Part shown: in pieces, positions 1-39,458 of the stretch
Numbering within the stretch: position 1 is the first letter of the stretch
Layout of the letters: each line of letters starts with the position of its first letter
Virus record (IMG/VR): IMGVR_UViG_3300045988_159199
From: a virus
Strand: one strand, 5' to 3'
DNA: 39,458 bases
Position numbers and translations under genes: made by a program
The notes under the pieces: model-generated
Databases searched by the model: none
What the model saw: only the letters and a program-made list of their open reading frames with translations
What the model was told of the DNA's origin: nothing

Positions 1-119
1 ATGATTCGGCACCCGAATATGCGAAAGGCCGCAAACCCTTGGAATTGCTTGGGTTTGCGGCCTTTGTCAGTGGAGCGGATGACGGGAATCGAACCCGCGT
101 AATCAGTTTGGAAGACTGA
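1..119. repeat. att direct repeat, int-distal copy (true extent hidden by the window edge)
   Basis: Bases 1-119 are identical base for base to 39340-39458. The repeat contains the tRNA 3' half and its terminator hairpin. Confidence 0.9.
71..119 (-). pseudogene. Duplicated 3' fragment of tRNA-Gly(UCC); not a complete tRNA
   Basis: The reverse complement gives an anticodon arm, T arm, acceptor 3' strand and CCA. The sequence after 119 has no GCGGATG to pair with the acceptor strand CATCCGC and no D arm. Confidence 0.7.
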
Positions 120-178
120 TTACGCGAACGCTTCCGCGCCTTGCACCACAGGCTTTGTCGCATATCCCGCCAGTCGAA

Positions 179-199
179 GTCATGCTATGGTCATGCTAC
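179..199. promoter_or_regulatory. Two tandem arm-type repeats GTCATGCTA(T/C), candidate integrase arm-binding sites (int-distal arm)
   Basis: gtcatgctat at 179-188 and ggtcatgctac at 189-199. The same motif occurs three times at 39250-39295 in the same orientation. Confidence 0.5.
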
Positions 200-383
200 C
201 GGTTTTCTTTTTCCGAATCCCTCATGTGAGGAGTTCTTACGGCCAAGATATCAATAAAACGACGACCTGCAAAATCTGGTTTGATCGATGATACGCGAAA
301 TTCGGCCTTGCCCAGTCCACAGACCAGACAAGACCGAATTATTCACGGTACTTTGCAGCCAATCTATCGCCCGAAAATATAGC

Positions 384-692
384 TCACGCCGCGAGAGTGA
401 ACTTGGCTTTGAGTGCGCTGGCTCCGATGACGGCACCGGCGAGTACTCCGAGCGCATTGAGCGTGGTGACGATGGCATCGACGTACGGCAGTCCCCATGC
501 CGGGCCGACCGTGCCCATGAAGAGGGCAAGGGCCGGAAACACGAGTGCGGCAAGCCACTTCAAGATGTCATACAGTTTGTTGGGGATGAGCCATGCGGGG
601 ACCGCAGGGTTCACATCTGCCGCTGGGCTCCATGCAGACGTGTCGACTCCTATTGGGTTGGCGATGTTCTTGAGTTCGTTTTCATCGGACAT
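384..692 (-). CDS. Holin-like membrane protein (2 TM), last gene of the lysis cassette
   Basis: 102-aa ORF directly downstream of the endolysin. It has two hydrophobic helices (WLAALVFPALALFMGTV and VTTLNALGVLAGAVIGA) and C/G-ending codon usage. Confidence 0.75.
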   Translation of the reverse strand: MSDENELKNIANPIGVDTSAWSPAADVNPAVPAWLIPNKLYDILKWLAALVFPALALFMGTVGPAWGLPYVDAIVTTLNALGVLAGAVIGASALKAKFTLAA

Positions 693-746
693 TGTTATTC
701 CTTCTTTTACCGGGAGGGCCGCGATTGGATTCGCGGCCCTGTTGGA

Positions 747-2024
747 TCAGTAGTAGATGCGCGTTCCCGCGCGGACCTGGTTGGGATTGCTGATGCCGTT
801 GGCTGCGGCGACCTTGGCGCTGTTGGCGCCGAAATGGTTCCACAGGCAATCACCGGCACCGATCACCACGTAGCGCCCCGCACCGGCGGAGGTGGAGGAT
901 GTCGTACCGGTGAGCCGCAATCGCTGGCCGGGGTAGATGACGTAGGGGGCACGCAAACCATTGAGGTTTGCGATGCTTACCCAGTTCACGCCGGTTCCGG
1001 CACCGATCAAGGTCAGATAATCGCCTCGTTGCACGGTGTACCAGCTTGCGCTGGTACTTGTACCGCCTCCCGTGCCACGCAAACGCTGGTTGACGATTGC
1101 CATGACCTCGCTGTAGCGGTTGCCGAGCAGTTGACGGCGTTGCGGGTCGTTGCTGTAGTCGCCGCGAATCACTGCGGTTGCCAAGGACTGTGCGTCACCG
1201 ACCGGCGCACCTTGCTGGGGTGTCGGGCTGGGCGTGGCCGGGTTGGCGGAGGTGCCGGGCTGAGAACCCGCGTACTTCGCCCATGTTCCGGCATCGCCAT
1301 AGAACCAGTTGACGTCGATCCTGGAACCGACGCCAGGCACGTGACCCGAGCTGGAATACTGCCAGGCGGCGGCGAATGGCCAAGGGCTGACGTCGTAGGG
1401 CACGGCTCCGGGGTTGCGCAGGGTCTCTCCGGTATATCCACGCGGATATCCGGCAACCCACAAACCGTAGTTGGCGTTGGCCACTGCGGTCCAGTCGGTC
1501 ATTTTGATGACACTGGCAGACGTGTAGATGAGAGGCTTGACGCCCCATGCGGATTCGACACGCTGCAACCACCTGAGCGCCCACCAGCTCCATGTCACGT
1601 AGCTGCCCGATGGCTCCCAGTCCAATACTGGAATCACACCATCGTTGACATAGCCGCGCGTTTGGCCGATAAACCAGTCAGCCTCGGCCTCAGGGCTGTT
1701 GCCGAGATCAGGCCGAGCAAAATGGTAGACGCCGCGACGGATGCCGTTGGCCTTGAGCGACTGCATTGTGCAGTCGGCAACCGAATCAGTGTACCCGTTG
1801 CCCTCAGTGACTTTCACGAAAGCGAAGTTGACACCGGATGCCTTGGCGGTTGCGGCCTGACTGCTGCCGACACATCCTTGCCATTTGCTCACGTCCATAC
1901 CGCTGTCGGCGAGCGCGGTGCCCGGCACGAACACCAGGGCGATGGTCGTCAGCAGTGTGGCCAGCATGGTTGCCCATGGTCGGCGGGGACGGGCGTGGCG
2001 TGGCTTTCCGCGATTAAATATCAT
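747..2024 (-). CDS. Endolysin: signal-like N-terminus, GH25 muramidase, Cpl-7-like repeat and two LysM domains
   Basis: ATG at 2024 is preceded by AAAGGAG. Motifs seen: RRPWATMLATLLTTIALVFVPGTALA, DVSKWQG..FAFVKVTEG, VIRGDYSNDPQRRQLLG, WYTVQRGDYLTLIG and YVVIGAGDCLW. The upstream part of ORF 747-2354 is Arg/Pro-rich junk. Confidence 0.9.
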   Translation of the reverse strand: MIFNRGKPRHARPRRPWATMLATLLTTIALVFVPGTALADSGMDVSKWQGCVGSSQAATAKASGVNFAFVKVTEGNGYTDSVADCTMQSLKANGIRRGVYHFARPDLGNSPEAEADWFIGQTRGYVNDGVIPVLDWEPSGSYVTWSWWALRWLQRVESAWGVKPLIYTSASVIKMTDWTAVANANYGLWVAGYPRGYTGETLRNPGAVPYDVSPWPFAAAWQYSSSGHVPGVGSRIDVNWFYGDAGTWAKYAGSQPGTSANPATPSPTPQQGAPVGDAQSLATAVIRGDYSNDPQRRQLLGNRYSEVMAIVNQRLRGTGGGTSTSASWYTVQRGDYLTLIGAGTGVNWVSIANLNGLRAPYVIYPGQRLRLTGTTSSTSAGAGRYVVIGAGDCLWNHFGANSAKVAAANGISNPNQVRAGTRIYY

Positions 2025-2071
2025 GTGTTCTCCTTTCAGAGATGTTTTGGAGTCTCGCGGGATTGCGGGGC

Positions 2072-2383
2072 TCACGTTCTGTTGCGCGGCGCGATTGGCG
2101 CGGATTGGATGTCGTCGTTGAGGGATGTGCCGTGGCCGTTGCCGCCCAGCGAGTGATAGGAGTCGTAGAGGCGTTGGGAGCGTGATTTGAGGTCCTCGTC
2201 CGCCACTCCGTCGTGCTCGATGACCATTTCGCGTCGCAGGTCCTCTAACTGGCACAGCAGGAGCTCGCGCATCCCGTTGATGATCGCTCTGCCCCATCGC
2301 CGCATGAGGCCCAGCACGGTGACCGCGCCACCGCATAAGAAGGGCACCAGCCAATCAACGAGTTGTTCGATTAACTGCGACAT
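2072..2383 (-). CDS. Lysis-associated membrane protein (1 N-terminal TM; possible holin or holin partner)
   Basis: ATG at 2383 is preceded by AAAGGAG. The hydrophobic helix LVDWLVPFLCGGAVTVLGLM is followed by a charged tail. The gene sits directly upstream of the endolysin. Confidence 0.6.
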   Translation of the reverse strand: MSQLIEQLVDWLVPFLCGGAVTVLGLMRRWGRAIINGMRELLLCQLEDLRREMVIEHDGVADEDLKSRSQRLYDSYHSLGGNGHGTSLNDDIQSAPIAPRNRT

Positions 2384-2404
2384 GCGGGGCTCCTTTATGG
2401 TGAG

Positions 2405-2454
2405 AAAACCCACACGTGATACCGAGCGGATTGGCCGCGAGACGTGTGGTTTTT
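2405..2454. terminator. Hairpin (12 of 13 bp) with T-runs on both strands, between the lysis genes and the recombinase gene
   Basis: aaaacccacacgt (2405-2417) pairs with acgtgtggttttt (2442-2454). TTTTT follows on the plus strand just before the recombinase RBS, and TTTTC follows on the minus strand. Confidence 0.35.
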
Positions 2455-2465
2455 CGGAGGTCGAA

Positions 2466-3335
2466 ATGTTGTTGCAAGAGTTTTGGGATGACCGGTATGT
2501 CGGCTATTGCGAGCGCCTGCGCGAGGTCACGCGCGTTGGCTATGAGTCGGCTTGGCGATGCCATGTGGAGCCGGTGTTCGGCAGCATGGAGTTGGCTGAC
2601 ATCGGCGTGGATGACATCGAGCTGTGGCTGTCAGGGTTCGCGAGTCCAGGTGCGGCCCGCAAGGCTTGGGCGGTGTTGAGGCAGATGCTACGCAAGGCCG
2701 CGAAGTGGGGCTACTTAGAGGTCGATGTGACCCGTTTGGAGATTGATCTGCCGGCCAAGCCGCTCCATGTGCCGCGTCTGCTGACCATCGGGCAGACTCG
2801 TCGCCAACTACAGGGCTTTTATGGCCATGCGCTTGAGGCTTGGCTGATTGTGGACTCGTGTCTGGCGTTGCGGCCGGAAGAGGGGTACGGAGTCGATTGG
2901 GCGGATATCGATATGCGTTCCGGCATCACTCATATCCAGCGTGGAGTGCAATGGGTGGCCGGCCACGAAGTGGTGGTGCCGCCGAAGACTGAACTGTCCG
3001 ACCGGTTTCTGCCCCTTCCCCGATTCGCCGTCCGGCGATTGCGGGAGATCCGCAACGGCCGGAAGGGCCGTATCATCGGTGACCTGACCCCACCGCAAGC
3101 CGCGCGACGCTACGCCTCATGGTGCAAAAAGGAGTCGCTGCCCTACGTGCCGGTGCAGAATCTCCGCCACAGTTGGGCCACCAACGCCCTGGAAGCGGGA
3201 GTCAACATCGCGGTGGTCAGCAAGTTCCTTGGTCACACCGACATCAAGACGACCGCCAGATTCTATCTGCGACCGGAAATCGCGTCTCTCAAGGAGGCCC
3301 AAAGCATCTGGGAACGCGCGCTGATCGGGCAATAG
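2466..3335 (+). CDS. Tyrosine site-specific recombinase, predicted shufflon invertase (Rci-like role)
   Basis: GGAGG lies 5 nt upstream of ATG 2466. Tyrosine-recombinase boxes are present: ALRPEEG, NLRHSWATNAL and LGHTDIKTTARFY. It is transcribed opposite to the phage structural genes, and its stop abuts the first recombination site. Confidence 0.85.
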   Translation: MLLQEFWDDRYVGYCERLREVTRVGYESAWRCHVEPVFGSMELADIGVDDIELWLSGFASPGAARKAWAVLRQMLRKAAKWGYLEVDVTRLEIDLPAKPLHVPRLLTIGQTRRQLQGFYGHALEAWLIVDSCLALRPEEGYGVDWADIDMRSGITHIQRGVQWVAGHEVVVPPKTELSDRFLPLPRFAVRRLREIRNGRKGRIIGDLTPPQAARRYASWCKKESLPYVPVQNLRHSWATNALEAGVNIAVVSKFLGHTDIKTTARFYLRPEIASLKEAQSIWERALIGQ

Positions 3336-3337
3336 GA

Positions 3338-3348
3338 TTCCCTAACCC
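3338..3348 (+). repeat. Shufflon crossover site S1 (TTCCCTAACCC)
   Basis: Exact 11-mer, 2 nt after the recombinase stop. It reads TCC CTA ACC (S-L-T) in the cassette frame. Confidence 0.8.
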
Positions 3349-3665
3349 TGACGTCGAATCCGGTCGTGTCTCAGTTCTATCCCTCCACGCTTCCCGTGCG
3401 GGGCAACATGCGCGCCGGCATCGTGACCCTGCACATCTCCGGCTCCAACGTCGTCACTCACGCCACCAAGGATTCAGTGATCGCGAAACTCACGGCGGAC
3501 GCGCGACCGGCCGTACCGGTGCGCGTGCTGTTCGGTATGCAGGGCTCCTCATGGGGACTGTTCGTCGTCAACACCAATGGGGAAGTGACCGTCAGGCACC
3601 GATACGGCGGCAACTCCCTGTCATGGGATTTCGTGGACATCTCGACAACCTATGTGACCGCCTAG
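3339..3665 (+). other. Silent receptor-binding-protein C-terminal cassette 1 (promoterless, no start codon or RBS)
   Basis: The frame is open from the TCC of S1 to TAG 3663-3665 (SLTLTSNPVVSQFYPS...TTYVTA). The stop is followed by the next site. Confidence 0.75.
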
Positions 3666-3670
3666 TGGTT

Positions 3671-3681
3671 TTCCCTAACCC
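3671..3681 (+). repeat. Shufflon crossover site S2 (TTCCCTAACCC)
   Basis: Exact 11-mer. The flanks GGTTT..CCCAGC match the site inside the expressed gene most closely. Confidence 0.8.
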
Positions 3682-3995
3682 AGCGTTCCACGACATGGCG
3701 AGTACCGTACAGCAGCAACAGCGTTTTGCTTACGCGCATCGGTGATATCTGTTTCATGGGCGGCAACGTGAAATTCAACAATAGCGGGCAGAACAATTAC
3801 ACGACGGCTCAGGAGAAGATCCCCGAAGGGTATCGACCCGTCAGCGTCAATACGCCCGTGGCCGTTTTCGGTGGTGAAACGACATTCATCTGTTACGGCG
3901 AGGCCAATGGCACCGTCACGATGCTCGGCAACCCGAACAGCGCGTATGCGGGATGCACCGGCGTATGGCGCACCACCGACCCCATGCCCGCGTAG
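3672..3995 (+). other. Silent RBP C-terminal cassette 2
   Basis: The frame is open from the TCC of S2 to TAG 3993-3995 (SLTQRSTTWRV...IPEGYRP...GVWRTTDPMPA). Confidence 0.75.
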
Positions 3996-3997
3996 TT

Positions 3998-4008
3998 TTC
4001 CCTAACCC
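3998..4008 (+). repeat. Shufflon crossover site S3 (TTCCCTAACCC)
   Basis: Exact 11-mer, 2 nt after the cassette 2 stop. Confidence 0.8.
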
Positions 4009-4322
4009 CTGTCACGGGCCGGGTCAAGATGCCGTATTCCGATAGGTATATCACTCTGGTTCGCGTCGGCCGTATCGTCACCGCCTGCGCGTATATCACG
4101 CTGACAAGTAATTTCAATCAGGTCGGCAACGTGTCCGTCAACGAGACAATTCCGGAGGGTTTCAGACCGTCCGGCGATTCCCGCGCGGTCATGCGCGGCA
4201 CCGACAACAGCGGCGCGACCAGTTTCTACCTTTACGGCACCGCAGACGGGAAAATGGTGTTGAACGGCACCGGATATACCAGCCGATTCGTCGGTATATC
4301 CGGCTGTTGGATTACCGAGTAG
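3999..4322 (+). other. Silent RBP C-terminal cassette 3
   Basis: The frame is open from the TCC of S3 to TAG 4320-4322 (SLTPVTGRVKM...IPEGFRP...GCWITE). It is a paralogue of cassette 2. Confidence 0.75.
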
Positions 4323-4324
4323 CA

Positions 4325-4335
4325 TTCCCTAACCC
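4325..4335 (+). repeat. Shufflon crossover site S4 (TTCCCTAACCC)
   Basis: Exact 11-mer, 2 nt after the cassette 3 stop. Confidence 0.8.
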
Positions 4336-4700
4336 AAACCCAGCGCATCCGGTTCGACCGTTCCGGCACCACGAGCGCCAATGACGAGATGCACCTGTCG
4401 GGCGCGATACTGCCGGTCAGTCCGGCTATCGCGGTCATCAGCATCGTATGGGTCAACAAGGGCGCGTTCAAGGCACAATCGTGGAAAGCCACCACACTGG
4501 CTCGTATGGTCGGCTGGAAGGTGATTGGATCCGCCGTACATTCCCCGGCTGCGGAGAACATTGTCTACGAGCATCTAGGCAAGAACCAGTTCGCCGCGAC
4601 CGGCTCAGGGGAAATCCAATACATCACGCCGGGAACCATAGACATCTTCGCGAATGCGTGGCATCGCGGCTGTCTGATAGCTCCGGTCACGCCCTCATAA
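4326..4700 (+). other. Silent RBP C-terminal cassette 4
   Basis: The frame is open from the TCC of S4 to TAA 4698-4700 (SLTQTQRIRFDRSG...LIAPVTPS). At 375 nt it is the same length as the currently expressed C-terminal segment. Confidence 0.75.
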
Positions 4701-4703
4701 GGT

Positions 4704-4714
4704 TTCCCTAACCC
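4704..4714 (+). repeat. Shufflon crossover site S5 (TTCCCTAACCC)
   Basis: Exact 11-mer, 3 nt after the cassette 4 stop. Confidence 0.8.
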
Positions 4715-5001
4715 CGGCGGAGTACGCGCCGTATATCCAGTGCGCCGGGCATACGGTAACGACCGGTGATGACGGCACGTTCTGGGTGGGCGTCAAGTCT
4801 CCGAACGGCAAGCCTCCGGACTATGCCTCGTACACGGTCGGCCCTTTCGGCACCGGGTTCAATGACGAGGACGGCATCATCGCCCACCTATGGGACGTGA
4901 CCGCCACCGGAGTCCGGTTCCGCCTCTACACGACGCGCTATCAGCGGTGGTGCGGCAAGACCGCGATCTTCGGCAAATGGATCGCCGTATGGCGCCGCTA
5001 G
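4705..5001 (+). other. Silent RBP C-terminal cassette 5
   Basis: The frame is open from the TCC of S5 to TAG 4999-5001 (SLTPAEYAPYIQ...KWIAVWRR). Its stop overlaps the stop of the expressed gene in the palindrome CTAG at 4998-5001. Confidence 0.75.
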
Positions 5002-5999
5002 CTGAACGTGACACCGTCGGGGATTGGCAAGGTGCGAGGCGTGTGCATGCACCGGTCTCCGTTGGACAAGCCGCCGACGACCATGATGGTGCCGTTCGCG
5101 TTCCAAGTCGCTTGTTTCGCCCAATTGCCGACTGGCAAAGCCCACAGGCAGCCGAGAGACACCGCCTTGGACGGTTTCACTCCCGACGCGTATTGGAACA
5201 CCGGGTAATCGTGGCTCAGGTTCACCGTGCTCTTGAACCCGCTCAAGTCCGCGTGGAGCAGTCGATTACGCTCGTCCACGACGATCTGCATGCCGCCGCC
5301 GTAGGCGTCAGGCTGGAATGATTTCGTGTCCTGCCACTTGAATTTCGCGTACAGGAGCGGCTGGGTTAGGGAAACCCAGACGCCTGATTTTGCCTGGTAT
5401 TCGTTGCCGTCGAGTAGTCGGCATTTTTGCCCTTCCCATGGCGTCCATGCGTCTTTTTCGGTTTCGCTGCGGAAGAGCAGATCGGCACCGGCTGAGGCAG
5501 TGAAGGGGTACATCTGTTCGTAGATGACTCCGGTGGAGGTCATGGAGGTCGCCGTCGATGGGATGGTGACTCGGGCGAGGGCCAGTGCTCCTTCTGGTGT
5601 TGCTGGCGTAACGGGATCCACTGCTGGGGTGCCGGTGACGATGATGGCTTCTGGGCCGTCTGTGGGGTCGCTGGCTGGTGAGGCGGTTTCGTTTTGTTTG
5701 ATGCAGATGAGGTCGATGCGACTGTTGGCGCTGGGGGCGGCGGCGTGTTTGACGCTGATGGTGCCGTCGTTACTGAGCCAGACTGGGCCATATCGGTTGG
5801 TGACGGCATCGAAGGCGGCGATGTCGCTGTTCATGCCGTTCCCTGCCGTGACGAGTCCGGTGAGGCTTTTGGCGGTGATGCTGACGCCGGTTTTGATGTT
5901 GCCGTTGGCGTCCTGGGCGGTGGTGGCGCGGAGTGCAGCGCGGATGTCGAATTGGTCTGCCGCGTCGCTGACTGCGGGAAATCCGTTACGGAGCGTCAT
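4998..5999 (-). CDS. Receptor-binding / distal tail fibre protein with exchangeable C-terminus (expressed shufflon gene)
   Basis: ATG 5999 overlaps the upstream stop (ATGA). It is the last tail gene. It contains the inverted crossover site in frame (VSLTQ). The remainder of ORF 4998-6374 is a shadow frame. Confidence 0.85.
   Translation of the reverse strand: MTLRNGFPAVSDAADQFDIRAALRATTAQDANGNIKTGVSITAKSLTGLVTAGNGMNSDIAAFDAVTNRYGPVWLSNDGTISVKHAAAPSANSRIDLICIKQNETASPASDPTDGPEAIIVTGTPAVDPVTPATPEGALALARVTIPSTATSMTSTGVIYEQMYPFTASAGADLLFRSETEKDAWTPWEGQKCRLLDGNEYQAKSGVWVSLTQPLLYAKFKWQDTKSFQPDAYGGGMQIVVDERNRLLHADLSGFKSTVNLSHDYPVFQYASGVKPSKAVSLGCLWALPVGNWAKQATWNANGTIMVVGGLSNGDRCMHTPRTLPIPDGVTFS
5363..5373 (-). 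repeat. Shufflon crossover site S0, inverted relative to S1-S5, inside the expressed RBP gene
   Basis: gggttagggaa is the reverse complement of TTCCCTAACCC. TCC at 5372-5370 is in frame with ATG 5999, the same S-L-T reading as all five cassettes. Confidence 0.8.
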
Positions 6000-6676
6000 T
6001 GTTGGTTCCTTTTCTCTAGTTGTGTGAGGCGTTGTGCCAAATCGTCGATTCGGGTTTCCGCATCCTGGGCGAGGCGGAGGGCGGCGACGCTGAGTGTCTG
6101 GTAGTCGATGCCGTCTGGTTCGTCGTTTGCGTCGTAGGTGCAGAACATGCCGAGGCCGTTGGAGTCGAGGTCTTCGGCGATCATGCCGATTCGTGGCATG
6201 GCGCTGTCGTTGTTGGCGTTGAGATCCGCGATGTAGCGGAAGATCTGCCATTTGACTTTGCGCAGGGCCTCGATGGGGATGAATTGGTCTGCATCGGTGA
6301 TATCGGTCTTGACTTTGCGGCTTGATTGCGCGGTGCCGATGGTGCCGTCCGTGAGGATCCATCCGGCTCTCCATTGGCCTTTGGTGAAGAGATTGTTGTA
6401 GCCGTTTGTTGTGCCGGTGCCGCCTCGGCCTGGCGTGAGTGTGCCCCAGTTCCAGTCTTGGAGCTTGCTGTCGATGGTGGCTTTGTCATAGCTGTTTTTG
6501 CTGATGCTGTCGGCCACTTGCTGGTCGAGGCTGTCGAACAGTGCGAGGATCTTTTTCACGGTTTGGGTGAATTGTCCGTCCGTGGGTACTCGCAGGTTGC
6601 GGATTGACGCTTCGATGCGGTTGATGCGGTCGGCGAATTTGGCGAAATCATCGGTGTAGGTTTTTGGATCACTCAT
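5996..6676 (-). CDS. Tail fibre protein with a C-terminal intramolecular-chaperone (peptidase S74-like) domain
   Basis: An N-terminal coiled segment is followed by TAQSSRKVKTDITD..IPIEALRKV..IGMIAEDL, resembling the self-cleaving chaperone domain of phage fibres. It ends in a coiled coil. Confidence 0.7.
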   Translation of the reverse strand: MSDPKTYTDDFAKFADRINRIEASIRNLRVPTDGQFTQTVKKILALFDSLDQQVADSISKNSYDKATIDSKLQDWNWGTLTPGRGGTGTTNGYNNLFTKGQWRAGWILTDGTIGTAQSSRKVKTDITDADQFIPIEALRKVKWQIFRYIADLNANNDSAMPRIGMIAEDLDSNGLGMFCTYDANDEPDGIDYQTLSVAALRLAQDAETRIDDLAQRLTQLEKRNQQ

Positions 6677-7784
6677 TGAAGGCTCCTGTGGTGATTTCGA
6701 TTTTGTCGCTGTCGCTTGAGCCGCGAAGGGTCATGATGCGGAGCTTGTGCAGGCCGTCCGGTATGCCGAACTGGTCGTTTCGGATGATGAGCCCGCAGTC
6801 GTGGCCGACGTCGTATTCGCCGAGCCGCTGGTCTCGTTGGACGCTGAATTGCCATGTGTTGAGGGGGCGTGTGCTGGTGCGGATGGTTTCGACGGCGTGT
6901 GCGAGCGCGGTTTTGGGGTCGGTGACGCTGCTGGACAGGCTTTCGACCTTTTCCAGTAGGGGGAATCCGAGGCCAGTGAAGCTGTGGTCTGTTGCGCGTT
7001 CGATGATTGCTTGGTCGCTGGCTGCTCCGCCTGTTTCCCAGACGATGTTGGCGAGGTCGTTGGCGTCTTGGCTGATTGTGAGGTCGCTGACGGTGTTGCC
7101 TGGCAGGCTGGTGTCCCAGATGGTGGTGGTGTTGCCGGTGAGTCGGGGCTTGCCGGTTTTGAGGAGCCATTCGTAGCCGAGGCCGTCTGTGGTGAGGCGG
7201 GGTTGGAATCGGATGTCGGGCCCGTTTTGGACTTCGGTGAGGTTAATGAGCAGGTCGCCTATGAGTTTGAGCTCTGCTCCTTTGATGTTGCGTTCGTAGG
7301 TGCCGGCCATGTCGTCTTCGAAGGTGATGGGCAGGTTGCCGCCGGTCCAGGTGAGTGATTGTTGGATCCATCGTTTGGCGATGGTCTGGTAGCTGGTGTT
7401 TTTGATGTTGGTGTCGAATCCGGTGTTGGCGGTGCCGTCGCTGTTGGTGAGCTTGTCCGTGTCTTTCATCAGTGGCAGGAGGGTGCGGTGGTCGAAGTAC
7501 GACCAGAGGCCTTTGCCTGAGAGTTCGACGGTGCCGGCGTCGCGGTCGTAATGGCGGGTCCAGATGGGGCCGCCGTTGGTGACTCCTTGGTCTTCGATGA
7601 TGAGCGCGGTGCGACCGGGTATGGAGGCGTTGTAGAGGTCGAGTTTTTGGATTCGTCGGTCGTTGACGCTGACGGTGGCGGTGACGGTTTCGGCTCCGTT
7701 GAATTCGCCGGTCCAGTCGGCTTTGAGGTAGGGCAGGTCGAGGATGCGTCGGCCGGTGCGTAGGTCGCATATTCTGACTCTCAT
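6669..7784 (-). CDS. Tail-associated / baseplate hub protein (Tal-like)
   Basis: 371-aa ORF directly after Dit in the canonical TMP-Dit-Tal order, with good C/G-ending codon usage. Other frames are Arg/His junk. Confidence 0.75.
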   Translation of the reverse strand: MRVRICDLRTGRRILDLPYLKADWTGEFNGAETVTATVSVNDRRIQKLDLYNASIPGRTALIIEDQGVTNGGPIWTRHYDRDAGTVELSGKGLWSYFDHRTLLPLMKDTDKLTNSDGTANTGFDTNIKNTSYQTIAKRWIQQSLTWTGGNLPITFEDDMAGTYERNIKGAELKLIGDLLINLTEVQNGPDIRFQPRLTTDGLGYEWLLKTGKPRLTGNTTTIWDTSLPGNTVSDLTISQDANDLANIVWETGGAASDQAIIERATDHSFTGLGFPLLEKVESLSSSVTDPKTALAHAVETIRTSTRPLNTWQFSVQRDQRLGEYDVGHDCGLIIRNDQFGIPDGLHKLRIMTLRGSSDSDKIEITTGAFNE

Positions 7785-7800
7785 CGATTCTCCTTTTTGT

Positions 7801-8676
7801 TTACCACCATGCGGGGCTTGCGGTCATGGTGAGTGTCGGTGTTCCGGTGACGGTGCCGAGTGGGGTGAATTGGACGGTGCAGGTTTCGCCTGGCGGGCAT
7901 TGGAACCAGTCGTACTCCGTGAGGAATCCGCTCAGGCTTGACTGGTTGTTGAGCAGCACGGTGCCGTAATACGTTTCGAGGGTGACCGTATCGTCCATGT
8001 TGATGGGCCGGCTGATGGTGATGGTTTGGCCGGTTTCGACTCGTTTGAGGGAGAATCCTTGGCTCATGCCGCCTGTCACGACGAGCGTAAGGTAGGTGGT
8101 GGCGGTGCCCGTGTTGGTGAACCTGACTCGTCCGTCGGTTCCGGGGGTGCCGAAGTTGACGGGGAATGTCAGGGGAAATCGCAGGCCTCCGCCGTGCGCC
8201 GCCATGCCTGTGCTGTTGGTGGATTCGGCGCCGTAGGCGCGTGGGTCTATGGCGGTCATGTCGATTGTGATGTCGGAGAGCCGGCTTCGTCCTCGATGCG
8301 ATGGCACCGTGATCTCGATGTTGGTCATGTCTCGGTGGGTTTCGCCGGCAGCGCCCCTGAAGGTGGCCCTTAGGGGCGCTGCCGGTTCTGCGGTCAGGCC
8401 GTTGAGCGCGTATATCGCCTGTTCGAGCTCCGCGACGGTGCTGCCCACGTAGGCGACAGTCGCGGTGATGAGCGCCGATTGGCGCGTGGTCTGGCCGGGG
8501 TCGAACGCGCCGTGCTGCAGGGCGCGTTCATTGACATCGTTTTTGGCGTCGCTCAGACTCATCCAATCGGTGAGGTTCTGCAGGCCCCAGCCGTGCCGTG
8601 CGCCGACGATGCCGGCACCGCCGTCGAACCGGATGGCCGACTGTCCGGTGCCGAGCGTCAGATCGTATGCGCTCAT
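7801..8676 (-). CDS. Distal tail protein (Dit-like)
   Basis: ATG 8676 overlaps the TMP stop (TGATG). Its position immediately after the tape measure gene supports the call. Confidence 0.75.
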   Translation of the reverse strand: MSAYDLTLGTGQSAIRFDGGAGIVGARHGWGLQNLTDWMSLSDAKNDVNERALQHGAFDPGQTTRQSALITATVAYVGSTVAELEQAIYALNGLTAEPAAPLRATFRGAAGETHRDMTNIEITVPSHRGRSRLSDITIDMTAIDPRAYGAESTNSTGMAAHGGGLRFPLTFPVNFGTPGTDGRVRFTNTGTATTYLTLVVTGGMSQGFSLKRVETGQTITISRPINMDDTVTLETYYGTVLLNNQSSLSGFLTEYDWFQCPPGETCTVQFTPLGTVTGTPTLTMTASPAWW

Positions 8677-11600
8677 CAGACTCCTCCTGTTCCCGCGAAC
8701 GCCTTGCCTGCGTAACGGCCCCATGCGAGCGCCTGCTTGCGGGGATCGTCCTGGACGGTGGTGATGTTCTGCGTGATATTGGTTACATTGGTTCGTTGGT
8801 CTCCGCCGTATCCGGCAGTGGCGGTGTCGGTACGTCCGATGGTGGACCGGTAGGCGAGTTCGACGCCGTTGGCGGCGGATTGTGCGCGTTGCATGGCGTC
8901 ATGCACCGCTTTTTCGGCTTTGCCGGCGTTGTCGGTGACGCCTTGGGCGAATGCGGCGGTGATGCTGCGGCCTGAGTAGAGCACCCATCCTCTGCCCGAG
9001 AACGGGCCCTCCTTGGCTGGCGAGAACGGGAACAGGTCTCGGATGGACTGCAGCGCACCGCTGACGGCATCCTTGGCTCCCGATATCGCGCCTTTGATGC
9101 CGGAGATCAGGCCGTCGATGATGGCTTTGCCTGATTGGACCAGCCATTGGCCGGCACCGGACAGCGCGTTGAGCACGGTGTCCCTGATGCCGCCGACGAT
9201 TGAGCCGAGTCCCTTGACCGCGCTGCTGACGATCTGCTTGAACCCGTTCCAGACTTGGCCCCAGTTACCGGAGATGATGCCGGAGACGACGTTCACGATG
9301 CCGGAGATGATGCCGGAGATTGTGCTGAACACGGCCTTGACGGTGCCAACCGCCGAGGTGACGGCCGGTGCCATTGCGCTGAATGCGGGCAGCAGCAGCG
9401 AGTTGATGGCCCATGCCACGAGGTTCGCGACGCTTTGCACGATGGAGCCGAGTTGCTGGATGATGGGCATCACCGCACCGGCGATTTGGGCGACGATTTG
9501 CCCGATCGGTGCGATGATTTCGGCCAGGGCGGCCACGATCTGCATGATGATCGGTATGAGCGCCTGTATCACCGCGTTCAGTGGCGGAAGCAGGGTGGTG
9601 ATCATGCTGAGAATCGGTTGGATCAGCGCGTTGACCACATCCAGCAGCGGCGGCAGCACCGTGGACACGAGGTTGACGATGATCGATGCCACTTGCCCGA
9701 TGACGTTCATCACGGTCGTGATGACCGGCATGAGAGCTTGGATGATGGATGCCAGCGGGGGCAGCAGGCTCGTTATCAGCGTGGTGATGGGCGGGATCAG
9801 CGACTGGATGAGATTCAGCACTGGCGGCAGCACCGTGGACACGAGGTTGACGATGACCGTCACGACCTGGCCTATGGCTTCGCCAATCACCGTGATGACC
9901 GGTGCCATTGCGGAGATGATGGACGACACGGCCGGCAGCAGGTTGGCGATCAGTGTGGTGATGGGCGGCAACAGGGACTGAATCGCGCCCAATACCACAT
10001 TGACGATGTTGGTGATGACCGGCATCAGCGACGAGAACACCTGCATCAGCGGTGTGATGATCTGCGGCACCAGTGGGACCAGCAGGGCCATCACCTCGCT
10101 GATTGCGGACGCTATCGCGGTCAGTGTCTGGCCGATGGCCGGCGCCATCTGGCCGAATCCGGTCAGCAGTGGTTCGACGATTTGCGGGATGACACCTATC
10201 AGTTGCTGGAAGATCGCGCCGACCGAGTTGATGACGGATTCCAACGACCCGATGAGTGAAGGGCCGACATCCTTGAACGCCAAGCTCAGGGTCTTCTTGA
10301 ACGTCTCGAATGCTGGCCCCATGCCGGAGAGCGTGTTCTTCAGATTCTGGAAGAGCGCGGAGAGCTGTGCTCCGAAAGCGGACTTGAGTCGCGGGGTGGT
10401 GGCGATGAGACCGCCGAGGGCGGCCACGGCCACTCCCACGGGTCCACCGATCAGTCCCAGGGAATTTGCCAGACCGCCGAATGCCTCGCCCAGGATCGGG
10501 ATCTTGGTCAGGAGCGGTCCGACACCTCCCAGGCCAAGGGCTCCGAAGGCGGCGGCGACCGGAGCGATGACGCCGCTCATGCCGGAGAGTTTGCCGGTGA
10601 TTCCTCCGGCCCCTTCTCCGAGCTTGGTGAGCCAGCCTGTGACTCGGTCTATGGCGGGGCCGAGCACGTCGCCTATGGCGGAGCCTAGGCCCTTGGCCAT
10701 GTCTTCCATGGGTCCGAGCGCCTTGGTGGCCGCTTGGATGAGAGGGCCGAGCTTGCCGAACACGCCATCGAGCAGGTTCGCGCCGATACGGCCGATGCTG
10801 GCCTTGAGGTTGGCGAACGCGCCTGGCACTGTGGTGCCCATTTCGGTGGCCACGGTGCCCGCTGCGGACGCTGCGGCATCGCTGAAGGTCTGGAAGTCGA
10901 TTTTGCCTTTCGACGCCATCTCGCGCACTTCGTCGGTGGTGACGCCGAGCTTGTCGGCGAGCGCCTGCCAGATTGGCAGTCCTCGATCGGAGAGCTGGTT
11001 GATGTTGTCGGTGTAGGCTTTGCCGGTGGCGGCGACTTTGTTGAAGACCGAGCCGGTTTCTTCCATGGTTCCGCCGGTGGCGGCGGCTACGTTGGCGACG
11101 CCTTTGAGCATCGTTTCGAGTTGTTCGCCGGGTTTGATGCCTGCGGCCACGGCCGATGCGGCGACTGTCGCCGCCTCGCCGAGTCCGAAGCTGGTGCCTT
11201 TGACGCTGGCGGTCGCGTTGGCCATGATAGCGTCGACGCTTTTCGCGTCGTTGCCGAGGCCTCGGAGTTTGGCCGAGGCGGTGTCTATGGCGTTGAGTCG
11301 GCTGAATCCTGCTGTGAGCGCGGTGCCGATGCCGGCGATGCCGACTGTGACGGCTCCGGTGGCGATGCCTTTGACTGCGTTGCCGACGCCTTTGAGCGCG
11401 TTGCCGACCGCTCCCATGGCGCTTGATGCTTTGCTGGCGATGCCTTGGAAGGCTGTGAGGAATGCGTTGCCTACGCCTTTGGCGGCTCCTTGGGCGATGG
11501 GCGCGAGTTTGCCGAACACGGCTTTGGCGGCGGAGCCGATGCCGCCGAGATAATTGCCGACGCTGCTGAATCCTTTGACCACGGTGGATGCGGCGTTGCG

Positions 11601-12500
11601 GAATGGTGCGGGGATTTTCGCCGCGAGGTCGGATACCGTGGCCTTGACGCTGTTGAATCGTTGGCCGAGGCCGTAGGCGATGTCGCTGCCGAACTGTTTG
11701 ACGACCGCGCCTGCGGTTTTGAATGGGGCGGTTATCTTGCCGATGCCATCTGCGACTGTTCGGGCGGCTCCGCCGACTTTGCCGAGCCATCCCGCGCCGT
11801 CGAGCATGGCCATGTTGGCGTTGGTCCAGCCGGCGCGGAATTTGTTGATCGCGTTGACGGCCGGACCGGCGATGGCTCCTGCGAGGGAGCCGAGCGCGGT
11901 GGACAGTGATGCGGTGGAGGCCTTGCCGGCGTCGATGTCCGAGAATCCGGCTTTGAATTTGGCGAAGATGCTCTTGTTGCTTTCGGCGAGCGCTTTCGCT
12001 TGTGTTTCGGCGGATTTTTGTGCTGTAGTGAGTGCTTCTTGGGCTGATTTGAGGTTGCCTGTTGCGGCGGTGAGTTCGATGTCGGCGAGTTTGACTCGTT
12101 CTCGTGCGGCGGCGAGGCGTTGTTCCGCCGCTGCGGCTTGTGTGCTGTCGGCTCCGTATTTTTTGACTGCGGCGTTGTAGGTGTTTTCGGCCTGGATCGC
12201 GGACGCGGTGGCGGTCTGTTGTTTGATTCGGGCTTTGGAGACCGCCGCCGCTGCGCTGGCCACGTCCTTGGAGAGTTGTTTCATTTCGTCGCCGCCGACG
12301 TTTTTCATGGCGTCTTTGGCGGTGGTGCCGAATTCCTTGCCGAGCTGTTTGCCGGCTTTGCTGCCCATGCCTTTGAGGGAGTCCGTGAATTTCTTGGCTC
12401 CTTGGCTGCCTGAGCCCGACATTTCCTGGCTGACGGATTTTTTGAATCCAGTCATGACCGGGAACACGCGGACGGCGCCGGTTCCGACGATTCTCGCCAT
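8676..12500 (-). CDS. Tape measure protein (1274 aa)
   Basis: ATG 12500 is preceded by GGAGAGGGAG. The protein is long, Ala/Gly-rich and helical, with internal tandem repeats and hydrophobic stretches. It follows the G/GT chaperone genes. The 79 codons upstream in ORF 8676-12737 are Arg/His junk. Confidence 0.9.
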   Translation of the reverse strand: MARIVGTGAVRVFPVMTGFKKSVSQEMSGSGSQGAKKFTDSLKGMGSKAGKQLGKEFGTTAKDAMKNVGGDEMKQLSKDVASAAAAVSKARIKQQTATASAIQAENTYNAAVKKYGADSTQAAAAEQRLAAARERVKLADIELTAATGNLKSAQEALTTAQKSAETQAKALAESNKSIFAKFKAGFSDIDAGKASTASLSTALGSLAGAIAGPAVNAINKFRAGWTNANMAMLDGAGWLGKVGGAARTVADGIGKITAPFKTAGAVVKQFGSDIAYGLGQRFNSVKATVSDLAAKIPAPFRNAASTVVKGFSSVGNYLGGIGSAAKAVFGKLAPIAQGAAKGVGNAFLTAFQGIASKASSAMGAVGNALKGVGNAVKGIATGAVTVGIAGIGTALTAGFSRLNAIDTASAKLRGLGNDAKSVDAIMANATASVKGTSFGLGEAATVAASAVAAGIKPGEQLETMLKGVANVAAATGGTMEETGSVFNKVAATGKAYTDNINQLSDRGLPIWQALADKLGVTTDEVREMASKGKIDFQTFSDAAASAAGTVATEMGTTVPGAFANLKASIGRIGANLLDGVFGKLGPLIQAATKALGPMEDMAKGLGSAIGDVLGPAIDRVTGWLTKLGEGAGGITGKLSGMSGVIAPVAAAFGALGLGGVGPLLTKIPILGEAFGGLANSLGLIGGPVGVAVAALGGLIATTPRLKSAFGAQLSALFQNLKNTLSGMGPAFETFKKTLSLAFKDVGPSLIGSLESVINSVGAIFQQLIGVIPQIVEPLLTGFGQMAPAIGQTLTAIASAISEVMALLVPLVPQIITPLMQVFSSLMPVITNIVNVVLGAIQSLLPPITTLIANLLPAVSSIISAMAPVITVIGEAIGQVVTVIVNLVSTVLPPVLNLIQSLIPPITTLITSLLPPLASIIQALMPVITTVMNVIGQVASIIVNLVSTVLPPLLDVVNALIQPILSMITTLLPPLNAVIQALIPIIMQIVAALAEIIAPIGQIVAQIAGAVMPIIQQLGSIVQSVANLVAWAINSLLLPAFSAMAPAVTSAVGTVKAVFSTISGIISGIVNVVSGIISGNWGQVWNGFKQIVSSAVKGLGSIVGGIRDTVLNALSGAGQWLVQSGKAIIDGLISGIKGAISGAKDAVSGALQSIRDLFPFSPAKEGPFSGRGWVLYSGRSITAAFAQGVTDNAGKAEKAVHDAMQRAQSAANGVELAYRSTIGRTDTATAGYGGDQRTNVTNITQNITTVQDDPRKQALAWGRYAGKAFAGTGGV

Positions 12501-12514
12501 GGTGACTCCCTCTC

Positions 12515-13272
12515 CTATGTTGTTTCGACGTTGGTGATGATGATTTCCTCGTCCAGCTCGGCGAGCGCCTTGTCGATTTCCTCTGGTGTGGCTTTCGCGG
12601 CGTCGATTTGTTTTTGGCGTCGTGCCATGGTCCATGGCATGATTTTTTCGGCCGCTTTGCCGTCGCCGATGGTTGCGGCGAGCTGGAGGAGGTCGATGAG
12701 GCGTGCGGGGTATGACCATTGGGCGATTTCCGCGCATAGGGGGTTGCTGGGGTCGTCCAGGAGTTGGTAGACGAGGTCCCAGGCTTCGCCGTAGGTGATG
12801 GTTTTGCCGATTTGGTTGGCGCTGATGCCGTACCGTTCGCGGAGGGTTGCCGCGAACGGTTGGCGGTGCTCGTGGTGGAGCCGGACGAGGGCGATTATTT
12901 TTCCAGTACGAGCTGGTTGAGTTTTTGGAAGATTTCGAAGTATTTGTTGGCCATGTCGATCATCGAGGGGGTTGGCTGTGCGAGGAATTTCTCGGCGTCT
13001 TCCTTTCCTGCGATTTTTTCGATGAGGCGGGTGAACTGGTCGACGCTGGCGACGTCGCCTTCGCTGATTTCGTTGACGTCTTCGAGGCTGATGCTCAGTG
13101 GCAGGTTGATGATGGTGCCGTCGGGGAAACGGCCGTAGAAGTGGTTGTCGCCGATGGCGTACTTGCATTTCGAGGCTTGGGCGATCTGCTTGAGCGCGGC
13201 TTCTTCCTGTTCGGGCGTCCAGCTGTCGAAGTCGATTTCGGGGATGCTGGTGGTTTCGGTCTTGGATGTCAT
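12515..13272 (-). CDS. Tail assembly chaperone GT fusion made by a -1 programmed frameshift
   Basis: The -1 frame is open from the slippery G GAA AAA (12898-12904) to 12515 (..TGKIIALVRLHH..). ORF 12515-13168 has no credible start of its own. Confidence 0.6.
12895..13272 (-). CDS. Tail assembly chaperone (gpG-like)
   Basis: 125-aa acidic protein between the major tail and tape measure genes. It ends ..CTG GAA AAA TAA, with a slippery run at the stop. Confidence 0.8.
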   Translation of the reverse strand: MTSKTETTSIPEIDFDSWTPEQEEAALKQIAQASKCKYAIGDNHFYGRFPDGTIINLPLSISLEDVNEISEGDVASVDQFTRLIEKIAGKEDAEKFLAQPTPSMIDMANKYFEIFQKLNQLVLEK

Positions 13273-13360
13273 GTCGGGTGCCTTTCGGTTGTGGTTGGTG
13301 GGGTGTCGGGTTTGGTGGGGGTCGCCCGCAGCGACCCGACTGCGTTGCGGGCGACGATTG

Positions 13361-14203
13361 CTAAGCGGCTGCTGCCACGGTGATGGATGCTGTGGCGCTG
13401 GTCACCTTGTTGACGGTCGCGGTGACTTTGGCTGTGCCCGCCTTGATGAGGGTGAGCGTGCTGCCGCTGACCGTGGCGATGGTCTTGTCCAGTGATGTGA
13501 ATGTCGCCTGGGTGGTGACCATGCCGTTGGTGCCGTCCGTGTAGGTGGCTTTGGCTCCGAGTTTGAGCGTGGCACCGGCTTTGAGGTTCGTCGGCAGCGT
13601 TCCTCCAGTTTCAGAGGTGACCGCCACCGACGTCAGCCTTTTGGGGGTGTTCGGGGCCACGAGCCATTCGCGGTAGAATCCGCCCCATTCGTCGTTGCGG
13701 ATCCAGTCGAAGGTGACGGCGTTGCCGCTTGTTTCGCCTCGTGTGCTCTGGTCGGGTTCGACGGTCTGGATTCGGCCGAGGCCGTTGCGGCGCAGGCTCA
13801 TGCCGTTCTTGCCCTTCAGCACCTCGAACATGGGGAACGTCGCGTCGTTGTCGCCGTCGACGACGATCATGCCGTTGGTGTCGGGGGTCTTGCCGGTGGT
13901 GAGCTGGCGGACGATGTCGTTGAATTCGGCGAGCGTGACCTGCAGGGTGCGGCTCTTGGATCCTCCGAGTTTGTAGCCTTCCTGGAAGAATTCGAGGTCG
14001 TCTTCCTTGTCGCCGCCGTCCTGCGGGCCGCCGTCCTGCTTGAACAGGCCGACCTTGACGTAGCCTTCGGGGAGCACGAGCGGTGTGGCGGAGCCTTCCG
14101 TGGGGGCCACCCATGTGGGTTCGCCGGTGAGCTGGACCGCGAGGAAGCCGGTTACCGGGATAAAGACCTTTTCGAGGTCGTTGCCTTCGGCATCTGCTGT
14201 CAT
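13361..14203 (-). CDS. Major tail protein with C-terminal Ig-like (Big_2-type) domain
   Basis: RBS GAAAGGA is present. The C-terminus reads VAVTSETGG..LKLGAKATYTDG..ATVSGSTLTLIKAGTAKVTATV, typical of bacterial Ig-like domains. It lies upstream of the chaperones. Confidence 0.8.
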   Translation of the reverse strand: MTADAEGNDLEKVFIPVTGFLAVQLTGEPTWVAPTEGSATPLVLPEGYVKVGLFKQDGGPQDGGDKEDDLEFFQEGYKLGGSKSRTLQVTLAEFNDIVRQLTTGKTPDTNGMIVVDGDNDATFPMFEVLKGKNGMSLRRNGLGRIQTVEPDQSTRGETSGNAVTFDWIRNDEWGGFYREWLVAPNTPKRLTSVAVTSETGGTLPTNLKAGATLKLGAKATYTDGTNGMVTTQATFTSLDKTIATVSGSTLTLIKAGTAKVTATVNKVTSATASITVAAAA

Positions 14204-14233
14204 GATGTTTTCCTTTCTGAGTTGGAAGGTTGA

Positions 14234-14659
14234 TTATTGGCGTATTTCGCCGACGCAGTGGTATTCGACGGTGAGATACGAGTGGGCCACGTCGGCGGAA
14301 TCGTCTATCGGATATGGGCCGTTGCACGCTTCGATGCTGGTTATGGGACTGTCTTCGGCCTGACTGATCGTCGGATCCGTGAGGATGCCCGCGATCAGGC
14401 GTGAGAGGTCGTCGCAGACTTTATCGTTTTGGCGGGTTCCGGCGCGGATGTTGATGGCGAGTTCCTGATCCCATTGCACGTGGTCGTATTTCGTGGGAGT
14501 GAGCTCGCCGACCGTGATGAGCGGCTTGGTAAGCGGGTAGGACATGGTTTTCGGCGTCTTGGTGTCGATCGACACGTCGTGACCCATTTTTCCGAGCTGT
14601 TCGCGCAGATGCTTCACGGCCCACCGTTTGAGGTCGGCCGGCAGTACGATGGCTGTCAT
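14234..14659 (-). CDS. Tail terminator / tail completion protein
   Basis: 141-aa ORF with an ATGA overlap with the upstream gene. The call rests on its position between the head-tail connectors and the major tail protein. Confidence 0.65.
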   Translation of the reverse strand: MTAIVLPADLKRWAVKHLREQLGKMGHDVSIDTKTPKTMSYPLTKPLITVGELTPTKYDHVQWDQELAINIRAGTRQNDKVCDDLSRLIAGILTDPTISQAEDSPITSIEACNGPYPIDDSADVAHSYLTVEYHCVGEIRQ

Positions 14660-14946
14660 TTCACCCGCCTCATCGCGTTGGCCAATGTATGGTGTTTGGC
14701 TTCGACGGCCATCGCATAGTCCTCTTCGCTACTGACCACCTGCCAGGCGTTGCGATGCTTGAATTCGACATGTTCCACGTAGAGACTGTCACGGTAGTTT
14801 CCGGTGACCACGGGCGCCGTGGCGGAGGCGATTTGCAAAGCCTGTTTCGCCTTTTCCTCGCAGAGCCCGTCGACTCCGGGCTCCTTGAGGATCGTGTCGA
14901 AGTACGCCTGGTTGAAGTGCATGTCGATGTCGCCCATCTTGGCCAT
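14656..14946 (-). CDS. HK97 gp10-like head-tail joining protein
   Basis: ATG 14946 overlaps the upstream stop (TGATG). The sequence MAKMGDIDMHFNQAYFD..APVVTGNYRDS resembles gp10-family proteins. Confidence 0.65.
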   Translation of the reverse strand: MAKMGDIDMHFNQAYFDTILKEPGVDGLCEEKAKQALQIASATAPVVTGNYRDSLYVEHVEFKHRNAWQVVSSEEDYAMAVEAKHHTLANAMRRVK

Positions 14947-15341
14947 CAGCCGCCTCCTGTCACTTGTTCGAGGTCGGCGACCAGTGTCGGCCGCCAACCG
15001 GTGAACGGGTTCTGGTCGGCGGCCGGCATTCCGGTCACCCGCCAGGTGTCGCCGTTGATGATGATGCGGTCATGGACCTTGATGTCGATGGCATGATTCG
15101 GCACGATGAGCTGCTTGTCACTGACAGTGCCCTGGTCACGTGGCTCGCTGGCTGCGGAGTCTACGCTGGACCGGCTGTACAGATATCCCTCGAATCGGAG
15201 GATTTCGGGATCCGACCAGTCCTCGTCGTAGACGAGGTTGCCGTCGCCGATGACCGGTTTGGCACGTTGTCGAATCATCGGAGTGAGGCTGCTCATGCCG
15301 AGACCGGTCTCCATGCCGAGCACGCTGTCTTCGAAATTCAT
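14946..15341 (-). CDS. Head closure / head-tail adaptor protein
   Basis: 131-aa ORF with an ATGA overlap with the upstream gene, located in the connector module. Confidence 0.65.
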   Translation of the reverse strand: MNFEDSVLGMETGLGMSSLTPMIRQRAKPVIGDGNLVYDEDWSDPEILRFEGYLYSRSSVDSAASEPRDQGTVSDKQLIVPNHAIDIKVHDRIIINGDTWRVTGMPAADQNPFTGWRPTLVADLEQVTGGG

Positions 15342-15859
15342 CGTGGCCCCCAGTTCAGTCGGTAGGGTTCGAGCATGTCCTTCTCGATTTGCAGGAGCTG
15401 CACGCCGAGCGTGGTGCCCCCGTAGGTGAGATAGCTGACGGATGCCCCGTTGACTGATTGGCTGGAGATGCCCGGCTGGCTGCGCGCCCTCTTGGCGAGG
15501 GTGCGCAGCAGTTCGGCGATTTCCGGCACCTCGTCGCGCGGATACCCGTGGTTGAGCTTCACGGTGACGCTACCTGGGCGGTCTGGCCACGAGCCCGACC
15601 TCAGCTGGATCGTACCGGCCACGCTCCAATCAATCTGATCGGAGAGCTCGCGCCCGTCCACGAGGACGCTCGTGATGGAGTTGACGTGTTTGGTGGGCAG
15701 CGTGAGGATGCTGCCGCCATAGGCATCGACTTTGAGCGTGTCATCGATTTCGGGGGTGACGTGCCAGCCGCAGTAGCGACGGATGGAGCCTTGCGCGGCC
15801 TTGATCCACCATTGGGCATCGACTGTCGGGTTGTCCACTACGATGTCTGGGATTGGCAT
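15338..15859 (-). CDS. Head-tail connector (gp6-like)
   Basis: 173-aa ORF with position and size typical of this role. Codon usage is good. Confidence 0.65.
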   Translation of the reverse strand: MPIPDIVVDNPTVDAQWWIKAAQGSIRRYCGWHVTPEIDDTLKVDAYGGSILTLPTKHVNSITSVLVDGRELSDQIDWSVAGTIQLRSGSWPDRPGSVTVKLNHGYPRDEVPEIAELLRTLAKRARSQPGISSQSVNGASVSYLTYGGTTLGVQLLQIEKDMLEPYRLNWGPR

Positions 15860-15878
15860 GGTGGACGCTCCTTCCGAA

Positions 15879-16229
15879 TCAGGCCGTGGTCACGGTGATG
15901 GCCGTGGTGGAGTTGTCGGTCTTGGTCACGGTGCCGCCAGTGATGTTGCCGTCGGTGTCCTTGGTCAGGCTGATGGATTTCACGCCGACTCCGGCCGTAC
16001 CTGGAGCGCCTTTGGCTCCTGCCGGAATGCCGATGGTCAACACCCCATTGGCGAGTGTCGCGGTGGGAGCCGTGCCGGCGGCGAGCGCGGTGGCTTTGAC
16101 GCTGGTGATTTTCTGGCCTCCGCCTGAGAGGTCGAGGGGGTTGCCGTCCGCGTCGAACAGGGCGATTTCGCCGACTGCGGTGGTCGGGTCGAGCGGCTGT
16201 TGGACTGTGCGGAATTGTGCCGCTGTCAT
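15879..16229 (-). CDS. Hypothetical head-associated protein (Gly/Thr-rich, short GxxGxxG stretch)
   Basis: 116-aa ORF abutting the upstream stop (TGAATG). It contains GIPAGAKGAPGTAGVG. Confidence 0.6.
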   Translation of the reverse strand: MTAAQFRTVQQPLDPTTAVGEIALFDADGNPLDLSGGGQKITSVKATALAAGTAPTATLANGVLTIGIPAGAKGAPGTAGVGVKSISLTKDTDGNITGGTVTKTDNSTTAITVTTA

Positions 16230-16451
16230 TCAGGCCTCCTTTTTGGTGGCCTTCGTGGCTTTGGCATTGGCCTTGGCCTCGTCTGCGGTGAGTACGCCCG
16301 CCACCGGTTCGATGGTTTCGGATTCGGGCTCGGGTTGCGGGGTTTCCACAGGGACCTCGATTGCGGGAGGTTCGGTGGCCGCGTGGCGTGGCGCGTCTTC
16401 GGGGCGGTAGCGGATACCGTTGATGACCCGCATTGCGATTTGGCTGCTCAT
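16230..16451 (-). CDS. Hypothetical small protein downstream of the capsid gene
   Basis: ATG 16451 overlaps the capsid stop (TGATG). The 73-aa product has a Pro/Glu-rich middle and a Lys/Ala-rich end. The upstream part of ORF 16230-16673 is Arg-rich junk. Confidence 0.55.
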   Translation of the reverse strand: MSSQIAMRVINGIRYRPEDAPRHAATEPPAIEVPVETPQPEPESETIEPVAGVLTADEAKANAKATKATKKEA

Positions 16452-17698
16452 CACTTGGCCTCCAGCACGACGAAGTTGGCGGGTCGCCAGATGACCTGTG
16501 CGGCGCGCAGTTCGGCGCGCACGTAGGTGAGGTTGCGGCTGGCGTAGTCCTTGTGCTGGTTGAATGCCTCGACGGTCAGGCCGCTGCGGTCGAGCAACGC
16601 CATCTGGCGGAAGTCTCCGACGATGGCCTTGCCGGCTTCGATCTGGTCGCATTCGACGAGCGGGCGTCCCCATACGGTGGTGGGTCCGGTGCCGAAGGGG
16701 CCGTTGCCCATGAATCGCTTGTTGACGTCGGTCATGAGGTCGATCTTCTCGGCGTCTTCGGGGTTGACGAGGATCGCGGACGCGGTGGCGCCTACGGCGC
16801 GCAGCTTGGTCAGGGACTGGCGGATGGCGACCACGAGGTTGCGCGCCTCGTCGTCGGCCTTGGTCCAGTTCCCCGCCTGCACGCCGGTGGTGTTGAGCAG
16901 GCCCTTGGGCTGGCCGTTGGTGCCGGTGCCGTTGAGGAGCATGTCGGCGAGCTTGAGCTGGAAGCTGTAGTCGAATTCGTTCTGCAGGAAGCTGGCCATG
17001 GCGGAGTCGTCTTCGAGCAGCTGGTTGGTGACGGTGTAGCCGTCCGCGTAGCCGTAGACCTTCGCGTCGGCGAGCGCGGTGGAGAACGTGGACTGGGGCT
17101 TCTGCGTGTCGGTGGCGTCGTCGCCGGTGTTTTCGGGGATGATGCCGGTGTTGCGGGTGACGCTCAGGATCTGCAGGTATTCGAAGTCGCCTTTGGTGCT
17201 GCCTCGGCTGATGAGGTCGAGCAGGGTGATGGCGGGACGGTTGACCAGGTCGACCGCTGGCATGCGCGTGGGCTGCAGGTGGGCGATGGGCGTGCCGATG
17301 GCGTTGCCGGCCTTGGCCTGGAAGTAGTCGTCCATGGTGCCGATGCGGGTCTTGTCGATGCGGATGGCGCCGCCGGTGCCGAGCGTGTCGGCGGTCTTGT
17401 GCCAGGCCTTGTAGGCGAGGCCGCTGACGAATCGCTGGCCGAGGTCACGGCCTTCGAGATTGTCCTCGTTCTTTTCGGCTTCGCCGAGGCCCGTGGTGTC
17501 GCCGGCGAGGATGCCGTCGAGGCGCTTGGTGTTGGATTCCGCGTTGTCCAGAATCTGCTGGAGGGCTTCGGCCTTGGTGCAGCAGTCGTCGAAGTCCTTC
17601 TGTTCGTCGGCGGTGAGGTCTCGGCCTTCGTTCTTGGCCTTGTCGATGATGGCCTTTGCGGCGGCTTTCATTTTTGCGATTTCCTGCTTGAGTTGCAT
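16451..17698 (-). CDS. Major capsid protein (HK97 fold family)
   Basis: 415-aa ORF after the prohead protease, with an N-terminal coiled delta-like domain (MQLKQEIAKMKAAAKAIIDKAKNE). Size and order are typical. Confidence 0.85.
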   Translation of the reverse strand: MQLKQEIAKMKAAAKAIIDKAKNEGRDLTADEQKDFDDCCTKAEALQQILDNAESNTKRLDGILAGDTTGLGEAEKNEDNLEGRDLGQRFVSGLAYKAWHKTADTLGTGGAIRIDKTRIGTMDDYFQAKAGNAIGTPIAHLQPTRMPAVDLVNRPAITLLDLISRGSTKGDFEYLQILSVTRNTGIIPENTGDDATDTQKPQSTFSTALADAKVYGYADGYTVTNQLLEDDSAMASFLQNEFDYSFQLKLADMLLNGTGTNGQPKGLLNTTGVQAGNWTKADDEARNLVVAIRQSLTKLRAVGATASAILVNPEDAEKIDLMTDVNKRFMGNGPFGTGPTTVWGRPLVECDQIEAGKAIVGDFRQMALLDRSGLTVEAFNQHKDYASRNLTYVRAELRAAQVIWRPANFVVLEAK

Positions 17699-17717
17699 CA
17701 GGGTTCCTTTCTGTTGG

Positions 17718-18341
17718 TTATTGGATGTCGAGGAGGCGCAGGCGGCGGATGCCGTCGGCCAGGCGCGGGGTAGATGGGGTGGAAGGCTCGTCGTGGGGCT
17801 GCTGGTCGGGGTCGAGGCCGAGCAGTGCCTTCTTGGCGCTGACTTCGGTGGCCTGGTTCATGCCGATCGGGCAGATGGAGACCTCGAAGAGATCAAGTTG
17901 ACGCAGCTCGTAGTAGCCGGGCGTGAAGGTGCCGTCGTCGTTTTTCTGCCCGTCCACCCATGCGCCTGCTTCGACGTTGTACGCGAAGCTCATCTGGCTG
18001 ACGCGGTTCTCCTTGAGGAGTTTGGCGACCTGTTTGCCGATATCCGTACTGACGTCGATGTCGCCTTCGACCTTGAGGCCGTGTTCATCCTCGATGGCGT
18101 TGGTGGTCAGGCCGAGGTTCTTGAACGGGTCGTCGGTGTCGTGGTTCCAGTAGACGGGGATTCCCGCGCCGGATTCGGGGTATCGGCTGGCAAGGGTTTG
18201 GGAGAACGCGCCTTTGATGATCTTGTCGCCGCCGAGGTCGATGTTGTCGAACACGGCGGCGTATCCGGTGAATCCGGTTGGTTCGCCTTCCTCGTTGGTC
18301 AGGGCCTTGACCGGCGTGCGGATGGTCTTGGTCAGCATCAT
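17718..18341 (-). CDS. Prohead (HK97-family) maturation protease
   Basis: ATG 18341 overlaps the portal stop (ATGA). The sequence FTGYAAVFDNIDLGGDKIIKGAF..IPVYWNHD is typical of prohead proteases. Confidence 0.8.
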   Translation of the reverse strand: MMLTKTIRTPVKALTNEEGEPTGFTGYAAVFDNIDLGGDKIIKGAFSQTLASRYPESGAGIPVYWNHDTDDPFKNLGLTTNAIEDEHGLKVEGDIDVSTDIGKQVAKLLKENRVSQMSFAYNVEAGAWVDGQKNDDGTFTPGYYELRQLDLFEVSICPIGMNQATEVSAKKALLGLDPDQQPHDEPSTPSTPRLADGIRRLRLLDIQ

Positions 18342-19618
18342 GGTTGTCCTTTCTCGGGTTCGTTGGCTGGCAGTTGGGCGTCTCCCCTGCTTTCGGTCTG
18401 CCCGTCGTTGGGGCTGGTTTGCCCTCCGATGAGCACGTTGAGCGGGGTGACGAGCCCGCTTCCTTCCTTGAGTTTTCGTCTGTTGAGGAGTTCGCGGGCT
18501 TCGTTGGTGGTGAAGATGGGTCTGCCTGTGGCGGTGACGAGTGCCTTGTATTGGGCTTCGGGGTCGCCGCGTAGTTGGGCGTCGCGGTCGAATTCGAGGT
18601 AGAGGCCCTTGTCGTAGGTCTGCAGTCTGTCGCGCAGGCACAGGTTCAGCGTCTGTTCGAATTGCACGATGTACGGGTCCAGATAGGTGCCGTACAACAT
18701 TTGCTTGAAGGCGCTGAGGTTGCTGAAGTTGCCTTCCCTGATGCCGATGATCTCGGGTGGGATGCCGTAGGCGTTGGCCACGTCGATCTTCACCTTGTCT
18801 CGGGCGTTGAGGTCGTCCACGTCGATGGGTTTGAAGCCGTTGAGCGTGGTGGCCTTCATGCCGTCGTCCAGGAGCATTCCGCCTCCGGCTCCGCTGCCGC
18901 CGCTGGTGAATTGCTTCATGCCGCGTTGGAAGCGTTCGCGGGTGGTGGAGTCGGGCCATGGCTTGTCGCGTTCGATGACGATGGGGCTTCGGATGCCGTG
19001 ACGGTTGACCTCAGCGCGGTACTTCAGGCTGGCATCGTATTCATCGAGGATTTCCCGGAGTCGGCGGCGTTTGGGTTCTCCTTTGCCGCTGGCGAAGGCG
19101 TAGCCCACGTTCATGATGATGCCGTCCGTGTGGATGTCGAATTTCGTGGGGTTGGCGGGGTCGATCCACACCTTCGCGCCGGTGGGCTCGTCGAAATCAT
19201 CGACGGTGGGTCGCCATCGGCGTGCGGGGATGCGTTTCAATCGCAGGCCATTGTCCGTCTGGTCGATGATGGCCAGGTACCGGTCGTCCAGCAGTCCGTC
19301 CTGGATGAGCGCGTACCAGAATGCGCTGGGTGGGATTGCGGGGTTTCCGCTCGGGTTGGCGACGAGCGTGGCCAATGGCCCCTCGCGCACCCGGATTCGG
19401 CTGCCGTCCGTCTCGCGTTTGTAGACCTTGAGGGGCAGGCTGCTGATCATGCGTGCGATGAAATCGGTGACTTCGCGCAATGGGTGGCTTTTCACGCCTT
19501 CGCCGTCCGGGGTGGCGTCGTAGGAGAGCAGGGGCTGGCCCGCGTCAACGACTTCGATGCCGTTGGATGCGGCCCAGTCGTTGAGCAGGCCGTTGTGGGC
19601 GAAATACAGGCCGGCCAT
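18338..19618 (-). CDS. Portal protein
   Basis: 426-aa ORF between the terminase and protease genes, with good codon usage. Confidence 0.85.
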   Translation of the reverse strand: MAGLYFAHNGLLNDWAASNGIEVVDAGQPLLSYDATPDGEGVKSHPLREVTDFIARMISSLPLKVYKRETDGSRIRVREGPLATLVANPSGNPAIPPSAFWYALIQDGLLDDRYLAIIDQTDNGLRLKRIPARRWRPTVDDFDEPTGAKVWIDPANPTKFDIHTDGIIMNVGYAFASGKGEPKRRRLREILDEYDASLKYRAEVNRHGIRSPIVIERDKPWPDSTTRERFQRGMKQFTSGGSGAGGGMLLDDGMKATTLNGFKPIDVDDLNARDKVKIDVANAYGIPPEIIGIREGNFSNLSAFKQMLYGTYLDPYIVQFEQTLNLCLRDRLQTYDKGLYLEFDRDAQLRGDPEAQYKALVTATGRPIFTTNEARELLNRRKLKEGSGLVTPLNVLIGGQTSPNDGQTESRGDAQLPANEPEKGQP

Positions 19619-19839
19619 CAGTCAGCCTCCGTAATCTGGATGAAGTCGATGCGTTCCTCGGGCAGGAGGATCAGGCCGTCGGCGCTGGTTTCGCCGGTGA
19701 TGTTGTCCACGACGCTCGCGTTTTTGAGTTCCAGCCATTCGCAGGAGTAGGCGGCGAGTGTGCCGTGCCAGGTGACGTTGTCGATGCGGGCGACGATGCG
19801 TTTGCCGATGCATCGGCGCAGTGGGTGTCGTTCGAACAT
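19618..19839 (-). CDS. Hypothetical small protein between terminase and portal
   Basis: 73-aa ORF whose stop overlaps the portal start. Confidence 0.55.
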   Translation of the reverse strand: MFERHPLRRCIGKRIVARIDNVTWHGTLAAYSCEWLELKNASVVDNITGETSADGLILLPEERIDFIQITEAD

Positions 19840-19853
19840 GCCGGTTCCTTTCG

Positions 19854-21431
19854 TCAGAAGGTGAGGAGGTCGTAGGTTTCGTATGCGCTGTGTTCGGGTT
19901 CAGGCGGCTCACAGGTTTCGAGCCCGTAGAGGGCCACGGTGATCGCCGCGACGCCGCTGATGTCCACGATCGATCTGCGCCGGTCCCATGCCTCGTTTTC
20001 GGCGATGACCTTGGTCACGCCGCCTTCGATGGCCTGGTCCACGAGCGGCTGTGGCGCGTGGATGAGCCGGTGTTCGCGCACCCGGTCTCGCAGGCGTCCG
20101 GTCGCGAGACCGATGTGGCTGCCGTCGATCTCATGGACGGTGAAGCCGAGCTGCTTCAGTGGTTCGATGAATTCCATGGCTGGGCAACCTTTGGATTGGA
20201 TTGCCACCTCCCACATGCCGGATTCCTCGGCCAGATGCTGCATGTATTCGGGCACCCACATCAGGCCTTTGCGCCGTTCGCGCAGACTGACCACCGGGTT
20301 GCCGTTGGCGTCGAGCACCGCTGCGGCGATCCAGCTGTGCGAGCGGTCCACGCTCACGTCGATTCCCCACACGGTGCGTGCACCGGTGGGGATTCGGATG
20401 TCGAATGGTTTTGCCAAGGTGTTCGTCCAATCGTTGACGTCGATGTAGCCCTCGACCTTCGCGGTGACCCATTGGCAGAGGTCTTCGGTCCGGTATCCGG
20501 CGTCGGTCATGCCGGGGATGTCGGCGAGCACGCCTTCCACCGTCTGCGAGCCGAATCCGATGCTGGGGTTGGATTGGAGTATCGCCTCCACGTCGTCTTT
20601 CGGGCAGTCGGGTTCGGCGCTCCATTCGAACAGCGCGAGCGAGCAGTCATGCCGGGCCGCGTATTCGGCGGCGTCCATGAGTCCTGATTCGACGGTGCGA
20701 TGCCAGGCGTCGATGAATTCGATGGCCGCGTCACGCTGTTGAATGAGGACCACGCTGGTGCTGTCGCCCGCGTTGCTGATGCCCCACAATTGGCCGTTCC
20801 AGAAGCTCTTCATGGTCGGGCTCAATGCGTTCCATGCTGCCCAGTCCTTCTGCTCGCGCAGTTCGTCCATGATGACGCGGGCTGCCGGCTTGCCTCGCGC
20901 GTTCTTCGCGGCGCGGATCTCGTAGACGGCGAGTGCACGGCTTTTGATGTATTCCTTGCCGTTCGTGTCGCTCACTTTGGCGGTCGCGGCCTGCAGGGTG
21001 GGGATCGCGGCGGCCTGTTCCTCGATGGTCTCCGGCTGCGGGTCGCACCAGAGTTTCACGCTGTTCCATGGTTCTCGGGCGATGTCGAGGTTCTGCGCGG
21101 TGCCGACGATTTTAAATCTCAACGGGGGCACGCGGTCGGGGTGGCGTTGGCTGTCCACGTGCAGCCACCATGAGGCGAGCACGCTGGCCACCAGGGTCTT
21201 GCCGTTCTGCCGGCCGACGAGCACGATGATGCGCCGGTACCGGTAGGTGATCCCGTCCTCCAACAGCTCCAACGCGTGGATGAGCAGCCACTGCTGCCAC
21301 GGGTAGAGTTCGATGTGCAGGATCTGGCGAGCGTAGTCGATGACCTCGAAGCCCAAGGATGTGTCCGGGGTGAGCTCGCGCAGCGGCTTCGTCCACAGCC
21401 TCGGTTCGGTGCGGCCGTAATGCTTCGACAT
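19854..21431 (-). CDS. Terminase large subunit
   Basis: Walker A-like VLVGRQNGKT is present. The call is also supported by the 525-aa size and the position after the small subunit. Confidence 0.9.
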   Translation of the reverse strand: MSKHYGRTEPRLWTKPLRELTPDTSLGFEVIDYARQILHIELYPWQQWLLIHALELLEDGITYRYRRIIVLVGRQNGKTLVASVLASWWLHVDSQRHPDRVPPLRFKIVGTAQNLDIAREPWNSVKLWCDPQPETIEEQAAAIPTLQAATAKVSDTNGKEYIKSRALAVYEIRAAKNARGKPAARVIMDELREQKDWAAWNALSPTMKSFWNGQLWGISNAGDSTSVVLIQQRDAAIEFIDAWHRTVESGLMDAAEYAARHDCSLALFEWSAEPDCPKDDVEAILQSNPSIGFGSQTVEGVLADIPGMTDAGYRTEDLCQWVTAKVEGYIDVNDWTNTLAKPFDIRIPTGARTVWGIDVSVDRSHSWIAAAVLDANGNPVVSLRERRKGLMWVPEYMQHLAEESGMWEVAIQSKGCPAMEFIEPLKQLGFTVHEIDGSHIGLATGRLRDRVREHRLIHAPQPLVDQAIEGGVTKVIAENEAWDRRRSIVDISGVAAITVALYGLETCEPPEPEHSAYETYDLLTF

Positions 21432-21453
21432 GGCTGCTCCGATCCTCCCAGGT

Positions 21454-22065
21454 CTAGATGCCGAACTTGCGGCGACGGAACGCCGTGAGCTCGTCCACCG
21501 GCTCGCCGTCCGATTCGGCCGCTGCGGCGCCGGCGTACTCCTTGAGCTGTTTCCTCGCCGCGGGCGTCGCGCCGAGCTCTCGCAGCACGTTCATCAGGTG
21601 AGGCACCAGATACAGGGCCTTGGTGACCTCCTGCCCCTGGCCGTGGCGCAGCGCGTAGTCGATCTGCCGGGCCACCGCCCGTCCGGTCGCCACCAATGCG
21701 GAATCCGCGTCGGTGATGGCCAGCGCCTTGAGCGTCGCCTCATAGCTGGCGGTGATGCCCTCATGATCGCCAGGCTTGTCCAATAGGCGCATGCGTTTCT
21801 CGCTCAGGGACAGGCACGTGCTCATGGCCGCGGAATCACCCTTCTTGGCCAATGGGTATTCGATCCTGAACATGGCGTCGATGCGTTCCAGCTCGAGCTG
21901 GCGTTCGGTGTCGTAGTCCTTGCCCTTGCGCTTCTCGGCCAAGGCACGGCGTATCGCCGCCTCGGCCGACGTGACGGTCTTGAAACCAAGCTCGTCACGA
22001 ATCCTCTGCAACGGTTCGGCGCCCATGAACATGTCAAGAGCCCGCTGATCCTTGGAAGCACTCAT
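21454..22065 (-). CDS. Terminase small subunit (putative)
   Basis: ATG 22065. The N-terminal HTH-like segment RIRDELGFKTVTSAEAAIRRAL is followed by a helical region. The gene is directly upstream of the large subunit. Confidence 0.65.
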   Translation of the reverse strand: MSASKDQRALDMFMGAEPLQRIRDELGFKTVTSAEAAIRRALAEKRKGKDYDTERQLELERIDAMFRIEYPLAKKGDSAAMSTCLSLSEKRMRLLDKPGDHEGITASYEATLKALAITDADSALVATGRAVARQIDYALRHGQGQEVTKALYLVPHLMNVLRELGATPAARKQLKEYAGAAAAESDGEPVDELTAFRRRKFGI

Positions 22066-22096
22066 AATCAACCCCCAATCAGCCGAACTGGCGGCA

Positions 22097-22144
22097 AAAC
22101 AACCCAATTACCAACCAAACAACCCGAGCCACCGGAAAACAACC
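22097..22144. repeat. Three AAACAACC direct repeats at exact 20-bp phasing upstream of terS (candidate packaging-recognition sites)
   Basis: Copies at 22097-22104, 22117-22124 and 22137-22144, within a strand-asymmetric C/A-rich non-coding stretch (22066-22317). Confidence 0.45.
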
Positions 22145-22317
22145 GGAAAAGACCAGTAAAAATACGCCCCTCAGAAACGGCGGAATAAAGCCGATTCCGA
22201 GCCCTCGCGCGCGATAGGGTGGCCAGGTCAGGAGAGGGAGGAAAAGTGCGCGCGGGAGGGTGGGCCTACCGACATCGGTCTGCAAATCCGCACTCCCCTA
22301 CCCCACCGGCGAGGCAA

Positions 22318-22668
22318 TCACACACCCAACGACGTGTAAACGATCGCTCCGGACATGCGGAACGAGTCAAGCACCATGTCGATGTGCTCATTGCGCTCGC
22401 CGACATGCAGCACGGCGCTGGCGCGACGGCCACGGGCCGGACCGATGGGCGCGAAAGCTTCAAGCCTGCCTTGCTGCGCGGTCACCGATCGCAGGTGGCC
22501 GTTGTTGGCGATCGTTGGACGGAGCTTGGCCTTGCGCACGAGATGCCGGACGCTGTTGTATTCGGCGCGCACCGGTGCCATGTATCGGCCGATGATCAGT
22601 ATCGTGCATGACGGATCCTCGTCGAGCATCATGGCCAATCGTTGGCAGATGCTGTGGTCGTTGTCCAT
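22318..22668 (-). CDS. Hypothetical protein
   Basis: 116-aa ORF with RBS AAGGA and strong C/G-ending codon usage. It lies between the HNH gene and the packaging region. Confidence 0.65.
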   Translation of the reverse strand: MDNDHSICQRLAMMLDEDPSCTILIIGRYMAPVRAEYNSVRHLVRKAKLRPTIANNGHLRSVTAQQGRLEAFAPIGPARGRRASAVLHVGERNEHIDMVLDSFRMSGAIVYTSLGV

Positions 22669-22695
22669 GACGCAAGTCCTTTCGTATGTAGCTCA

Positions 22696-23010
22696 TCACC
22701 ACCAGGCGGGGATGACGTCGCCCAGATCGAGCCGAGGCTGGCCGGCGCCGCGCTCGCGGTTGCATTTGCGGTGTGAGTGGCGGAAGCCTGCGGGATCGTC
22801 CTGCAGGTCTGGATAGTCGCGCACCGGGTAATAATGGTCGAGCTCATGGCTCGCGTCCGTGGTGCCGGGCGGCACGCTGTAGTCGATGCGCTTGTGGCAG
22901 ATCCAGCAATCGGCGGCGGGGCTTCCCTCGGAGTCCAGGCGCTTGCCTTCCTCGAAGAACGCCTGCTTGGCTTTCTCGAAAGCACGGTTATGCGTACGGT
23001 TGGAACTCAT
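22696..23010 (-). CDS. HNH endonuclease (terminase-associated type)
   Basis: CWICHKRIDY...HELDHYYPV...FRHSHRKCN. The start is placed at ATG 23010. Confidence 0.8.
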   Translation of the reverse strand: MSSNRTHNRAFEKAKQAFFEEGKRLDSEGSPAADCWICHKRIDYSVPPGTTDASHELDHYYPVRDYPDLQDDPAGFRHSHRKCNRERGAGQPRLDLGDVIPAWW

Positions 23011-23054
23011 GCGCCGACCCTGAAGAATTTCGAGGAGATATACGAAAGGCCACC

Positions 23055-23070
23055 TCCATGATCTCATGGA
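23055..23070. promoter_or_regulatory. Perfect 16-bp palindrome TCCATGATCTCATGGA in the leader of the late operon
   Basis: 7+2+7 palindrome located between the predicted promoter and the HNH start codon. Confidence 0.4.
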
Positions 23071-23088
23071 AATGACCAACTATAGACA

Positions 23089-23117
23089 TGTATACGTGGA
23101 CAGTTCGCATTTGTCAA
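23089..23117 (-). promoter_or_regulatory. Sigma-70-like promoter TTGACA-17 bp-TATACA reading into the HNH/packaging/structural operon
   Basis: On the minus strand, -35 is at 23117-23112, -10 is at 23094-23089 and the spacer is 17 nt. It lies in an AT-richer 130-bp intergenic gap. Confidence 0.5.
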
Positions 23118-23139
23118 ATCCCGTGAACAGATTCACCGA

Positions 23140-23850
23140 TCACCCATCCTTGCGCACATGCGCTTGCCACACATCCCACACCAGGAACACCGGGCGCTCG
23201 CCGTCCATTCCCACCGGCTGGATAAGCCCGCGAGCGCCCCAATGTGAGATTGTGTTGCTCTTGATATCGATGCCCCATGGTTGTAGTAGGCGGCTGATTT
23301 CGGCTGCTGTTCCTCGTGATTCTCCGACTGCGAGTCTGAGCATGCTGGCGCGTTGGATGTCTTTGATGCGGTATTCTCCGGAGCATCTGTCGCATGCCTT
23401 GTACCCGGATTTAAGTTCGAGTTCGTCGCAGCGCAGTTCGAACCCGCAGGCTGGGCACCAGCCGATCATTTTGGTTTCCGGTGGCGGGTTGAGTGTGCGG
23501 TCGAGCCTGATGGCGGCCTGTCGGGTCAGTTCCACGATGGCGGGCATGTCGGGCCGGTTCAGGAGTCGTGGCTCGTAGCGCATGATGCCCTTGAGCAGTG
23601 AGACCGTGTCCATGTGCCGGTAGCGCAGGCCGATAGCCGTGGCCAGTGATTCGACGAGCCGGTCGATGTCCTGTCTGAGTTGCCATGCGCCCAGATTCAA
23701 CGGGATCGGCGCCACGCTCCTCGTGCCGTGGCCGGAGTGGCGGGCCATCACGCTGGCCTTGCGTTCGGCGATCAGGCACAGCACCCCGTAACCGTCCGCC
23801 AGCGAGCGCAGGTCGTGGTGGAATCGTTTGGCGGTGGTGGTTGATGCCAT
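23140..23850 (-). CDS. Hypothetical protein with zinc ribbon (CPACG..CDRCS) and C-terminal HTH-like segment
   Basis: 236-aa ORF. Motifs seen: WCPACGFELRCDE..YKACDRCSGEY and GTAAEISRLLQPWGIDIKSNTISHW. Confidence 0.7.
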   Translation of the reverse strand: MASTTTAKRFHHDLRSLADGYGVLCLIAERKASVMARHSGHGTRSVAPIPLNLGAWQLRQDIDRLVESLATAIGLRYRHMDTVSLLKGIMRYEPRLLNRPDMPAIVELTRQAAIRLDRTLNPPPETKMIGWCPACGFELRCDELELKSGYKACDRCSGEYRIKDIQRASMLRLAVGESRGTAAEISRLLQPWGIDIKSNTISHWGARGLIQPVGMDGERPVFLVWDVWQAHVRKDG

Positions 23851-23940
23851 GATGCCCCTCTGGTCTTGGTGGTGTGTTGGTTGCGTGTGGTTGGCATCAG
23901 GCCCGTGTCCATTGTCTCATGCCTGGTGTCGTCTTGCGGG

Positions 23941-24066
23941 TTATTGGAATACCCATATGGCGAGTTTGATGAGCAGGAGGATGACGGCTGTTCCCCATGC
24001 GGTGATGGTGACGCCGGTGACGATGTTGGTGAGGATGTCGTTGAATCGGTTTGGCTTGTGGTTCAT
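23941..24066 (-). CDS. Small membrane protein (41 aa, 1 TM)
   Basis: Not in the ORF track because it is under 60 aa. Sequence: MNHKPNRFNDILTNIVTGVTITAWGTAVILLLIKLAIWVFQ. Nearly all codons end in C or G. Confidence 0.55.
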   Translation of the reverse strand: MNHKPNRFNDILTNIVTGVTITAWGTAVILLLIKLAIWVFQ

Positions 24067-24073
24067 CAGTGTC

Positions 24074-24304
24074 CTATTCGATGGTGTATTCGCGTGGGTG
24101 TTCGTCTCGCTGGTTTTGTCGTTTGATGCGGCTGATGAGTCGTTGGGCTGCGCGGTCGGCTCCGTGGCTGGTTAGGGCCCATGCGTGGTGTCGTCGTTCG
24201 TATTCGCGGTGGGTGCCGTCGGTGGCGAATTCGTTGATGACGATGTCGTATCCGATGTTGGTGCGGGTGATGGCGACTTTGTATGTGTGTTTCAGGATTG
24301 CCAT
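24074..24304 (-). CDS. Hypothetical protein
   Basis: 76-aa ORF with good codon usage in the early operon. Confidence 0.6.
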   Translation of the reverse strand: MAILKHTYKVAITRTNIGYDIVINEFATDGTHREYERRHHAWALTSHGADRAAQRLISRIKRQNQRDEHPREYTIE

Positions 24305-24495
24305 TGGGGTTCCTCCGGTATGTCTCGGTCGAGGACTTGTGTGAGGAACTTGTTGAGTTCCTGTACGTCACGCCAATCGATTTCATGTTCTATCGAGTGG
24401 TCGAAGCGGACTTTGAATTGTCCTGCTGGCGTGACCCCCATCATGAGCGTGGTGTGGTTTTTGGTTTCGATTTCGATGGACTGCTTGACGCTCAT
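24292..24495 (-). CDS. Hypothetical protein
   Basis: ATG 24495 overlaps the lipoprotein stop (ATGA). The product is 67 aa. Confidence 0.55.
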   Translation of the reverse strand: MSVKQSIEIETKNHTTLMMGVTPAGQFKVRFDHSIEHEIDWRDVQELNKFLTQVLDRDIPEEPQWQS

Positions 24496-24779
24496 TCCGT
24501 CCATCCTTTGTCGGCTCCGTCCGCGTGGGCCCAGTCGCAGGAGATGCCGGCGTTGCTGTTGTGTGCGATGCAGGTCACGCGTCGGCTGTCCGGCATGGTG
24601 ATCGTGCAGGTTTCCCACTGGGCGTTGTAGGTGGAGCATTCGCTCTGCGTGACCGCTTCAGTGTGCTTGTCGGCCGACGAGTCGATGGGAGTGCCCTCGC
24701 AGCCTGCGAGCGCGGTGATGCAAAACATGATGGCGGCCAGTGCGAGAATGCGTTTGGCTAATGTAATTCGCTGGTTCAC
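24492..24779 (-). CDS. Predicted lipoprotein (lipobox LAGC)
   Basis: MNQRITLAKRILALAAIMFCITALAG|CEG: a basic N-terminus, a hydrophobic core and the Cys. The mature part carries 5 more Cys. Confidence 0.75.
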   Translation of the reverse strand: MNQRITLAKRILALAAIMFCITALAGCEGTPIDSSADKHTEAVTQSECSTYNAQWETCTITMPDSRRVTCIAHNSNAGISCDWAHADGADKGWTE

Positions 24780-24901
24780 TGCTTATCCTCCGTTTCCGCC
24801 TGATCGTCGGTGATGTAGTTCTTGGGTGTGAGGGTGATGGTGATCTGGCAGTCGGCGGCGAGTGCCTGGTGGATGAGGCTGGTGATGTCCGCGTTGTTCA
24901 T
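24776..24901 (-). CDS. Hypothetical small protein (41 aa)
   Basis: ATGA overlaps at both ends. Sequence: MNNADITSLIHQALAADCQITITLTPKNYITDDQAETEDKQ. GC3 is high. Confidence 0.55.
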   Translation of the reverse strand: MNNADITSLIHQALAADCQITITLTPKNYITDDQAETEDKQ

Positions 24902-25206
24902 TGCGGATTCCTTTCGTTGGTTGGTTGTTTGGTTTGTCGGGTGACGGTCAGGCTGCGGATGTGTGGTTGGAGGATTGCAGTGCCGTGTTTGGGGTTGAGG
25001 GACAGGATGCGCAGTTGTCCGAGGCAGAGGTCTCGGTCGTGGAGCACGAACCGGGTGAGCTGGTATTCGGGGGTGAAGGGCGGGATGGCTTTGAGGTATC
25101 CGTCGATGATCGTGCCGTCCACGGTGGTGATGATGCACCGGTGGCCGTCGAGCTCTTCCGGCGTGGCGGTTCGCCAGTCGATGGTGGCTTGCACGCTGCC
25201 CATCAT
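24898..25206 (-). CDS. Hypothetical protein
   Basis: ATG 25206 overlaps the initiator stop (ATGA). The product is 102 aa. The upstream part of ORF 24898-25521 is Arg/Pro junk. Confidence 0.6.
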   Translation of the reverse strand: MMGSVQATIDWRTATPEELDGHRCIITTVDGTIIDGYLKAIPPFTPEYQLTRFVLHDRDLCLGQLRILSLNPKHGTAILQPHIRSLTVTRQTKQPTNERNPQ

Positions 25207-26198
25207 GCGGCCTCGTCCAGTTCGCCCCGGTCGATGGCCTGGCACAGGAGTTCCACGATGCGGGCCGCGTCGGTGCCTTGGGCGAGCAGGCGGGTGACGT
25301 GTGGCAGCCAACGCAGGCGCTCGCCGTCGTCGGGTTGGCGGTTTTTGAGTGGTGTGCTGGTGTCGAGGAGTTTGCGGGCTCGGCGTTCGAGTTCCGTGGC
25401 TTGGTCGGTGGGTGTGGTCGTGGTTTCGGTCGGGGTGCCGATGTTGAGTTCGCGGCCGCGTTTGACCCAGTTGCGCCATGCGGCGTCGAGGTCGTAGGGG
25501 ATTTTTCCGTTGGCGCGGCATGTGTCCTTGAATTTTTCGAGCTCCCAGTCGGGGTCGAGTCCGTAGCCGGCGGCGAGCGCGGTGAGGTCTGGTGTCGGCT
25601 GGTAGAGGGCGAGCGCCTGTTTGCGGGAGTCGAACGTTTGTTCGATGGTTGTTTTTGTTTTTTGCGCGCGCGTACTCTCTCTTGGTGGTTCTAATGATGG
25701 TTCTTTAAGAGATTGGGTGTCATGGGTGACACCCCGTGGCGTCATGGGTGACACCCCGTGATGGTCATGGGTGACACCCCGTGTGGTCATGGGTGACACC
25801 CCGTGGTTGGGTTGCGGGGTGTCATGGGTGCTACCCCGTGAATCTGACGGGGTGTCACTGGTGCTACCCCGTTTTTTCGTGGTTTGCTTGTTCTTACGGT
25901 TTTTGTATTCGACGTGGTTGTGGCCGTCGAGGGTGATGTGGTAGACGTAGGGGCTTCGGTCTGCGCGGTAGCGGGTGCCGTAGTCTTCGTCTCGGGTGAT
26001 GAGCCCGTGGTCTTCGAGGTAGCGCAGGGCTCGTTGCACGGTGCTTGCGCTGGCTTCGCCTTCGGCCATGAGCCGGTCGATGCTTGGCCATGCGCGGTTG
26101 TTCTCGTCCGCGTAGTCGCACAGGATCAACAGGAAGAGTTTGGCGGAGCGGTCGCCGACCTTGATTCTTTTCGCCCGCCCGTACAGCAGTGAGCTCAT
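25203..26198 (-). CDS. Replication initiator / replisome organiser with N-terminal winged-helix domain
   Basis: WPSIDRLMAEGEASASTVQRALRYLEDHGLI. The iteron array lies inside the coding sequence and is translated as GVSPMT/GVTHD repeats. Confidence 0.7.
   Translation of the reverse strand: MSSLLYGRAKRIKVGDRSAKLFLLILCDYADENNRAWPSIDRLMAEGEASASTVQRALRYLEDHGLITRDEDYGTRYRADRSPYVYHITLDGHNHVEYKNRKNKQTTKKRGSTSDTPSDSRGSTHDTPQPNHGVSPMTTRGVTHDHHGVSPMTPRGVTHDTQSLKEPSLEPPRESTRAQKTKTTIEQTFDSRKQALALYQPTPDLTALAAGYGLDPDWELEKFKDTCRANGKIPYDLDAAWRNWVKRGRELNIGTPTETTTTPTDQATELERRARKLLDTSTPLKNRQPDDGERLRWLPHVTRLLAQGTDAARIVELLCQAIDRGELDEAA
25719..25873. repeat. Iteron array (putative phage origin): 4 exact plus 2 variant copies of GTCATGGGTGACACCCCGTG
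   Basis: Exact copies start at 25719, 25741, 25764 and 25786 (22-23 bp period). Variants are at 25821-25840 and 25854-25873. AT-richer flanks lie at 25681-25715 and 25870-25900. Confidence 0.7.
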
Positions 26199-26202
26199 GA
26201 TG

Positions 26203-26403
26203 TCACCTCTTGAGTAGTTTGAGGGCGGTCTGGTGGCCGGTGTCGGTCAGGCTCCAGTTGCCCTCGATGTCGGGTTGTATGAGTCCGCGTTCCTCCAGGC
26301 TGGCGAAGGTGCGCGAATTGTTTTCGTATGCGGGGTAGGCGTTGCGGTTGAGCATGGCGATCAGTGTTTCGACCATGGTCGGCGAGAGTCGTTGGCGTCT
26401 CAT
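26203..26403 (-). CDS. Hypothetical protein (winged-helix-like)
   Basis: ATG 26403 is preceded by GGAGGA. The product is 66 aa. Confidence 0.6.
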   Translation of the reverse strand: MRRQRLSPTMVETLIAMLNRNAYPAYENNSRTFASLEERGLIQPDIEGNWSLTDTGHQTALKLLKR

Positions 26404-26423
26404 GGCATGTCCTCCACTCGGGC

Positions 26424-26657
26424 TCACAGTCGTCGGCTGGCCGATGACACCGCCTTGCGGGTTTCACGCAATCGGGCGAGCGTGATGGTCAGGTCTTCGA
26501 GCACGTCTTCGGGAGCGCCTTGGTCGCGCAGCCGGCCCGCGCTGGTGGCCAGCTGGTCGATCAGCATTCCCATGGCGTCGAGTTCGCCGCACGCGGCCGC
26601 CCATTTGCAGCGTTGGCGTGCCGTCTGGCGTCTACTCGGCATCGTTATCGTCGTCAT
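26424..26657 (-). CDS. Hypothetical protein
   Basis: 77-aa ORF with good codon usage. It overlaps the end of the ParB-like gene, so the start is uncertain. Confidence 0.5.
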   Translation of the reverse strand: MTTITMPSRRQTARQRCKWAAACGELDAMGMLIDQLATSAGRLRDQGAPEDVLEDLTITLARLRETRKAVSSASRRL

Positions 26658-28098
26658 GGTCGTCTCCTTCCTTCATGACCTCGATGAGACTGCCGGCGAG
26701 CGCCTGTGTTTCCGCGTCGCTGGGCTTGTATCCGAGCAGTTCGAGGGCTTGGTAGTAGTCGTTGATGCGTTGCAGGCTGTCCAGCTGGTTTTTGTTGGTC
26801 CATGCTCCGGGGTTGATGTCAGCTTCGCGGCGTGCGAGCAGGATGAGGATGAGTTGGAGTTGGCGTGTGTTGTCTGTGCGGGCTCGTCGGCGTAGTTCGT
26901 CGAGGTTTTTGCCTGTGGTTATGTGCCAGATGCCGTTGTCGGGGTCTTTGCCGGTGATGGGCAGTGGCGTGGTCATGCGGTTGTATGCGGCGATGGTCTT
27001 GTCTGACCAGTTGATGTCGCCGGAGCCTGCGGGGAACCGGTATTCGTCGTTGCCGAGGATTTCGCCGTCTACCAGGTGCAGGAGGGCCTGTTGCATCATG
27101 GGTTTCTTCCATGTGTTCTGGGTTTTATGGATCCATTCGGCTCGCAGGGCTTGGCTGGCATCGTGCAGTTCCCGTGCCTTCTTCGTCTGTTCGCGCGCGT
27201 AGGCTCGGCGTTGTTTTTCGGCTTGTTTCGCCCGGTTGGCGTTGTCGATCTGGTCTTGGGGGATGCGTTCGTAGACGATGGTCCTGTGGGCGGTTTCGTC
27301 AAGGCCGATGATGGCGTCGATGTTCGGCTTGTTGCCGATGAGCTTCTGCCATTGTTTTTCGAAGCTGGTGTTTTGGATGTTGGTGATGCAGGTTGAGTAT
27401 TGGTAGCCTTCCGGCGCGTCATTCCACCAGTTCGAGGGTGCTTGGCAGGTTTTGAGTCCGGCGCGGTGCAGGTAGTCGATCGCCTTGTTCATCCACACGG
27501 TTCCCCTGCGTTCCTCGCGGGCTTTGCGTACCGTCCAGTCCCAGTTGTTGGTTCCGGCCTGGCGTGCGAGTTCCTGCTGGGTGGTTTCGTCTCCTTGGAA
27601 TTCGGCGAGCACGTCCAGGTCGGATAGTGACAGTTGGTTGAAGTCCTTGGCGAGGGCTCGGGTGAGGCGTGGGATGCCCGCGATTTTGAGGCGGCGGCGC
27701 ACGAAGTCGGTGCTGCGGCCGGTCTTTTCGGCCATGTTCTCGATGCTGCTGCCCAGGTCGAGCAGTCCCTGGTAGGCGTCGGCTTCCTCGATGGGTGTCA
27801 GGTCGTGGCGTTGCGTGTTCTCGATGACCATGAGCTCGCGTTCGTCCTTGGGCGAGAGTTCCATGATCCGGCATGGTACCTGTGCGAGTCCGGCCTGTTG
27901 GGAGGCGGCGAGCCTCCTGTGGCCGATGACCACCCTGTAATCGGTTGAATCGGCGATCGGGGTGACCACGAGCTCCTGCTGGATGCCGTGCGCGCGGATG
28001 CTGTCGGCGAGCGCGGTGATGTCTCCGATGTTCTTGCGGGGGTTGTTGGGGTTCGGCTTGAGTCGGGTGGTGTCGATGAGGGTGATGGTGGGGGTCAT
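26632..28098 (-). CDS. ParB-like nuclease/partition N-terminal domain protein
   Basis: LKPNPNNPRK..IRAHGIQQELVV..VIGHRRLAAS (ParB boxes including GHRR), followed by a long helical C-terminal extension. Confidence 0.8.
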   Translation of the reverse strand: MTPTITLIDTTRLKPNPNNPRKNIGDITALADSIRAHGIQQELVVTPIADSTDYRVVIGHRRLAASQQAGLAQVPCRIMELSPKDERELMVIENTQRHDLTPIEEADAYQGLLDLGSSIENMAEKTGRSTDFVRRRLKIAGIPRLTRALAKDFNQLSLSDLDVLAEFQGDETTQQELARQAGTNNWDWTVRKAREERRGTVWMNKAIDYLHRAGLKTCQAPSNWWNDAPEGYQYSTCITNIQNTSFEKQWQKLIGNKPNIDAIIGLDETAHRTIVYERIPQDQIDNANRAKQAEKQRRAYAREQTKKARELHDASQALRAEWIHKTQNTWKKPMMQQALLHLVDGEILGNDEYRFPAGSGDINWSDKTIAAYNRMTTPLPITGKDPDNGIWHITTGKNLDELRRRARTDNTRQLQLILILLARREADINPGAWTNKNQLDSLQRINDYYQALELLGYKPSDAETQALAGSLIEVMKEGDDHDDDNDAE

Positions 28099-28108
28099 TT
28101 CGTGCGGG

Positions 28109-28342
28109 TCACGCTCCTTGGTTGATGGCTTCGGCGAGTGCTTGGGCGGTTTGTCGGATGCCGGGGTTTGGGGTGATGGTGGTGAGGTGGAGTGCGAGGT
28201 CGGCGACGAGTTGGGGGTATTCGTCGGTGTGGGCGAGGATGGTTATTCTGCTGTCTCCGTTTTCGATGTGGGTGGTGTTCCAGTCGGCGTCGGTCAAAGT
28301 GATGCCGGTGGTGTGTCCTGTGGTGTTGATGATGGTGCTCAT
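28109..28342 (-). CDS. Hypothetical protein
   Basis: 77-aa ORF with very high GC3. Confidence 0.6.
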   Translation of the reverse strand: MSTIINTTGHTTGITLTDADWNTTHIENGDSRITILAHTDEYPQLVADLALHLTTITPNPGIRQTAQALAEAINQGA

Positions 28343-28461
28343 TGGTTCTCGCGGTTCTCGTAGTTTTGTGGTTCCTGGTTGATGGTGTGGGGTCGGCGCT
28401 TGCGGCGGGCTTTCTGTCGTTGGTGTTCGATGGTTTGGCGGCGGTGCTTGTGTTTGCTCAC
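28339..28461 (-). CDS. Possible very basic 40-aa peptide
   Basis: A GTG start overlaps the RusA stop (GTGA) and its stop overlaps the next start (ATGA). Sequence: VSKHKHRRQTIEHQRQKARRKRRPHTINQEPQNYENRENQ. Codons are mostly preferred. Confidence 0.35.
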   Translation of the reverse strand: MSKHKHRRQTIEHQRQKARRKRRPHTINQEPQNYENRENQ

Positions 28462-29069
28462 TTGGTGGTGTCCTTTCGGTCGTGGGGGTGTTGGCGGAGC
28501 ATGTCGGCGAGGCGTTGGCTTCGGCGTTGCAGGTTGTCGTGGATGGTTCGCCCGGCTGGGGTTGCGGGTTGCCAGTCGGGCAGTTCCGGCGTGCTGATGG
28601 GTCGGATGGTCAGGTAGACGCCTTCGGGGCGGGTTTCGTCGGCGTAGCGTTTGCTGATCTGCCAGTGGATGATGCGGCTGTCGTTGGAGATCACTCCCTC
28701 GCGGTTTCGGCCGGGGTATCGGCTGTTGGTGGTTTGGAGCGCGTCGCCGATGGCGCGTTGGAGTTTGTCGAGGTCGCCTCCTCCTGAGGTTTTCGCGGTC
28801 TGCCATGCGGGCAGGTCGTGGAGCTTGTCGGTTCGGGGCACTCGGATTTCGCCGGTGATGGAGATTGGGCAGTCGTAGGGTTTGAGTCCGCTGGCGGTCA
28901 TCATGCTGACGGCCGTGCCGCGGATCGCGGCTTCCCAGGATTGCAGTCTTGCGTCGACGCTGACCGCTTTGCCGTGTTTGGTTCGCCATGGTTGGACGCT
29001 GCCTTTGGTGATGGGCGTGCCCTGCACGATGATGTCGAGCGGTTGGCCGTTGTTGTCGTTGCCGTTCAT
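28458..29069 (-). CDS. rusA: RusA-like Holliday junction resolvase
   Basis: ATG 29069 overlaps the upstream stop (ATGA). Motifs seen: VQGTPITKGS, GDLDKLQRAIGDAL and VISNDSRIIHWQISKRY. The rest of the 531-aa ORF is a shadow frame. Confidence 0.65.
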   Translation of the reverse strand: MNGNDNNGQPLDIIVQGTPITKGSVQPWRTKHGKAVSVDARLQSWEAAIRGTAVSMMTASGLKPYDCPISITGEIRVPRTDKLHDLPAWQTAKTSGGGDLDKLQRAIGDALQTTNSRYPGRNREGVISNDSRIIHWQISKRYADETRPEGVYLTIRPISTPELPDWQPATPAGRTIHDNLQRRSQRLADMLRQHPHDRKDTTK

Positions 29070-29740
29070 TGTTCGGCTCCCCGATATTGTGCGATGACGA
29101 CGTAGCAGTCCTTGTGGCGGCGGTCGGGCGCGATTTCCACCCGGTATGAGCCCTTGGGCTGGAAGCCGACGAATTTCGCGTTGCGCAGGCGGCGGCGCAG
29201 TTCGAGGGCGCGGCGACGGCTTTTGCCTTCGGCGACGATGGCCGGACGGTCGGGGAATCGGCGCAATGCCTGCGCGATCCGCTTCCATTTGCTGGCGGTT
29301 CGCGCAGGGGTGGTCACGATGTCGTCGGGCCAGCGTTCGATGAACCGGACGCTGCGCAGCAGTTCCAGATCGGTGTCGGATGCGGTGGCGTCGCCTGTTT
29401 GGGGTGTTTCGAGCTTGCTGATCTCCGTTTCCACGGACTCCGCCGGGCCCAGTCCGAGATGCTTGAAATACTGTTCGCCTGTGATCGGTTCGGCGCCGGT
29501 CTCGGTCTGGGTTTGCGTGCTTTGCGTTTCCTCGGCTGGTTGTGGTGCCGGCGTCTCGGTGGCCTGTTCGGGCAGTGGCGATGGCGCCGTCTGGGGCTCG
29601 AGGCCGGGACGGTTGATGCCGTGTTTGCGGCAGTATCGGCCGACCGCTATCTTTTCGTTGGATTCCAGCGCGTCCCACCCTTGGTCGACGGCGATGCTGT
29701 AGAGCTGCTTGACTTCCTCGGTCGTGTATTTCGTGGTCAT
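29066..29740 (-). CDS. Hypothetical protein
   Basis: ATG 29740 is preceded by AAGGAG. The 224-aa product has a Pro/Thr/Glu-rich linker. Confidence 0.65.
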   Translation of the reverse strand: MTTKYTTEEVKQLYSIAVDQGWDALESNEKIAVGRYCRKHGINRPGLEPQTAPSPLPEQATETPAPQPAEETQSTQTQTETGAEPITGEQYFKHLGLGPAESVETEISKLETPQTGDATASDTDLELLRSVRFIERWPDDIVTTPARTASKWKRIAQALRRFPDRPAIVAEGKSRRRALELRRRLRNAKFVGFQPKGSYRVEIAPDRRHKDCYVVIAQYRGAEQ

Positions 29741-29748
29741 GATGCTCC

Positions 29749-30198
29749 TTAATTGGTCCATGGGTCATTGGCTGGTGCCGTATATTCGCCGTATTCGCCG
29801 GACTGCGGCGGCTGCGGCGTCGCGTGTTGGCCTCGCTGGATGCGGGTGATGGCGGTGGTGGCGCGTTGCAGGCTTGGTCCGATGTCTTCGATGACCCAGC
29901 GTGTGGACCAGCCGGTGCCGCCGTCGCGTTTCTCGTACTTGCTGGTCTGTGGGCGTACCGTGGCCATGATCTGGTCTCCCTTGCCGAGCGATGCCACGAT
30001 GTGCTCGGCGAGTTCGCGCCATGCCTCGCACTGCCAGCTGGTGGGCGTGACATCGACCGGGTTGCCGGCCGTGTCCTTCTCCCAGCCGCTGGACAGGATG
30101 CGCAGGTTCACGACCGGTATCCCGTTGCCCGTGGTCCGGTATTCCGGGTCAGCGGCCAATCGGCCCCTGATGATCGAGATGCTTGGGTCTTTGGCCAA
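29749..30198 (-). CDS. ssb: Single-stranded DNA-binding protein
   Basis: The OB-fold pattern IIRGRLAADPEYRTTGNGIPVVNLRI..CEAWRELAEHIVASLGKGD is followed by a Gln/Pro-rich tail. Confidence 0.8.
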   Translation of the reverse strand: MAKDPSISIIRGRLAADPEYRTTGNGIPVVNLRILSSGWEKDTAGNPVDVTPTSWQCEAWRELAEHIVASLGKGDQIMATVRPQTSKYEKRDGGTGWSTRWVIEDIGPSLQRATTAITRIQRGQHATPQPPQSGEYGEYTAPANDPWTN

Positions 30199-30199
30199 A

Positions 30200-30400
30200 T
30201 CAGTCTCCCTTCGGTTCTTCCTGGTCTTCTTGGTCTGGATCTTCCTGGTATGTGGTGGATGGCAGCAGCACGCCGACGGTGAAGCAGTACATGCCGCCGA
30301 GCATCGGCTCTCCCCTGCCCTCGTGGGCCCCGACCAGCAGGAGAACCAGACCGGTGAGCGCGAGGATCAGGCCCGTGACGCGGATGATTCTGTCGCGCAT
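30200..30400 (-). CDS. Small membrane protein (66 aa, 2 TM)
   Basis: ATG 30400 is preceded by GAGGA. Sequence: MRDRIIRVTGLILALTGLVLLLVG...GGMYCFTVGVLLP, followed by an acidic tail. Confidence 0.6.
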   Translation of the reverse strand: MRDRIIRVTGLILALTGLVLLLVGAHEGRGEPMLGGMYCFTVGVLLPSTTYQEDPDQEDQEEPKGD

Positions 30401-30402
30401 GC

Positions 30403-30735
30403 CTATTCCTCGAATTGGGCGATGAATTCCTCCATCGCCTTGCGGGTGACACGTCGCCAGCTTCTGGTTCCCCGTCGGCTTGGCGGACGGAATGTGGTGA
30501 GAGTGCCGTTGTTCGCGGCGATGAGCAGTGCGTGATAGTCGATGTTCCACACCTTCGCGGCCGAGTTCAGCGTCCAGGATTCACGTTCGTTGAGCGGTGT
30601 CTGGTTGACGGGGATCCGCACGCCGTATTGGTCGGCGAGCGCCTTGCGAGTCTGTTTCGTGGTTTCGGCGCGCACTCCCTGCTCGTTGAGTCTGGTCATG
30701 AGGGCCACGTGTTCGAGGATCTTGGTTTCGTTCAT
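30403..30735 (-). CDS. HTH DNA-binding protein (excisionase/MerR-like fold)
   Basis: WTLNSAAKVWNIDYHALLIAANNGTLTTFRPP..RRVTRKAMEEFI. Confidence 0.6.
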   Translation of the reverse strand: MNETKILEHVALMTRLNEQGVRAETTKQTRKALADQYGVRIPVNQTPLNERESWTLNSAAKVWNIDYHALLIAANNGTLTTFRPPSRRGTRSWRRVTRKAMEEFIAQFEE

Positions 30736-30950
30736 TGCTGGTCCTCGCTTTCGGTGAGGTATGGTTCAAGTTTTTCCATCGCCCACGGGAGTGCGAGCAG
30801 TACGCCACTGGCGACGTAGACGGCGAGCGCGATGGTGTTGCCGATCGGGTGGGAGCAGCCTTCGTGGGTGAGCAGCCATGCGAGGGCGAGCAGCATGATG
30901 ACGGCGAGCGTGATGGTTTCACCGTTATGCTCTTGCTTTCGGGTTCGCAT
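30732..30950 (-). CDS. Small membrane protein (2 TM)
   Basis: ITLAVIMLLALAWLL and IALAVYVASGVLLALPW. The gene overlaps the upstream gene by 26 nt, so the start is uncertain. Confidence 0.55.
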   Translation of the reverse strand: MRTRKQEHNGETITLAVIMLLALAWLLTHEGCSHPIGNTIALAVYVASGVLLALPWAMEKLEPYLTESEDQQ

Positions 30951-31221
30951 CGATGGTCACCCCCTTGGGCAGATAGTCGGCGAGTGTGATGGATGGCAGG
31001 AATCCCGCGTCCGTTTTGGCGTCCATCAGGAGCGCTTTGCCGATCTGGTCGGCGGCGGCGCTGCTCATGCTTCGGACGAAGTCAGGTATGTCTTCGGCCA
31101 GTTGAAGGCTCAGAAGGCTGCTGCCCTGTTCTCCGGCACCGTCGAGGGTGACTCGCGCGATCGGCGCGGTCATGCCCCCGATGCTTACGGTGAAGTCGAA
31201 GATGATAGGTTGGCCACTCAT
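30925..31221 (-). CDS. Hypothetical protein
   Basis: ATG 31221 lies 7 nt after AAGGAGG. The product is 98 aa. A hand count puts about three quarters of codons ending in G or C. Confidence 0.7.
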   Translation of the reverse strand: MSGQPIIFDFTVSIGGMTAPIARVTLDGAGEQGSSLLSLQLAEDIPDFVRSMSSAAADQIGKALLMDAKTDAGFLPSITLADYLPKGVTIDANPKARA

Positions 31222-31262
31222 CACGCCACCTCCTTGGATGCTGTCACCGTAGAATCGTGCCT

Positions 31263-31910
31263 ATGGGTGGTCTGGTTTCCTTCTTGCAGTGGGTTTGGTC
31301 GGGTATCGGTGGTTTGGGTGGATTTGTCGGTCTGCTTGGCGGCGGTTGCGGCGTCTTCGCCTTGTTCCAGACGGGCAAGTCGAATCTGCTCGCGAAGAAG
31401 GCGAACCGTATTGCGCAGGAAGCCAACAGGATCGCCGCTGACGCGAAGGGGGTCGCCGAGGAGGCCAACCGTCTTGCCGGCAAGGCGAACGAGATAAGCG
31501 CAGACGCGAATGCGATCAGCCAGAGGGCGTTGAGCGTTACCGCGGATCAGACGGTCTACAAATGGCGGGGTGAATTCGATGGCGAATCGTCGACCGTCTT
31601 CCTGCTCAACGACTGCCCCCACGAAGCATCTGACGTTCACGTGTTCGTCCGTCACGAAGACCAGACCATCATGGACAGGATCGTCGATAAAGTACCCGCG
31701 TTCGGCGAGATCCCGCTCAAGGACGAGCTGTTCACGCAGAAGGTAGTCGAAGACCAGCGTTCCATCGACAGGCTCAACTCCAGTGCCGGGTTCGTCTACA
31801 TCGGGGTCGGCGGGTATGACGTCACCGTCCATGTCGCCTACACCACTGAGCTCGGGAGCAGACGCAGCAATACGATCAAGCATCGCCTGACCGACGGCCA
31901 ACGCCATTGA
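31263..31910 (+). CDS. Membrane-anchored coiled-coil protein, opposite strand to the early operon (candidate lysogen-expressed exclusion factor)
   Basis: TAGAAT at 31250-31255 ends 7 nt before ATG 31263, giving leaderless geometry. The protein has an N-terminal Gly-rich TM segment, AN(R/E)IA-type repeats and a beta-rich C-domain. Hand-counted GC3 is about 0.77 against about 0.61 for the overlapping minus ORF. Confidence 0.6.
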   Translation: MGGLVSFLQWVWSGIGGLGGFVGLLGGGCGVFALFQTGKSNLLAKKANRIAQEANRIAADAKGVAEEANRLAGKANEISADANAISQRALSVTADQTVYKWRGEFDGESSTVFLLNDCPHEASDVHVFVRHEDQTIMDRIVDKVPAFGEIPLKDELFTQKVVEDQRSIDRLNSSAGFVYIGVGGYDVTVHVAYTTELGSRRSNTIKHRLTDGQRH

Positions 31911-31924
31911 ATCCTTGCTGGACA

Positions 31925-32125
31925 TCATGCCACTCCTCCCAATGAGAGCAGGAAATTGAATACGAGGAACGTGATCACGACCATCACGATGACGAACACG
32001 ATGGGGTGATCATCCAAGAGGCGCATGAACAGAAGGAAGACAGCCACTAATACGGCAACGATTGTCAAGGCCACGACGAACACGGATGCCGTGAACGGCA
32101 ATGTTTCGATGTACTTCTCGACCAT
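31925..32125 (-). CDS. Small membrane protein (66 aa, 2 TM)
   Basis: MVEKYIETLPFTASVFVVALTIVAVLVAVFLLF...IVFVIVMVVITFLVFNFLL. Hand-counted GC3 is about 0.74 against 0.55 for the mirror frame. Confidence 0.65.
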   Translation of the reverse strand: MVEKYIETLPFTASVFVVALTIVAVLVAVFLLFMRLLDDHPIVFVIVMVVITFLVFNFLLSLGGVA

Positions 32126-32214
32126 CACATCTTCTTGTGGTCTGGGGTATCCCTTCGCCGGGCTAGATTGGAAAGCGCCAACCAAGCAACCAGCCCAACG
32201 AAGGGAAGAATGAA

Positions 32215-32487
32215 ATGGAGCCATTGGAAGAACGTTCGAGCAGTGAAACGGTCAGGGACGGGGAACGTCATACGCCATCGTGGTACGTTCACTTCAACGG
32301 ACATCGGCTCGGGCCGGTCTCCGATGCGAAGTTCAAGAAGATGGCGGACACTCTCATGTCCATCGTCAGAGAGGGAAAGCACCACGGGCTCGCGTTCACT
32401 CTTCCTGAGGATGGCCGTGATGTCTGCTGCATCTGGACTCCCGGCGTCCCGATCAGCTTCAAAGAGGCTGACAGTGAATCTGAATGA
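32215..32487 (+). CDS. Hypothetical 90-aa protein (strand assignment uncertain; alternative is minus ORF 32125-32493)
   Basis: AAGGGAAG lies about 9 nt upstream of ATG and TAGATT lies at 32164-32169. Codon choice is better than in the mirror frame (AAG/ATC/TGC against CTT/GAT/GCA). The C-terminal EDGRDVCCIWTPGVPISFKE resembles, from memory, small actinobacterial GR..IW..P..P..F proteins. Confidence 0.45.
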   Translation: MEPLEERSSSETVRDGERHTPSWYVHFNGHRLGPVSDAKFKKMADTLMSIVREGKHHGLAFTLPEDGRDVCCIWTPGVPISFKEADSESE

Positions 32488-32489
32488 CA

Positions 32490-32774
32490 TCACGCCATCT
32501 CGCTTTCGGCGAGCGCTGGAATGGTGTTTTCGGCGGTGTCGAGCTTCTCAGCCATGGCAATGATTGAGGACAGAGGACGATGCGTCACGCCCGCAATGCG
32601 GCGCAGCTCGTCAAAGTTAAAAACACCGACATTGATTTTGCGGTTTAACGTGTTCCGAGGAATTTCTGCCCGATCAGCGAGCATAACTTGTGTCATTCCT
32701 GACTCATTGAGGACCTGCTTTATTGCAATCCCTAAATGCCTGTTTTCAAGCAAATATTGTTTCATATGAGACAT
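32490..32774 (-). CDS. Cro-like XRE-family HTH regulator, first gene of the early (lytic-direction) operon
   Basis: GMTQVMLADRAEIPRNTLNRKIN is an HTH. The gene is divergent from its paralogue, and its first codons (ATGTCTCATATGAAAC) coincide with an operator-like repeat. Confidence 0.8.
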   Translation of the reverse strand: MSHMKQYLLENRHLGIAIKQVLNESGMTQVMLADRAEIPRNTLNRKINVGVFNFDELRRIAGVTHRPLSSIIAMAEKLDTAENTIPALAESEMA

Positions 32775-32864
32775 GATAAAACCAAGATTGCGCTCTTCAA
32801 AACACGGCGTGTCTCATATGAAACAAGAATGCTTCATATGTAAGTAAAATGTCTCACATGCCAA
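32759..32864. promoter_or_regulatory. Operator cluster of the genetic switch: four copies of TGTCTCAYATG(AAAC)-type sites
   Basis: 32759-32773 (gtttcatatgagaca) is the exact reverse complement of 32810-32824 (tgtctcatatgaaac). Weaker copies lie at 32831-32845 and 32850-32864. The region is AT-rich and only 74 bp are non-coding. Confidence 0.6.
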
Positions 32865-33229
32865 CAGGAAAGAAGACCGCGACGATTGAATCAAAGGCGC
32901 TTTCAATCGCAATCAAGAGAGCTATGGCCGTACGTGATTTCAAGACACGATCACTGGCTATCGAATCGGGAGTGCCTTATGGCACCCTCCGACGCATCCT
33001 TGAGCTCAATACAGTCGCCGACTATGAACAACTCAGGAAGATTGCGGGAGCATTGCGCATGCCGCTCTCTTCCATCATCGCCGACGCCGAGCACCTTACA
33101 AAAGACGCAGGGGTCATCGAAGATTACCAAGCTACCGATAACCGAGAAACTTCGAGTGACCATGAGAACATCGACATCGACGCATGGGCCGACCGGATCA
33201 AGGCCGAAGATTCCATACACAATAATTAG
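32849..33229 (+). CDS. CI-like XRE-family HTH repressor (no S24 peptidase domain)
   Basis: LAIESGVPYGTLRRILE is an HTH. It shares IAIK, LR.IAG and PLSSIIA.AE.L with the Cro-like paralogue. It is transcribed toward int and followed by a terminator. Confidence 0.75.
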   Translation: MSHMPTGKKTATIESKALSIAIKRAMAVRDFKTRSLAIESGVPYGTLRRILELNTVADYEQLRKIAGALRMPLSSIIADAEHLTKDAGVIEDYQATDNRETSSDHENIDIDAWADRIKAEDSIHNN

Positions 33230-33258
33230 TAGTCCACAGTCGCCGAATAAACAAAACG

Positions 33259-33286
33259 CCCCGGTCGCTCGTTATGAGCGCCGGGG
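33259..33286. terminator. Bidirectional rho-independent terminator
   Basis: ccccggtcgctc / gagcgccgggg forms the stem (one bulge). TATTTTGT follows on the plus strand and CGTTTTGTTTATT follows on the minus strand. It lies between two convergent genes. Confidence 0.75.
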
Positions 33287-33293
33287 TATTTTG

Positions 33294-34523
33294 TCATATC
33301 TCGTAGGCCTCTATGGTGAGGCTGGTGTAGTAGCGGCTAACGAGTATTTTCAATCGCTTGCCAACAAGTGGCTCAGATGCAAAGTATGCGGCCGTCGACC
33401 GCGCCGTGATTTCCGAGAGCAAGACACCTCCGCTTTTGAGTGCAAAGTGCGGTTTTGCCTGCGATCCTTCCGGCACCGGTAGCTGTTCGACAGTGGCCTC
33501 GAAAGCGATGAACCCTTCGTCGGGAATTCTAGGACCATTCCAGTTGTTCTCCGAGACGCGGAATATTGCCGTTGCGGCGACCACATCCGCTCCATATGCT
33601 TGTCGCTGTTCGTATTCCTTGAGCGAGGCGTTACCAGTTTCGCTTTCCTTCGCCTCTTCCAGCGTTGGCACCATGACGTAGATTTCGGGAACGCCTGTTT
33701 GGTACCATCCTTGGCGCATGGCCACGAGTTCCACATTTTTCGCGCCAGATTCAAGGATTGCACGAATGTGGATTACCGCGATGTGGTTGAAGAGAACGCC
33801 GAACGGTTTCCCTTTGTATTCGACCGCATACCCATCATCCACGCCGCTGCGCCATTGTCTTCCGTTAAGTCGACTTTTCAGCGTTATCGGACGGGTAACA
33901 ACGCTGATTTTTTCGGCACGCCCCTCTTTGAGCTTGAGTATGGGGCGTGGGTCGTAGACGTAGATTGTGGCAGGGTATGAACCGGAGACGGTTTCGGTTT
34001 CCCGAGTCACCGACACTGACAGAATTTTTGGCGGGATGATGATCGGCGACGGCGATATCGTCCTTGACAACGCAGAACTTTGTCCCGTTTCTCGACGAGC
34101 CGACACTAACGCTTCACCATCCTCTACCTCGACGCCGGCGAGCGCAGGCGATGTTTCATCATTGGGCTGTGCATGTCCGTGGTTTGCGCGTCCGTCCCAG
34201 TGACCATTGGCTGCTCGTTTTCGCTCGTGTTCGTTATCCTCGTCCAGCACGATGCTGGGGTCTTTTGCGGCCCTGGCGGCGCGTTGTTCGGCTCGAATCT
34301 TCTCGGGGTCGTGGATCATGTCGCCGACGACCCACAGCATCCATCCGACGAATGCGATGATTAGCGCGATTATGGTGCATGTCAGGAAATCGGTGCTCAA
34401 TCCGCCAACGAAAATCAGCAGGGCGAATATCCATACTCCGATTGCCAGAATCCGGAATATGACCATACCGATGGTTCTGGGCATCGACGCCTTTCGCTTG
34501 GCCTGACGTTTTCCGGGCATCAT
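33294..34523 (-). CDS. Membrane protein, 2 N-terminal TM helices plus about 300-aa domain of unknown function (island gene D)
   Basis: 409-aa ORF with no competing frame. Helices: MVIFRILAIGVWIFALLIFVGGL and FLTCTIIALIIAFVGWMLWVV. It is preceded by the duplicated leader. Confidence 0.8.
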   Translation of the reverse strand: MMPGKRQAKRKASMPRTIGMVIFRILAIGVWIFALLIFVGGLSTDFLTCTIIALIIAFVGWMLWVVGDMIHDPEKIRAEQRAARAAKDPSIVLDEDNEHERKRAANGHWDGRANHGHAQPNDETSPALAGVEVEDGEALVSARRETGQSSALSRTISPSPIIIPPKILSVSVTRETETVSGSYPATIYVYDPRPILKLKEGRAEKISVVTRPITLKSRLNGRQWRSGVDDGYAVEYKGKPFGVLFNHIAVIHIRAILESGAKNVELVAMRQGWYQTGVPEIYVMVPTLEEAKESETGNASLKEYEQRQAYGADVVAATAIFRVSENNWNGPRIPDEGFIAFEATVEQLPVPEGSQAKPHFALKSGGVLLSEITARSTAAYFASEPLVGKRLKILVSRYYTSLTIEAYEI

Positions 34524-34585
34524 GCCTCCAACCTCTTTGTTCGTTCGGCCGACTCGATGCGGCTATGTTTAGATTCTACCGCCGT
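34518..34585 (-). repeat. Leader repeat copy A (68 bp) covering the first two codons, the RBS and a TAGAAT box of gene D
   Basis: It matches 35246-35312 with 2 mismatches and 1 indel. The minus strand reads ACGGCGGTAGAATCTAAACATAGCCGCATCGAGTCGGCCGAACGAACAAAGAGGTTGGAGGCATGATG. Confidence 0.85.
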
Positions 34586-34594
34586 CTTTTGGCA

Positions 34595-35251
34595 TCATTC
34601 CGCCACTTCATCTGCCGACAGGGGTTTCGACCGCCATCGATACGCTGTCACGTTCCTTAAATCATCTATGACTATCCGCGGTCGCAGTTCAGGTCGGCAT
34701 TGCGTTTCTGTATTCCGGTCGAATCGGTCGGCGGCATCACATAGCGCAAGACACAGTTCCTCGACGGATACGACGAGGCTGTACTCCGCGTTTTCCTCGT
34801 CGTCATGTTCCCACGTCTTGCCGAGTTTCGAACTCAGTCCAATACGCAATGAGAACGAGACGTGTTCAAGATTGACGTCATTCCGCATCAGCCTCCCTTG
34901 GTCATCCAACTCGTACAGGTATTTGGTCTCCATATTGGCATCGCCGTTGTGAAGCAGTTCGCAGCGCAGCTTGTAACATGCAAGGGCATCAAAGGCCGGC
35001 ATCGGGTCCTTACCCATTCTTGAGCTAAGGGCATATCCACAGTATTGCCGGTACCAGTCCATGTATCTTTTCCCGACTTTTTTCTCTTCCGGAAAGGCAA
35101 TCTGCCCGTAGGCATCCGGAATTGTGAGCGAAAGAGCTAGGGCGGCGCCATAGCATTCCGCCTGCAGCGTCTTCCTTACCTCATCGGCAAGGCTTATCTC
35201 CATAGGGTTCATCATCTGCGATGCAAGTCTTCTATTCTTCGTCGACATCAT
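34595..35251 (-). CDS. HEPN-like protein (Rx4H motif), predicted RNase/abortive-infection effector (island gene C)
   Basis: The 218-aa product is predicted helical. RCELLH is encoded at 34949-34966 (CGC TGC GAA CTG CTT CAC). An Ala-rich first helix AECYGAALALSLTIPDAYGQ is present. The gene is preceded by leader repeat B. Confidence 0.75.
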   Translation of the reverse strand: MMSTKNRRLASQMMNPMEISLADEVRKTLQAECYGAALALSLTIPDAYGQIAFPEEKKVGKRYMDWYRQYCGYALSSRMGKDPMPAFDALACYKLRCELLHNGDANMETKYLYELDDQGRLMRNDVNLEHVSFSLRIGLSSKLGKTWEHDDEENAEYSLVVSVEELCLALCDAADRFDRNTETQCRPELRPRIVIDDLRNVTAYRWRSKPLSADEVAE

Positions 35252-35312
35252 GCCTCCAACCTCGTTGTTCGTTCGGCCGGCTCGATGCGGCTTGTTTAGA
35301 TTCTACCGCCGT
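35246..35312 (-). repeat. Leader repeat copy B (67 bp) covering the first two codons, the RBS and a TAGAAT box of gene C
   Basis: Near-identical to 34518-34585. Confidence 0.85.
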
Positions 35313-35323
35313 ATATACGGAAT

Positions 35324-35354
35324 CGCCCCGGCCGCTCTTGCGAGCGCCGGGGCG
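35324..35354. other. GC-rich hairpin related in sequence to the 33259-33286 terminator but lacking a U-tract
   Basis: cgccccggccgctc / gagcgccggggcg. It shares the arms CCCCGG.CGCTC and GAGCGCCGGGG with the other hairpin. It lies between gene B and leader copy B. Confidence 0.5.
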
Positions 35355-35369
35355 GCTTCGGAGCATCGG

Positions 35370-36512
35370 TCAGTTGTCCGCTTGCCGAAATGTTTTTGAG
35401 CCGAATCCCATGGAGGCTCCTTGCTCTTTGAGCCCATCCGCCCATTGGTCTAGGAATCGGAATGGCACGTTGAGGCTGTTTTCGGCCTTGAACGTATCTA
35501 TCCCTTTATTTGGGTCGGCCGGGTCTCCGTATCCGGCAACAATCATTTGCTTAAGTAGTATCGGATGCTCGTCACCGACGTGTACAGGCTCCTCTTTTCT
35601 CCATCCTCTCGCGCTAAGTTGGATTTGCAGCGATCGGGTTCTGTCCGCGTCGATTATTCCGAGGTTGCTCGCGCGACTGATCATCGATGATATGGACATG
35701 CCCCATCCTGCTTTGAGTCGCACCAAATCGGTGAGCATGAGGCGCTGTGGCATGATGAGCTTCGCGTCGTTTTGAGGCATGAGCAGAGCACCGGCGAATC
35801 GGTGAGCCTCCCTCTCCATTTCCCGATAGAGCTGGGGTCTGCGGTATCGATGCAGAATTAGGTGTCCGAGCTCGTGTGCGATGGTGAATCTGAGTCTGTC
35901 ACCCGTATTGTTTTTCGCGCTGTATCCGATGGTCGGCATATCCTTGCAGTTCGGTTGCGTCACTCCGTCGCTGTTCAGGTGTGCGGTCTGTTTCGAGGCC
36001 AAGGCATGGAGCGGTGCCACCACGATGCCCATTTTTTCTATGGCGCGCGTGAGATTGGGGACGCTGCCGGATTCATTGAGTCCGAGATGAGTGCGGGTAC
36101 TGTCTGCCAAGCGCTCTATGCGGCTTTGCTCCAGCTCATTTTCTCTTGGAGCTATGGCATCAATCCATGATGTTTTGGGTTGCAGCCTCAGCACCGAGGA
36201 TAGCTTCTGCGCAACCGAGCGGAGCAGAGCATATTCCGCAGCAATGGCGTTTAGTTCTCCGACCGATGCGCTTGACGTATGGCGATACGTCAATTCAACA
36301 ATAGGGACGGGCTGATCCTGGTCGAGGAAAAACGACAACGGGTAGTCGGTCGCCATTGAGATTCTGCGCGCGGCCTCATCGGTGAAATCGATTTGCCGGT
36401 TTTGCAGTTTACTGAGCGTTCCTTGAGCTATGCCGGTTTTTTCCGCGAGCTTTTTCTGGGTCATGCGTTCGACCTGGCGGAGCAGGATGACCCTGTCCGG
36501 ATTATAGTTCAC
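35370..36512 (-). CDS. XRE-family HTH fused to ImmA/IrrE-type zinc metallopeptidase (M78, COG2856-like) (island gene B)
   Basis: The N-terminal HTH reads MTQKKLAEKTGIAQGTLSKLQN. HELGH is encoded at 35862-35876 (CAC GAG CTC GGA CAC) within FTIAHELGHLILH...EREAHRFAGALLMP. Confidence 0.85.
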   Translation of the reverse strand: MNYNPDRVILLRQVERMTQKKLAEKTGIAQGTLSKLQNRQIDFTDEAARRISMATDYPLSFFLDQDQPVPIVELTYRHTSSASVGELNAIAAEYALLRSVAQKLSSVLRLQPKTSWIDAIAPRENELEQSRIERLADSTRTHLGLNESGSVPNLTRAIEKMGIVVAPLHALASKQTAHLNSDGVTQPNCKDMPTIGYSAKNNTGDRLRFTIAHELGHLILHRYRRPQLYREMEREAHRFAGALLMPQNDAKLIMPQRLMLTDLVRLKAGWGMSISSMISRASNLGIIDADRTRSLQIQLSARGWRKEEPVHVGDEHPILLKQMIVAGYGDPADPNKGIDTFKAENSLNVPFRFLDQWADGLKEQGASMGFGSKTFRQADN

Positions 36513-36545
36513 GTCTCTCTCCTTTTGTTTTTACCGCATTGAACT

Positions 36546-37202
36546 CTAGCAACCCACCTTCTCTTCGATTGTCAGGCCCTTCAGAATGTCGATTTCGTCA
36601 TCTGGTTCCGGGTCGAACCCCGGCATCCATCCTCGGCCGCCACCGCCATCCGACATGATGGGGAACGAATACGCCGATTTTCCTTTCGCGCCATACTTTC
36701 CGGGGCTTATCGGCTTATACACGCGCAGGAACGCCGGTTCGGGAAAAAGATAGTCGCAGGCGATGGTGAGCTTGACCTCGCTCAGATCGGGTTGACCAAG
36801 GACGTTGACCATAAGCTGGCCCACACCCTTCGCACCATTCTGGCTGTATCGCGCCCTGCCCGCCAGCGTATGACCGGAACACGGCATACCACGTGTGATG
36901 GGATCAACGGCATGGAAGTAAGAGATTGCACCCGTGGGCGTGTGCATGAGGTGGAAGAATCCCGAATTGTCCACTTCCCACCACCTAACCGGATGAAATT
37001 CTTTCCACTCCTTCGCCATGTTCATGTTGATGAGGTATGCCGCGATTCGCGATTTCTGCCGGTCGCTAAGACGCTTATATGAGGCGAGGTCCTTCTTGAT
37101 GTTTGCGGTGCAGTCTCGAACGAATTCAGGCAGAAACTCGCAGAGCGGACTAAAGGCCTCCATGACCGCCTGCTTCTCATCGATTTTCGCGATATCCGTC
37201 AC
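36546..37202 (-). CDS. Protein of unknown function, first gene of the A-B operon (island gene A)
   Basis: 218-aa ORF with a GTG start at 37202 (an alternative ATG lies 13 codons in). It ends 33 nt upstream of gene B. No motif was recognised. Confidence 0.7.
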   Translation of the reverse strand: MTDIAKIDEKQAVMEAFSPLCEFLPEFVRDCTANIKKDLASYKRLSDRQKSRIAAYLINMNMAKEWKEFHPVRWWEVDNSGFFHLMHTPTGAISYFHAVDPITRGMPCSGHTLAGRARYSQNGAKGVGQLMVNVLGQPDLSEVKLTIACDYLFPEPAFLRVYKPISPGKYGAKGKSAYSFPIMSDGGGGRGWMPGFDPEPDDEIDILKGLTIEEKVGC

Positions 37203-37244
37203 GCCAATGACCTTTCGTTTCCCTTGGATAACTTCTAAAAGAAT

Positions 37245-37263
37245 ATTTTAACACTAGATGTTA
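37245..37263 (-). promoter_or_regulatory. Extended -10 promoter (TGTTAAAAT) for the A-B operon, overlapped by inverted repeat TAACA-N5-TGTTA
   Basis: The minus strand reads agTGtTAAAAT (37253-37245). TAACACTAGATGTTA lies at 37249-37263 in the AT-rich divergent intergenic region. Confidence 0.45.
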
Positions 37264-37352
37264 CTATCAAGGAATAATTCGCCGCCCTTCAGGCACCACC
37301 AGAAATAAAGCCGCTTGCCGCAACGTTCGACCGGCGTGTCGCGACTGCCATC

Positions 37353-37381
37353 TTGTATAACTTACTTAGTTGAGCTATAAT
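37353..37381 (+). promoter_or_regulatory. Near-consensus sigma-70-type promoter TTGTAT-17 bp-TATAAT
   Basis: -35 is at 37353-37358, -10 is at 37376-37381 and the spacer is exactly 17 nt. It lies about 40 nt upstream of the small peptide gene. Confidence 0.6.
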
Positions 37382-37423
37382 TATTATGTAAGCGAAAGCA
37401 GAACAGTGGAAGGAGGTGAGACA

Positions 37424-37573
37424 TGGATGAGATCTGGAAAGCGATAGAAGCCATCGGCTCCCTGCTGGTCGGAATCGCCGCAGTCATCGCGGCGGTGAAA
37501 TCCAAAGGCAACGAGCCACCACCCGCACCGAAGCCCAAGCCGCCGCACATACGGCGAAGGCCTCGCCGGTAGT
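37424..37573 (+). CDS. Small membrane peptide (49 aa): 1 TM plus Pro/Arg-rich tail
   Basis: GGAAGGAGG lies 6 nt upstream of ATG. Sequence: MDEIWKAIEAIGSLLVGIAAVIAAVKSKGNEPPPAPKPKPPHIRRRPRR. It is absent from the ORF track because it is under 60 aa. Confidence 0.6.
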
Positions 37574-37650
37574 ACAAGAGCCGCAGATTCCGAATAGTCC
37601 TAGTATCCGGAGCTGCGGCTCCCTATCCCCAGACTAATCCATGGAGCATC

Positions 37651-37797
37651 ATGAACACAACAAACGCATACAGGCTCGTCTCGCTGATATGTGGCGCGAT
37701 GTGCCTCATTCTCGCCATCGGCGGTCAGGCCATCGCGGCCGGAACCTTCGGCATGGCCGCCGGAGTGTTCGGCTATCTGTCGGGAGGCCGGAAATGA
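37651..37797 (+). CDS. Small membrane peptide (48 aa), Gly-zipper-like
   Basis: GGAG lies 4 nt upstream of ATG. Sequence: MNTTNAYRLVSLICGAMCLILAIGGQAIAAGTFGMAAGVFGYLSGGRK. Its stop overlaps the next start (ATGA). Confidence 0.55.
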   Translation: MNTTNAYRLVSLICGAMCLILAIGGQAIAAGTFGMAAGVFGYLSGGRK

Positions 37798-38021
37798 GCA
37801 CCGCAAGATATCTCAGCCTCAAGGAGGTCGGCGAGCGCATCGGCACGAGCAATCCGGCCGCGAGGGGGTATCATCTGCCGGAACCGGACGCACTGATCGG
37901 CACGACTCGCGGCTGGCTTCCGGAGACAATCGATGCGTGGAACGCCGCCCGCCCCGGTCGTGGTGCGGGCGGCGGAAGGCCGCGCAAGAATCGCAATCAG
38001 GCCGATTCTCCCACCGCCTGA
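37794..38021 (+). CDS. Xis/AlpA-like small HTH DNA-binding protein (candidate excisionase)
   Basis: GGGAGG lies upstream of ATG 37794. Sequence: YLSLKEVGERIGTSNPAARGY..TRGWLPETIDAW, followed by a basic tail. Its 3' end overlaps the integrase 3' end by 25 nt (convergent). Confidence 0.6.
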   Translation: MSTARYLSLKEVGERIGTSNPAARGYHLPEPDALIGTTRGWLPETIDAWNAARPGRGAGGGRPRKNRNQADSPTA

Positions 38022-39238
38022 CGAGCCTTGTCGGCGAGCGCCGCAAGGCTTGCGGCGGACCAGTGGGTGTATCCGGCCGTCGTGCTGATTTTGGCGTGGC
38101 CCATCATCGCTTTTCTCGCGTCTTCCGGGGCTCCGGCTTCGGCGAGGTGCGTGGAGAAGAAGTGGCGGGCGCTGCGGATGGTGACGCAGGGCAATCCGGC
38201 GTCTTCGAGAGAGCGTTTCCAGCGGCGGCGTTCCACGGTGTTGGTGAGCGGGTGTCCCTCGCGCGTGAATATGAGCTGGCCGGGCTGGCATTGCCTGCGT
38301 CCGACGAGCGCCCAGAGTCCGAGCCACGTCTGGTTGCTGACGGGCACGAACCGGTTGCCCTGCTTGCTTTTCGGTTCGACGAGCCAGAAGCATCCCTCGT
38401 AATGGCGGGAGCGGAGCCAGTTGGGCACTTCTGCATCGGATCTGAAGCGTTGGAGCTCCCACATGATCTGGATTCCGTGCACGCCGTCGACGGTGGCGAG
38501 CTCTTCGGGCAGGATGGCGAATCTTTCGGCCTCTCTCATGCCGGTCTCGAACATGATGTTCCACATGAGGCTCCACATTTCGCGGTCGTCGTCGGTATCT
38601 GCCAGGTGGCTGTATTTGCGACGCTTGGGGTCGAGTGCGGCCTGCGCCGCCCGGGCCGGCTGTCCGGGTTCGAGGATTTGGGTGGCCTGCGACTCGTAGC
38701 GCGGCGGCGTTGCGGCGAGCGCCGGGTTCGATGGGATGAGGCGTTCGCGGACCGCTGCGTCGAGCACCTGCCTGAGTCTGAGATAGTGGTTGTGGACGGT
38801 TTTGCTTCGGTGTTCCTTGGCGAGTTTGGCGCACATTCCGTCGATGGTGGCGGGGGTTATTCTGTCGAGTCGCATTCCGCCGATGACGCTGCGGATGGTG
38901 TTGCAGTCGGATCGATAGGTTTCGAGGGTGCGGGGTTTGACATTGGGCGCGATGGTATTGAGCCATCGCTCCATCCATTCGTCGAGCGTTGGGGTTCCGG
39001 CCAGGGGCATATCGCCCTCGCGCTGCAGTCTTTTGATTTTTTCTTGGAGCCGCTGCCGCGCGGCGGTCTTGGTGGGAGCCTGCGCCTCGACCATGCGGCG
39101 TTTGCCGGTGCGCGGGTTTGGTGCGATTTCTTTGCGCGCGTGCCAGGTTCCTCGTTGATCCTGCCATTCGCTGCCGCTTCCCCGCGGCCTGCGTGGAGGT
39201 GTTTTGGACGTCGTTGTTTGGTTCTGTGCGGGCATCAT
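37997..39238 (-). CDS. int: Tyrosine integrase
   Basis: RSARHFFSTHLAEAG and MMGHAKISTTAGYTHW catalytic boxes are present, with an N-terminal SAM-like core-binding region. The gene is adjacent to att/tRNA. Confidence 0.9.
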   Translation of the reverse strand: MMPAQNQTTTSKTPPRRPRGSGSEWQDQRGTWHARKEIAPNPRTGKRRMVEAQAPTKTAARQRLQEKIKRLQREGDMPLAGTPTLDEWMERWLNTIAPNVKPRTLETYRSDCNTIRSVIGGMRLDRITPATIDGMCAKLAKEHRSKTVHNHYLRLRQVLDAAVRERLIPSNPALAATPPRYESQATQILEPGQPARAAQAALDPKRRKYSHLADTDDDREMWSLMWNIMFETGMREAERFAILPEELATVDGVHGIQIMWELQRFRSDAEVPNWLRSRHYEGCFWLVEPKSKQGNRFVPVSNQTWLGLWALVGRRQCQPGQLIFTREGHPLTNTVERRRWKRSLEDAGLPCVTIRSARHFFSTHLAEAGAPEDARKAMMGHAKISTTAGYTHWSAASLAALADKARQAVGESA

Positions 39239-39249
39239 GCCTCTTCCTT

Positions 39250-39295
39250 GGTCATGCTATGTATCAGCTGGAGGTCATGCTATAGGTCATGCTAT
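39250..39295. promoter_or_regulatory. Three arm-type repeats GGTCATGCTAT between the int start and att (candidate integrase arm sites overlapping the int promoter/RBS)
   Basis: Copies at 39250-39260, 39273-39283 and 39285-39295. The first lies 12 nt from the int start codon. Confidence 0.5.
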
Positions 39296-39365
39296 CGAGG
39301 TCACAATCAGGCACGTTTGGCCCAAATCTTGCAATCACGATGATTCGGCACCCGAATATGCGAAA

Positions 39366-39401
39366 GGCCGCAAACCCTTGGAATTGCTTGGGTTTGCGGC
39401 C
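39366..39401 (-). terminator. Rho-independent terminator downstream of tRNA-Gly (12-bp stem)
   Basis: ggccgcaaaccc / gggtttgcggcc with a 12-nt loop, followed by TTTCGC on the minus strand. An identical copy lies at 27-62. Confidence 0.65.
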
Positions 39402-39409
39402 TTTGTCAG

Positions 39410-39458
39410 TGGAGCGGATGACGGGAATCGAACCCGCGTAATCAGTTTGGAAGACTGA
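39410..39458 (-). tRNA. tRNA-Gly (anticodon UCC), 3' part only; the 5' half lies beyond the window end
   Basis: The reverse complement reads TCAGT CTTCCAA ACTGA TTAC GCGGG TTCGATT CCCGT CATCCGC T CCA. These are the anticodon arm with UCC, the T arm, the acceptor strand, discriminator U and CCA. Confidence 0.7.

Follow-up and report, generated by a model that had tools for sequence, protein, structure and literature searches.

A probable Rin-type multiple-inversion shufflon with six alternative receptor-binding heads in a temperate Bifidobacterium longum siphovirus

Introduction

The closest described relative of the locus reported here is the Rin shufflon of the dnaJ2-integrated Bifidobacterium prophages Bb423phi1, Bl157phi1 and Bl30698phi1 (Mavrich et al. 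2018, Sci Rep 8:12772, PMC6109161). In these phages, the receptor-binding protein (RBP) has an Rc/Rv architecture, a tyrosine invertase is present, and inversions at the site rix (TTCCCTAACCC) are visible at the level of sequencing reads (PMC6109161). Rc comprises 168 aa and resembles the N-terminal part of the RBP of lactococcal phage 1358; the five Rv cassettes, of 95-100 residues, resemble the RBP head of TP901-1 (PMC6109161). These phages have no known permissive host, and the preference of an armless tyrosine recombinase for inversion over deletion was left open in the 2018 paper (PMC6109161). A Rin shufflon has also been reported in clade 1 prophages of Eggerthella lenta, the Rv genes of which were described as H-type lectin domains (PMC8778435).

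Similar logic is found in less closely related systems. In the shufflon of the IncI1 plasmid R64, one tyrosine recombinase (Rci) carries out multiple inversions among asymmetric sites (sfx), such that the C-terminal recognition domain of the PilV adhesin is replaced in frame; the segments include ones with two convergent C-termini. The sfx site has a 7-bp spacer and only one conserved arm. Phage-encoded inversion also swaps the C-terminal, host-recognizing part of a tail protein in the Gin (Mu), Cin (P1) and Min (p15B) systems, and Min is likewise a multiple-inversion shufflon.

Here, we analyzed a viral DNA of 39,458 nucleotides (IMG/VR record IMGVR_UViG_3300045988_159199; hereafter, the window). 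We conclude, with a probability of about 0.9, that its last tail gene belongs to a Rin-type multiple-inversion shufflon of a temperate Bifidobacterium longum siphovirus, which supplies six alternative RBP heads. Because the mechanism has already been published, this finding is confirmatory: the window is a new example of the Rin system, not a new kind. A preliminary description of this DNA had mentioned recombinase-linked shufflons in bifidobacterial prophages as a possible match; these are indeed of the same kind, and the published rix is identical (PMC6109161).

Results

The window locus and the published Rin shufflon have in common the 11-bp rix, a flanking armless tyrosine recombinase, an internal inverted rix in Rc, start-less Rv cassettes with TP901-1-like heads, an array located between tail and lysis genes, and isomers that break at rix. 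They differ in Rc, which in the window is unrelated and longer (about 209-212 versus 168 aa), and in the cassettes, of which the window has six of 98-124 codons rather than five of 95-100 residues. In the E. lenta system, too, a tyrosine recombinase precedes small Rv genes in tandem and one larger Rc gene, but the system belongs to another host class and its recombinase is distant.

Six exact copies of TTCCCTAACCC are present in the whole window, against 0.23 expected; none of 100 shuffles reached six. Five are on the plus strand: S1 (3338..3348), S2 (3671..3681), S3 (3998..4008), S4 (4325..4335) and S5 (4704..4714). The sixth is inverted within the last tail gene, where the 11-mer (5363-5373, read 5373->5363) forms part of a longer minus-strand site, S0 (5359..5381; GTCTGGGT / TTCCCTA / ACCCAGCC). 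The preliminary description had the number, strands and positions of these copies right, as well as the TCC-CTA-ACC frame (S-L-T) in which all six are read. Only the 11-mer and a G three bases upstream are invariant when the six window sites are aligned. From 113 distinct sites, the anatomy of S0 can be described as two 8-bp arms, complementary at 7/8 positions, that flank the asymmetric 7-bp centre TTCCCTA; the right arm is conserved, while the left arm is conserved only at the Rc site. The 7-bp centre and the conserved right arm recall sfx. The centre is the same in every copy of a given locus and varies between species at central positions, reading, for example, TTCGCTA or TTCCGTA where the window has TTCCCTA. 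A rix-like site lies no more than about 20 bp past rin in 21/22 Bifidobacterium homologue loci. In phage PMBT6, three sites are direct, and a degenerate one, TTCCGTAATCA, adjoins rin.

The RBP gene (4998-5999, minus strand) reads ...SGVW-V-S-L-T-QPLL... across S0, in the frame noted earlier. Its constant part, Rc (5373..5999, minus), comprises residues 1-209, and V-S-L-T ends at residue 212; the variable C-terminus now expressed is Rv0 (4998..5372, minus; 124 codons from S-L-T). The five silent cassettes, all on the plus strand and all open from rix, are Rv1 (3339..3665; 108 codons from S-L-T, plus stop), Rv2 (3672..3995; 107 codons, IPEGYRP class), Rv3 (3999..4322; 107 codons), Rv4 (4326..4700; 124 codons) and Rv5 (4705..5001; 98 codons), and their lengths fall within the 98-124 codons originally proposed. 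Rv2 and Rv3 are indeed paralogues (32% identity, with a common IPEG[YF]RP motif). From S1 to S5, the sites lie 2, 5, 2, 2 and 3 nt past the preceding stop, so that the spacing of 2-3 nt that had been claimed holds for all but S2. Rv5 converges on Rv0, and the stops of Rv5 and the RBP gene overlap as CTAG (4998-5001). This overlap had been considered unusual; it is real, but it marks a two-ended segment that the arrangement of sites requires (see below).

The silent cassettes were said to lack a start codon and ribosome-binding site of their own. Their earliest in-frame start codons are at codons 10, 19, 11, 22 and 28 (Rv1 to Rv5), and no Shine-Dalgarno-like (SD) motif was found at any of these five. 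Such a motif is present at the RBP gene (AAGGA, 7 nt ahead of an ATG that overlaps the upstream stop as ATGA), at the two genes upstream of it, at the portal and capsid genes, and at rin (GGAGGT, 4 nt upstream of the ATG).

An AlphaFold2 model of Rv3 (pLDDT 91.2, pTM 0.80) identifies it as a TP901-1/p2-type RBP head: the top Foldseek matches are the heads of the TP901-1 and p2 RBPs (TM 0.66-0.75, probability 1.0), and lactococcal phage RBPs are matched in BFVD. Among the six cassettes, the structural evidence for this fold comes from the Rv3 model. The full-length RBP model was unusable (pLDDT 36), and a profile search of PDB sequences detected no solved relative of Rc. The match of phrog_3398 to the RBP covers residues 16-210 only. 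The exact full-length Rc-Rv0 protein is annotated in B. longum.

The product of rin (2466..3335, plus strand) is an armless, XerC/XerD-like tyrosine recombinase of 289 aa (Pfam Phage_integrase and Phage_int_SAM_3) and the presumed invertase. As had been noted, the gene virtually abuts S1, its TAG stop lying 2 nt ahead of the site. Rin has SAM-like and catalytic domains only, its nearest solved structures are XerC-like 4a8e and XerD 1a0p, and its catalytic Arg136, Lys174, Arg234, His257 and Tyr267 are invariant across 18 homologues. All matches in Pfam, PHROG and NCBIfam are of the tyrosine recombinase type; in the comparison with the Rci lineage, the matches were only generically Xer-like, and all were under the curated cut-offs. 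A tblastn search of 72,556 plasmids returned “site-specific integrase” matches of <=29% identity (best 25 of 412 records), with no specific sequence relationship to Rci among the matches listed. The parallel drawn earlier with R64 Rci/sfx and with Gin/Cin is one of logic. R64 differs in its site sequences and in that it varies the pilus of a conjugative plasmid, not a phage tail; Gin, Cin and Min are serine invertases that act on myovirus-type tail fibres, whereas the window has a tyrosine recombinase and a siphovirus baseplate RBP head. The phage encodes a second recombinase distinct from Rin, a lambda-type integrase of 413 aa (37997-39238).

Upstream of the RBP gene is the tail module (5996..12737, minus strand), with a protein carrying an S74-chaperone domain (5996-6676), a minor tail protein (6669-7784), Dit (7801-8724) and the tape measure (8676-12737, the true start of which is probably later). 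The lysis module lies downstream (384..2383, minus strand) and comprises holin Dp-1 (384-692), a GH25/CW_7/LysM endolysin (747-2024, as called in public contigs) and a phrog_4105 protein of 103 aa (2072-2383). The location of the cassettes between these modules, once thought unusual, is standard for Rin loci. A tRNA 3' fragment is found at the window ends, integrated copies adjoin tRNA-Gly(tcc), and tRNA-Gly(UCC) is the integration site of the lineage. The att core published for dnaJ2, TTCTTCAGCAAGTTGAAGGACGCACTGAGCTGAGA, is absent from the window at <=3 mismatches. On this evidence, the window phage is not of the dnaJ2-integrating group that has the published Rin loci; it belongs to a sister lineage of the published Rin phages. 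Among B. longum prophages of the human gut, it is a common one; in a public assembly collection, the exact Rin protein occurs in 7,393 blocks and the integrase in 2,937.

The preliminary description called for an alignment of related prophages in search of isomers, and such isomers exist. In close loci, including those of B. longum isolate genomes, the window cassettes recur (mostly at 93-100% identity) with order and orientation changed, and the junctions are always at rix. Loci that have the six-cassette set show at least seven different arrangements. The orders include 1,2,4,E,3' (L010), 4,E,1',2',3' (L014) and 2,3,4,1,E' (L013); L053, L055 and L060 are further rearranged loci joined at rix, and L059 is arranged identically to the window. 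Isolate CP062964.1 carries two copies that are one whole-block inversion apart, and a flip of the two-ended segment separates isolate GCA_028311865.1 from isolate GCA_028313745.1. Many of the isomers are metagenome assemblies, in which false paths through an invertible region are possible, so that complete arrangements and numbers of cassettes may not be reliable; individual junctions, however, must exist in reads, because every assembler k-mer is longer than rix. The number of cassettes ranges from 2 to 6 among near-identical phages.

Somewhere in public data, Rc adjoins every one of the six window cassettes or a member of its family. Rv1 is joined to an identical Rc in protein P0249 and isolate locus L074, and Rv4 in P0235; Rv2-family C-termini are joined to Rc in P0233 and L077; Rv3 is expressed beside Rc in L010 and L014, and Rv5 in L009. 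In L013 and L073, Rv5 lies next to the last inverted rix, and it travels with Rv0 as one unit wherever both occur. Thirteen database proteins are identical or nearly so up to ...SGVWVSLT and unrelated beyond it, and more than ten unrelated C-termini occur among proteins identical through ...VSLT. These isomers and fusions support the proposal that inversion between the gene-internal and cassette sites swaps the RBP C-terminus.

Discussion

We propose that the RBP consists of the constant Rc (about 209-212 aa) and a head cassette, Rv, with rix encoding the S-L-T joint between them. Each of the five rix sites of opposite orientation precedes a cassette that has neither promoter nor start. Rin, the presumed catalyst, would pair two inverted rix sites, exchange strands within TTCCCTA (this position being inferred) and invert the intervening DNA; the cassette thereby placed beside Rc would become the expressed C-terminus, with the distal ~100-125 residues swapped in frame. 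Since rix is found only at the 5' end of each single cassette, one fixed two-ended segment must exist, namely Rv5/Rv0, tail to tail and sharing CTAG. Forward cassettes should always lie on the rin side of this segment and inverted ones on the Rc side. Such a site grammar would yield 240 arrangements and six proteins; every related locus follows it, and 240/240 states are reachable by inversions. To judge from these relatives, inversion probably also occurs in the window genome itself. Given the TP901-1/p2-like receptor-binding heads, switching should change the B. longum surface receptor that is recognized, and a change of host range may be inferred.

Could the isomers have arisen without site-specific inversion? 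They might reflect faulty assembly or general homologous recombination between paralogous cassettes, the 11-mer being merely a conserved coding motif for an S-L-T linker. In favour are the many metagenome contigs among the loci, the range of 2 to 6 cassettes between near-identical phages, and a few database proteins that look like cassette chimeras joined inside cassettes (P0347 and P0329, Rv3/Rv5; P0338 and P0353, Rv3/Rv2). However, every breakpoint is exactly at rix, which at 11 bases is too short for RecA-type recombination and is below assembler k-mer length. Isolate genomes show clean single-inversion differences, and published reads show inversions at rix (PMC6109161). The DNA of rix is conserved even right after the rin stop, where it is non-coding, and copies are identical within a locus yet differ between species at synonymous-irrelevant central positions. 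We therefore regard this explanation as very improbable. Still less credible is the notion that the cassettes are independent small genes, such as accessory baseplate proteins, and that the recombinase serves in dimer resolution or integration. Automatic callers do annotate the cassettes as hypothetical proteins of 71-103 aa from internal start codons, but no start precedes codons 10-28, SD motifs are lacking, the frames open from rix, and each cassette or its family occurs fused in frame to Rc somewhere; also, the phage has its own integrase.

The window might instead hold a frozen relic, Rin-type in architecture but no longer switching, with only Rc-Rv0 expressed. It is in a “ground” arrangement, its five silent cassettes all in one orientation, as is L059, and some relatives, such as phage PMBT6, look locked. 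Against this, none of the six sites deviates from the 11-mer, rin is intact and encodes every catalytic residue, and genomes encoding an identical Rin protein display many arrangements. This reading is unlikely, albeit the least so of the three, and an operative Rin-type shufflon is preferred.

Cassettes of the locus recur in a dissimilar phage lineage. For comparison, the B. longum prophage L064, chosen by its DnaJ/HrcA flank and short Rc, stands in for the published dnaJ2 type. Its Rin and the window Rin share 63% identity over the full length, its short Rc is of a different sequence type, and the phage backbones do not align; nevertheless, Rv0, Rv1, Rv3 and Rv5 match L064 cassettes at 99.4-99.7% DNA identity. 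The B. longum prophage lineages concerned are the tRNA-Gly type, the dnaJ2 type and a third beside murC/ftsQ, with differing Rin alleles (63% identity) and unrelated Rc. That rix-bounded cassettes are so nearly identical across otherwise dissimilar phages raises the possibility, which we advance tentatively, of a shared mobile pool of RBP heads passing among B. longum prophage lineages that are not otherwise related. With a common rix that also encodes a universal S-L-T joint, Rin could catalyze integron-like or RMCE-like cassette exchange between co-resident phages, besides the shuffling inside a single phage. If so, the species-specific rix centre would be a compatibility barrier that defines exchange groups. 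A shared pool would suggest that host-range modules circulate between phages, which bears on the search for permissive hosts and on the engineering of bifidophage host range.

The switch has practical consequences as well: it fragments assemblies, and its components are mis-annotated as “XerC”, “integrase” or “hypothetical protein”. The site anatomy, in which Rc alone has a strong two-armed site and the centre varies between species while staying constant inside each locus, offers substrates for the inversion-versus-deletion question. In an Eggerthellaceae MAG that encodes a Rin homologue of 35% identity, TTCCCTATCCC lies 70 bp after the recombinase.

A Rin shufflon in a sister phage lineage

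The cassette array between rin (2466..3335, + strand), the presumed invertase gene, and the receptor-binding protein (RBP) gene (4998-5999, - strand) is the known Rin shufflon, carried here by a sister lineage of phages. The system was described by Mavrich et al. 2018 (PMC6109161) in the Bifidobacterium prophages Bb423phi1, Bl157phi1 and Bl30698phi1. Its parts are rin, which encodes a tyrosine invertase; an RBP whose N-terminus, Rc, is constant and whose C-terminus comes from variable cassettes, Rv; and rix, the 11-bp crossover repeat, of sequence TTCCCTAACCC. Inversions were reported from comparisons of prophages as well as from reads of virions and lysogens (PMC6109161), and a later paper places Rin shufflons in Eggerthella lenta prophages (PMC8778435). 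The 11-mer of the window is identical to the published rix. The preliminary description had mentioned recombinase-linked shufflons of bifidobacterial prophages; these exist, and the present system is of the same kind. The main value of the present analysis lies in the anatomy of the sites, the grammar of the arrangements and the cassette pool that spans phage lineages.

The window holds six copies of rix: five on the + strand (S1-S5, at 3338, 3671, 3998, 4325 and 4704) and one on the - strand inside the RBP gene (S0, 5373->5363). The expected number is 0.23, and none of 100 shuffles reached six. When the six sites are aligned with 30-bp flanks, only the 11-mer and one G three bases upstream are invariant. 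The RBP gene reads across its copy as ...SGVW-V-S-L-T-QPLL..., and the five + strand copies open frames of 108, 107, 107, 124 and 98 codons in the same register (TCC-CTA-ACC, S-L-T), confirming the positions and frame first described. As had also been proposed, these silent cassettes, Rv1-Rv5, lack a start or ribosome-binding site of their own. Their earliest in-frame start codons fall at codons 10, 19, 11, 22 and 28, and none of the five is preceded by a Shine-Dalgarno-like motif; AAGGA- or GGAGG-type motifs are present at the RBP gene, its two upstream genes, and the portal, capsid and rin genes. The gaps from the previous stop to rix are 2, 5, 2, 2 and 3 nt, so that the spacing of 2-3 nt originally claimed holds for four + strand sites but not for S2. 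The CTAG at 4998-5001 is indeed a stop common to Rv5 and the RBP gene.

Isomers and fusion proteins in relatives

We compared 21 IMG/VR contigs whose Rin is 99-100% identical to that of the window, and ten further contigs with the exact RBP, by mapping window segments onto them and translating all rix-initiated frames. The cassettes of the window recur at 96-100% DNA identity with varying order and orientation, and the joints are always at rix. Writing E for the two-ended pair of Rv5 and the currently expressed C-terminus, Rv0, and a prime for inversion, the window and contig L059 have the arrangement (1,2,3,4,E). Other contigs have (4,2,3,1,E) (L053), (2,1,4,3,E) (L055), (4,2,1,3,E) (L060), (1,2,4,E,3') (L010), (2,3,4,1,E') (L013) and (4,E,1',2',3') (L014). 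Metagenome assemblers can thread false paths, and such arrangements and cassette counts (2-6) are therefore less reliable than single junctions.

Fusion proteins and isolate genomes point the same way. Thirteen database clusters match the window RBP essentially exactly up to ...SGVWVSLT (Rc identity is 100% in most of them) and are unrelated beyond it. With proteins and loci taken together, fusion to Rc is observed for every one of the six window cassettes or for its family. In the complete genome CP062964.1 the locus is present in two copies that lie on either side of the origin, 34 kb from each other, and have the same host flank; their arrangements, (3,E',2',4',1') and (1,4,2,E,3'), differ by exactly one whole-block inversion. 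This double locus is probably an untrimmed circular overlap that caught two isomers. The copies lie at 2.42 Mb (L074) and 0.01 Mb (L075), and one contains frameshifts. Between GCA_028311865.1 and GCA_028313745.1, the terminal two-ended segment is flipped. The comparison of related prophages that had been suggested as a check thus yielded isomers with the 11-mer at their joints, isolate genomes included, and the original interpretation of inversions that swap the RBP C-terminus proved correct. Judged from the isomers and fusion proteins of relatives, the inversion switch appears to be operating.

Assemblies tend to break at the shufflon: several isolate-genome contigs end less than ~130 bp after rin (L030, L036, L038-L041), and in 5,725 of the 7,393 collection blocks with the exact Rin the longest contig is shorter than 5 kb. 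Four database proteins (P0347, P0329, P0338, P0353) are chimeras joined inside cassettes, with an Rv3 head and an Rv5 or Rv2 tail; they represent either real homologous recombination or chimeric assemblies.

Arrangement grammar

Single cassettes carry rix at their 5' end only. Therefore, there is exactly one tail-to-tail pair without rix between its members, and recombination at rix can never separate that pair. The CTAG overlap exists because Rv5 and Rv0 form the tail-to-tail pair of this phage; in a variant locus with other cassettes, the pair consists of an Rv2-like cassette and X3. Every locus examined obeys the rule that forward cassettes are located between rin and the pair, and inverted ones between the pair and Rc. 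Enumeration gives 240 arrangements, all reachable through inversions, and the observed six-cassette isomers are 0-6 inversions away from the window state. The Rc site might be an obligatory partner in each inversion, or any inverted pair of sites might serve; both models reach the 240 states with similar step counts, and the observed isomers therefore do not discriminate between them. In several species there are loci with only two sites, inverted relative to each other and separated by 0.6-1 kb, which constitute a minimal, Mu-G-like version of the switch.

Anatomy of the rix sites

Rin homologs in about 20 Bifidobacterium species and one Eggerthellaceae MAG (loci L023-L046) allowed a comparison of rix across species. 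The 11-mer varies at central positions only (TTCGCTAACCC, TTCCGTAACCC, TTCCCTATCCC, TTCCCTGACCC and TTCACTAACCC), and within any one locus all 2-7 copies are identical. In a set of 113 distinct sites, the Rc-internal copies share a conserved 5' flank, GT[G/C]TGGG[A/T], and their layout is an 8-bp arm, the 7-bp centre TTCCCTA and a second 8-bp arm, with arm complementarity of up to 8/8. In the window, S0 is GTCTGGGT|TTCCCTA|ACCCAGCC at 5359-5381 (complementarity 7/8). In cassette copies, conservation is limited to the centre and the right arm's first four bases; the left arm is degenerate, essentially the previous stop codon, and mean complementarity is 3.4/8. This pattern is as expected if TTCCCTA were the strand-exchange region of a tyrosine recombinase, where matching between partner sites would be required. 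The sfx sites of plasmid R64 are one-armed, and the rix sites of the cassettes recall them.

A second lineage and shared cassettes

The prophage L064 of a B. longum isolate is flanked by DnaJ and HrcA and has a short Rc (RBP of 294 aa, ...VWDSLT); by these sequence features it matches the published dnaJ2 type. Its Rin is 63% identical to that of the window (about 70% for rin DNA), whereas Rc and the remaining backbone cannot be aligned. Integration at dnaJ2 was considered for the window as well and rejected, because the published att core that would be expected is absent. These differences place the window in a second lineage, which integrates at tRNA-Gly, has six cassettes and is also set apart by the greater length of its Rc (209-212 aa).

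Despite the dissimilar backbones, the Rv0/Rv5, Rv1 and Rv3 blocks of L064 share 99.4-99.7% DNA identity with the window, and this identity is bounded by rix sites (spans compared: L064, 8502-9839; L065, 8877-10203; window, 3333-5381). L065, a third B. longum prophage type located beside murC/ftsQ, also carries Rv0, Rv3 and Rv5, with protein identities of 98-99%, and the Rin proteins of L065 and L064 are 90% identical. Further, a protein fragment (P0298) has the short Rc fused to Rv3. Near-identical, rix-bounded cassettes in dissimilar lineages indicate that cassettes have been exchanged among phage lineages far more recently than the lineages diverged, the agent being either Rin or homologous recombination. 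The portions of Mavrich et al. 2018 (PMC6109161) consulted contain no mention of such inter-lineage exchange.

What the cassettes encode

The cassettes fall into 13 families, a frameshifted copy included, and a few sequence classes. An AlphaFold2 model of the full RBP (17-row alignment), with a pLDDT of 36, was discarded. Searching PDB sequences with a profile built from RBP relatives gave no hit at E<=10. Rv3 alone is predicted to form an eight-stranded beta domain (pLDDT 91.2, pTM 0.80). The best matches of this model are the RBP heads of the lactococcal phages TP901-1 (2f0c, 4v96, 3hg0, 4ios) and p2 (2bse, 1zru), with TM 0.66-0.75 and probability 1.0; lactococcal phage RBPs also came out on top among predicted viral structures. 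The predicted fold independently reproduces the published HHpred statement (PMC6109161).

The recombinase

Rin (289 aa) consists solely of a SAM-like core-binding domain and a catalytic domain, and the closest solved structures are the XerC-like 4a8e and XerD 1a0p. All 18 aligned homologs share Arg136, Lys174, Arg234, His257 and Tyr267; at the "His II" position they have Q, R or K. Against NCBIfam, Rin scored far below every curated cut-off; the database name "XerC" is thus unsupported. A homology search against Rci-type enzymes had been called for. The matches listed in a tblastn search of plasmids were generic integrases of <=29% identity, and no Rci-type relationship was evident among them. 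About twenty Bifidobacterium species have homologs with 50-64% identity, and Eggerthellaceae MAGs have homologs with 35%.

Two database proteins (P0008, P0017) are Rin mosaics, with an N-terminal third like the 63% lineage and the remainder identical to the window; again, either real homologous recombination or chimeric assembly accounts for them. The isolated phage PMBT6 (L063, MK932884.1; region 5330-6360) encodes a Rin homolog (49% identity) annotated as "integrase". It has three TTCCGTAACCC sites in a single orientation and a degenerate site, TTCCGTAATCA, adjoining rin, and may be a locked shufflon.

Genome context and host

The - strand tail genes, read from high to low coordinates, begin with those for the tape measure protein, Dit and a minor tail protein. 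The gene immediately preceding the RBP gene (5996-6676, - strand) has a 226-aa product with a Peptidase_S74 domain (intramolecular chaperone of endosialidase), and the stop of this gene overlaps the RBP start as ATGA. Beyond the cassettes and rin, also on the - strand, come a 103-aa protein of unknown function, a GH25/CW_7/LysM endolysin and a Dp-1-type holin. The window also encodes a lambda-type integrase (413 aa; 37997-39238, - strand), portal, capsid, a ParB-like protein and an HTH + M78 (ImmA/IrrE-like) regulator. This gene set is that of a temperate siphovirus genome.

Positions 1-119 and 39340-39458 are identical. This exact direct repeat of 119 bp at the two ends, which gives a unit of 39,339 bp, includes the 3' portion of a tRNA and represents either overlap from a circular assembly or the att repeats. 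In B. longum chromosomes, that of the complete genome CP150432.1 among them, the integrated copies adjoin a tRNA-Gly(tcc), and this site is not one of the three described by Mavrich et al. 2018 (PMC6109161). Two other hosts were considered: B. adolescentis, from one MAG name, and Collinsella, from one 1.1-kb MAG contig. Many isolate and complete genomes point to B. longum instead and outweigh both. A megablast search of the region against 50,697 deposited phages gave no match, since such deposits do not include prophages of this type.

Transcription signals around the shufflon

The lysis and tail genes share the - strand, with 2.5 kb of cassettes and the opposed rin between them (2400-5000). 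A promoter and terminator scan of 300-6300 found no promoter-like sites and only weak terminator-like matches, none of the latter on the - strand inside the shufflon. With no such - strand site in the way, late transcripts may run antisense through rin. Between the lysis module and the start of rin lies a hairpin (2405-2454) with A/T tracts on its sides and an 8-bp core stem, CCACACGT/ACGTGTGG. The + strand folds with -22.7 kcal/mol (z -1.9) and the - strand with -21.0 kcal/mol (z -2.9); the hairpin may terminate transcription in both directions or regulate rin.

Follow-up and report, generated by a model that had tools for sequence, protein, structure and literature searches.

The locus and its two mirror-frame ORFs

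The DNA analysed here (the window) is a stretch of 39,458 nucleotides of viral origin, in which a 0.7-kb segment of a Bifidobacterium prophage carries two long open reading frames (ORFs) on opposite strands. The plus-strand ORF (31263-31910) lies wholly inside the minus-strand ORF (31221-31928), both being present where a preliminary description of this DNA had placed them. The two are mirror frames, i.e. their codon boundaries coincide, codon position 2 is common to both, and position 3 of the plus frame is position 1 of the minus frame. The plus ORF encodes 215 amino acids from its ATG (217 from a GTG at 31257) and ends with a TGA at 31908-31910. It is preceded by a -10-like box, TAGAAT (31250-31255, plus strand), 7 nt before the ATG, which is predicted to be the promoter of a leaderless mRNA, and it is co-directional with the repressor gene at 32849-33229. 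The minus ORF encodes 235 amino acids from an ATG and is the fourth gene of an early operon beginning at a cro-like gene (32774-32490). Its Shine-Dalgarno (SD) sequence, GGGAGGAG (31933-31940, minus strand), ends 4 nt before the ATG and sits within the 3' end of the upstream gene (31925-32224, minus strand), the TGA of which overlaps the minus ATG (31928-31926) as ATGA. At the other end, TGATG is formed by the minus TGA (31223-31221) and the overlapping ATG of the next early gene (30925-31224); this junction (31219-31235, minus strand) includes an SD, AAGGAGG (31235-31229), and a GTG/ATG start, and stop/start overlaps of the TGATG type are also present in related loci. The neat fit of the minus ORF into the operon by these two junctions, noted previously, was thus confirmed.

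The GC content at codon positions 1, 2 and 3 is 0.60/0.43/0.76 for the plus ORF and 0.73/0.43/0.61 for the minus ORF, in keeping with an earlier hand count of about 77% and 61% at the third position. Codon usage of the minus ORF is poor (GC1 exceeding GC3), and its product is rich in R, L, V, G and D, as is typical of antisense translations; long mirror-frame shadow ORFs are frequent in the window. GC3 and plain dN/dS were rejected as means of deciding between the strands, NG86 pN/pS being below 1 in both frames. Divergences at the three codon positions are 0.30/0.19/0.34, an atypical pattern.

Predicted products and start signals

The N-terminal helix, repeats and β-rich domain proposed earlier for the plus protein were all recovered. 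Residues 5-35 (31275-31367, plus strand), hydrophobic and free of charges, form a predicted transmembrane (TM) anchor, followed by an alanine-zipper-like coiled coil at residues 44-92 (31392-31538) made of seven heptads of the AxxANxI type (AKKANRI, AQEANRI, AADAKGV, AEEANRL, AGKANEI, SADANAI and SQRALSV) and, at residues ~96-215 (31548-31907), by a domain predicted to be a β-sandwich from AlphaFold2 (AF2; pLDDT 70-86) and Foldseek. The top Foldseek match of this domain was 8b7d (E 5.6e-5, probability 1.0), with TM-scores of only 0.27/0.36 and 12% identity; many generic Ig-like matches rank below it, and no LEA_2 match was returned by Pfam for the plus protein. A lipoprotein N-terminus was considered and rejected, as the family alignment shows no conservation of the Cys in the hydrophobic segment, and a basic n-region is lacking. 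Homologues of the plus protein form 87 clusters, mostly of 207 amino acids, and a profile search extended the family to 513 clusters across Actinomycetota with a conserved length of ~200 amino acids, including NCBI gene calls in Gordonia, Brevibacterium, Micrococcales and B. scardovii. Among the remote members are WP_336791808.1 (Gordonia malaquae), WP_420733146.1 (Brevibacterium luteolum), MCI9889114.1, WP_305001611.1 and BAQ32063.1 (B. scardovii). The plus proteins thus represent a broad, unnamed Actinomycetota family predicted to combine a membrane-anchored coiled coil with a β-sandwich.

The exact 7-nt spacing between TAGAAT and the ATG at 31263, pointed out previously, was verified and the geometry proved to be conserved in relatives. 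TAGAAT-N7-ATG occurs once in the window, against a chance expectation of 0.05. A TANNNT box precedes the plus start by 6-7 nt in 70/71 distinct homologous sequences (TAGAAT in 68, TAGATT in two), with a spacing of exactly 7 nt in 69/71 and of 6 nt in one more; the sole exception, locus L086, has GGAGGAAGG and a GTG in place of the box. The TANNNT box also precedes the plus start in the deep lineages L088, L091-L093 and L095. Since the minus-frame amino acids across the box differ between relatives (DST, NLP, QSN), the box is conserved at the DNA level. Leaderless transcripts account for ~15% of transcription start sites in B. pseudolongum (PMC4782308). The earlier proposal of a real plus-strand gene lying antisense within the early operon, with a conserved leaderless-type promoter geometry, is thus supported by sequence comparison.

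The minus protein is acidic (pI 4.7), with a predicted α/β core at residues 1-30 and 55-203 and a disordered tail. Its AF2 model (mean pLDDT 73.8, pTM 0.69, 73 residues with pLDDT ≥90) had no structural neighbour in PDB or BFVD by Foldseek, and might in part reflect helix periodicity and covariation that belong to the plus protein. Its homologues fall into 48-54 clusters, down to 30% identity. A strong SD with ATG or GTG was found at the head of the minus ORF in 67/68 distinct loci, as compared to 4/540 in the mirror frames of 12 control genes. This signal occurs in at least eight different upstream contexts; in locus L001, for example, it is intergenic (TAA-AGGAG-N8-ATG). Searches of Pfam, PHROGs, NCBIfam, PADLOC and PDB sequences assigned no family to either protein: PADLOC returned no defence match for the plus or the minus protein, and the only PHROGs matched were two families of unknown function (E ~0.006-0.01). 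The superinfection-exclusion or defence role put forward earlier for the plus protein is a conjecture.

Conservation and selection on the two frames

Openness of the two frames was assessed in 71 distinct sequences from 88 loci, together with 12 control genes. The plus frame is open in 71/71 and the minus frame in 70/71, whereas the share of sequences with a fully open mirror frame is 0-69% across the control genes. L088 and L091-L095 likewise retain both frames without stops, at identities as low as 30-36% (the called gene of L088 recurs unchanged on its contigs L089 and L090). Among the relatives examined, neither family turned up with the other frame missing, and hence no minus family standing on its own. 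A naive expectation of mirror stops overstates the case, the controls showing it to be ~2.5-fold too high; after calibration on the controls, the pairwise stop test gave p values of only ~0.014 and 0.003. The codons that would create stops in the opposite frame are nearly absent: CTA and TTA account for 0/217 Leu and TCA for 1/198 Ser in the plus frame, and for 0/401 Leu and 0/181 Ser in the minus frame, as compared to 2.7-11% of Leu and 9.7-16% of Ser in the control genes. This avoidance is limited to stop-forming codons, the rare CTT and TTG being abundant in the plus frame. Public annotation is split over the locus: NCBI records annotate plus in B. longum but minus in B. miconis, B. reuteri and B. 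jacchi, while one B. animalis contig carries calls for both ORFs. Annotation pipelines therefore already disagree on the strand of this Bifidobacterium locus.

Selection was evaluated with a joint substitution model on 35 phylogenetically independent pairs, and with a variant carrying an extra position-2 term. The joint model gave w_plus 0.31 (LR 99) and w_minus 0.39 (LR 61), and the variant w_plus 0.40 (LR 35) and w_minus 0.50 (LR 20). Control genes gave w_true of 0.08-0.25 and w_mirror of 0.57-1.8, so that w_minus is lower than in all 11-12 control mirror frames. These values argue for purifying selection on each frame beyond the constraint imposed by the other, with moderate margins given that some control mirrors have w of 0.57-0.65. 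Two further approaches were set aside: a naive GY94 simulation overstates the case, and the SS/SN contrast (1.8 for the target, 0.4-1.7 for the controls) overlaps with the controls and fails to separate them.

Amino-acid identity among representatives is 0.633 in the plus and 0.577 in the minus frame, as compared to a gap of 0.14-0.19 between true and mirror frames in divergence-matched controls. In 10/27 windows of the target, but in none of those of the matched controls, conservation of the mirror frame matches that of the true one; some windows are more conserved in the minus frame, and seven columns are invariant in minus and variable in plus. At individual plus residues, I78 is encoded by ATA in 16/16 sequences, giving Y145 in the minus protein, A122 by GCA in 17/17 (C101), L71 by CTT (K152), and E163 by GAA (F60), the latter minus residue being retained through E-to-K changes. 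Rare plus codons, ATA, GCA and CTT among them, are fixed at positions that encode a conserved residue of the minus protein. Fixed rare codons number 9/94 in the plus frame and 16/69 in the minus frame, against 6/346 in matched controls; overall synonymous diversity at conserved plus columns is 0.27, like that of the controls.

The comparison of relatives shows that both mirror-frame ORFs, each with its own predicted start signal, have been maintained across the Bifidobacterium prophage lineages examined. The preliminary description had treated the minus ORF as a shadow of the plus gene and had expected only the real ORF to have homologues of conserved length. The latter check does not discriminate, as both ORFs have them, and the former view is not supported: the minus ORF has such homologues, an open frame and an SD in nearly all relatives, and signs of purifying selection in its own right, which set it apart from a mere shadow in these comparisons. 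The closing remark of that description, that both strands may truly be used, is the better-supported reading, both frames and their start signals having been kept.

Interpretation and comparison with known systems

On the strength of these comparisons, the 0.7-kb segment is probably a conserved, fully overlapping antisense gene pair in which each strand encodes a protein. The minus gene would be translated from the early lytic operon mRNA via its own SD, with translational coupling to its neighbours via ATGA and TGATG, yielding what is predicted to be a soluble acidic α/β protein. The plus gene would be transcribed as a leaderless mRNA from its own TAGAAT -10 box, against the early operon and toward the repressor gene, and its product would be tethered to the membrane by the N-terminal helix, with the coiled-coil stalk and the β-sandwich placed in the cytoplasm by the positive-inside rule. 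As one stretch of DNA is read here from its two strands, the genes would probably be active in contrasting states, the plus gene in the lysogen and the minus gene after induction, this timing being a conjecture. By analogy with lambda PRE and Fc02 pC1, plus-strand transcription may also interfere in antisense with the start of the lytic operon. It is possible, and we suggest it tentatively, that the segment works as a strand toggle, the lysogen using plus (a membrane protein and an antisense RNA) and the induced phage minus (an early protein), with both proteins functional and their co-evolution, codon by codon, older than the split of the Bifidobacterium prophage lineages.

Other explanations assign a protein function to one strand only. 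It is unlikely, although worth weighing, that plus is the only functional protein and that minus is translated solely to keep ribosomes on the early mRNA across the antisense insert, thereby avoiding Rho-type polarity and preserving downstream coupling, with the minus amino-acid sequence being irrelevant. Ribosome passage of this kind would explain the conserved minus SD and start, the ATGA and TGATG junctions and the absent stops, and would fit the poor minus codon usage, the lack of a structural or family match in the searches and the moderate selection margins. It is harder to reconcile with a w_minus below that of every control mirror frame, with the columns and windows better conserved in minus than in plus, with rare plus codons fixed so as to keep specific minus residues, and with the confident and compact AF2 model of the minus protein.

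That the minus ORF is an untranslated shadow of a real plus gene, open by chance and through the rarity of TTA, CTA and TCA in a 60% GC genome, seems improbable. The minus frame is open not only in nearly all sequences but in at least 13 deep lineages (p < ~0.004 at 0.3-0.5 per independent lineage), and neither its strong SD and start, so rare in control mirror frames, nor a w_minus of 0.39-0.50 with LR of 20-61 would be expected of a shadow, even if such shadows are common in the window, as many as 69% of sequences have an open mirror frame in a control gene, and GC3 favours plus. Least probable is the converse, with minus the only protein, the plus ORF its shadow and the conserved TAGAAT the promoter of a non-coding RNA that acts in antisense to regulate the early operon. 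The minus ORF does suit the operon with its SD and coupling, and AF2 confidence is higher for the minus than for the plus protein. However, the plus family spans Actinomycetota at conserved length with NCBI gene calls, w_plus is below w_minus, plus GC3 exceeds GC1, and Foldseek recognizes the plus β-sandwich; the ATG keeps its exact distance from the box in 69/71 sequences, the L086 lineage having an SD and GTG instead, and the plus frame is open throughout where 1.7-4.3 stops per sequence would be expected. An antisense gene pair therefore remains the reading that we favour.

Whether bacteria and phages have long antisense overlapping genes (OLGs) is still a matter of dispute, and such genes are discarded by annotation pipelines. 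If confirmed, the present pair would be unusually long and old, with ~650 nt in common and conservation down to 30-35% identity, and its partners would use different start mechanisms. It resides in an abundant human-gut genus with a poorly understood lysis-lysogeny region, and either frame could be stopped by changes silent in the other, allowing a clean genetic test.

Parts of the plus protein may resemble known folds. Its heptads with small Ala at the core recall Lpp/OprI (NF040598), with a weak profile match at residues 44-84; membership of this family was rejected (15.8 bits, cut-off 43), and the plus protein differs by its N-terminal TM anchor and additional β domain. A predicted single-pass anchor followed by a predicted seven-to-eight-strand β-sandwich would be shared with the TMEM106B luminal/LEA-2-type and Ig-like β-sandwiches (8b7d, 1xo8), although the predicted topology of the plus protein is cytoplasmic rather than luminal or extracellular. 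At the level of the locus, lambda PRE is a promoter within the early rightward operon that directs transcription antisense through cro into cI, i.e. antisense to the first early genes, and the antisense stretch encodes no protein. The plus promoter is similarly predicted to lie inside the early operon and to point toward the repressor gene.

A close counterpart is the olg1/gene 10 pair of Pseudomonas phage Fc02, where both strands were shown to yield proteins and both exclude phages (PMC9936078). Fc02 is likewise a temperate phage, in which olg1, a gene of the lysogen side, precedes the repressor in the same direction and overlaps in antisense with a lytic-operon gene just past a cro/ner-like gene (PMC9936078). 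The proteins are nevertheless unrelated, olg1 is only ~70 amino acids with a short overlap, and the host is proteobacterial; in addition, expression and phenotype are experimental for Fc02 (PMC9936078), whereas the Bifidobacterium pair is known from sequence comparison. The whole 215-amino-acid Bifidobacterium plus gene lies inside its partner, in a pair conserved to 30-35% identity. Long antisense OLGs of 957 and 1536 nt have been described in P. aeruginosa (PMC8850804), and others in E. coli O157:H7 (PMC9927249, PMC5960689, PMC6294744). They resemble the present pair in being long antisense-embedded ORFs with evidence of translation signals and of purifying selection on both frames. These OLGs are chromosomal, described as evolutionarily young and supported by Ribo-seq (PMC8850804, PMC9927249, PMC5960689, PMC6294744), whereas the Bifidobacterium pair is prophage-borne, deeply conserved and recognized from its sequence, and its partners differ in their predicted type of start, leaderless for plus and SD-coupled for minus.

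Two mirror-frame ORFs in the early operon

In this Bifidobacterium prophage, an ORF of 235 aa at 31221-31928 on the minus strand (minus ORF) is overlapped antisense by an ORF of 215 aa, counted from its ATG, at 31263-31910 on the plus strand (plus ORF). Because the two are in mirror frame, their codon boundaries coincide and codon position 2 is common to both. The plus ORF is almost certainly a real gene. From the sequence comparisons below, translation of the minus ORF is very probable and its product is probably a functional protein, and a true antisense gene pair appears fairly likely.

Both ORFs lie where the preliminary description had placed them, and its hand-counted GC3 agrees with the computed values (GC at positions 1/2/3 of 0.73/0.43/0.61 for minus and 0.60/0.43/0.76 for plus). 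Also confirmed were the ATGA and TGATG junctions at the minus ORF ends and TAGAAT at 31250-31255 (+), 7 nt 5' of the plus ATG; this hexamer, spacing and ATG occur together once in the window vs 0.05 expected. Absent from that description is a strong Shine-Dalgarno (SD) sequence, GGGAGGAG (31940-31933, minus strand), directly 5' of the minus ATG. In the window and in five divergent related loci (L091-L095), the minus gene takes second to fourth place in the early operon, behind a cro-like HTH gene (32490-32774, minus strand, in the window), and repressor-side genes further on, such as the repressor-like HTH gene at 32849-33229 (+), run in the same direction as the plus gene. An SSB gene lies at 29749-30198 (-).

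A second mirror-frame pair is found next door (32125-32530), comprising 32125-32493 (-), 122 aa, and 32215-32487 (+), 90 aa, with one homologue only among the fetched loci. Its plus ORF has TAGATT (32164-32169) and an SD-like GAAGGGAAG 5' of the ATG at 32215, and a weak terminator-like hairpin lies 3' of it at 32504-32521 (+).

Homologues and predicted products

It had been proposed that homologues of the two translations would single out the real one, but the strand is left undecided by this check as both products have them: 87 clusters for plus, mostly 207 aa and down to 36% identity, and 48 for minus, 200-250 aa and down to 35% (54 clusters, down to 30%, by profile search). NCBI records are split: those of B. 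longum call the plus ORF and those of B. miconis, B. reuteri and B. jacchi the minus; across databases, 87 clusters carry the plus call and about 54 the minus call. For the homologues P0080 and P0130, on one 152,589-bp B. animalis contig, one public record has the plus ORF and another the minus. Searching 1.84 billion representatives with a profile extended the plus family to 513 clusters at E <= 1e-3 (212 at E <= 1e-10), nearly all full-length at about 190-230 aa. NCBI gene calls for this family include B. scardovii, Gordonia malaquae, Brevibacterium luteolum, Cutibacterium, Micrococcales and Antiquaquibacter, all sharing a TM segment, AN-heptads and a beta domain.

The coiled coil of the plus protein (31392-31538) has seven almost perfect AxxANxI heptads, and the AN pattern is retained in the remote Gordonia and Micrococcales homologues, so it is a property of the plus protein and does not arise as a side effect of minus-frame coding. 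For the plus alignment, AF2 (mean pLDDT 62.8) gave a long helix spanning residues 29-93 and, at pLDDT 70-86, a beta domain spanning 100-215, which Foldseek grouped with Ig-like, LEA-2 and TMEM106B-luminal beta-sandwiches (against 8b7d: E 5.6e-5, probability 1.0, TM 0.27/0.36). No basic residue precedes the hydrophobic segment and four follow within 14 residues; the stalk and beta-sandwich therefore probably face the cytoplasm, as judged from residue placement. The minus alignment was modelled with higher scores (mean pLDDT 73.8, pTM 0.69, 73 residues >= 90) as a compact alpha/beta core, a loop and the tail being disordered, and had no structural neighbour in PDB or BFVD. One codon serves both plus residue k and minus residue 223-k, so that each protein mirrors the covariation and helix/strand periodicity of the other; the minus model is thus supportive, not decisive.

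Constraint and start signals on both strands

The 87 related loci fetched gave, with the window, 71 distinct sequences; all 71 have an open plus frame and 70 an open minus frame. Both are open in the most divergent members obtainable, namely L088 (36% identity to plus) and L091, L092 (B. reuteri), L093 (B. jacchi), L094 and L095 (30-35% to minus). Mirror frames of control genes are fully open in 0-69% of sequences; if each independent lineage is given a chance of 0.3-0.5, and the deep lineages number at least 8-13, an all-open target has p < about 0.004. Among 17 representatives below 97% nucleotide identity, CTA/TTA account for 0/217 Leu codons and TCA for 1/198 Ser codons in the plus frame, and for 0/401 and 0/181, respectively, in the minus frame, vs 2.7-11% and 9.7-16% in window control genes. 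The avoidance is codon-specific, other rare codons (CTT, TTG) being enriched in the plus frame. A naive model of differences creating mirror stops over-predicted in 12 control genes (73 observed vs 181 expected), so the target expectations of 10.6 and 14.1 were reduced to about 4.3 and 5.7; none was observed (p about 0.014 and 0.003).

Many conserved plus residues keep a single synonymous codon, frequently a rare one. Plus I78 is ATA in 16/16, and minus Y145 is present in 17/17, retained when plus I changes to V; A122 is GCA in 17/17 (minus C101), L71 is CTT (minus K152), L90 is TTG (minus Q133), R200 is AGA and D106 is GAT. At plus E53 and E163 the codon is GAA, which specifies minus F170 and F60, respectively, the latter retained across plus E-to-K changes, and other plus Glu columns are fixed GAG, giving minus Leu. 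The minus frame carries rare GTT (six times), GGT and GAT, forced on it because plus Asn, Thr and Ile are kept. Fixed rare codons number 9/94 in plus and 16/69 in minus vs 6/346 in divergence-matched controls. This pattern indicates that codon usage is optimised for the plus frame, which suggests that, of the two partners, plus is older or dominant.

Divergence at plus codon positions 1/2/3 (0.30/0.19/0.34) departs from the usual coding pattern, in which position 3 is far more variable than position 1. A joint model, in which the rate is kappa multiplied by w_plus for changes nonsynonymous in plus and by w_minus for those nonsynonymous in minus, was fitted to 35 phylogenetically independent pairs without ancestral reconstruction. 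It gave w_plus 0.31 (LR 99) and w_minus 0.39 (LR 61), with rates ordered SS > SN ~ NS > NN; adding a position-2 term gave 0.40 (LR 35) and 0.50 (LR 20). Bona fide genes of the same loci had w_true of 0.08-0.25 and w_mirror of 0.57-1.8. Mean pairwise amino-acid identity among representatives was 0.633 for plus and 0.577 for minus, vs a true-mirror gap of 0.14-0.19 in divergence-matched controls; the mirror frame was as conserved as the true one in 10/27 target windows and in none of the controls, and in seven target columns the minus residue is invariant and the plus residue variable. The SS/SN contrast (1.8-2.2 vs 0.4-1.7 in controls) is at the top of the control range, not outside it, and the NS/NN contrast (3.0-3.7) is above all controls (maximum 2.1). 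The target is at or past the control extreme in every test, by moderate margins. In the control scan of related prophages, another ORF of about 150 aa (MAGDDTIALAVGYD...; L034 1039-1506 (+), L005 1010-1453 (+)) and its mirror frame each had, at high likelihood ratios, omega values near 0.4-0.55, which may reflect both-strand constraint or a chimera of frames.

Upstream of the plus ATG, TANNNT is present at 6-7 nt in 70/71 sequences (TAGAAT in 68, TAGATT in 2), and deep lineages have TAGGGT, TAGTAT or TAGAAT at the same place. The minus-frame amino acids over this box vary (DST, NLP, QSN), hence it is the DNA motif itself that is conserved. In B. pseudolongum, some 15% of TSS are leaderless (PMC4782308). 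The sole exception, L086, has a leadered start, GGAGGAAGG with GTG; in this 42%-identity lineage (L086/L087, near 3990-4010), where it replaces TAGAAT-N7-ATG, the minus ORF, at 196 aa, is reduced in length and has no disordered tail. The minus ORF is headed by an in-frame ATG/GTG with a strong SD pentamer 4-16 nt before it in 67/68 distinct loci vs 4/540 for mirror frames of 12 control genes. The genes 5' of the minus ORF vary among lineages, giving at least eight contexts with minus SD and start, one of which, in L001, is intergenic (TAA-AGGAG-N8-ATG). No other single argument for translation of the minus ORF is as strong as this conserved SD and start. Of the preliminary reading, the plus gene stands, with its broad family and own box, whereas dismissal of the minus ORF as a shadow is opposed by its open frame, its SD and its w_minus.

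Proposed expression and related systems

A lytic early transcript would yield the minus protein, and the plus gene would be transcribed from its own promoter against the early operon, toward the repressor gene. A role of the plus protein in exclusion or defence is a conjecture, and the protein had no PADLOC match among defence models. In L088-L090 (gene 1314-2081 in L088) the usual plus stop is lost, with a run-on of about 45 Arg-rich codons, and DUF4160/DUF2442 and Peptidase_M78 genes lie co-directionally 3' of the plus gene, surroundings that look like an accessory or TA-like slot.

The geometry proposed here from sequence is that of lambda PRE, and of Fc02 pC1-olg1-repc, in which olg1 lies antisense over lytic-operon gene 10 and phages are excluded by the products of both genes (PMC9936078). 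The Bifidobacterium pair has its nearest precedents in Fc02 olg1/gene 10 and in the long antisense OLGs of P. aeruginosa (PMC8850804); it is set apart from them by the length of its overlap, by how deeply it is conserved, and by combining a predicted leaderless start with an SD-coupled one.

What the first reader, a model, noticed from the sequence alone, without database searches (positions are those of the whole stretch)
32490..33229. Genetic switch built from two paralogous HTH genes whose first codons are themselves operator copies
The divergent genes are clearly homologous to each other (shared IAIK, LR.IAG, PLSSIIA.AE.L), which is unusual for a CI/Cro pair. Both begin M-S-H-M, encoded by ATGTCTCA(T/C)ATG. 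That sequence is part of a 15-bp element present four times. 32759-32773 and 32810-32824 are exact reverse complements of each other, with degenerate copies at 32831-32845 and 32850-32864, all around a CATATG core. Repressor binding would therefore overlap both start codons and both promoters within a gap of only 74 bp. The CI-like protein has no S24 autocleavage domain, so induction must use another route, possibly the ImmA-like protein 2 kb away.
Basis: partly seen in the sequence, partly recalled or inferred. Interest (0 to 1): 0.6.

Follow-up and report, generated by a model that had tools for sequence, protein, structure and literature searches.

The report
Bifidobacterium prophage lysis-lysogeny switch
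This is the on/off control region of a common Bifidobacterium longum-type prophage: two related DNA-binding genes point away from each other across matched binding sites, an ordinary lambda-like design, and the shared "M-S-H-M" start is most likely promoter and binding-site DNA in front of two leaderless genes, not protein.

Summary
Gene A (32490-32774, minus) and gene B (32849-33229, plus) are homologous XRE-type HTH proteins (40% identity, E 8e-14; both PHROG 4583). A perfect 17-bp inverted repeat (32757-32773 / 32810-32826) forms two 16-bp palindromes, TGTYTCATATGARACA, found nowhere else in the window. The other two "copies" are weak and not above chance by sequence alone.

All 63 related loci keep the A/B pair. 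All 32 distinct intergenic variants keep the same geometry:
- O1-O2 spacing is 51-53 bp.
- A TAnnnT -10 box sits 6-7 nt upstream of the central ATG of each gene.
- There is no Shine-Dalgarno sequence.
- Only the lytic promoter has a TTGnnn -35.

B has no in-frame upstream start in 17 of 32 variants. So both genes are most likely leaderless and start at the fourth codon. "MSH" is then the tail of the -10 box plus an operator half-site.

The "ImmA-like" gene is RmrA of a RosmerTA defence cassette. It occurs in only 2-3 of the 63 loci, so it is not the induction protease. Paralogous CI/Cro pairs (434, P22) and doubly leaderless switches (PY54) are already known.

Verdict: a new, uncharacterised member of a known kind. 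The induction route is unknown. The scan has noted similar leaderless switches on other DNA.

The parts
32493..32765 (-). Gene A, the Cro-like XRE-HTH protein and first gene of the leftward early (lytic) operon. Coordinates are for the proposed leaderless start (91 aa, MKQYLLENRH...). The annotated ORF runs to 32774 (94 aa, MSHMKQ...).
   Evidence: ORF. HTH_3/HTH_26 and PHROG 4583 'transcriptional repressor', E 1e-12. A homologue lies upstream of and divergent from B in 63/63 loci. The ATG sits at the O1 dyad centre in every locus.
32858..33229 (+). Gene B, the CI-like XRE-HTH protein, a single-gene unit. Coordinates are for the proposed leaderless start (123 aa, MPTGKK...). The annotated ORF starts at 32849 (126 aa, MSHMPTGKK...). 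It has an HTH domain (about residues 10-82), an acidic variable linker, and a conserved C-terminal motif IDIDAWADRIKAEDS.
   Evidence: PHROG 4583, E 9e-9; alignment A1. AlphaFold model pLDDT 76, five-helix XRE fold. Best PDB fold matches are ClgR, C.BclI, SinR, DdrO and 434 Cro. 13 of 17 orthologues hit Pfam HTH_26; none hit S24.
32758..32773 (.). Operator O1, TGTTTCATATGAGACA. It spans -8 to +8 of the lytic promoter P_A, and its CATATG core holds the proposed start codon of gene A.
   Evidence: A palindrome of the locus-specific type is at this position in all 32 intergenic variants, 51-53 bp from O2.
32810..32825 (.). Operator O2, TGTCTCATATGAAACA, the exact reverse complement of O1. It is centred 52 bp from O1 (five helical turns), at -52.5 of P_A and -40.5 of P_B.
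   Evidence: It is flanked by a conserved block (A/C)CTCGGCG in nearly all loci.
32830..32845 (.). Weak site O3, TGCTTCATATGTAAGT (12/16, one good half-site). It is centred 20 bp from O2, at -20.5 of P_B.
   Evidence: not above chance by sequence. Relatives L039 and L041 have good palindromes at exactly this position, TATCCCAATTGGGTCT and TGTTCCAGCTGGAACT.
32850..32865 (.). Weak site O4, TGTCTCACATGCCAAC (11/16, left half 7/8). It is centred on the proposed +1 and ATG of gene B, mirroring O1 on P_A.
   Evidence: not above chance by sequence. It is a good site in L004, L005, L050 and L057 (TGTCCCATATGGCAAC) and absent in the L003, L006, L039, L041 and L049 groups.
32773..32800 (-). P_A, the lytic (early) promoter. 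-35 TTGAAG at 32800..32795, 16-nt spacer, -10 TATCAT at 32778..32773. Predicted +1 is the A of ATG at 32765.
   Evidence: TTGnnn (often TTGACA) and TAnnAT, exactly 7 nt before the ATG, in all 32 variants.
32845..32850 (+). P_B -10 box, TAAAAT. Predicted +1 is the A of ATG at 32858. There is no recognisable -35; O2 lies there.
   Evidence: Read from the sequence. TAnnnT lies 6-7 nt before the ATG of B in all variants. No SD-like sequence in any.
33251..33294 (.). Bidirectional intrinsic terminator between gene B and the convergent cargo genes.
   Evidence: Hairpin of -29.1 kcal/mol, z -7.2, followed by a U-run.

Best explanation
This is the immunity (lysis/lysogeny) switch of a Rin-shufflon-type Bifidobacterium prophage.

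**The two genes**
- Gene B is a stand-alone gene ended by a strong terminator. It is the CI-like maintenance repressor.
- Gene A is the first gene of the long leftward early operon. It is the Cro-like regulator.
- They are ancient paralogues of one XRE-HTH family.

**The two promoters**
- They stand back to back, with predicted starts 93 bp apart.
- The strong lytic promoter P_A has TTGAAG-16-TATCAT. The weak P_B has TAAAAT and no -35.
- Each -10 box ends 7 nt before an ATG with no ribosome-binding site. Both mRNAs are therefore most likely leaderless, and the proteins start at MKQ... (A) and MPTGKK... (B).
- 'ATG TCT CA' is the end of the -10 box plus an operator half-site, not codons.

**Proposed mechanism**
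- B dimers bind the two strong 16-bp palindromes. O1 covers -8 to +8 of P_A. O2 lies five helical turns away, just upstream of the P_A -35.
- Binding is probably cooperative and shuts the lytic operon.
- O2 is centred at -40.5 of P_B, the position from which lambda CI activates PRM. B may therefore also stimulate its own gene.
- The weak sites O3 and O4 over the P_B -10 and +1 would let excess B, or A, turn P_B down.

**Shown:** sequence, homology, conserved geometry, fold.

**Inferred:** protein binding, which protein prefers which site, leaderless starts, autoactivation.

**Unknown:** the induction signal. B has no S24 domain, and the nearby HTH-M78 gene is defence cargo.
For: **Homology and fold**
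- A and B give E 8e-14 by BLASTP and hhalign 98.8%, E 9e-17.
- Both hit PHROG 4583, 'transcriptional repressor'.
- The model of B has the XRE fold, with ClgR, C-proteins, SinR and 434 Cro as best matches.

**Genomic context**
- To the left on the minus strand lie SSB, ParB-like, replication initiator, small terminase subunit and the tail genes.
- To the right lie the terminator, cargo genes and an integrase at 37997-39238.

**Operators**
- The perfect 17-bp inverted repeat makes two 16-bp palindromes, unique in the window.
- Across 32 distinct intergenic variants from 63 loci, the operator sequence changes by class: GTCTCAT, GTCCCAT, GTTCCAT, GTCCA. O1 and O2 change together.
- O1-O2 stays at 51-53 bp, and ATG-to-ATG at 92-94 nt.

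**Leaderless starts**
- TAnnnT lies 6-7 nt upstream of both central ATGs in all variants, and no SD-like sequence occurs in any.
- B orthologues have no in-frame upstream start in 17 of 32 variants. Conservation of the B protein begins exactly at that Met.
- In the L003 group the operator and -10 are kept, although the leaderless ATG opens only a 7-codon mini-ORF and gene A uses an SD-led TTG further downstream.
- About 15% of B. pseudolongum TSSs are leaderless (PMC4782308).
- Bifidobacterium promoters use TATAAT/TTGACA, with -10 positions 1, 2 and 6 mattering most (PMC5746004).
- Precedents: PY54 cI and cro are both leaderless, and lambda cI is leaderless (PMC4488713).

**The M78 gene is cargo**
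- It is RmrA and occurs in only 2-3 of 63 loci.
Against: - There are no experimental data. There is no binding assay.
- O3 and O4 are not above chance in this window.
- The -9 ATG is in frame in this window for both genes, and in 27 of 32 variants for A. Use of the longer form cannot be excluded.
- Actinobacterial promoters often lack a -35, so a missing -35 at P_B does not prove dependence on an activator.
- Covariation between recognition-helix residues and operator class is only suggestive: LRRIL with GTCTC versus LRKIL with GTCCC, with class IV as an exception.
- Which paralogue maintains lysogeny is inferred from gene position only.
Confidence: 0.72

Rival explanations
1. Both proteins really start at the first ATG (M-S-H-M). 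The operators therefore overlap translated codons and start codons of conventional, leadered mRNAs made from promoters further upstream.
For: - Both upstream ATGs are in frame and give the longest ORFs.
- The -9 ATG is present for gene A in 27 of 32 variants.
Against: - There is no SD before either ATG in any of the 32 variants.
- B has no upstream in-frame start in 17 of 32 variants. Where one exists, the three extra residues vary with the operator (MSH, MTH, MPY, VSH) while the protein proper is conserved from MxTGKK.
- The -9 ATG is explained by TAnnAT plus the G of the operator's TGT.
- There is no room for another promoter: the 93 bp between the ATGs is filled by P_A, O2 and P_B.
Confidence: 0.18
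2. The HTH-M78 (ImmA/IrrE-like) protein at 35370-36512 is the induction protease. It would cleave repressor B, as ImmA cleaves ImmR in ICEBs1 or IrrE cleaves DdrO.
For: - It has Peptidase_M78 and HTH domains.
- It lies 2.1 kb from B.
- B has no S24 domain.
- DdrO is among the fold matches of B.
Against: - It matches the RmrA antitoxin models of RosmerTA at E 1.8e-86. The upstream gene matches RmrT weakly.
- It is present in only 2 near-identical loci, plus one weak hit, out of 63 that carry the switch. Loci with a 99%-identical B carry other cargo instead.
- It is transcribed convergently with B from its own unit.
- Earlier scan notes e1-3690017 and e1-3690018 reached the same view.
Confidence: 0.05
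3. The A/B pair is not the lysogeny switch. It would be a self-contained regulatory or toxin-antitoxin-like module, similar to restriction-modification controller C-proteins or an Xre antitoxin. The true prophage repressor would lie elsewhere.
For: - The best sequence and fold matches include C.BclI, C.Esp1396I and the HipB/HigA antitoxins.
- No experiment ties B to immunity.
Against: - The position between the integrase/cargo module and the early lytic operon is canonical.
- A heads the operon that runs into SSB and the replication genes.
- There is no toxin or restriction-modification partner.
- No other repressor candidate in the window has operators at a lytic promoter.
- The pair is conserved in 63/63 prophage or viral loci.
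Confidence: 0.05

Closest known systems
Lambdoid immunity switches with homologous repressor and Cro (phage 434 cI/cro, P22 c2/cro; lambda OR for the logic)
   Same: - Divergent repressor and Cro genes.
- Several 14-17-bp palindromic operators overlap two back-to-back promoters.
- In 434 and P22, Cro and the repressor DNA-binding domain share a fold and are homologous; 434 Cro is a fold match of B.
- One operator lies about -41 of the repressor promoter, as OR2 does at PRM.
- The lambda cI mRNA is leaderless (cited in PMC4488713).
   Different: - B has no S24/LexA-type autocleavage domain.
- The two strong operators are 52 bp apart and bracket the lytic promoter, rather than forming three adjacent sites at about 23-bp spacing.
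- No second (OL-like) operator region exists in the window.
- The host is actinobacterial and the recognition sequence is different.
immB of the telomere phages PY54 / N15 / phiKO2 (PMC4488713)
   Same: - cI and cro are each transcribed as a single leaderless mRNA that begins at the AUG (RACE-mapped).
- The operators are 16-bp palindromes in the intergenic region.
   Different: - The hosts are Gram-negative and the proteins are unrelated.
- PY54 Cro binds a single site.
- Here the leaderless starts are only inferred.
Mycobacteriophage BPs / Brujita switch, gp33 repressor and gp34 Cro (PMC4557955)
   Same: - An actinobacteriophage with a small HTH repressor lacking an S24 domain.
- A palindromic operator with a CATATG-like core (CGACATATGTCG) lies over PR, and a half-site overlaps the Prep start.
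- A tetrameric repressor may loop between sites.
   Different: - BPs uses integration-dependent immunity: attP lies inside the repressor gene and there is an ssrA-like tag.
- Here B is a complete gene far from att, followed by a terminator, with no ssrA-like C-terminus.
- No sequence relationship was detected.
Lactococcal phage TP901-1 CI/MOR switch (PMC7250872)
   Same: - Two HTH repressors are transcribed divergently from a region of less than 1 kb.
- CI has no autocleavage domain.
- The small lytic-side regulator can act together with CI.
   Different: - TP901-1 CI is hexameric, with three dispersed operators (OR, OL, OD).
- No CI-MOR-type complex has been shown here.
- Within-locus A-B similarity is no higher than between loci, so nothing points to a co-evolving heterodimer interface.
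dnaJ2-integrated, Rin-shufflon bifidoprophages (Bb423phi1, Bl157phi1 and others; Mavrich et al. 2018, PMC6109161)
   Same: - The window carries the published 11-bp rix site TTCCCTAACCC six times next to a tyrosine recombinase.
- Relatives in that paper are mitomycin-C inducible.
   Different: - That paper does not describe the repressor/Cro genes, promoters or operators of this group.
- Whether those exact prophages carry this A/B pair was not tested; there was no hit in the phage collection.

Membership tests
CI/Cro-type temperate-phage immunity switch | Two divergently transcribed DNA-binding regulators located between the integration/lysogeny module and the early lytic operon | tested here: met
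   - A heads the minus-strand operon leading to SSB, ParB-like, replication initiator and terminase.
- B is monocistronic with a terminator.
- Cargo genes and an integrase lie to the right.
- The pair is kept in 63/63 loci.
CI/Cro-type temperate-phage immunity switch | Repeated palindromic operators overlapping both promoters | tested here: met
   - O1 spans -8 to +8 of P_A. O2 is at -40.5 of P_B. Weak O3 and O4 lie over the P_B -10 and +1.
- The geometry is conserved in 32 variants while the sequence class changes.
CI/Cro-type temperate-phage immunity switch | Repressor binds the operators, represses the lytic promoter and confers immunity; the system is bistable | not testable with these tools
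   This needs EMSA or footprinting, reporter fusions and immunity assays.
LexA/lambda-CI-type autocleavable repressors | C-terminal Peptidase_S24 domain with the Ser-Lys dyad and an Ala-Gly cleavage site | tested here: not met
   - B and 17 orthologues have no S24 hit.
- B is 123-126 aa, with an acidic tail predicted at low confidence.
XRE / Cro-C1 HTH family (Pfam HTH_3, HTH_26; PHROG 4583) | Five-helix HTH domain matching the family profiles | tested here: met
   - A hits HTH_3 at E 1.4e-4 (just under the gathering score) and PHROG 4583 at E 1e-12.
- B hits PHROG 4583 at E 9e-9.
- 13 of 17 B orthologues hit HTH_26.
- The B model matches ClgR, C.BclI, SinR and 434 Cro, with target-normalised TM 0.75-0.9.
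ImmR/ImmA (or DdrO/IrrE) protease-controlled repressor systems | An M78/COG2856 protease gene genetically linked to, and co-inherited with, the repressor gene | tested here: not met
   The only M78 gene is RmrA of RosmerTA. It is present in 2-3 of the 63 loci that have the switch.
Leaderless mRNAs | Transcription starts at the A of the AUG, with no 5' UTR or SD | tested here: inconclusive
   - Indirect support: there is no SD in any of the 32 variants, TAnnnT lies 6-7 nt upstream of both ATGs, and B has no alternative start in 17 of 32.

The most novel reading that the evidence does not exclude
One 16-bp element would serve at once as operator, promoter discriminator and +1, and start codon plus codons 2-3 of a leaderless regulator gene. 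This holds for A in every locus and for B in about a third. Immunity specificity and the N-terminal residues of the regulators would then be forced to co-evolve (M-K-Q with GTTTCAT, M-E-H with GTTCCAT, M-R-H with GTCTCAT on the coding side).

In addition, induction of this S24-less, ImmA-less repressor in a mitomycin-inducible prophage group would run through its conserved C-terminal IDIDxWADRIKxEDS motif. That motif could be a docking site for an as yet unidentified anti-repressor or protease. This would be a new induction route for gut Actinobacteria.
Probability: 0.2. Interest if true: 0.6.

Novelty: new member of a known kind. Interest (0 to 1): 0.35.

Why it matters
**Practical use**
- Bifidobacterium longum and B. 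breve prophages of this type are common in infant and adult gut metagenomes: 56 IMG/VR loci were hit.
- Some relatives are inducible, yet their control circuit has not been described.
- The analysis gives a concrete, testable map: two promoters, four sites, and corrected start codons for both regulators.
- It also gives at least four natural operator/repressor specificity classes. These could serve as orthogonal repressor-promoter parts for engineering bifidobacteria.

**Annotation**
- The start codons of both genes are probably called 9 nt too far upstream.
- The nearby M78 gene should not be read as the induction protease.

**Conceptual weight**
- It is an ordinary lambda-like design.
- The open question it sharpens is how an S24-less repressor senses DNA damage in this group.

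Tried and rejected
- **Own-genome search for further operator copies.** The window's assembly is not held.
- **Genus-wide search with B.** It gave 0/151 and the tool itself flagged the result as uninformative. It conflicts with the 6 Bifidobacterium species found by the search for related loci, so I did not use it.
- **Pattern-based search for gene A in genome contigs.** It found nothing. tblastn on the fetched loci then found A in 63/63.
- **INPHARED phage collection.** No relative of B.
- **PDB by sequence.** Nothing significant for B. Only weak XRE hits for A: C.BclI at 0.002, plus SinR and HipB.
- **LexA-controlled anti-repressor.** One perfect actinobacterial SOS box exists (25630-25645), but it lies inside the replication-initiator ORF. 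No anti-repressor family was recognised among the early genes. The point is left open.
- **A/B heterodimer or co-evolution idea.** Within-locus A-B identity (27%) equals between-locus identity (26.5%). No support.
- **RNA-hairpin reading of the 17-bp inverted repeat.** Rejected. The predicted transcripts diverge from within it, and each arm is itself a palindrome whose type changes in concert between loci.
Full report
**1. What is in the sequence**

Gene A (32490-32774, minus strand, 94 aa) and gene B (32849-33229, plus strand, 126 aa) diverge across 74 bp.
- The two proteins are homologous: 40% identity over 83 residues, E 8e-14.
- Both ORFs open with ATGTCTCA(T/C)ATG, which reads M-S-H-M.
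- The inverted repeat is exact and slightly longer than reported: 17 bp, 32757-32773 against 32810-32826.
- Each arm is itself a 16-bp near-palindrome, TGTYTCATATGARACA. With up to three mismatches this motif occurs only at those two places in the 39.5-kb window. Chance expectation is 0.24, and none of 100 shuffles reached two.

I call the two strong sites O1 (32758-32773) and O2 (32810-32825).

The two 'degenerate copies' are weaker than described. O3 (32830-32845) has four mismatches and O4 (32850-32865) has five. Sites that poor are about as frequent in the window as chance predicts. What speaks for them is position: they are centred exactly 20 and 40 bp from O2. Relatives also help, as section 3 shows.

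**2. Context**

The window is a prophage.
- Left of gene A, all on the minus strand, lie an SSB, a ParB-like protein, a replication initiator, a small terminase subunit, then the head and tail genes.
- Right of gene B lies a strong bidirectional terminator (-29.1 kcal/mol, z -7.2). After it come four convergent cargo genes and a tyrosine integrase at 37997-39238.
- At the far left, a second tyrosine recombinase (2187-3335) is followed by six exact copies of TTCCCTAACCC. This is the published rix crossover site of the Rin shufflon of Bifidobacterium breve/longum prophages.
- Some members of that group were shown to respond to mitomycin C (PMC6109161). That paper does not describe their repressor, Cro, promoters or operators.
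- Related loci are almost all from Bifidobacterium.

So A and B sit where a temperate phage keeps its switch. A is on the lytic side (Cro-like). B is on the lysogenic side (CI-like).

**3. Comparative test**

Searching with B returned 7 loci from species genomes and 56 from IMG/VR. tblastn found an A homologue, upstream and divergent, in 63 of 63 loci. Profiles of the A and B families align with 98.8% probability, E 9e-17. The duplication is therefore old and the pairing stable.

Within-locus A-B identity (27%) is no higher than between-locus identity (26.5%). The window's lineage simply has an A that is more B-like than usual (32-41%).

The intergenic region exists in 32 distinct versions. 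All keep the same skeleton:
- A palindrome lies at O1 and another at O2, 51-53 bp apart (five helical turns).
- The gap from the end of O2 to the ATG of B is 31-33 nt.
- The distance from ATG to ATG is 92-94 nt.
- The palindrome sequence differs between lineages. Half-sites are GTCTCAT/GTTTCAT, GTCCCAT/GTGCCAT, GTTCCAT/GTCCTAT or GTCCA.
- O1 and O2 change together within a locus.

This is the pattern expected for binding sites of a locus-specific protein.

The weak sites behave differently across lineages.
- O3 is a good palindrome in the L039 and L041 lineages.
- O4 is a good site in the L004, L050 and L057 lineages.
- The L003, L006 and L049 lineages have neither.

One MAG locus (L007) carries a clean 51-bp deletion. 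It fuses O1 to O2 and removes the whole lytic promoter.

**4. The M-S-H-M start is probably not protein**

On the minus strand a sigma-70-type promoter, TTGAAG-16-TATCAT, ends at 32773. That is seven bases before the second ATG of gene A (32765-32763). On the plus strand TAAAAT (32845-32850) ends seven bases before the second ATG of gene B (32858).

The arrangement is universal in the relatives.
- All 32 variants have TAnnnT 6-7 nt upstream of both central ATGs.
- All have a TTGnnn -35 (often TTGACA) for the A promoter only.
- None has a Shine-Dalgarno-like sequence before either ATG.

The upstream 'ATG' is the AT that ends the -10 box plus the G of the operator's TGT.
- It is missing for B whenever the -10 box ends differently. 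B has no in-frame upstream start at all in 17 of 32 variants, and a -9 ATG or GTG in only 12.
- It is missing for A in 5 of 32 variants.
- Where the three extra residues exist they follow the operator (MSH, MTH, MPY, VSH). Protein conservation starts at M-[AP]-T-G-K-K.
- In the L003 lineage the operator and -10 box are retained. There the central ATG opens only a seven-codon mini-ORF, and gene A starts at a downstream SD-led TTG.

Leaderless transcripts are common in this genus: about 15% of mapped starts in B. pseudolongum (PMC4782308). Bifidobacterium promoters follow TATAAT/TTGACA, with -10 positions 1, 2 and 6 mattering most (PMC5746004).

I conclude, at roughly 70-75%, that both genes are leaderless and start at codon 4. 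The start codon of A sits at the dyad centre of O1. The start codon of B sits at the centre of the weak O4.

**5. How it most likely works**

With +1 at 32765 (P_A) and 32858 (P_B), the sites fall as follows.

| Site | Position relative to P_A | Position relative to P_B |
|---|---|---|
| O1 | spans -8 to +8 | |
| O2 | centred at -52.5 | centred at -40.5 |
| O3 | | centred at -20.5 |
| O4 | | centred at -0.5 |

P_A is a good promoter. P_B has no -35, and O2 lies where one would be.

The most economical model is lambda-like.
- B dimers occupy O1 and O2. They lie on the same face of the helix, so binding is probably cooperative. This shuts the lytic operon.
- From O2, B may help RNA polymerase at P_B, as CI does from OR2 at PRM (my own knowledge).
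- Excess B, or A made after induction, would occupy O3 and O4 (or O2) and shut P_B.

Only the geometry is shown. Binding, site preference and autoactivation are inferred. I put autoactivation at about 35%, because actinobacterial promoters often lack a -35 anyway.

The recognition helices differ between the paralogues: VPYGTLRRIL in B and IPRNTLNRKI in A. Different site preferences are therefore plausible. B's LRR-to-LRK change tracks the GTCTC-to-GTCCC operator change, with one exceptional class. That is suggestive only.

**6. Structure and family**

- B modelled with 17 orthologues gives a confident five-helix XRE domain (pLDDT 84-92 over residues 11-90). The tail is predicted at low confidence.
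- The best fold matches are ClgR, the restriction-modification controller proteins C.BclI and C.Esp1396I, SinR, DdrO and 434 Cro.
- No orthologue has an S24 domain.
- After a variable acidic linker, many B proteins share a C-terminal motif, IDIDxWADRIKxEDS. Its role is unknown. It could mediate oligomerisation or serve as a docking site.

**7. Induction**

Its upstream neighbour matches RmrT weakly. The pair is found in only 2-3 of the 63 loci that carry the switch. Loci with a 99%-identical B carry other cargo in its place. This agrees with earlier notes of this scan. It is defence cargo, not a conserved partner of the switch.

A perfect actinobacterial SOS box exists at 25630-25645. It lies inside the replication-initiator ORF next to iteron-like repeats. 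No anti-repressor family was recognised. The induction route stays open.

**8. Comparison with what is known**

- Homologous repressor/Cro pairs are classical in phages 434 and P22 (my own knowledge).
- Doubly leaderless cI/cro pairs were mapped in PY54, and lambda cI is leaderless (PMC4488713).
- S24-less small repressors occur in BPs, which has palindromes with a CATATG-like core (PMC4557955), and in TP901-1.
- This scan has already logged similar 'both genes leaderless' switches in other genomes.
- I found no paper on the operators or promoters of any Bifidobacterium prophage.

The finding is therefore a new, uncharacterised member of a well-known kind. It comes with a neat overlap of operator, +1 and start codon, a set of natural specificity classes, and an unresolved induction mechanism.

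Noticed in passing
window 25630-25645: A perfect actinobacterial SOS (LexA) box consensus, TCGAACGTTTGTTCGA (0 mismatches; about 0.005 expected). It lies inside the replication-initiator ORF 25203-26198 (minus), about 60 bp from four iteron-like direct repeats (catgggtgacaccccgtg, 25720-25800). It could be chance, or a LexA link to replication or induction.
   Followed up: partly
window 2187-5373: A Rin shufflon. The tyrosine recombinase at 2187-3335 is followed by six exact copies of the published rix site TTCCCTAACCC (3338, 3671, 3998, 4325 and 4704 on plus; 5363 on minus). This places the prophage in the group of Mavrich et al. 2018 (PMC6109161).
   Followed up: partly
L007:5860-6015 (MAG labelled Dysosmobacter): A clean 51-bp deletion, relative to L039 and L047, fuses O1 to O2 and removes the whole lytic promoter. 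It looks like recombination between the two operator copies and should leave a prophage that cannot start its early operon. The host label may be a binning error.
   Followed up: partly
window 32801-32809 and the same position in L001-L063: A GC-rich block, (A/C)CTCGGCG, lies between the P_A -35 and O2. It is conserved in nearly all 32 intergenic variants whatever the operator class. It is not part of the palindrome and has no counterpart at O1. Its function is unexplained; it could be an extended O2 contact, an UP-like element or a host-factor site.
   Followed up: no
L003:5500-5925 (minus strand) and the 20+ near-identical IMG/VR loci: In this lineage the leaderless ATG at O1 opens only a 7-codon mini-ORF (MKQISLK*). 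The gene A homologue starts about 50 nt downstream at an SD-led TTG whose first residues (MKQI...) repeat those of the mini-ORF. This suggests a small duplication that converted a leaderless gene into a leadered one.
   Followed up: partly
window 33170-33215 (B residues about 105-119) and alignment A1: A conserved C-terminal motif, IDIDxWADRIKxEDS, follows a variable acidic linker in most B orthologues. A second group ends instead in ...DPNxxFExExPRD. The motif is predicted helical at low confidence and its role is unknown.
   Followed up: no
L005:5880-5920: O1 reads TGTCCCGTATGGCACA. The central CAT (the ATG of gene A) is mutated, so gene A has lost its leaderless start in this B. simiiventris prophage. 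The element may be decaying.
   Followed up: no

Follow-up and report, generated by a model that had tools for sequence, protein, structure and literature searches.

Three probably exchangeable cassettes, one of them a putative RosmerTA-type pair, fill an accessory slot of a prophage from Bifidobacterium longum

The analyzed window (39,458 nucleotides) is a complete siphovirus-type prophage of Bifidobacterium longum with tRNA-Gly(TCC) as its integration site. Four minus-strand genes of this prophage, here called A to D, most probably represent three separately exchangeable cassettes in an accessory slot: a RosmerTA-type pair (A-B), C and D. The locus is not a new kind of system, as it consists of a pair of known RosmerTA type and two uncharacterised candidates, C and D. 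B. longum is a keystone symbiont of the infant gut, and to our knowledge there is almost no phage-host genetics for this species. A-B, C and D are concrete candidates for prophage-mediated immunity.

Gene A spans positions 36546-37202 (218 aa), B 35370-36512 (380 aa), C 34595-35251 (218 aa) and D 33294-34523 (409 aa). On one side they are flanked by a cI-like gene of 126 aa on the plus strand (32849-33229) and on the other by xis and int, the latter on the minus strand (37997-39238); these open reading frames are as claimed in an earlier, sequence-only reading of this DNA. That reading had left out the putative xis and a pair of small membrane ORFs, all on the plus strand between A and int. 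Elsewhere the window carries what a complete prophage needs, with genes for the endolysin, tape measure, major head protein, portal, TerL, replication initiator and ParB. The four genes have a GC content of 0.52-0.55 (GC3 of 0.60-0.68) and are indeed AT-richer than the structural genes (0.60-0.65, GC3 mostly 0.73-0.90). The low-GC tract also takes in cI and cro, so low GC is not peculiar to A-D. The DNA of the island had no match in cultured phage genomes. D and cI converge on the proposed bidirectional intrinsic terminator (33251-33294), a strong one, which is bordered by an A-run and a T-run and folds with -31.7 kcal/mol on one strand and -29.1 kcal/mol on the other (z of -6.0 and -5.5).

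B matches 14 RmrA profiles in PADLOC, including PDLC03953 (E of 1.8e-86, residues 4-332), as well as phrog_2439 (E of 2.8e-69). Its Pfam domains (HTH_3 and Peptidase_M78) and a HEXXH motif at residues 213-217 bear out the proposed fusion of an N-terminal XRE HTH to an M78 (ImmA/IrrE) Zn-peptidase, which is followed by a C-terminal extension. RosmerTA systems combine a Zn-peptidase antitoxin with toxins that differ between systems, and their anti-phage activity has been validated, including for one actinophage-borne system (10.1101/2022.05.11.491447; PMC10440598). The sequence-only reading had recognised no named system in the four-gene combination and thereby missed the RosmerTA type of A-B. 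As in the systems described by Millman et al. 2022 and in RmrTA of Gordonia phage Kita (Ernits et al. 2023), the pair is a two-gene operon in which the putative toxin gene comes first and encodes a system-variable protein with no known domain, the antitoxin joins an XRE HTH to an ImmA/M78 Zn-peptidase (here with a full-length RmrA match), and, as for Kita, the carrier is a temperate actinophage. The two genes are separated by 33 nt, and AAGGAGAG precedes the GTG start of B. In all ten related loci retrieved with DNA downstream of A (L001, L003, L004, L021, L024, L028, L035, L036, L040 and L041), B directly follows A. These loci adjoin integrases of 36-99% identity, and one is an IS-flanked chromosomal site of B. 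vespertilionis outside any prophage, where a 4-kb surrounding contains nothing recognisably related to the integrase of this prophage. Judged from sequence, we consider A-B a putative toxin-antitoxin defence pair of RosmerTA type.

Gene A appears to encode a divergent RmrT-like putative toxin. Its direct match to the PADLOC RmrT profile PDLC03939 is weak (E of 0.0042, nearly full length), and the same profile was reached at E<1 by 3 of 10 close relatives and at <=1e-3 by 5 of 22 remote homologues (best E of 3.6e-13); the link is thus transitive, and A would probably miss PADLOC's own cut-off. Compared with the known RosmerTA toxins, the family is very small (25 representatives in 1.84 billion proteins), and its likeness to a single RmrT profile is marginal. 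A profile search against PDB sequences returned only noise. A is soluble, with no TM segment, whereas RmrT of Kita is membrane-depolarising. The AlphaFold2 model of A is confident (pLDDT of 85.9), and a Foldseek search with it found no neighbour in the PDB (best E of 1.6) or BFVD (best E of 0.85), so that its well-modelled fold lacks a solved relative. For the defence field, A would add a rare soluble RmrT-like putative toxin whose predicted fold is unmatched.

Upstream of A lies a promoter/operator-like region of the A-B operon (37242-37270, minus strand) with a TTGATA element that matches the sigma-70 consensus, the palindrome TAACATCTAGTGTTA (37249-37263) and a TAAAATAT box. The box does not vary across five diverged loci, and a GTAACA element is kept in front of A homologues whose protein identity falls as low as 41%. 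A role of this region as operator is inferred. By analogy with the RosmerTA family, B would repress the A-B operon, with its HTH binding the palindrome/TAAAATAT region, and would also neutralise A. Infection by another phage may release A from this control, a step that, as in ImmA/ImmR-type switches, would probably depend on the peptidase domain. The freed A would then arrest or kill the cell and so abort the infection.

The same type II toxin-antitoxin architecture could also serve chiefly as an addiction or stabilisation module that holds a prophage or island in its host. The presence of A-B on mobile elements (prophages and the IS-flanked island) fits such a role, and toxin-antitoxin genes of B. 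longum prophages have been discussed in that sense (10.64898/2026.02.18.706556). We regard this as unlikely to be the main function, because those RosmerTA systems that have been examined do confer phage protection (10.1101/2022.05.11.491447; PMC10440598) and because the genes that replace A-B in the slot are of defence type. We note that the two roles can coexist and are not mutually exclusive.

Gene C forms a cassette by itself and belongs to an accessory family of phages (phrog_18591). The sequence-only reading had called it HEPN-like on account of an Rx4H motif, and the motif itself stands: R96-C-E-L-L-H101 is invariant in seq­uences of seven family members, some of them from phages of Acinetobacter and E. 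coli. The HEPN assignment found no profile match and no usable model behind it. C had no match in Pfam, PADLOC or NCBIfam and no sequence relative in the PDB, where profile searches with C and D gave only noise. Across 11 members of the C family, a Pfam search at E<=1 retrieved no HEPN family and only Cag12, once and at chance level. The AlphaFold2 model, built from seven sequences, is unusable (pLDDT of 44, pTM of 0.37, mixed helices and strands), and the Foldseek search with it, in which nothing appeared at E<0.8, is uninformative.

A stand-alone abortive-infection effector with HEPN ribonuclease activity would account for R96-x4-H101 remaining unchanged in homologues down to 20-25% identity, for the N-terminal half being predicted helical (at low confidence) and for the defence-type neighbour genes. 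Set against this are the lack of a HEPN or any other significant match among the 11 members in Pfam and of any match in PADLOC and the PDB, and an alpha/beta-mixed model with which a fold search is meaningless. In addition, the motif sits among the invariant cysteines C92, C97 and C167 (pattern PD...C-x3-R-C-x2-L-H-x-G...C), which, along with H101, might just as well bind a metal. On balance we find a HEPN ribonuclease doubtful. C homologues in other phages adjoin SoFic (1.3e-84) or PDC-M02A/B genes, and one lies beside int in an Acinetobacter prophage. C is probably a defence or counter-defence factor. Since neither C nor D has informative homology, a defence role for either is argued from position and neighbours only.

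Gene D was described as a 2-TM protein, and this description agrees with a single hydrophobic block (residues 15-72) that fits two TM helices (about 20-70), the rest of the protein not being hydrophobic. The protein has a basic N-terminus, the two helices, a variable linker of ~100 aa and a conserved C-terminal domain of ~230 aa, which is predicted to be cytoplasmic. Homologues were found in Bifidobacterium only, and D had no match in PHROG, Pfam, PADLOC, NCBIfam, the PDB or, at the protein level, cultured phage genomes; homology to a known Sie family was likewise absent from all six. It is the most constant occupant of the position next to the repressor: besides adjoining cI here, D is repressor-adjacent in L006 and L007, and in B. 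saguini it lies on its own beside the repressor. Most likely, D would be expressed in the lysogen and serve in exclusion or defence. The superinfection-exclusion proteins Sie2009 and Ltp of TP-J34 are likewise membrane-associated, and their genes, too, immediately adjoin the repressor gene of the lysogeny module, but D has no sequence similarity to them, and prediction places its large conserved domain in the cytoplasm rather than on the cell surface. We also considered D as an anchor with swappable effector domains, prompted by P0066, in which the D anchor is joined to a DEDDh exonuclease. This ORF ends at 231 aa with exonuclease motif I only, so it was taken as a recombination scar and not as a functional fusion.

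B might instead belong to the lysis-lysogeny circuitry of the prophage and, as an anti-repressor protease like ImmA, cleave the cI-like repressor of 126 aa, with A as an accessory. B carries the M78/ImmA domain, and in ICEBs1 ImmR is cleaved by ImmA (as summarised in PMC10440598). The cI-like repressor has no LexA-type domain for autocleavage; it is short and has no Pfam match, hence no S24 peptidase domain was found in it. Moreover, all siblings with the same cI and a visible slot 1 (the variable slot occupied here by A-B) carry an M78 peptidase there, be it in A-B or as a CapP-like protein standing alone, which leaves room for a regulatory role of the M78 domain. This correlation, however, comes from a few closely linked lineages only, and B has a full-length RmrA match and an HTH of its own. 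A-B also moves as a unit beside unrelated integrases and with varying downstream genes, and it occurs at the IS-flanked chromosomal site described above. The ImmR/ImmA (ICEBs1), IrrE/DdrO and CapH/CapP switches do share with B the combination of an M78 metallopeptidase and an XRE HTH module, and the CapP-like slot allele of the siblings recalls CapH/CapP. Unlike in these switches, the two parts are fused in one 380-aa protein, which is strictly paired with a putative toxin and dispensable for the prophage backbone. We therefore consider an anti-repressor function quite improbable and retain the RosmerTA-type reading of A-B.

The comparison of sibling prophages shows how the cassettes vary. Slot 1 (35359-37348, minus strand) differs between otherwise 99%-identical siblings, with breakpoints that recur at about 37349 and about 35358 (L006, L019, L020, L026, L027, L031 and L034). 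In place of A-B, siblings carry a CapP-like peptidase (alone or accompanied by a type II methyltransferase), SIR2 PDC-S25 (E of 4e-130) or HEC-09 (E of 3e-28), which marks the slot as a defence hotspot; L004 keeps A-B, followed by a DEDDh/BRCT exonuclease (PDC-S48) and PDC-S42. B. longum prophages thus carry a swappable defence slot, filled by a RosmerTA-type pair, SIR2, HEC-09 or a peptidase plus type II methyltransferase. The earlier expectation of accessory, defence-related cargo between int and the repressor holds, given the validated anti-phage activity of the A-B family and the known or candidate defence genes in the siblings' slot. A 17-nt direct repeat (family D7) near both ends of the A-B segment is absent from L004 and was therefore treated as chance.

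Between siblings whose two flanks are 99% identical, A-B and C come and go independently of each other. Loci were found with A-B and D but no C (L028, L036 and L040), with C and D but no A-B (L006, L019 and L026), with D but neither A-B nor C (L020, L031 and L007), with C but no D (L008-L017 and L023) and with A-B but neither C nor D (L001, L004, L035 and L041); further arrangements are peptidase-C-D, peptidase-D, C alone and A-B with other cargo. The proposal that A-D form one abortive-infection system, with B as the protease sensor governing C as an RNase and D as a membrane effector, is very improbable: the genes are contiguous and co-oriented in the window, L021 and L024 and all lie within a defence-prone slot, but A-B, C and D assort independently among near-identical prophages, D also occurs alone, and a separate promoter-leader precedes C as well as D.

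A GC-rich hairpin after B (35321-35354, minus strand; -30.7 kcal/mol, z of -3.2) is kept behind five different slot contents and forms the right-hand boundary common to all variable-slot alleles; a related hairpin follows D. Leader copy 1 (35246-35312, minus strand), which would drive C, comprises a TAGAAT box, a UTR of ~45 nt, the SD GAGGTTGGAGG and ATGATG. Copy 2 (34516-34585, minus strand), which would drive D, is a direct repeat of it. The 68-bp leaders are about 95% identical and bracket C, so the duplicated leaders and related hairpins noticed earlier are real. The leader was also considered as a structured RNA, which was rejected because it has no Rfam family and no covarying pairs; we treat it as a promoter and UTR only. 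The claim that the island has its own promoters was upheld in part: the TAAAATAT box and the TAGAAT box (six copies) are invariant, whereas a sigma-70 consensus scan was at chance level (4 found, 4.0 expected), and the promoter assignments are at consensus level only.

Defence genes between integrase and repressor are known from actinophage prophages (PADLOC Butters_gp30_gp31 and Phrann_gp29_gp30), and P2 and P4 have defence hotspots. The slot described here shares with them its genomic position, highly variable cargo among otherwise near-identical prophages and a mixture of known defence systems with unknown genes. It differs from them in host genus and in that its cassettes are joined by a conserved terminator-promoter-leader unit, found with at least five cargo genes. 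This unit, which C and D share with three or more further cargo genes, would provide each cassette with its own expression signals and may act as a substrate for homologous recombination, leading to cassette gain and loss. Tentatively, and with a likelihood well short of even, we suggest that C and/or D are new single-gene anti-phage or exclusion factors, that recombination at the leader unit drives a cassette array and that A has a new toxin fold, all three together. If true, the cassette array in Bifidobacterium prophages would be a handle toward more unknown immunity genes. The shared leader offers a simple sequence handle to follow cassette turnover in metagenomes; among 37 public loci, it precedes exactly five cargo types. 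L028 corresponds to the window minus C, with a junction inside the leader repeat and C precisely lost between the two copies.

The window holds a complete siphovirus-type prophage, in which PHROG matches identified an endolysin, minor tail proteins, a tape measure, a major head protein, a portal, a large terminase, a replication initiator and a ParB-like protein. Names on near-identical proteins give Bifidobacterium longum as the host. The right end enters the 3' part of a tRNA (39413-39458, minus strand; Rfam tRNA), which in the near-identical related locus L006, the commonest B. longum variant, is tRNA-Gly(TCC), immediately upstream of int. Genes A (36546-37202, 218 aa), B (35370-36512, 380 aa), C (34595-35251, 218 aa) and D (33294-34523, 409 aa), all on the minus strand, lie between int (37997-39238, minus strand) and a divergent paralogous HTH pair, cI-like (32849-33229, plus strand, 126 aa) and cro-like (32490-32774, minus strand, 94 aa). 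The two HTH proteins are ~40% identical over 83 aa; their 74-bp intergenic region and its edges (32760-32860) contain several GTCTCATATGAAAC-like copies, operator-like in appearance. Upstream of a putative excisionase-like ORF (37794-38021, plus strand, 75 aa; no match in a Pfam search) sit two small hydrophobic plus-strand ORFs, one with a Pro/Arg-rich tail (37423-37572, 49 aa) and one glycine-zipper-like (37651-37797, 48 aa), the latter overlapping the xis-like start by 4 nt. The xis-like ORF and the int 3' end overlap convergently, and this block is 98-99% conserved among sibling prophages.

The four ORFs between the immunity switch and int are as the sequence-only reading described them. 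It had also called the stretch AT-richer: A-D have a GC of 0.52-0.55 and a GC3 of 0.60-0.68, against 0.60-0.65 and mostly 0.73-0.90 in the structural genes, but the low-GC tract extends over cI and cro as well. The bidirectional terminator it proposed is a strong hairpin with flanking A-run and T-run where D and cI converge, which folds strongly on both strands (-31.7 and -29.1 kcal/mol; z -6.0 and -5.5), and its duplicated leaders are a 68-bp promoter/UTR-like repeat, ~95% identical, upstream of both C and D. ORF layout, composition, terminator and leader thus confirm the observation.

Sequence comparisons indicate that A-B belongs to RosmerTA, a known defence family, as a new and divergent member. 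[quoted passage not shown] Protease-containing RmrA pairs with differing RmrT toxins, and the RosmerTA of the actinophage Gordonia phage Kita has been validated (PMC10440598). B is indeed an XRE HTH fused to a HEXXH peptidase (Pfam HTH_3 and Peptidase_M78; HEXXH from residue 213). In a search of PADLOC profiles, its residues 4-332 matched the RmrA profile PDLC03953 (E 1.8e-86), and 13 further RmrA profiles were matched. The direct match of A to the RmrT profile PDLC03939 was marginal, although nearly full-length (E 0.0042). Using a profile of the A family, we recovered 22 remote homologues, five of which matched PDLC03939 at <=1e-3 (best 3.6e-13); because of this transitive link we read A as a putative divergent RmrT.

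Few proteins belong to the A family: 11 clusters in a 5.8-billion-protein set and 25 representatives in one of 1.84 billion. A gap of 33 nt separates A from the downstream gene B, whose GTG start is preceded by a Shine-Dalgarno sequence, and a B homologue directly follows the A homologue in all ten fetched loci that hold DNA downstream of A (L001, L003, L004, L021, L024, L028, L035, L036, L040 and L041). The integrases adjoining these loci show 36-99% identity. The B. vespertilionis pair (L035) occupies an IS-flanked chromosomal site, and no relative of the window prophage's integrase was detectable within 4 kb of it. The AlphaFold model of A (22-sequence alignment) is confident (pLDDT 85.9, pTM 0.79): a long helical hairpin leads into a beta-rich domain, and the tail is acidic and disordered. 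Neither PDB nor BFVD yielded a structural neighbour (best E 1.6 and 0.85, respectively). A lacks any hydrophobic segment, in contrast to the membrane-depolarising RmrT of Kita. A box invariant in five diverged loci, TAAAATAT, lies upstream of A and in the window overlaps a perfect palindrome, TAACATCTAGTGTTA; this region is a plausible operator for the HTH of B. In the 57-kb viral contig L041 (5916-6815 and 3230-3607), the pair (56-62% identity) has on one side, judging from the sequences as read, a HicB-like ORF preceded by a polynucleotide kinase/ligase-like gene, and on the other a 299-aa ClpP/SppA-like serine-protease ORF that adjoins int.

An addiction module is a compatible role for A-B, and one that leaves a defence role possible alongside. 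A regulatory role also deserves a test: B would act as an ImmA-like anti-repressor on the short cI, and every sibling with the window's cI and a visible slot (the variable A-B segment) carries some M78 peptidase there, although A-B is also found with unrelated integrases and outside prophages.

The slot is a prophage defence hotspot. By blastn, the window and L006 are 99% identical over int/xis (39458-37349) and C-D-cI-cro (35358-32000), and the A-B segment of 1,990 bp is replaced in L006 by 556 bp encoding a CapP-like M78 peptidase fragment. The breakpoints recur, one at ~37349 and the other at the hairpin near 35358. In related loci the slot or its surroundings hold other content: L034 has a SIR2 protein that matches PDC-S25 (E 4e-130), L027 has HEC-09 (E 3e-28), and L025 combines a CapP-like peptidase, a type II methyltransferase (E 4e-105), a possible restriction enzyme and an IS. 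L004 retains A-B, with a DEDDh/BRCT exonuclease (PDC-S48) and PDC-S42 after it. The 3' end of B (…KTFRQADN, stop; window 35372-35400) resembles at the DNA level that of an unrelated small slot ORF (…KALADKDN, stop) in L006 and L025 (L006:6130-6161), just upstream of the common hairpin, so the recombination boundary may reach coding 3' ends.

Every combination of A-B, C and D is present among the fetched loci: A-B-C-D (window, L021, L024), A-B-D (L028, L036, L040), peptidase-C-D (L006, L019, L026), peptidase-D (L020, L031), D alone adjoining the repressor (B. saguini, L007), C without D (L008-L017, L023) and A-B with other cargo (L001, L004, L041). This co-occurrence contradicts an integrated four-gene system. 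What stands of the sequence-only reading is the defence-related slot, with A-B probably in a known defence family, but not the single system, and its HEPN assignment for C is unproven.

Cassettes of the hotspot are exchanged through the common leader, which we treat as a portable promoter/UTR and recombination substrate. L028 is the window minus C exactly, and its two alignment blocks share the 67-bp leader as overlap, so C was lost or gained via leader-repeat recombination. The unit comprises a GC hairpin, GATTCCGTATATAC, GGCGGTAGAATC (TAGAAT box), a UTR of ~45 nt, GAGGTTGGRGG and ATGATG, with no Rfam match and no covariation. Pattern scans for the unit matched 14 stretches of viral and 23 of metagenomic DNA, and the cargo behind it was of only five types: C, D, the L004 exonuclease, a 148-aa protein and a 470-aa DEDDh protein. 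The 148-aa gene (L027:3240-3686) encodes a protein for which no PADLOC match was found; L027 lacks the window's cI/cro region though its early genes are 100% identical. The 470-aa ORF, in L061, starts after 12962. In L008-L012 a leader broken off after ~27 bp, a recombination scar, lies downstream of the C cassette. There the C homologue (79% identity) has an intact hairpin and leader upstream (e.g. L008:4510-5260) and lies in a polysaccharide-biosynthesis region next to an AAA_14/DUF4143 gene, apparently stranded outside any recognisable prophage.

C and D are candidates within this hotspot. C matched only phrog_18591, a family of unknown function (E 3e-19), and neither a HEPN profile nor any other significant profile in Pfam, PADLOC, NCBIfam or PDB sequences; its structure model was unusable (pLDDT 44). 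Homologues with ~43% identity in other gut phages directly adjoin SoFic (E 1.3e-84) or PDC-M02A/B, and distant ones adjoin int in Acinetobacter phage TCUAN1 and occupy an unannotated gap in E. coli phage ECP1. Across gut-phage and distant homologues, P45, D46, G60, Y63, W66, C92, R96, C97, L100, H101, G103 and C167 are invariant. The Rx4H motif is therefore real and conserved, but invariant cysteines surround it, and these could just as well bind a metal together with H101.

D homologues (39 clusters) occur only in Bifidobacterium, and searches of Pfam, PADLOC, PHROGs, NCBIfam, PDB and cultured phage genomes returned no match to D. After a basic N-terminus, the protein has a single hydrophobic block that fits two TM helices; a variable linker then leads to a C-terminal domain of ~230 aa, which is well conserved. 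By the positive-inside rule both termini would be cytoplasmic. Its constant place beside the repressor suggests, on position alone, a candidate lysogen-expressed exclusion or defence protein. In L034, the SIR2 gene is followed by a chimeric ORF (protein P0066, 3166-3861; 54 member sequences) and then a multi-TM 228-aa ORF. The chimera joins the N-terminal membrane anchor and linker of D to the first ~80 residues of a DEDDh exonuclease, then stops, and has the appearance of a recombination scar.

Follow-up and report, generated by a model that had tools for sequence, protein, structure and literature searches.

A repeated hairpin and leader unit precedes accessory-gene cassettes in Bifidobacterium longum prophages

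The integrase-to-repressor interval of a B. longum prophage

The stretch of DNA analyzed here, a virus record of 39,458 nucleotides (IMG/VR record IMGVR_UViG_3300045988_159199; the window below), is a prophage of Bifidobacterium longum. It is a temperate element that carries a tyrosine integrase with phage-integrase SAM-like N-terminal domains and cI/cro-like genes, and a 119-nt att repeat lies at both of its ends. Between the integrase and the repressor we find, in this order, a RosmerTA-like gene pair (A and B), a GC-rich hairpin with a leader sequence, gene C, a second copy of the leader, gene D and a terminator (Table 1). Gene B matches the PADLOC antitoxin model RmrA at 1.8e-86 and carries Pfam Peptidase_M78 and HTH_3 domains; gene A gives a weak match to the toxin model RmrT (E=0.0042). 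The A+B set is one of three alternative gene sets that precede the hairpin and leader unit. Neither the 4.1-kb region nor the leader unit has a match among GenBank phage records. Scanning species-representative genomes twice, with strict as well as degenerate forms of the leader pattern, found nothing, so no representative genome carries the unit as a chromosomal motif.

Table 1. Features of the cassette region and of the second variable segment, with positions in the window
Feature	Position	Strand	Description
Upstream slot, RosmerTA-like pair A + B	35370..37202	-	Gene A 36546-37202, gene B 35370-36512
GC-rich hairpin after gene B	35324..35354	-	13-bp stem, one bulge, GCAA loop
Perfect 12-bp palindrome CCGTATATACGG	35309..35320	.	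Read directly; between hairpin and -10 box
Leader copy 1, preceding gene C	35246..35312	-	TAGAAT 35300-35305; predicted 5' UTR of ~42 nt; GAGGTTGGAGG 35253-35263; ATGATG 35246-35251
Cargo gene C, 218 aa	34595..35251	-	Large uncharacterized family
Leader copy 2, preceding gene D	34518..34585	-	TAGAAT 34573-34578; ATGATG 34518-34523; without hairpin
Cargo gene D, 409 aa	33294..34523	-	Two predicted N-terminal helices, low-confidence linker, conserved C-terminal domain
Predicted bidirectional intrinsic terminator closing the cassette array	33259..33286	.	A-run on one side, T-run on the other
Third GTAGAATC box	31249..31256	+	TAGAAT ends 7 nt before ATG 31263 of p217

The two cargo proteins show no similarity to each other (BLASTP E=0.6), and the view that unrelated proteins stand behind one leader holds. 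Protein C belongs to a family with a conserved PD..Y..W..LRCxxLH signature (Rx4H motif) and 739 relatives at E<=1e-3; it falls in PHROG 18591, a family of unknown function, and its BFVD matches are solely to unnamed phage proteins. Searches of Pfam, PADLOC and NCBIfam gave no match for C, and its AF2 model (pLDDT 88) found no PDB structure with E<0.1, HEPN and AbiV proteins appearing among non-significant matches only. Protein D has no match in Pfam, PADLOC, PHROG or NCBIfam, and its AF2 model (pLDDT 48.5) is too poor for a structure search; the majority of its relatives are unnamed metagenome proteins, and those with a named source come from Bifidobacterium records.

The leader repeat, its hairpins and its predicted promoter

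Aligned on the minus strand, positions 35312..35246 and 34585..34518 match in 65 of 68 columns (95.6%), with two mismatches and one gap, the same two substitutions and one indel that the initial annotation had counted. Both copies run from a GGTAGAATC -10-like box through GAGGTTGGAGG to ATGATG, which forms codons 1-2 of C and of D, so that the box, ribosome-binding site and start it had described are found in each. Copy 2 begins 9 nt past the stop codon of C. Two parts of the leader, 27 and 18 nt long, are each present at exactly two sites in the window, where shuffled sequence would give 0.00-0.01, and a leader profile search found no third copy there.

Folding gives -30.5 kcal/mol (z=-3.7) for the hairpin that follows gene B, and -30.0 and -29.1 kcal/mol for the two strands of the terminator after gene D (z about -7; -6.9 for the fold at -30.0). 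Their arms had been proposed to be common, and the pattern CCCCGGCGCTC..GAGCG(G/A)CCGGGG indeed occurs in the window only at 35326-35352 and 33259-33286, where none is expected, and the two sites can be aligned. The post-B hairpin lies 20 nt upstream of TAGAAT, with which it makes up one conserved unit; across first-cassette units it mostly sits 7 nt upstream of the leader. Its U-tract is weak, and homologous hairpins in the lineage of L056 carry T-tracts. This hairpin is the first element of a composite unit, where it would serve as a terminator or insulator for the upstream operon. The palindrome CCGTATATACGG is restricted to units of the hairpin type.

TAGAAT is intact in 70 of 82 leader copies. 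A change from A to T at position 2 of the -10 box is confined to one exonuclease lineage, in which the start reads ATGATA and 6 of 7 copies are frameshifted. In prophages whose D protein is just 61% or 52% identical (64% and 58% at the DNA level), the leader is still 73-79% identical, with TAGAATC and AGCCGCAnCGAGnCGG nearly intact. The proposal that C and D would be co-regulated through a common promoter and 5' UTR gains only indirect backing from this pattern, in which the box is kept in most copies and in distant relatives and decays only in a lineage with frameshifted cargo. Neither leader copy has a recognizable -35 box, which is why a sigma-70 consensus scan leaves these sites uncalled, and promoters with only a -10 box are usual in Actinobacteria. 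What lies upstream of the -10 box in a hairpin-type unit is the GC-rich hairpin, not an AT-rich region. Prophages often express genes that lie in the integrase-to-repressor interval (PMC6426596). These sequence signals suggest that the leader would act as a promoter and that transcription would end at the hairpin. Conservation of the block from +3 to +20 is, however, stronger than a promoter alone needs.

Two candidate operators were discarded. A LexA/Cheo box within CGAACGAAC amounts to a half-site seen by eye, and it is broken in GAGAGAAC variants. Operators for cI/cro are not found in the leader either: the CATATG-type repeats of the switch region at 32775-32848 are missing from it, and the leader occurs beside differing immunity regions.

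The initial annotation also pointed to a third box in front of a plus-strand gene at 31263. The 8-mer GTAGAATC occurs four times in the window (0.47 expected), and this occurrence falls within a second variable segment (31231-32487). The gene, p217, is real, its frame being under selection, and a 235-aa minus-strand ORF antisense to it proved not to be a gene from codon-position and synonymous/nonsynonymous counts. What does not carry over is the rest of the leader, with which the site has only the -10 octamer in common. Since its TAGAAT ends so close to the ATG, p217 is a candidate for a leaderless transcript.

Cassette arrays in related prophages

The possibility that the leader precedes other cargo elsewhere was borne out: we find about 80 copies across 49 related loci, heading genes of at least seven unrelated protein families. 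These are D, C, a DEDDh exonuclease with a BRCT domain, X148, W, a lipoprotein followed by a TM-exonuclease, and Z307. Many of the 49 loci are metagenome contigs whose samples resemble one another, and some represent one contig in two collections, so they stand for fewer independent events than loci. Most combinations of the three upstream gene sets with at least five cassette arrays occur. Similarity between loci starts at the hairpin and ends at ATGATGCC, independently of the flanks. The unit is also present in prophages that have neither A nor B, which makes it unlikely, on the basis of these comparisons, that binding of the leader by protein B is required.

Across lineages the arms of the hairpin stay highly conserved, also in units with another leader. 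In the L056 lineage, the same hairpin family is followed by a different repeated leader that precedes two genes, and the distant lineage with the diverged D protein again places the same leader before two different cargos, D in L051 and the exonuclease in L055. The idea that leader and hairpin act as portable boundaries is supported by these arrangements, as the hairpin is part of the repeated unit and a hairpin of the terminator family recurs at the array end of related loci.

Gene C is present or absent between near-identical prophages, being missing from L007, L009 and L011. L007 is 98.6-99.7% identical to the window on both flanks and lacks exactly C and one leader (728 bp). Both flank alignments overlap on its single leader, a chimera whose 5' end resembles copy 1 and whose 3' end resembles copy 2. 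The suggestion that C was inserted by recombination within the leader is thus supported by the 728-bp difference and the chimeric leader, for either an insertion or a loss. Beyond this pair, leader polymorphisms are shuffled relative to cargo: 7 of 10, at sites across the leader, are seen next to C as well as next to D, which amounts to a four-gamete pattern. Truncated leader remnants end at model positions 42, 55 and 56, and some junctions consist of the leader without the hairpin (C>D and X148>W).

Interpretation and relation to known systems

The account that we consider likely is that of a composite terminator-promoter-leader unit that both expresses accessory cassettes and provides a patch of homology for swapping them. 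The 68-nt repeat would comprise a -10-only TAGAAT promoter, a 5' UTR of ~42 nt, a double Shine-Dalgarno sequence and the first 2-3 codons (ATGATGCC, 'MMP'), and would head self-contained accessory-gene cassettes between integrase and repressor in a lineage of B. longum temperate phages. The GC-rich terminator hairpin that usually stands before the leader would bring the composite unit to ~115 nt, and a T-tract hairpin of the same family closes the array. Each cargo gene, be it C, D or another, would thereby have its own identical transcription and translation start and be insulated from the upstream operon. The unit is the sole sequence common to otherwise unrelated cassettes, which makes it the homology patch for their exchange, and comparison of the loci shows this step, in which general homologous recombination at the unit adds, deletes and swaps cassettes among related prophages. 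A circle of C and one leader, recombining with a resident leader before D, would give leader-C-leader-D, and the reverse event would give the arrangement of L007.

We regard as doubtful that only the first unit, hairpin plus leader, is a promoter, with C and D forming one operon and copy 2 being a translation-initiation region carried along. Copy 2 follows closely on the stop codon of C and no hairpin or terminator lies between C and D, so that D could be read from the promoter of C and copy 2 might make no use of its -10 box. However, TAGAAT of copy 2 is intact in 13 of 13 loci with variant u0 and in close variants, a -10 box (TAAAAT) persists in the lipoprotein variant of the leader-only junction although the RBS of that variant differs, and the homology starts just upstream of the -10 box rather than at the RBS.

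It is likewise rather unlikely that the leader is mainly cis-regulatory, with one trans-acting factor for all cassettes binding an operator at +3 to +20 or CCGTATATACGG, or with a sequence-specific RNA element, and that recombination is incidental. In its favor, the AGCCGCAnCGAGnCGG block just past the predicted start remains conserved where the coding sequences have diverged, and a perfect palindrome lies between hairpin and -10 box. Yet this palindrome is missing from the copy before D and from several variants, and no candidate regulator travels with the unit, as RmrA, M78 proteins and repressor type all vary. A structured RNA element we reject: Rfam gives no match at E<=1 over 31000-37500, the two leader copies fold no better than shuffles (z-scores of -0.99 and -0.15), and an Alifold consensus of 17 leader variants reaches -4 kcal/mol, its covariation term being 0.01. 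A candidate 5' stem, GCCG/CGGC, is no better than shuffles either (341/500, for 13 variants, distant ones included).

A site-specific mechanism, in which the unit is the target of dedicated cassette recombination akin to integron attC sites and the conserved hairpin is the site of the recombinase, seems highly improbable to us. The cassettes do act as discrete units, and the conservation of the hairpin arms despite differing leaders would be in keeping with such a site. Against it, breakpoints are scattered rather than fixed, as the L007 chimera, the four-gamete sites and the truncated remnants attest, the leader-only junctions dispense with the hairpin, and the sole nearby recombinase, the ordinary tyrosine integrase of the phage, has an att repeat of its own. 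Finally, we give next to no credence to a simple local duplication without a role, copy 2 being the by-product of one tandem duplication or insertion: the window does hold only two copies, as nearly identical as a recent event predicts, but the unit precedes all those unrelated cargo families in combinatorial arrangements and its core is kept in prophages whose D protein is just 52-61% identical, so that this explanation is already contradicted unless the related loci are assembly chimeras.

Among known systems, the composite unit that we favor most resembles the PeSL cassettes of T4-type phages (Arbiol et al. 2010, PMC2839356; Comeau et al. 2014, PMC4122927), small units of a stem-loop terminator and a promoter, as is predicted here. 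Both recur in a plastic region, between genes that are non-essential and for the most part orphans, and in both the indel or replacement breakpoints of close relatives fall inside the units, including the stretch from -10 box to ATG, and leave chimeric units behind. The mechanism proposed is also the same, homologous recombination between units, possibly via a circle of one unit and one gene. The authors of the PeSL work reported no evidence for shuffling of conserved regulatory cassettes outside T4-type phages (PMC2839356). PeSLs lie in hyperplastic regions of lytic T4-like myoviruses, whereas the unit described here lies in the integrase-repressor interval of a temperate actinobacterial prophage. 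They carry a sigma-70 early promoter with a -35 box, a -10 box and an AT-rich upstream region, in contrast to the -10 box alone seen here, and our unit extends over a 5' UTR of ~42 nt, the RBS and the first 2-3 codons, with 2-3 units per genome. Judged by the published descriptions of the PeSL consensus, the sequence shows no evident resemblance to it. The best reading of these comparisons is that the leader unit would work like PeSL units without being a member of the PeSL family.

In classical morons the flanking signals are unrelated, and their arrival is attributed to illegitimate recombination, whereas here one homologous signal unit is common to all cassettes and itself carries the breakpoints. 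Morons of lambdoid and other temperate phages (Hendrix and colleagues; summarized in PMC2839356) are likewise single accessory genes with their own promoter and terminator, signals that are recognized here by sequence only. They vary in presence between related prophages, as do C, D and others, and lie in regions expressed from the prophage.

To our knowledge, no shared repeated promoter-leader unit has been reported for the variable genes beside integrase and repressor in actinobacteriophages. These lysogenic genes, linked to prophage-mediated defense (e.g., PMC6426596, PMC6426606), occupy the same position between integrase and repressor, and they too include a known defense-type pair (RosmerTA-like here), membrane proteins and nucleases. 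Integron cassettes resemble those described here in being discrete, single-gene and arrayed, and in being exchanged between elements. Unlike them, they are promoterless, with attC downstream, and need IntI, attI and a common promoter; the repeat here lies upstream, carries putative expression signals and shows scattered breakpoints, and no integron integrase is present.

If the composite-unit reading is right, the idea that conserved regulatory cassettes carry modular shuffling, documented so far for lytic T4-type phages, would extend to temperate prophages of a key infant-gut commensal. The hairpin and GGTAGAATC leader would also offer a sequence handle for finding prophage-expressed accessory genes in bifidobacteria; it already yields the Rx4H family (C), a membrane protein (D) and DEDDh exonucleases near a RosmerTA-like pair, all candidates for superinfection exclusion or defense. 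As a compact natural promoter/RBS module, the leader is a candidate expression tool for Bifidobacterium. More speculatively, and in our judgment improbably, the unit could be a dedicated, selectable platform for cassette exchange among bifidobacterial temperate phages, maintained because it gives genes that land there immediate expression from the prophage and transfer between phages, possibly as circles of one leader and one gene, with a common factor acting on +3 to +20 that controls the set or promotes exchange. Were this so, every gene behind the unit would become a candidate for lysogenic conversion or anti-phage function, through a form of 'guilt by leader'.

A repeated hairpin and leader in a Bifidobacterium longum prophage

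The window is a prophage or temperate phage of B. longum, as judged from its end repeats, a tyrosine integrase, a divergent pair of HTH genes and the named homologues of gene D, which occur only in Bifidobacterium and mostly in B. longum. The two ends carry an identical 119 nt in direct orientation, including a stretch resembling a tRNA 3' end (GGGAATCGAACCC) and a 42-nt near-palindrome; ARAGORN found no complete tRNA in these repeats, which probably represent the prophage's attL and attR sites, or else the overlap of a circular contig. The minus strand reads, in order, integrase, A, B, hairpin and leader, C, leader, D and a bidirectional terminator, followed by a convergent repressor-like gene. 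A and B resemble a RosmerTA toxin-antitoxin/defence pair: B, with HTH and M78 peptidase domains, matches RmrA of RosmerTA strongly (E=1.8e-86), and A matches RmrT weakly (E=0.004).

The two HTH proteins of the switch region are ~39% identical to each other and therefore paralogues, and the 74-bp spacer between their genes contains CATATG-type repeats. Elsewhere, at least six direct repeats of 22-23 nt (GTCATGGGTGACACCCCGTG) lie within a coding region at 25713-25872 and are iteron-like, possibly a replication origin; three tandem repeats of 174 nt, diverged to 66-74% identity (9543-9983), lie in a long minus-strand gene that possibly encodes the tape-measure protein.

The initial annotation had described a common leader before the unrelated genes C and D and related hairpins after B and D, and both observations hold. 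The leader copies are 95.6% identical over 68 columns (two substitutions, one single-base indel), and each comprises GGTAGAATC, ~42 nt of leader, GAGGTTGGAGG and ATGATG, which supplies codons 1-2 of either gene. The 39.5-kb window contains two copies each, and no more, of leader sub-patterns 27 and 18 nt long (0.00-0.01 expected), and BLASTP detects no similarity between the C and D proteins (E=0.6). The hairpin after B and the terminator after D are stable folds with both arms in common; the arm pattern CCCCGGNNCTC...GAGNNNCCGGGG occurs in the window at these two sites only. Between hairpin and -10 box lies a perfect palindrome, CCGTATATACGG (35309-35320), missing from leader-only junctions; in a variant, TCGTATATGCGA, both outer positions are altered symmetrically.

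Coordinates of the principal features (window positions unless a locus is named)
Feature	Position	Strand	Size	Remarks
End repeats	1-119 and 39340-39458		119 nt	direct
Second variable segment	31231-32487			between cro-like gene and early operon; plus-strand genes p217, p90
HTH gene	32490-32774	minus	94 aa	divergent from plus-strand HTH gene
HTH gene	32849-33229	plus	126 aa	divergent from minus-strand HTH gene
Terminator	33259-33286			after D; bidirectional; fold z=-6.9
Gene D	33294-34523	minus	409 aa	behind leader copy 2
Leader copy 2	34518-34585	minus		before D
Gene C	34595-35251	minus	218 aa	behind leader copy 1
Leader copy 1	35246-35312	minus		before C
Hairpin	35324-35354			after B; fold z=-3.7
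Genes A and B	35370-37202	minus		RosmerTA-like pair
Tyrosine integrase	37997-39238			
Hairpin and other leader, locus L056	2205-2350 and 3850-4000			TAGAGT -10, GGGCCACGAAGACGAGGGCC; before 144-aa gene and D homologue

The unit as a putative recombination joint

Pattern scans of IMG/VR and metagenome contigs recovered 49 leader-bearing related loci, all from human gut samples, in which a leader profile search found ~80 copies of the leader and 30 distinct sequences of the unit (the leader, usually with its hairpin). The suggestion that the leader might precede different cargo genes elsewhere is thereby borne out: at least seven unrelated families start at its ATG, namely D (29 copies), C (22), a DEDDh exonuclease with a BRCT domain (9; RNase_T 4e-38), the 148-aa protein X148 (8), W (7, with a diverged leader), a lipoprotein followed by a membrane-anchored exonuclease (3) and the 307-aa protein Z307 followed by a membrane protein (2). 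The shared unit reaches into codon 3, since the first residues of most cargos are MMP. When twelve contexts are aligned, similarity runs from the hairpin to ATGATGCC regardless of flanks, and a cassette directly after C or X148 starts immediately ahead of the -10 box. No match came from two scans that took one genome per bacterial species, nor from GenBank phages. The unit is a feature of this group of phages and not of the host chromosome.

Comparison with L007, a near-identical prophage without C, supports the proposal that C was gained or lost through recombination within the leader. Identity between the two is 99.7% on one side and 98.6% on the other, and the window is longer by 728 bases, exactly C plus one leader. 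Both flank alignments overlap on the single leader of L007, whose 5' end is copy-1-like and whose 3' end is copy-2-like. The event behind this difference may have been either an insertion or a deletion. A four-gamete pattern is seen among leader polymorphisms, 7/10 of which occur with C as well as with D, and partial leaders lie beside foreign DNA in some loci, the leaders of L020 and L045 ending at model position 42.

The slot occupied by A and B holds three alternative gene sets among sibling prophages: the RosmerTA-like pair, an M78 peptidase with a 212-aa protein, or a 369-aa protein whose match to the NYN domain is weak and sub-threshold. Downstream, at least five cassette arrays occur (C, D; D; C, lipoprotein+exonuclease; X148, W, exonuclease; Z307+Z2, exonuclease), and most combinations of upstream set and array are seen. 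Taken together, the chimeric leader, shuffled polymorphisms, truncated remnants and combinatorial architectures imply breakpoints spread along the unit, which is more in keeping with general homologous recombination than with a fixed site. On these sequence comparisons, a role of the unit as recombination joint is well supported.

Directly upstream of hairpin and leader, L010 (3179-3340) retains part of a D-like N-terminus (aa 4-57, 76-78% identity), as do L014, L019, L022, L028, L032, L036, L037, L039, L040 and L044; all loci with the 369-aa NYN-like gene have this remnant, the scar of an earlier cassette arrangement. In protein P0039 and in the product of locus L013 (oriented 1336-2376), a DEDDh exonuclease domain is combined with a membrane N-terminus, D-like or other, which suggests domain shuffling among cassette genes.

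The unit as a candidate expression signal

On indirect evidence, we infer that the unit would act as a promoter. TAGAAT is unaltered in 70/82 leader copies, and changes at its critical second position (TTGAAT or TTGAAC) are confined to one exonuclease lineage, where ATGATA replaces ATGATG and 6/7 copies carry frameshifts; coming from one lineage, this decay is an anecdote. Stronger, if indirect, support comes from two distant relatives, L051, a B. saguini-type prophage, and L052, from another lineage, where D is 61% and 52% identical in protein (64% and 58% in DNA). Upstream of D they carry GCTAGAATC...AGCCGCAACGAGCCGGCCG or GTAGAATC...AAGCCGCATCGAGTCGGGCG, then GGAGGGCATGATG or GAGGGCATCATG; their leaders are still 73-79% identical to that of the window, the core is nearly intact, and a hairpin of the same family closes D in both. 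Within the L051-type lineage, one diverged leader precedes D (L051) and the exonuclease (L055). In a further bifidobacterial prophage lineage, L056, the hairpin of this family carries clear T-tracts and is followed by another repeated leader (GGGGTAGAGTCATAGAAGGGCCACGAAGACGAGGGCCGCAAC) that precedes two different genes, the part common to both copies stopping before the RBS. An arrangement of hairpin terminator, -10 box and a leader under conservation thus recurs in bifidobacterial prophages.

No -35 box was found at the leader; promoters without one are normal in actinobacteria. Leaderless and -10-driven starts are on record in a Bifidobacterium species (PMC4782308). The leader has no Rfam match, folds no better than shuffled sequences and yields a consensus structure of -4 kcal/mol without covariation; its one plausible 5' stem, GCCG/CGGC, likewise does no better than shuffled controls. 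Given these negative folding tests, the +3 to +20 block is conserved as sequence, and it may be an operator, an initial transcribed sequence or an RNA stability signal. Protein B is dispensable for the unit, and repressor type differs among unit-bearing loci.

A third box reported before the plus-strand gene at 31263 also stands: GTAGAATC at 31249-31256 precedes p217, TAGAAT ending 7 nt before the ATG, which fits a candidate leaderless transcript. This octamer, found four times in the window (0.47 expected), is all that the site has in common with the leader. Signs of selection are seen in the p217 frame, unlike the overlapping antisense ORF: GC3 is 0.76, and the synonymous:nonsynonymous ratio is 14:12, versus 4:23 for that ORF. 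The 235-aa antisense ORF (31221-31928, minus), which overlaps its neighbours through ATGA/GTGA and has a good RBS, was rejected as a non-coding shadow ORF on codon-position GC and this ratio. The p217 product is membrane/coiled-coil-like. The box lies 19 nt inside the second variable segment, which is bounded on both sides by a short gene-junction motif, GGCGTGATG, and replaced in L002, L008 and L009 by a different segment of ~730-750 bp.

Cargo proteins and comparison with known systems

C belongs to a family of 739 relatives with invariant L42, P45, D46, Y63, W66, L95, R96 and H101, including an Rx4H motif. Its confident structure model (pLDDT 88) has no significant PDB match, and its sequence matches unnamed phage proteins only; there is a hint of a HEPN-like nuclease. 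For D, two N-terminal helices are predicted and the C-terminal domain is conserved; its structure model is poor. Their position and neighbours suggest that the cargos may serve in defence or in the exclusion of superinfecting phages.

Among known systems, the closest is the PeSL (promoter-early stem-loop) of T4-type phages, a composite stem-loop/promoter motif between orphan genes, where crossovers were mapped between -10 box and ATG and recombination deletes, inserts or swaps genes and forms mini-circles (PMC2839356, PMC4122927). The bifidobacterial unit works in the manner of PeSLs yet stands outside that family: phage type and host differ, it has neither -35 box nor AT-rich element, it extends across the 5' UTR, RBS and first codons, and it is located in the lysogeny region. 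Its cassettes also fit the moron concept, but differ in that one homologous signal is common to them all.

What the first reader, a model, noticed from the sequence alone, without database searches (positions are those of the whole stretch)
35370..37202. Unknown 218-aa protein co-transcribed with an HTH::ImmA/IrrE metallopeptidase fusion (toxin-antitoxin-like sensor pair, or the prophage induction protease)
Genes A and B are 33 nt apart behind an extended -10 promoter. B joins an XRE HTH (residues about 15-40) to a peptidase domain with HELGH (35862-35876) and the downstream E..A..FA..LLMP helix. That helix is typical of ImmA (ICEBs1), IrrE (Deinococcus) and COG2856 proteins. Established knowledge is that such peptidases cleave a partner HTH repressor in response to a signal, and that COG2856-Xre pairs have been proposed as TA-like modules. 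From memory, the RosmerTA defence system has an antitoxin with this same HTH plus M78 architecture next to a toxin of unknown fold. That would fit the order A then B, but this needs verification. The competing hypothesis is that B is the anti-repressor protease for the prophage's CI-like repressor (32849-33229), which lacks the usual S24 autocleavage domain.
Basis: partly seen in the sequence, partly recalled or inferred. Interest (0 to 1): 0.75.

Follow-up and report, generated by a model that had tools for sequence, protein, structure and literature searches.

The report
RosmerTA toxin-antitoxin cargo in Bifidobacterium prophage
The two genes are a diverged copy of the known RosmerTA toxin-antitoxin/anti-phage module, carried as swappable cargo in a common Bifidobacterium longum prophage, and are most likely not the prophage's own induction switch.

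Summary
Two minus-strand genes lie 33 nt apart: A (37202..36546, 218 aa) and B (36512..35370, 380 aa). B has an N-terminal XRE HTH and an M78 peptidase domain with HELGH at 35862-35876.

B matches the PADLOC RmrA models strongly (best PDLC03953, E=1.8e-86, near full length). A alone hits RmrT model PDLC03939 only weakly (E=0.004). A's rare family (about 25 representatives among 1.84 billion proteins) includes members that hit that model at 1e-11 to 4e-13. Gordonia phage Malibo carries the PDLC03939/PDLC03953 pair in the same order.

A-family genes sit directly upstream of B-family genes in every locus examined. These include other prophages, a B. animalis chromosome, a conjugative element and a Rep plasmid.

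A sister prophage (L034) has a 100% identical CI-like repressor but no A or B. A different candidate defence gene (HEC-09) occupies that slot. This argues against B being the induction protease.

Verdict: a RosmerTA-type module carried as prophage cargo, and a new member of a known kind. A has a confident predicted fold with no match in PDB or BFVD. Its toxicity and target are untested.

The parts
36546..37202 (-). Gene A: 218-aa soluble protein, a putative RmrT-type toxin and diverged member of the PADLOC RmrT PDLC03939 family
   Evidence: ORF. The direct PADLOC RmrT hit is E=0.0042, near full length. Eight of 27 family members hit the same model, best 3.6e-13. There are no Pfam, NCBIfam or PHROG hits. 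No hydrophobic segment, with maximum KD19 of 0.81. The AF2 model has pLDDT 85 and pTM 0.79 and no PDB or BFVD fold match.
36549..36647 (-). Acidic, predicted-disordered C-terminal tail of A (residues 186-218) carrying the conserved motif F-x-P-x(2-9)-[hydrophobic]-L-x-x-L
   Evidence: pLDDT is below 50 for residues 186-205. The tail has pI 4.07, with 8 D/E and 3 K/R. The motif occurs in 22/27 family members (loose pattern) or 14/27 (strict), against 0/120 and 3/96 in background sets.
35370..36512 (-). Gene B: 380-aa RmrA-type antitoxin/regulator, an XRE HTH fused to an M78 (ImmA/IrrE) zinc peptidase plus a C-terminal domain
   Evidence: PADLOC RmrA PDLC03953 at E=1.8e-86, residues 4-332 against model 6-331 of 373, plus 13 further RmrA models. 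phrog_2439 at 2.8e-69. Pfam HTH_3 and Peptidase_M78.
36327..36464 (-). XRE-type helix-turn-helix domain of B (residues 17-62)
   Evidence: Pfam HTH_3 E=1.8e-5, 25.1 bits against a cut-off of 23.
35673..36038 (-). Peptidase_M78 domain of B (residues 159-280)
   Evidence: Pfam PF06114 E=2.2e-14. PADLOC capP 8e-17. PDB CapP 7t5t E=8e-4 around the active site.
35862..35876 (-). HELGH zinc-binding and catalytic motif (H213, E214, H217)
   Evidence: Direct translation. Invariant in 29 B-family sequences at 30-85% identity.
35775..35816 (-). EREAHRFAGALLMP helix carrying the presumed third zinc ligand (E235)
   Evidence: Direct translation. E233, E235, A236, A240, L244 and P246 are invariant.
37245..37270 (-). 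Putative promoter of the A-B operon: TTGATA (37270-37265) and the extended -10-like TGtTAAAAT (37253-37245)
   Evidence: Sequence, scan hit, and the -10 core conserved in diverged homologous loci. Function not shown.
37249..37263 (.). Inverted repeat TAACA-N5-TGTTA overlapping the promoter spacer and -10, a candidate operator for B's HTH
   Evidence: Single occurrence in the window against 0.02 expected. Only partly conserved in B. vespertilionis and absent in more distant loci. Weak evidence.
35324..35354 (-). GC-rich hairpin 15 nt after B's stop codon, terminator-like but without a U-tract
   Evidence: Perfect 9-bp arms. The fold of 35305-35372 is -36.9 kcal/mol, z = -3.3 against shuffles. 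The terminator scan did not call it because there is no T-run.
34582..37351 (.). Variable cargo cassette (218-aa phrog_18591 gene, B, A and the promoter), replaced by other genes in sister prophage L034
   Evidence: blastn of L034 against the window breaks at about 34581 and 37352. GC is 54% here against 60% for the whole prophage.

Best explanation
A and B form a RosmerTA-type two-gene toxin-antitoxin module. It is carried as accessory cargo in the lysogeny region of a complete Bifidobacterium longum prophage, between the integrase and the CI-like repressor. B is the RmrA component. Its HTH probably autoregulates the A-B promoter, and the protein keeps A harmless in the lysogen. The intact zinc-peptidase site is expected to be part of either the neutralisation step or the trigger step. 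A is the RmrT component: a soluble protein with two long N-terminal helices, a beta-sheet domain and an acidic disordered tail. It is presumed to arrest or kill the cell when B's control is lost, for example on infection by another phage. That would give the lysogen abortive-infection-type protection and, incidentally, stabilise the prophage. Shown here: the domain architecture, family membership by profile, conserved gene order and co-divergence of A and B across unrelated mobile elements, independence from the prophage's CI, and an intact catalytic site. Inferred from other RosmerTA systems and not shown here: A's toxicity, neutralisation by B, the trigger, the target and any anti-phage effect.
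For: B matches RmrA PDLC03953 at 1.8e-86 and 13 other RmrA models. A's family links to RmrT PDLC03939: P0030 3.6e-13, P0022 5.7e-12, P0023 3.2e-11, P0027 6.9e-7, P0021 1.1e-6, P0011 2.3e-3 and A 4.2e-3, all near full length. A's own profile recovers those proteins at 1e-10 to 1e-20. Gordonia phage Malibo gp35/gp34 hit PDLC03939 (3.1e-12) and PDLC03953 (6.1e-77) in the same order next to an integrase, and gp35 aligns to the A-family profile (hhalign E=7.8e-6). An A-family gene lies directly upstream of a B-family gene, on the same strand and from an 11-nt overlap to about 70 nt apart, in all loci examined. The two proteins co-diverge, with A always faster. A/B identities are 79/84, 58/64, 41/51, 33/49, 30/45 and 27/40%. 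The HExxH motif and E235 are invariant. The pair has its own promoter-like element and a terminator-like hairpin. The cassette has lower GC and is replaced in sister prophage L034 by cargo that includes the PADLOC candidate defence gene HEC-09 at 2.9e-28. Literature: RosmerTA is defined as a Zn-peptidase antitoxin plus a toxin of unknown function, and an rmrA deletion could not be transformed (10.1101/2022.05.11.491447). A phage-encoded RosmerTA defends (PMC10440598). rmrA is essential in Tn-seq. RipAB is a Rosmer TA (PMC12795458).
Against: A's direct match to any RmrT model is marginal (E=0.0042, 14.8 bits), so standard defence finders would probably not call the system. The RmrT toxins tested experimentally (E. 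coli OLC-716, PDLC03935; Kita D5; RipA) belong to other families. A shows no homology to the E. coli one (hhalign E=0.36). I found no experiment on the PDLC03939 family. A has no recognisable catalytic motif, membrane segment or known toxin fold, so its toxicity rests on analogy. Some RosmerTA homologues tested elsewhere gave little or no phage protection (PMC12322248).
Confidence: 0.75

Rival explanations
1. B is the prophage's induction (anti-repressor) protease. Like ImmA acting on ImmR in ICEBs1, it would cleave the S24-less CI-like 126-aa repressor (32849-33229) in response to a signal, with A as an accessory factor.
For: B has an intact ImmA/IrrE-type M78 site. The CI-like protein has no autocleavage domain. 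B lies in the lysogeny region of the prophage. Established knowledge: ImmA, IrrE and CapP cleave partner HTH repressors.
Against: Sister prophage L034 has a 100% identical CI, 99% identical early genes and a 95% identical integrase. It has no A or B (best tblastn E=0.27) and no M78 protein among the replacement genes. A-B homologues occur without any CI, Cro, p409 or p218 homologue in other prophages, a chromosome, a conjugative element and a Rep plasmid. B is fused to its own HTH. It is separated from the CI gene by two genes and convergent to it, rather than co-transcribed as immR-immA are.
Confidence: 0.06
2. A-B is a bona fide toxin-antitoxin pair whose main role is addiction, that is post-segregational stabilisation of the prophage or other mobile element, rather than anti-phage defence.
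For: The module is found on plasmids, conjugative elements and prophages. This is typical of addiction modules. RosmerTA homologues sometimes give little phage protection (PMC12322248). rmrA behaves as an essential antitoxin.
Against: The slot it occupies carries a candidate defence gene (HEC-09) in the sister prophage. RosmerTA systems, including a phage-borne one, have shown defence. The two roles are not mutually exclusive.
Confidence: 0.15
3. A is not a toxin. B would be a fused CapH/CapP-like stress-sensing transcriptional switch, and A would be its cofactor, sensor or substrate, controlling expression of neighbouring cargo such as the 218-aa phrog_18591 gene or the 409-aa membrane protein.
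For: B's peptidase domain resembles CapP (PADLOC 8e-17; PDB 7t5t 8e-4). A lacks any toxin-like signature. Two unknown genes follow on the same strand.
Against: A GC-rich hairpin separates B from the downstream genes. A-B occurs elsewhere without those genes. L034 keeps the 409-aa gene at 88% identity while lacking A and B. The tight A-B co-divergence points to a direct protein partnership.
Confidence: 0.04

Closest known systems
RosmerTA (RmrT/RmrA) anti-phage toxin-antitoxin systems (Millman et al. 2022; PADLOC models PDLC03939 and PDLC03953)
   Same: Two adjacent co-oriented genes with the toxin first. The antitoxin has an N-terminal XRE HTH, an M78 Zn-peptidase and a C-terminal extension of about 380 aa. 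The partner is about 220 aa with no annotated function. Both are carried on mobile elements. B matches RmrA at 1.8e-86, and A's family matches RmrT PDLC03939.
   Different: A itself is so diverged that its direct RmrT hit is only E=0.004. It belongs to a Bifidobacterium-centred clade of a rare family. No member of this RmrT family is known to me to have been tested.
Gordonia phage Malibo gp35/gp34, and the validated Gordonia phage Kita RosmerTA (Ernits et al. 2023, PMC10440598)
   Same: An actinobacterial temperate phage carries the pair next to the integrase in the same gene order. Malibo gp35/gp34 hit the same two PADLOC models. Kita shows that a phage-borne RosmerTA can defend.
   Different: B is only 31% identical to Malibo gp34. 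Malibo gp35 aligns to the A profile only at hhalign E=7.8e-6. The Kita toxin (D5) is a membrane-depolarising protein, whereas A has no hydrophobic segment.
RipA/RipB (Spr1630/Spr1629) of Streptococcus pneumoniae (PMC12795458)
   Same: A Rosmer-family TA with an XRE+ImmA-like antitoxin. B gives a partial match to the NCBIfam spr1629 family (2.5e-28).
   Different: B scores 99 bits against a cut-off of 335, so it is not an equivalog. RipA targets the DnaN clamp and depends on ClpX. Nothing here shows that A does either.
ImmA/ImmR of ICEBs1 and phage-type anti-repressor proteases
   Same: The M78 fold with HExxH and the downstream Glu helix, and a location in a lysogeny/integration module.
   Different: ImmA is a stand-alone protease co-transcribed with its repressor substrate. 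B carries its own HTH, is not co-transcribed with the CI-like gene and is dispensable for a prophage with the identical CI.
CapH/CapP regulators of CBASS and other defence operons (PDB 7t5t)
   Same: This is the closest solved structure to B's peptidase core. The logic is an HTH repressor plus an M78 protease.
   Different: CapH and CapP are two separate proteins regulating a downstream defence operon. Here the two domains are fused and the conserved partner is A, not an operon.

Membership tests
RosmerTA | An antitoxin (RmrA) with an XRE-type HTH fused to an M78 Zn-peptidase, matching RmrA profiles over most of its length | tested here: met
   PADLOC PDLC03953 at E=1.8e-86, 288.7 bits, residues 4-332 against model 6-331 of 373, plus 13 other RmrA models. 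Pfam HTH_3 and Peptidase_M78 are above their cut-offs.
RosmerTA | An adjacent, co-oriented partner gene forming a two-gene unit | tested here: met
   A and B are 33 nt apart on the same strand. The same order and tight spacing hold in all homologous loci.
RosmerTA | The partner belongs to a catalogued RmrT family | tested here: met
   The direct hit is marginal (PDLC03939, E=0.0042). It is met through intermediates: 8 of 27 family members hit PDLC03939, best 3.6e-13. Those proteins are found by A's profile at 1e-10 to 1e-20. Malibo gp35 hits PDLC03939 at 3.1e-12 and the A profile at 7.8e-6.
RosmerTA | An intact metallopeptidase active site in RmrA | tested here: met
   H213, E214, H217 and E235 are invariant across 29 homologues.
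RosmerTA | RmrT is toxic and RmrA neutralises it | not testable with these tools
   Only analogy is available: the rmrA deletion could not be transformed, rmrA is essential in Tn-seq, and RipB antagonises RipA. All of these concern other RmrT families.
RosmerTA | Confers protection against phage infection | not testable with these tools
   Context only: it occupies a variable cargo slot that holds the candidate defence gene HEC-09 in a sister prophage.
ImmA/ImmR-type induction module | The protease gene is adjacent to and co-transcribed with its HTH repressor substrate | tested here: not met
   The CI-like gene (32849-33229, +) is convergent to B and separated from it by two genes. B is co-transcribed with A instead.
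ImmA/ImmR-type induction module | The protease is co-inherited with the repressor it controls | tested here: not met
   L034 has a 100% identical CI and no A, B or other M78 protein. A-B loci elsewhere lack any CI homologue.
ImmA/ImmR-type induction module | The protease cleaves the repressor on signal | not testable with these tools
   This needs a cleavage assay.
spr1629 (RipB) family repressor/antitoxin (NCBIfam NF052239) | A score above the curated equivalog cut-off | tested here: not met
   99.2 bits against a cut-off of 335. B is related but not an equivalog.
CapH/CapP regulatory pair | A separate HTH repressor and M78 protease controlling a downstream defence operon | tested here: not met
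   The domains are fused in B. The match is at domain level only (capP 8e-17; 7t5t 8e-4). A hairpin separates B from the downstream genes.

The most novel reading that the evidence does not exclude
A would be the founding characterised member of a structurally new toxin family, with a confident predicted fold and no match in PDB or BFVD. Its conserved acidic C-terminal linear motif (F-x-P...hydrophobic-L-x-x-L, in a disordered tail) would be the handle through which RmrA, possibly with ClpX, recognises or cleaves the toxin. A similar ending (FTPDIDLDIL) on the globally unrelated, experimentally verified E. coli RmrT would then hint at a shared tail code. Such a code could explain how RmrA-type antitoxins pair with many unrelated toxins.
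Probability: 0.12. Interest if true: 0.6.

Novelty: new member of a known kind. Interest (0 to 1): 0.3.

Why it matters
The cassette sits in a very common B. longum prophage. The exact A protein is indexed in 4,672 blocks of the assembly collection. Public records annotate A as "hypothetical protein" and B as "XRE family transcriptional regulator". Recognising it as RosmerTA cargo adds a prophage-borne defence/TA function to a key infant-gut commensal. It also shows that the integrase-to-repressor slot of this prophage is a swappable defence hotspot. Finally, it gives a well-populated, soluble and confidently modelled RmrT family in which the unresolved RosmerTA mechanism could be studied: the role of the peptidase, the trigger and the toxin's target. 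It does not reveal a new kind of system.

Tried and rejected
1. Direct annotation of A. Pfam gave only a sub-threshold TetR_C_2 hit. NCBIfam and PHROGs gave nothing.

2. Structure from the shallow 11-sequence alignment. The model was poor (pLDDT 53). It was rescued by the 27-sequence alignment (pLDDT 85).

3. Fold search of A against PDB and BFVD. Nothing was significant (best E 0.7-1.7, TM below 0.3).

4. Profile of A against PDB sequences. The ERCC1 central domain hit at E=0.09. I rejected it as evidence for a nuclease fold because Foldseek found no XPF, ERCC1 or restriction-enzyme match and no PD-(D/E)xK-like invariant residues exist. Only E9 and Q121 are invariant.

5. Homology of A to the verified E. 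coli RmrT. None was found (hhalign E=0.36).

6. A in phage and plasmid collections. No tblastn match in 50,697 phage records and no DNA match in PLSDB.

7. Genome scan. The broad A profile failed because it has no conserved stretch. The narrow profile found only B. vespertilionis.

8. Operator search. TAACA-N5-TGTTA is unique in the window but not conserved, so it stays only a candidate.

9. A universal C-terminal tail motif across RmrT partners. Not supported, because several partner families have basic tails.

10. Rfam. Only the tRNA at the att sites was found, with no RNA antitoxin or riboswitch.

11. The generic terminator scan did not call the hairpin after B because it lacks a T-run.
Full report
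OBSERVATION. The two genes exist exactly where stated, on the minus strand. A is 37202..36546 (218 aa, GTG start). B is 36512..35370 (380 aa, GTG start). The gap between them is 33 nt. HELGH is encoded by the reverse complement of 35862-35876 and forms residues 213-217 of B. EREAHRFAGALLMP follows at residues 233-246. Pfam places HTH_3 at residues 17-62 and Peptidase_M78 at 159-280, both above their curated cut-offs. Each start codon has a Shine-Dalgarno site: GAAAGG 8 nt before A and AAGGAG 6 nt before B. The start of A agrees with all its homologues.

An extended -10-like element, TGtTAAAAT (37253..37245), lies about 43 nt upstream of A. Its core is conserved upstream of A homologues that share only 41-79% protein identity. 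This supports a promoter better than the generic scan does, since the scan's single hit is no more than chance for the region. A GC-rich hairpin (35324-35354) follows B's stop codon. The fold of 35305-35372 has -36.9 kcal/mol and z = -3.3. It separates B from the next gene. A and B therefore look like a self-contained bicistronic unit.

WHAT B IS. B matches 14 PADLOC RmrA models. The best is PDLC03953, at E=1.8e-86 over residues 4-332. It also matches phrog_2439 at 2.8e-69. Its score against the NCBIfam spr1629 (RipB) antitoxin family is 99 bits against a cut-off of 335, so it is related but not an equivalog. The nearest solved structure by sequence is CapP (7t5t), and only around the active site. 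In an alignment of 29 homologues at 30-85% identity, H213, E214, H217 and E235 are invariant. The peptidase site is therefore under selection and not degenerate. Public records call B an "XRE family transcriptional regulator" of Bifidobacterium longum and call A "hypothetical protein".

WHAT A IS. A has no Pfam, NCBIfam or PHROG match. Its only PADLOC hit is a marginal, near full-length one to RmrT model PDLC03939 (E=0.0042). The family is rare. There are 11 clusters among 5.8 billion sequences. An exhaustive profile search found 25 representatives at E<=1e-3 among 1.84 billion proteins.

Those distant relatives supply the link to RmrT. Eight of the 27 aligned members hit the same model. P0030 scores 3.6e-13, P0022 5.7e-12, P0023 3.2e-11, P0027 6.9e-7 and P0021 1.1e-6, all end to end. 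A's own profile finds these same proteins at 1e-10 to 1e-20.

Gordonia phage Malibo carries gp35 (223 aa) overlapping gp34 (365 aa) beside its integrase. gp35 hits PDLC03939 at 3.1e-12 and gp34 hits PDLC03953 at 6.1e-77. gp35 also aligns over its full length to the A-family profile (hhalign E=7.8e-6). PDLC03939 and PDLC03953 therefore behave as a cognate RosmerTA subtype, and A/B are diverged members of it.

With the 27-sequence alignment, AlphaFold gives a confident model (pLDDT 85, pTM 0.79). It has two long N-terminal helices (9-41 and 47-69), a beta-sheet domain (about 75-182) and a disordered acidic tail. Foldseek finds nothing significant in PDB or BFVD. A has no hydrophobic segment. It is therefore unlike the membrane-depolarising Kita RmrT.

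A AND B ARE A CONSERVED PAIR. Every A-family gene I could place has a B-family gene immediately downstream on the same strand. This holds for P0011 and P0008, P0030 on a small Rep_OBD plasmid, P0022 and B. vespertilionis.

I also started from B and took relatives at 49, 45 and 39% identity on long contigs. In each case the upstream gene belongs to the A family, with hhalign E=4.5e-56, 9.7e-49 and 2.3e-11. The most distant of these upstream genes (the 174-aa gene of L021) also hits PDLC03939 at 8.9e-13. These loci are a different prophage, a B. animalis chromosomal site and a conjugative element with a TraG-type coupling protein.

Paired A/B identities to the window are 79/84, 58/64, 41/51, 33/49, 30/45 and 27/40%. 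The two proteins co-diverge, and A always diverges faster. None of the window's other lysogeny-region proteins (CI-like, Cro-like, 409 aa, 218 aa) accompanies the pair outside copies of this same prophage.

TESTING THE RIVAL (B AS INDUCTION PROTEASE). The window is a complete prophage. Bases 1-119 are identical to 39340-39458. They overlap a tRNA at 74-137 (-). The flanking gene in a complete B. longum genome is tRNA-Gly(TCC).

A look-up of the exact CI-like protein returned L034. It has the same backbone, with about 99% nucleotide identity through the early region and a 95% identical integrase. Its CI is 100% identical. Window ~34582-37351 (the 218-aa phrog_18591 gene, B, A and the promoter) is replaced there by four other genes. 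L034 has no A or B (best tblastn E=0.27). None of the replacement proteins is an M78 peptidase. One of them is the PADLOC candidate defence protein HEC-09 (E=2.9e-28).

So an identical repressor exists without B, and the slot behaves as a variable defence-cargo site. B is also fused to its own HTH. It is separated from the CI gene by two genes and convergent to it, unlike immR-immA. These results make the induction-protease reading unlikely. A cleavage assay is still needed to exclude it, and I do not know whether L034-type prophages are inducible.

MECHANISM (SHOWN VERSUS INFERRED). Shown: architecture, family placement, an autonomous operon-like unit, obligate A-B linkage with co-divergence, an intact catalytic site, and cargo status (GC 54% against 60% for the prophage).

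Inferred from the literature on other RosmerTA systems:
- The partner of RmrA is a toxin. The rmrA deletion could not be transformed, rmrA is essential in Tn-seq, and RipB antagonises RipA.
- Such modules can protect against phage, including one carried on an actinophage, though often narrowly or not at all.
- Control may involve ClpX, and how the peptidase acts is unresolved.

My best guess has three steps. B represses the operon through its HTH and holds A inactive. An infection-linked cue disturbs this. A then arrests the cell. I cannot say what A targets. Only E9 and Q121 are invariant in the family, which fits a binding protein better than an enzyme, but that is speculation.

COMPARISON AND NOVELTY. 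The pair meets every sequence-level criterion of RosmerTA that can be tested here. It fails the context criteria of an ImmA/ImmR induction module and of a CapH/CapP pair. It is a new, diverged member of a known kind. Standard tools would probably miss it, because A's direct RmrT score is only 14.8 bits.

Three points give it moderate value. The prophage is abundant: exact A is indexed in 4,672 assembly blocks, including complete B. longum genomes. The integrase-to-repressor slot is a demonstrable cargo hotspot. The RmrT family has a confident fold with no structural match.

SIDE OBSERVATION. The disordered tail of A carries the motif F-x-P-x(2-9)-hydrophobic-L-x-x-L. It is present in 22/27 family members (loose pattern) or 14/27 (strict), against 0/120 and 3/96 in control sets. 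The unrelated, verified E. coli RmrT ends in FTPDIDLDILKTG. Other RmrA partners have basic tails. A shared recognition handle is therefore only a low-probability idea worth testing.

DEAD ENDS. These are listed under Tried and rejected: no phage or plasmid matches for A, an insignificant ERCC1 hit, a non-conserved operator candidate, a failed broad-profile genome scan and no RNA elements.

Noticed in passing
window 1-119 and 39340-39458; tRNA at 74-137 (-) and 39413-39458 (-): The first and last 119 bases of the window are identical direct repeats that overlap the 3' part of a tRNA gene. The flanking gene in a complete B. longum genome is tRNA-Gly(TCC). These are attL and attR, so the window is one whole 39-kb prophage.
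   Followed up: yes
L034 8745-11850, equivalent to window 34582-37351: A sister prophage with an identical CI carries different cargo in this slot: genes of 254, 70, 148 and 259 aa. The 259-aa protein hits the PADLOC candidate defence family HEC-09 (2.9e-28) and weakly hits the NYN domain. The slot is a variable defence hotspot.
   Followed up: partly
window 36549-36647 (A residues 186-218): The disordered C-terminus of the A family carries a conserved acidic tail motif, F-x-P...hydrophobic-L-x-x-L. The globally unrelated, verified E. coli OLC-716 RmrT ends similarly (FTPDIDLDILKTG). This may be a docking, cleavage or degron motif, but it is not universal among RmrA partners.
   Followed up: partly
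window 34595-35251 (-) and 33294-34523 (-): Two further unknown genes follow A-B on the same strand. One is a 218-aa protein matching only phrog_18591 (3e-19, unknown function). The other is a 409-aa protein with an N-terminal hydrophobic stretch (KD19 2.77 at residue 21), which suggests a membrane protein, and it has no family hit. L034 retains the 409-aa gene at 88% identity and lacks the 218-aa gene. They may be additional lysogen-expressed cargo such as superinfection exclusion.
   Followed up: partly
window 32490-32774 (-) and 32849-33229 (+): The divergent Cro-like (94 aa) and CI-like (126 aa) proteins both match phrog_4583 and are about 40% identical to each other, so the switch is built from two paralogous HTH proteins. 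Neither has an S24 domain. How this prophage is induced remains open.
   Followed up: no
window about 37797-38021 (+), overlapping the end of the integrase gene: A 75-aa ORF has DNA that matches genes annotated 'excise' or HTH DNA-binding in Gordonia and Arthrobacter phages at 78-80% identity. It is probably the excisionase. Two tiny ORFs (49 and 48 aa) precede it and are conserved in all copies of the prophage.
   Followed up: no
L018/L019 5140-5529 (-): In another Bifidobacterium-type prophage, the A-B homologue pair is followed by a separate stand-alone 129-aa Peptidase_M78 gene on the opposite strand, next to 65-aa and 157-aa genes. This may be that phage's own ImmA-like protease, distinct from its RmrA.
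   Followed up: no
window 37249-37263: The inverted repeat TAACA-N5-TGTTA overlaps the spacer and -10 element of the A-B promoter. It occurs once in the window against 0.02 expected. It has 4 of 5 matches in B. vespertilionis and is absent in more distant loci. It is a candidate operator for B's HTH.
   Followed up: partly
L006-L008: A distant A-B pair (P0030 plus a 387-aa HTH-M78 protein) sits on a small contig beside a Rep_OBD/RepB_C replication gene and a DUF3021 gene. It therefore looks plasmid-borne.
   Followed up: no
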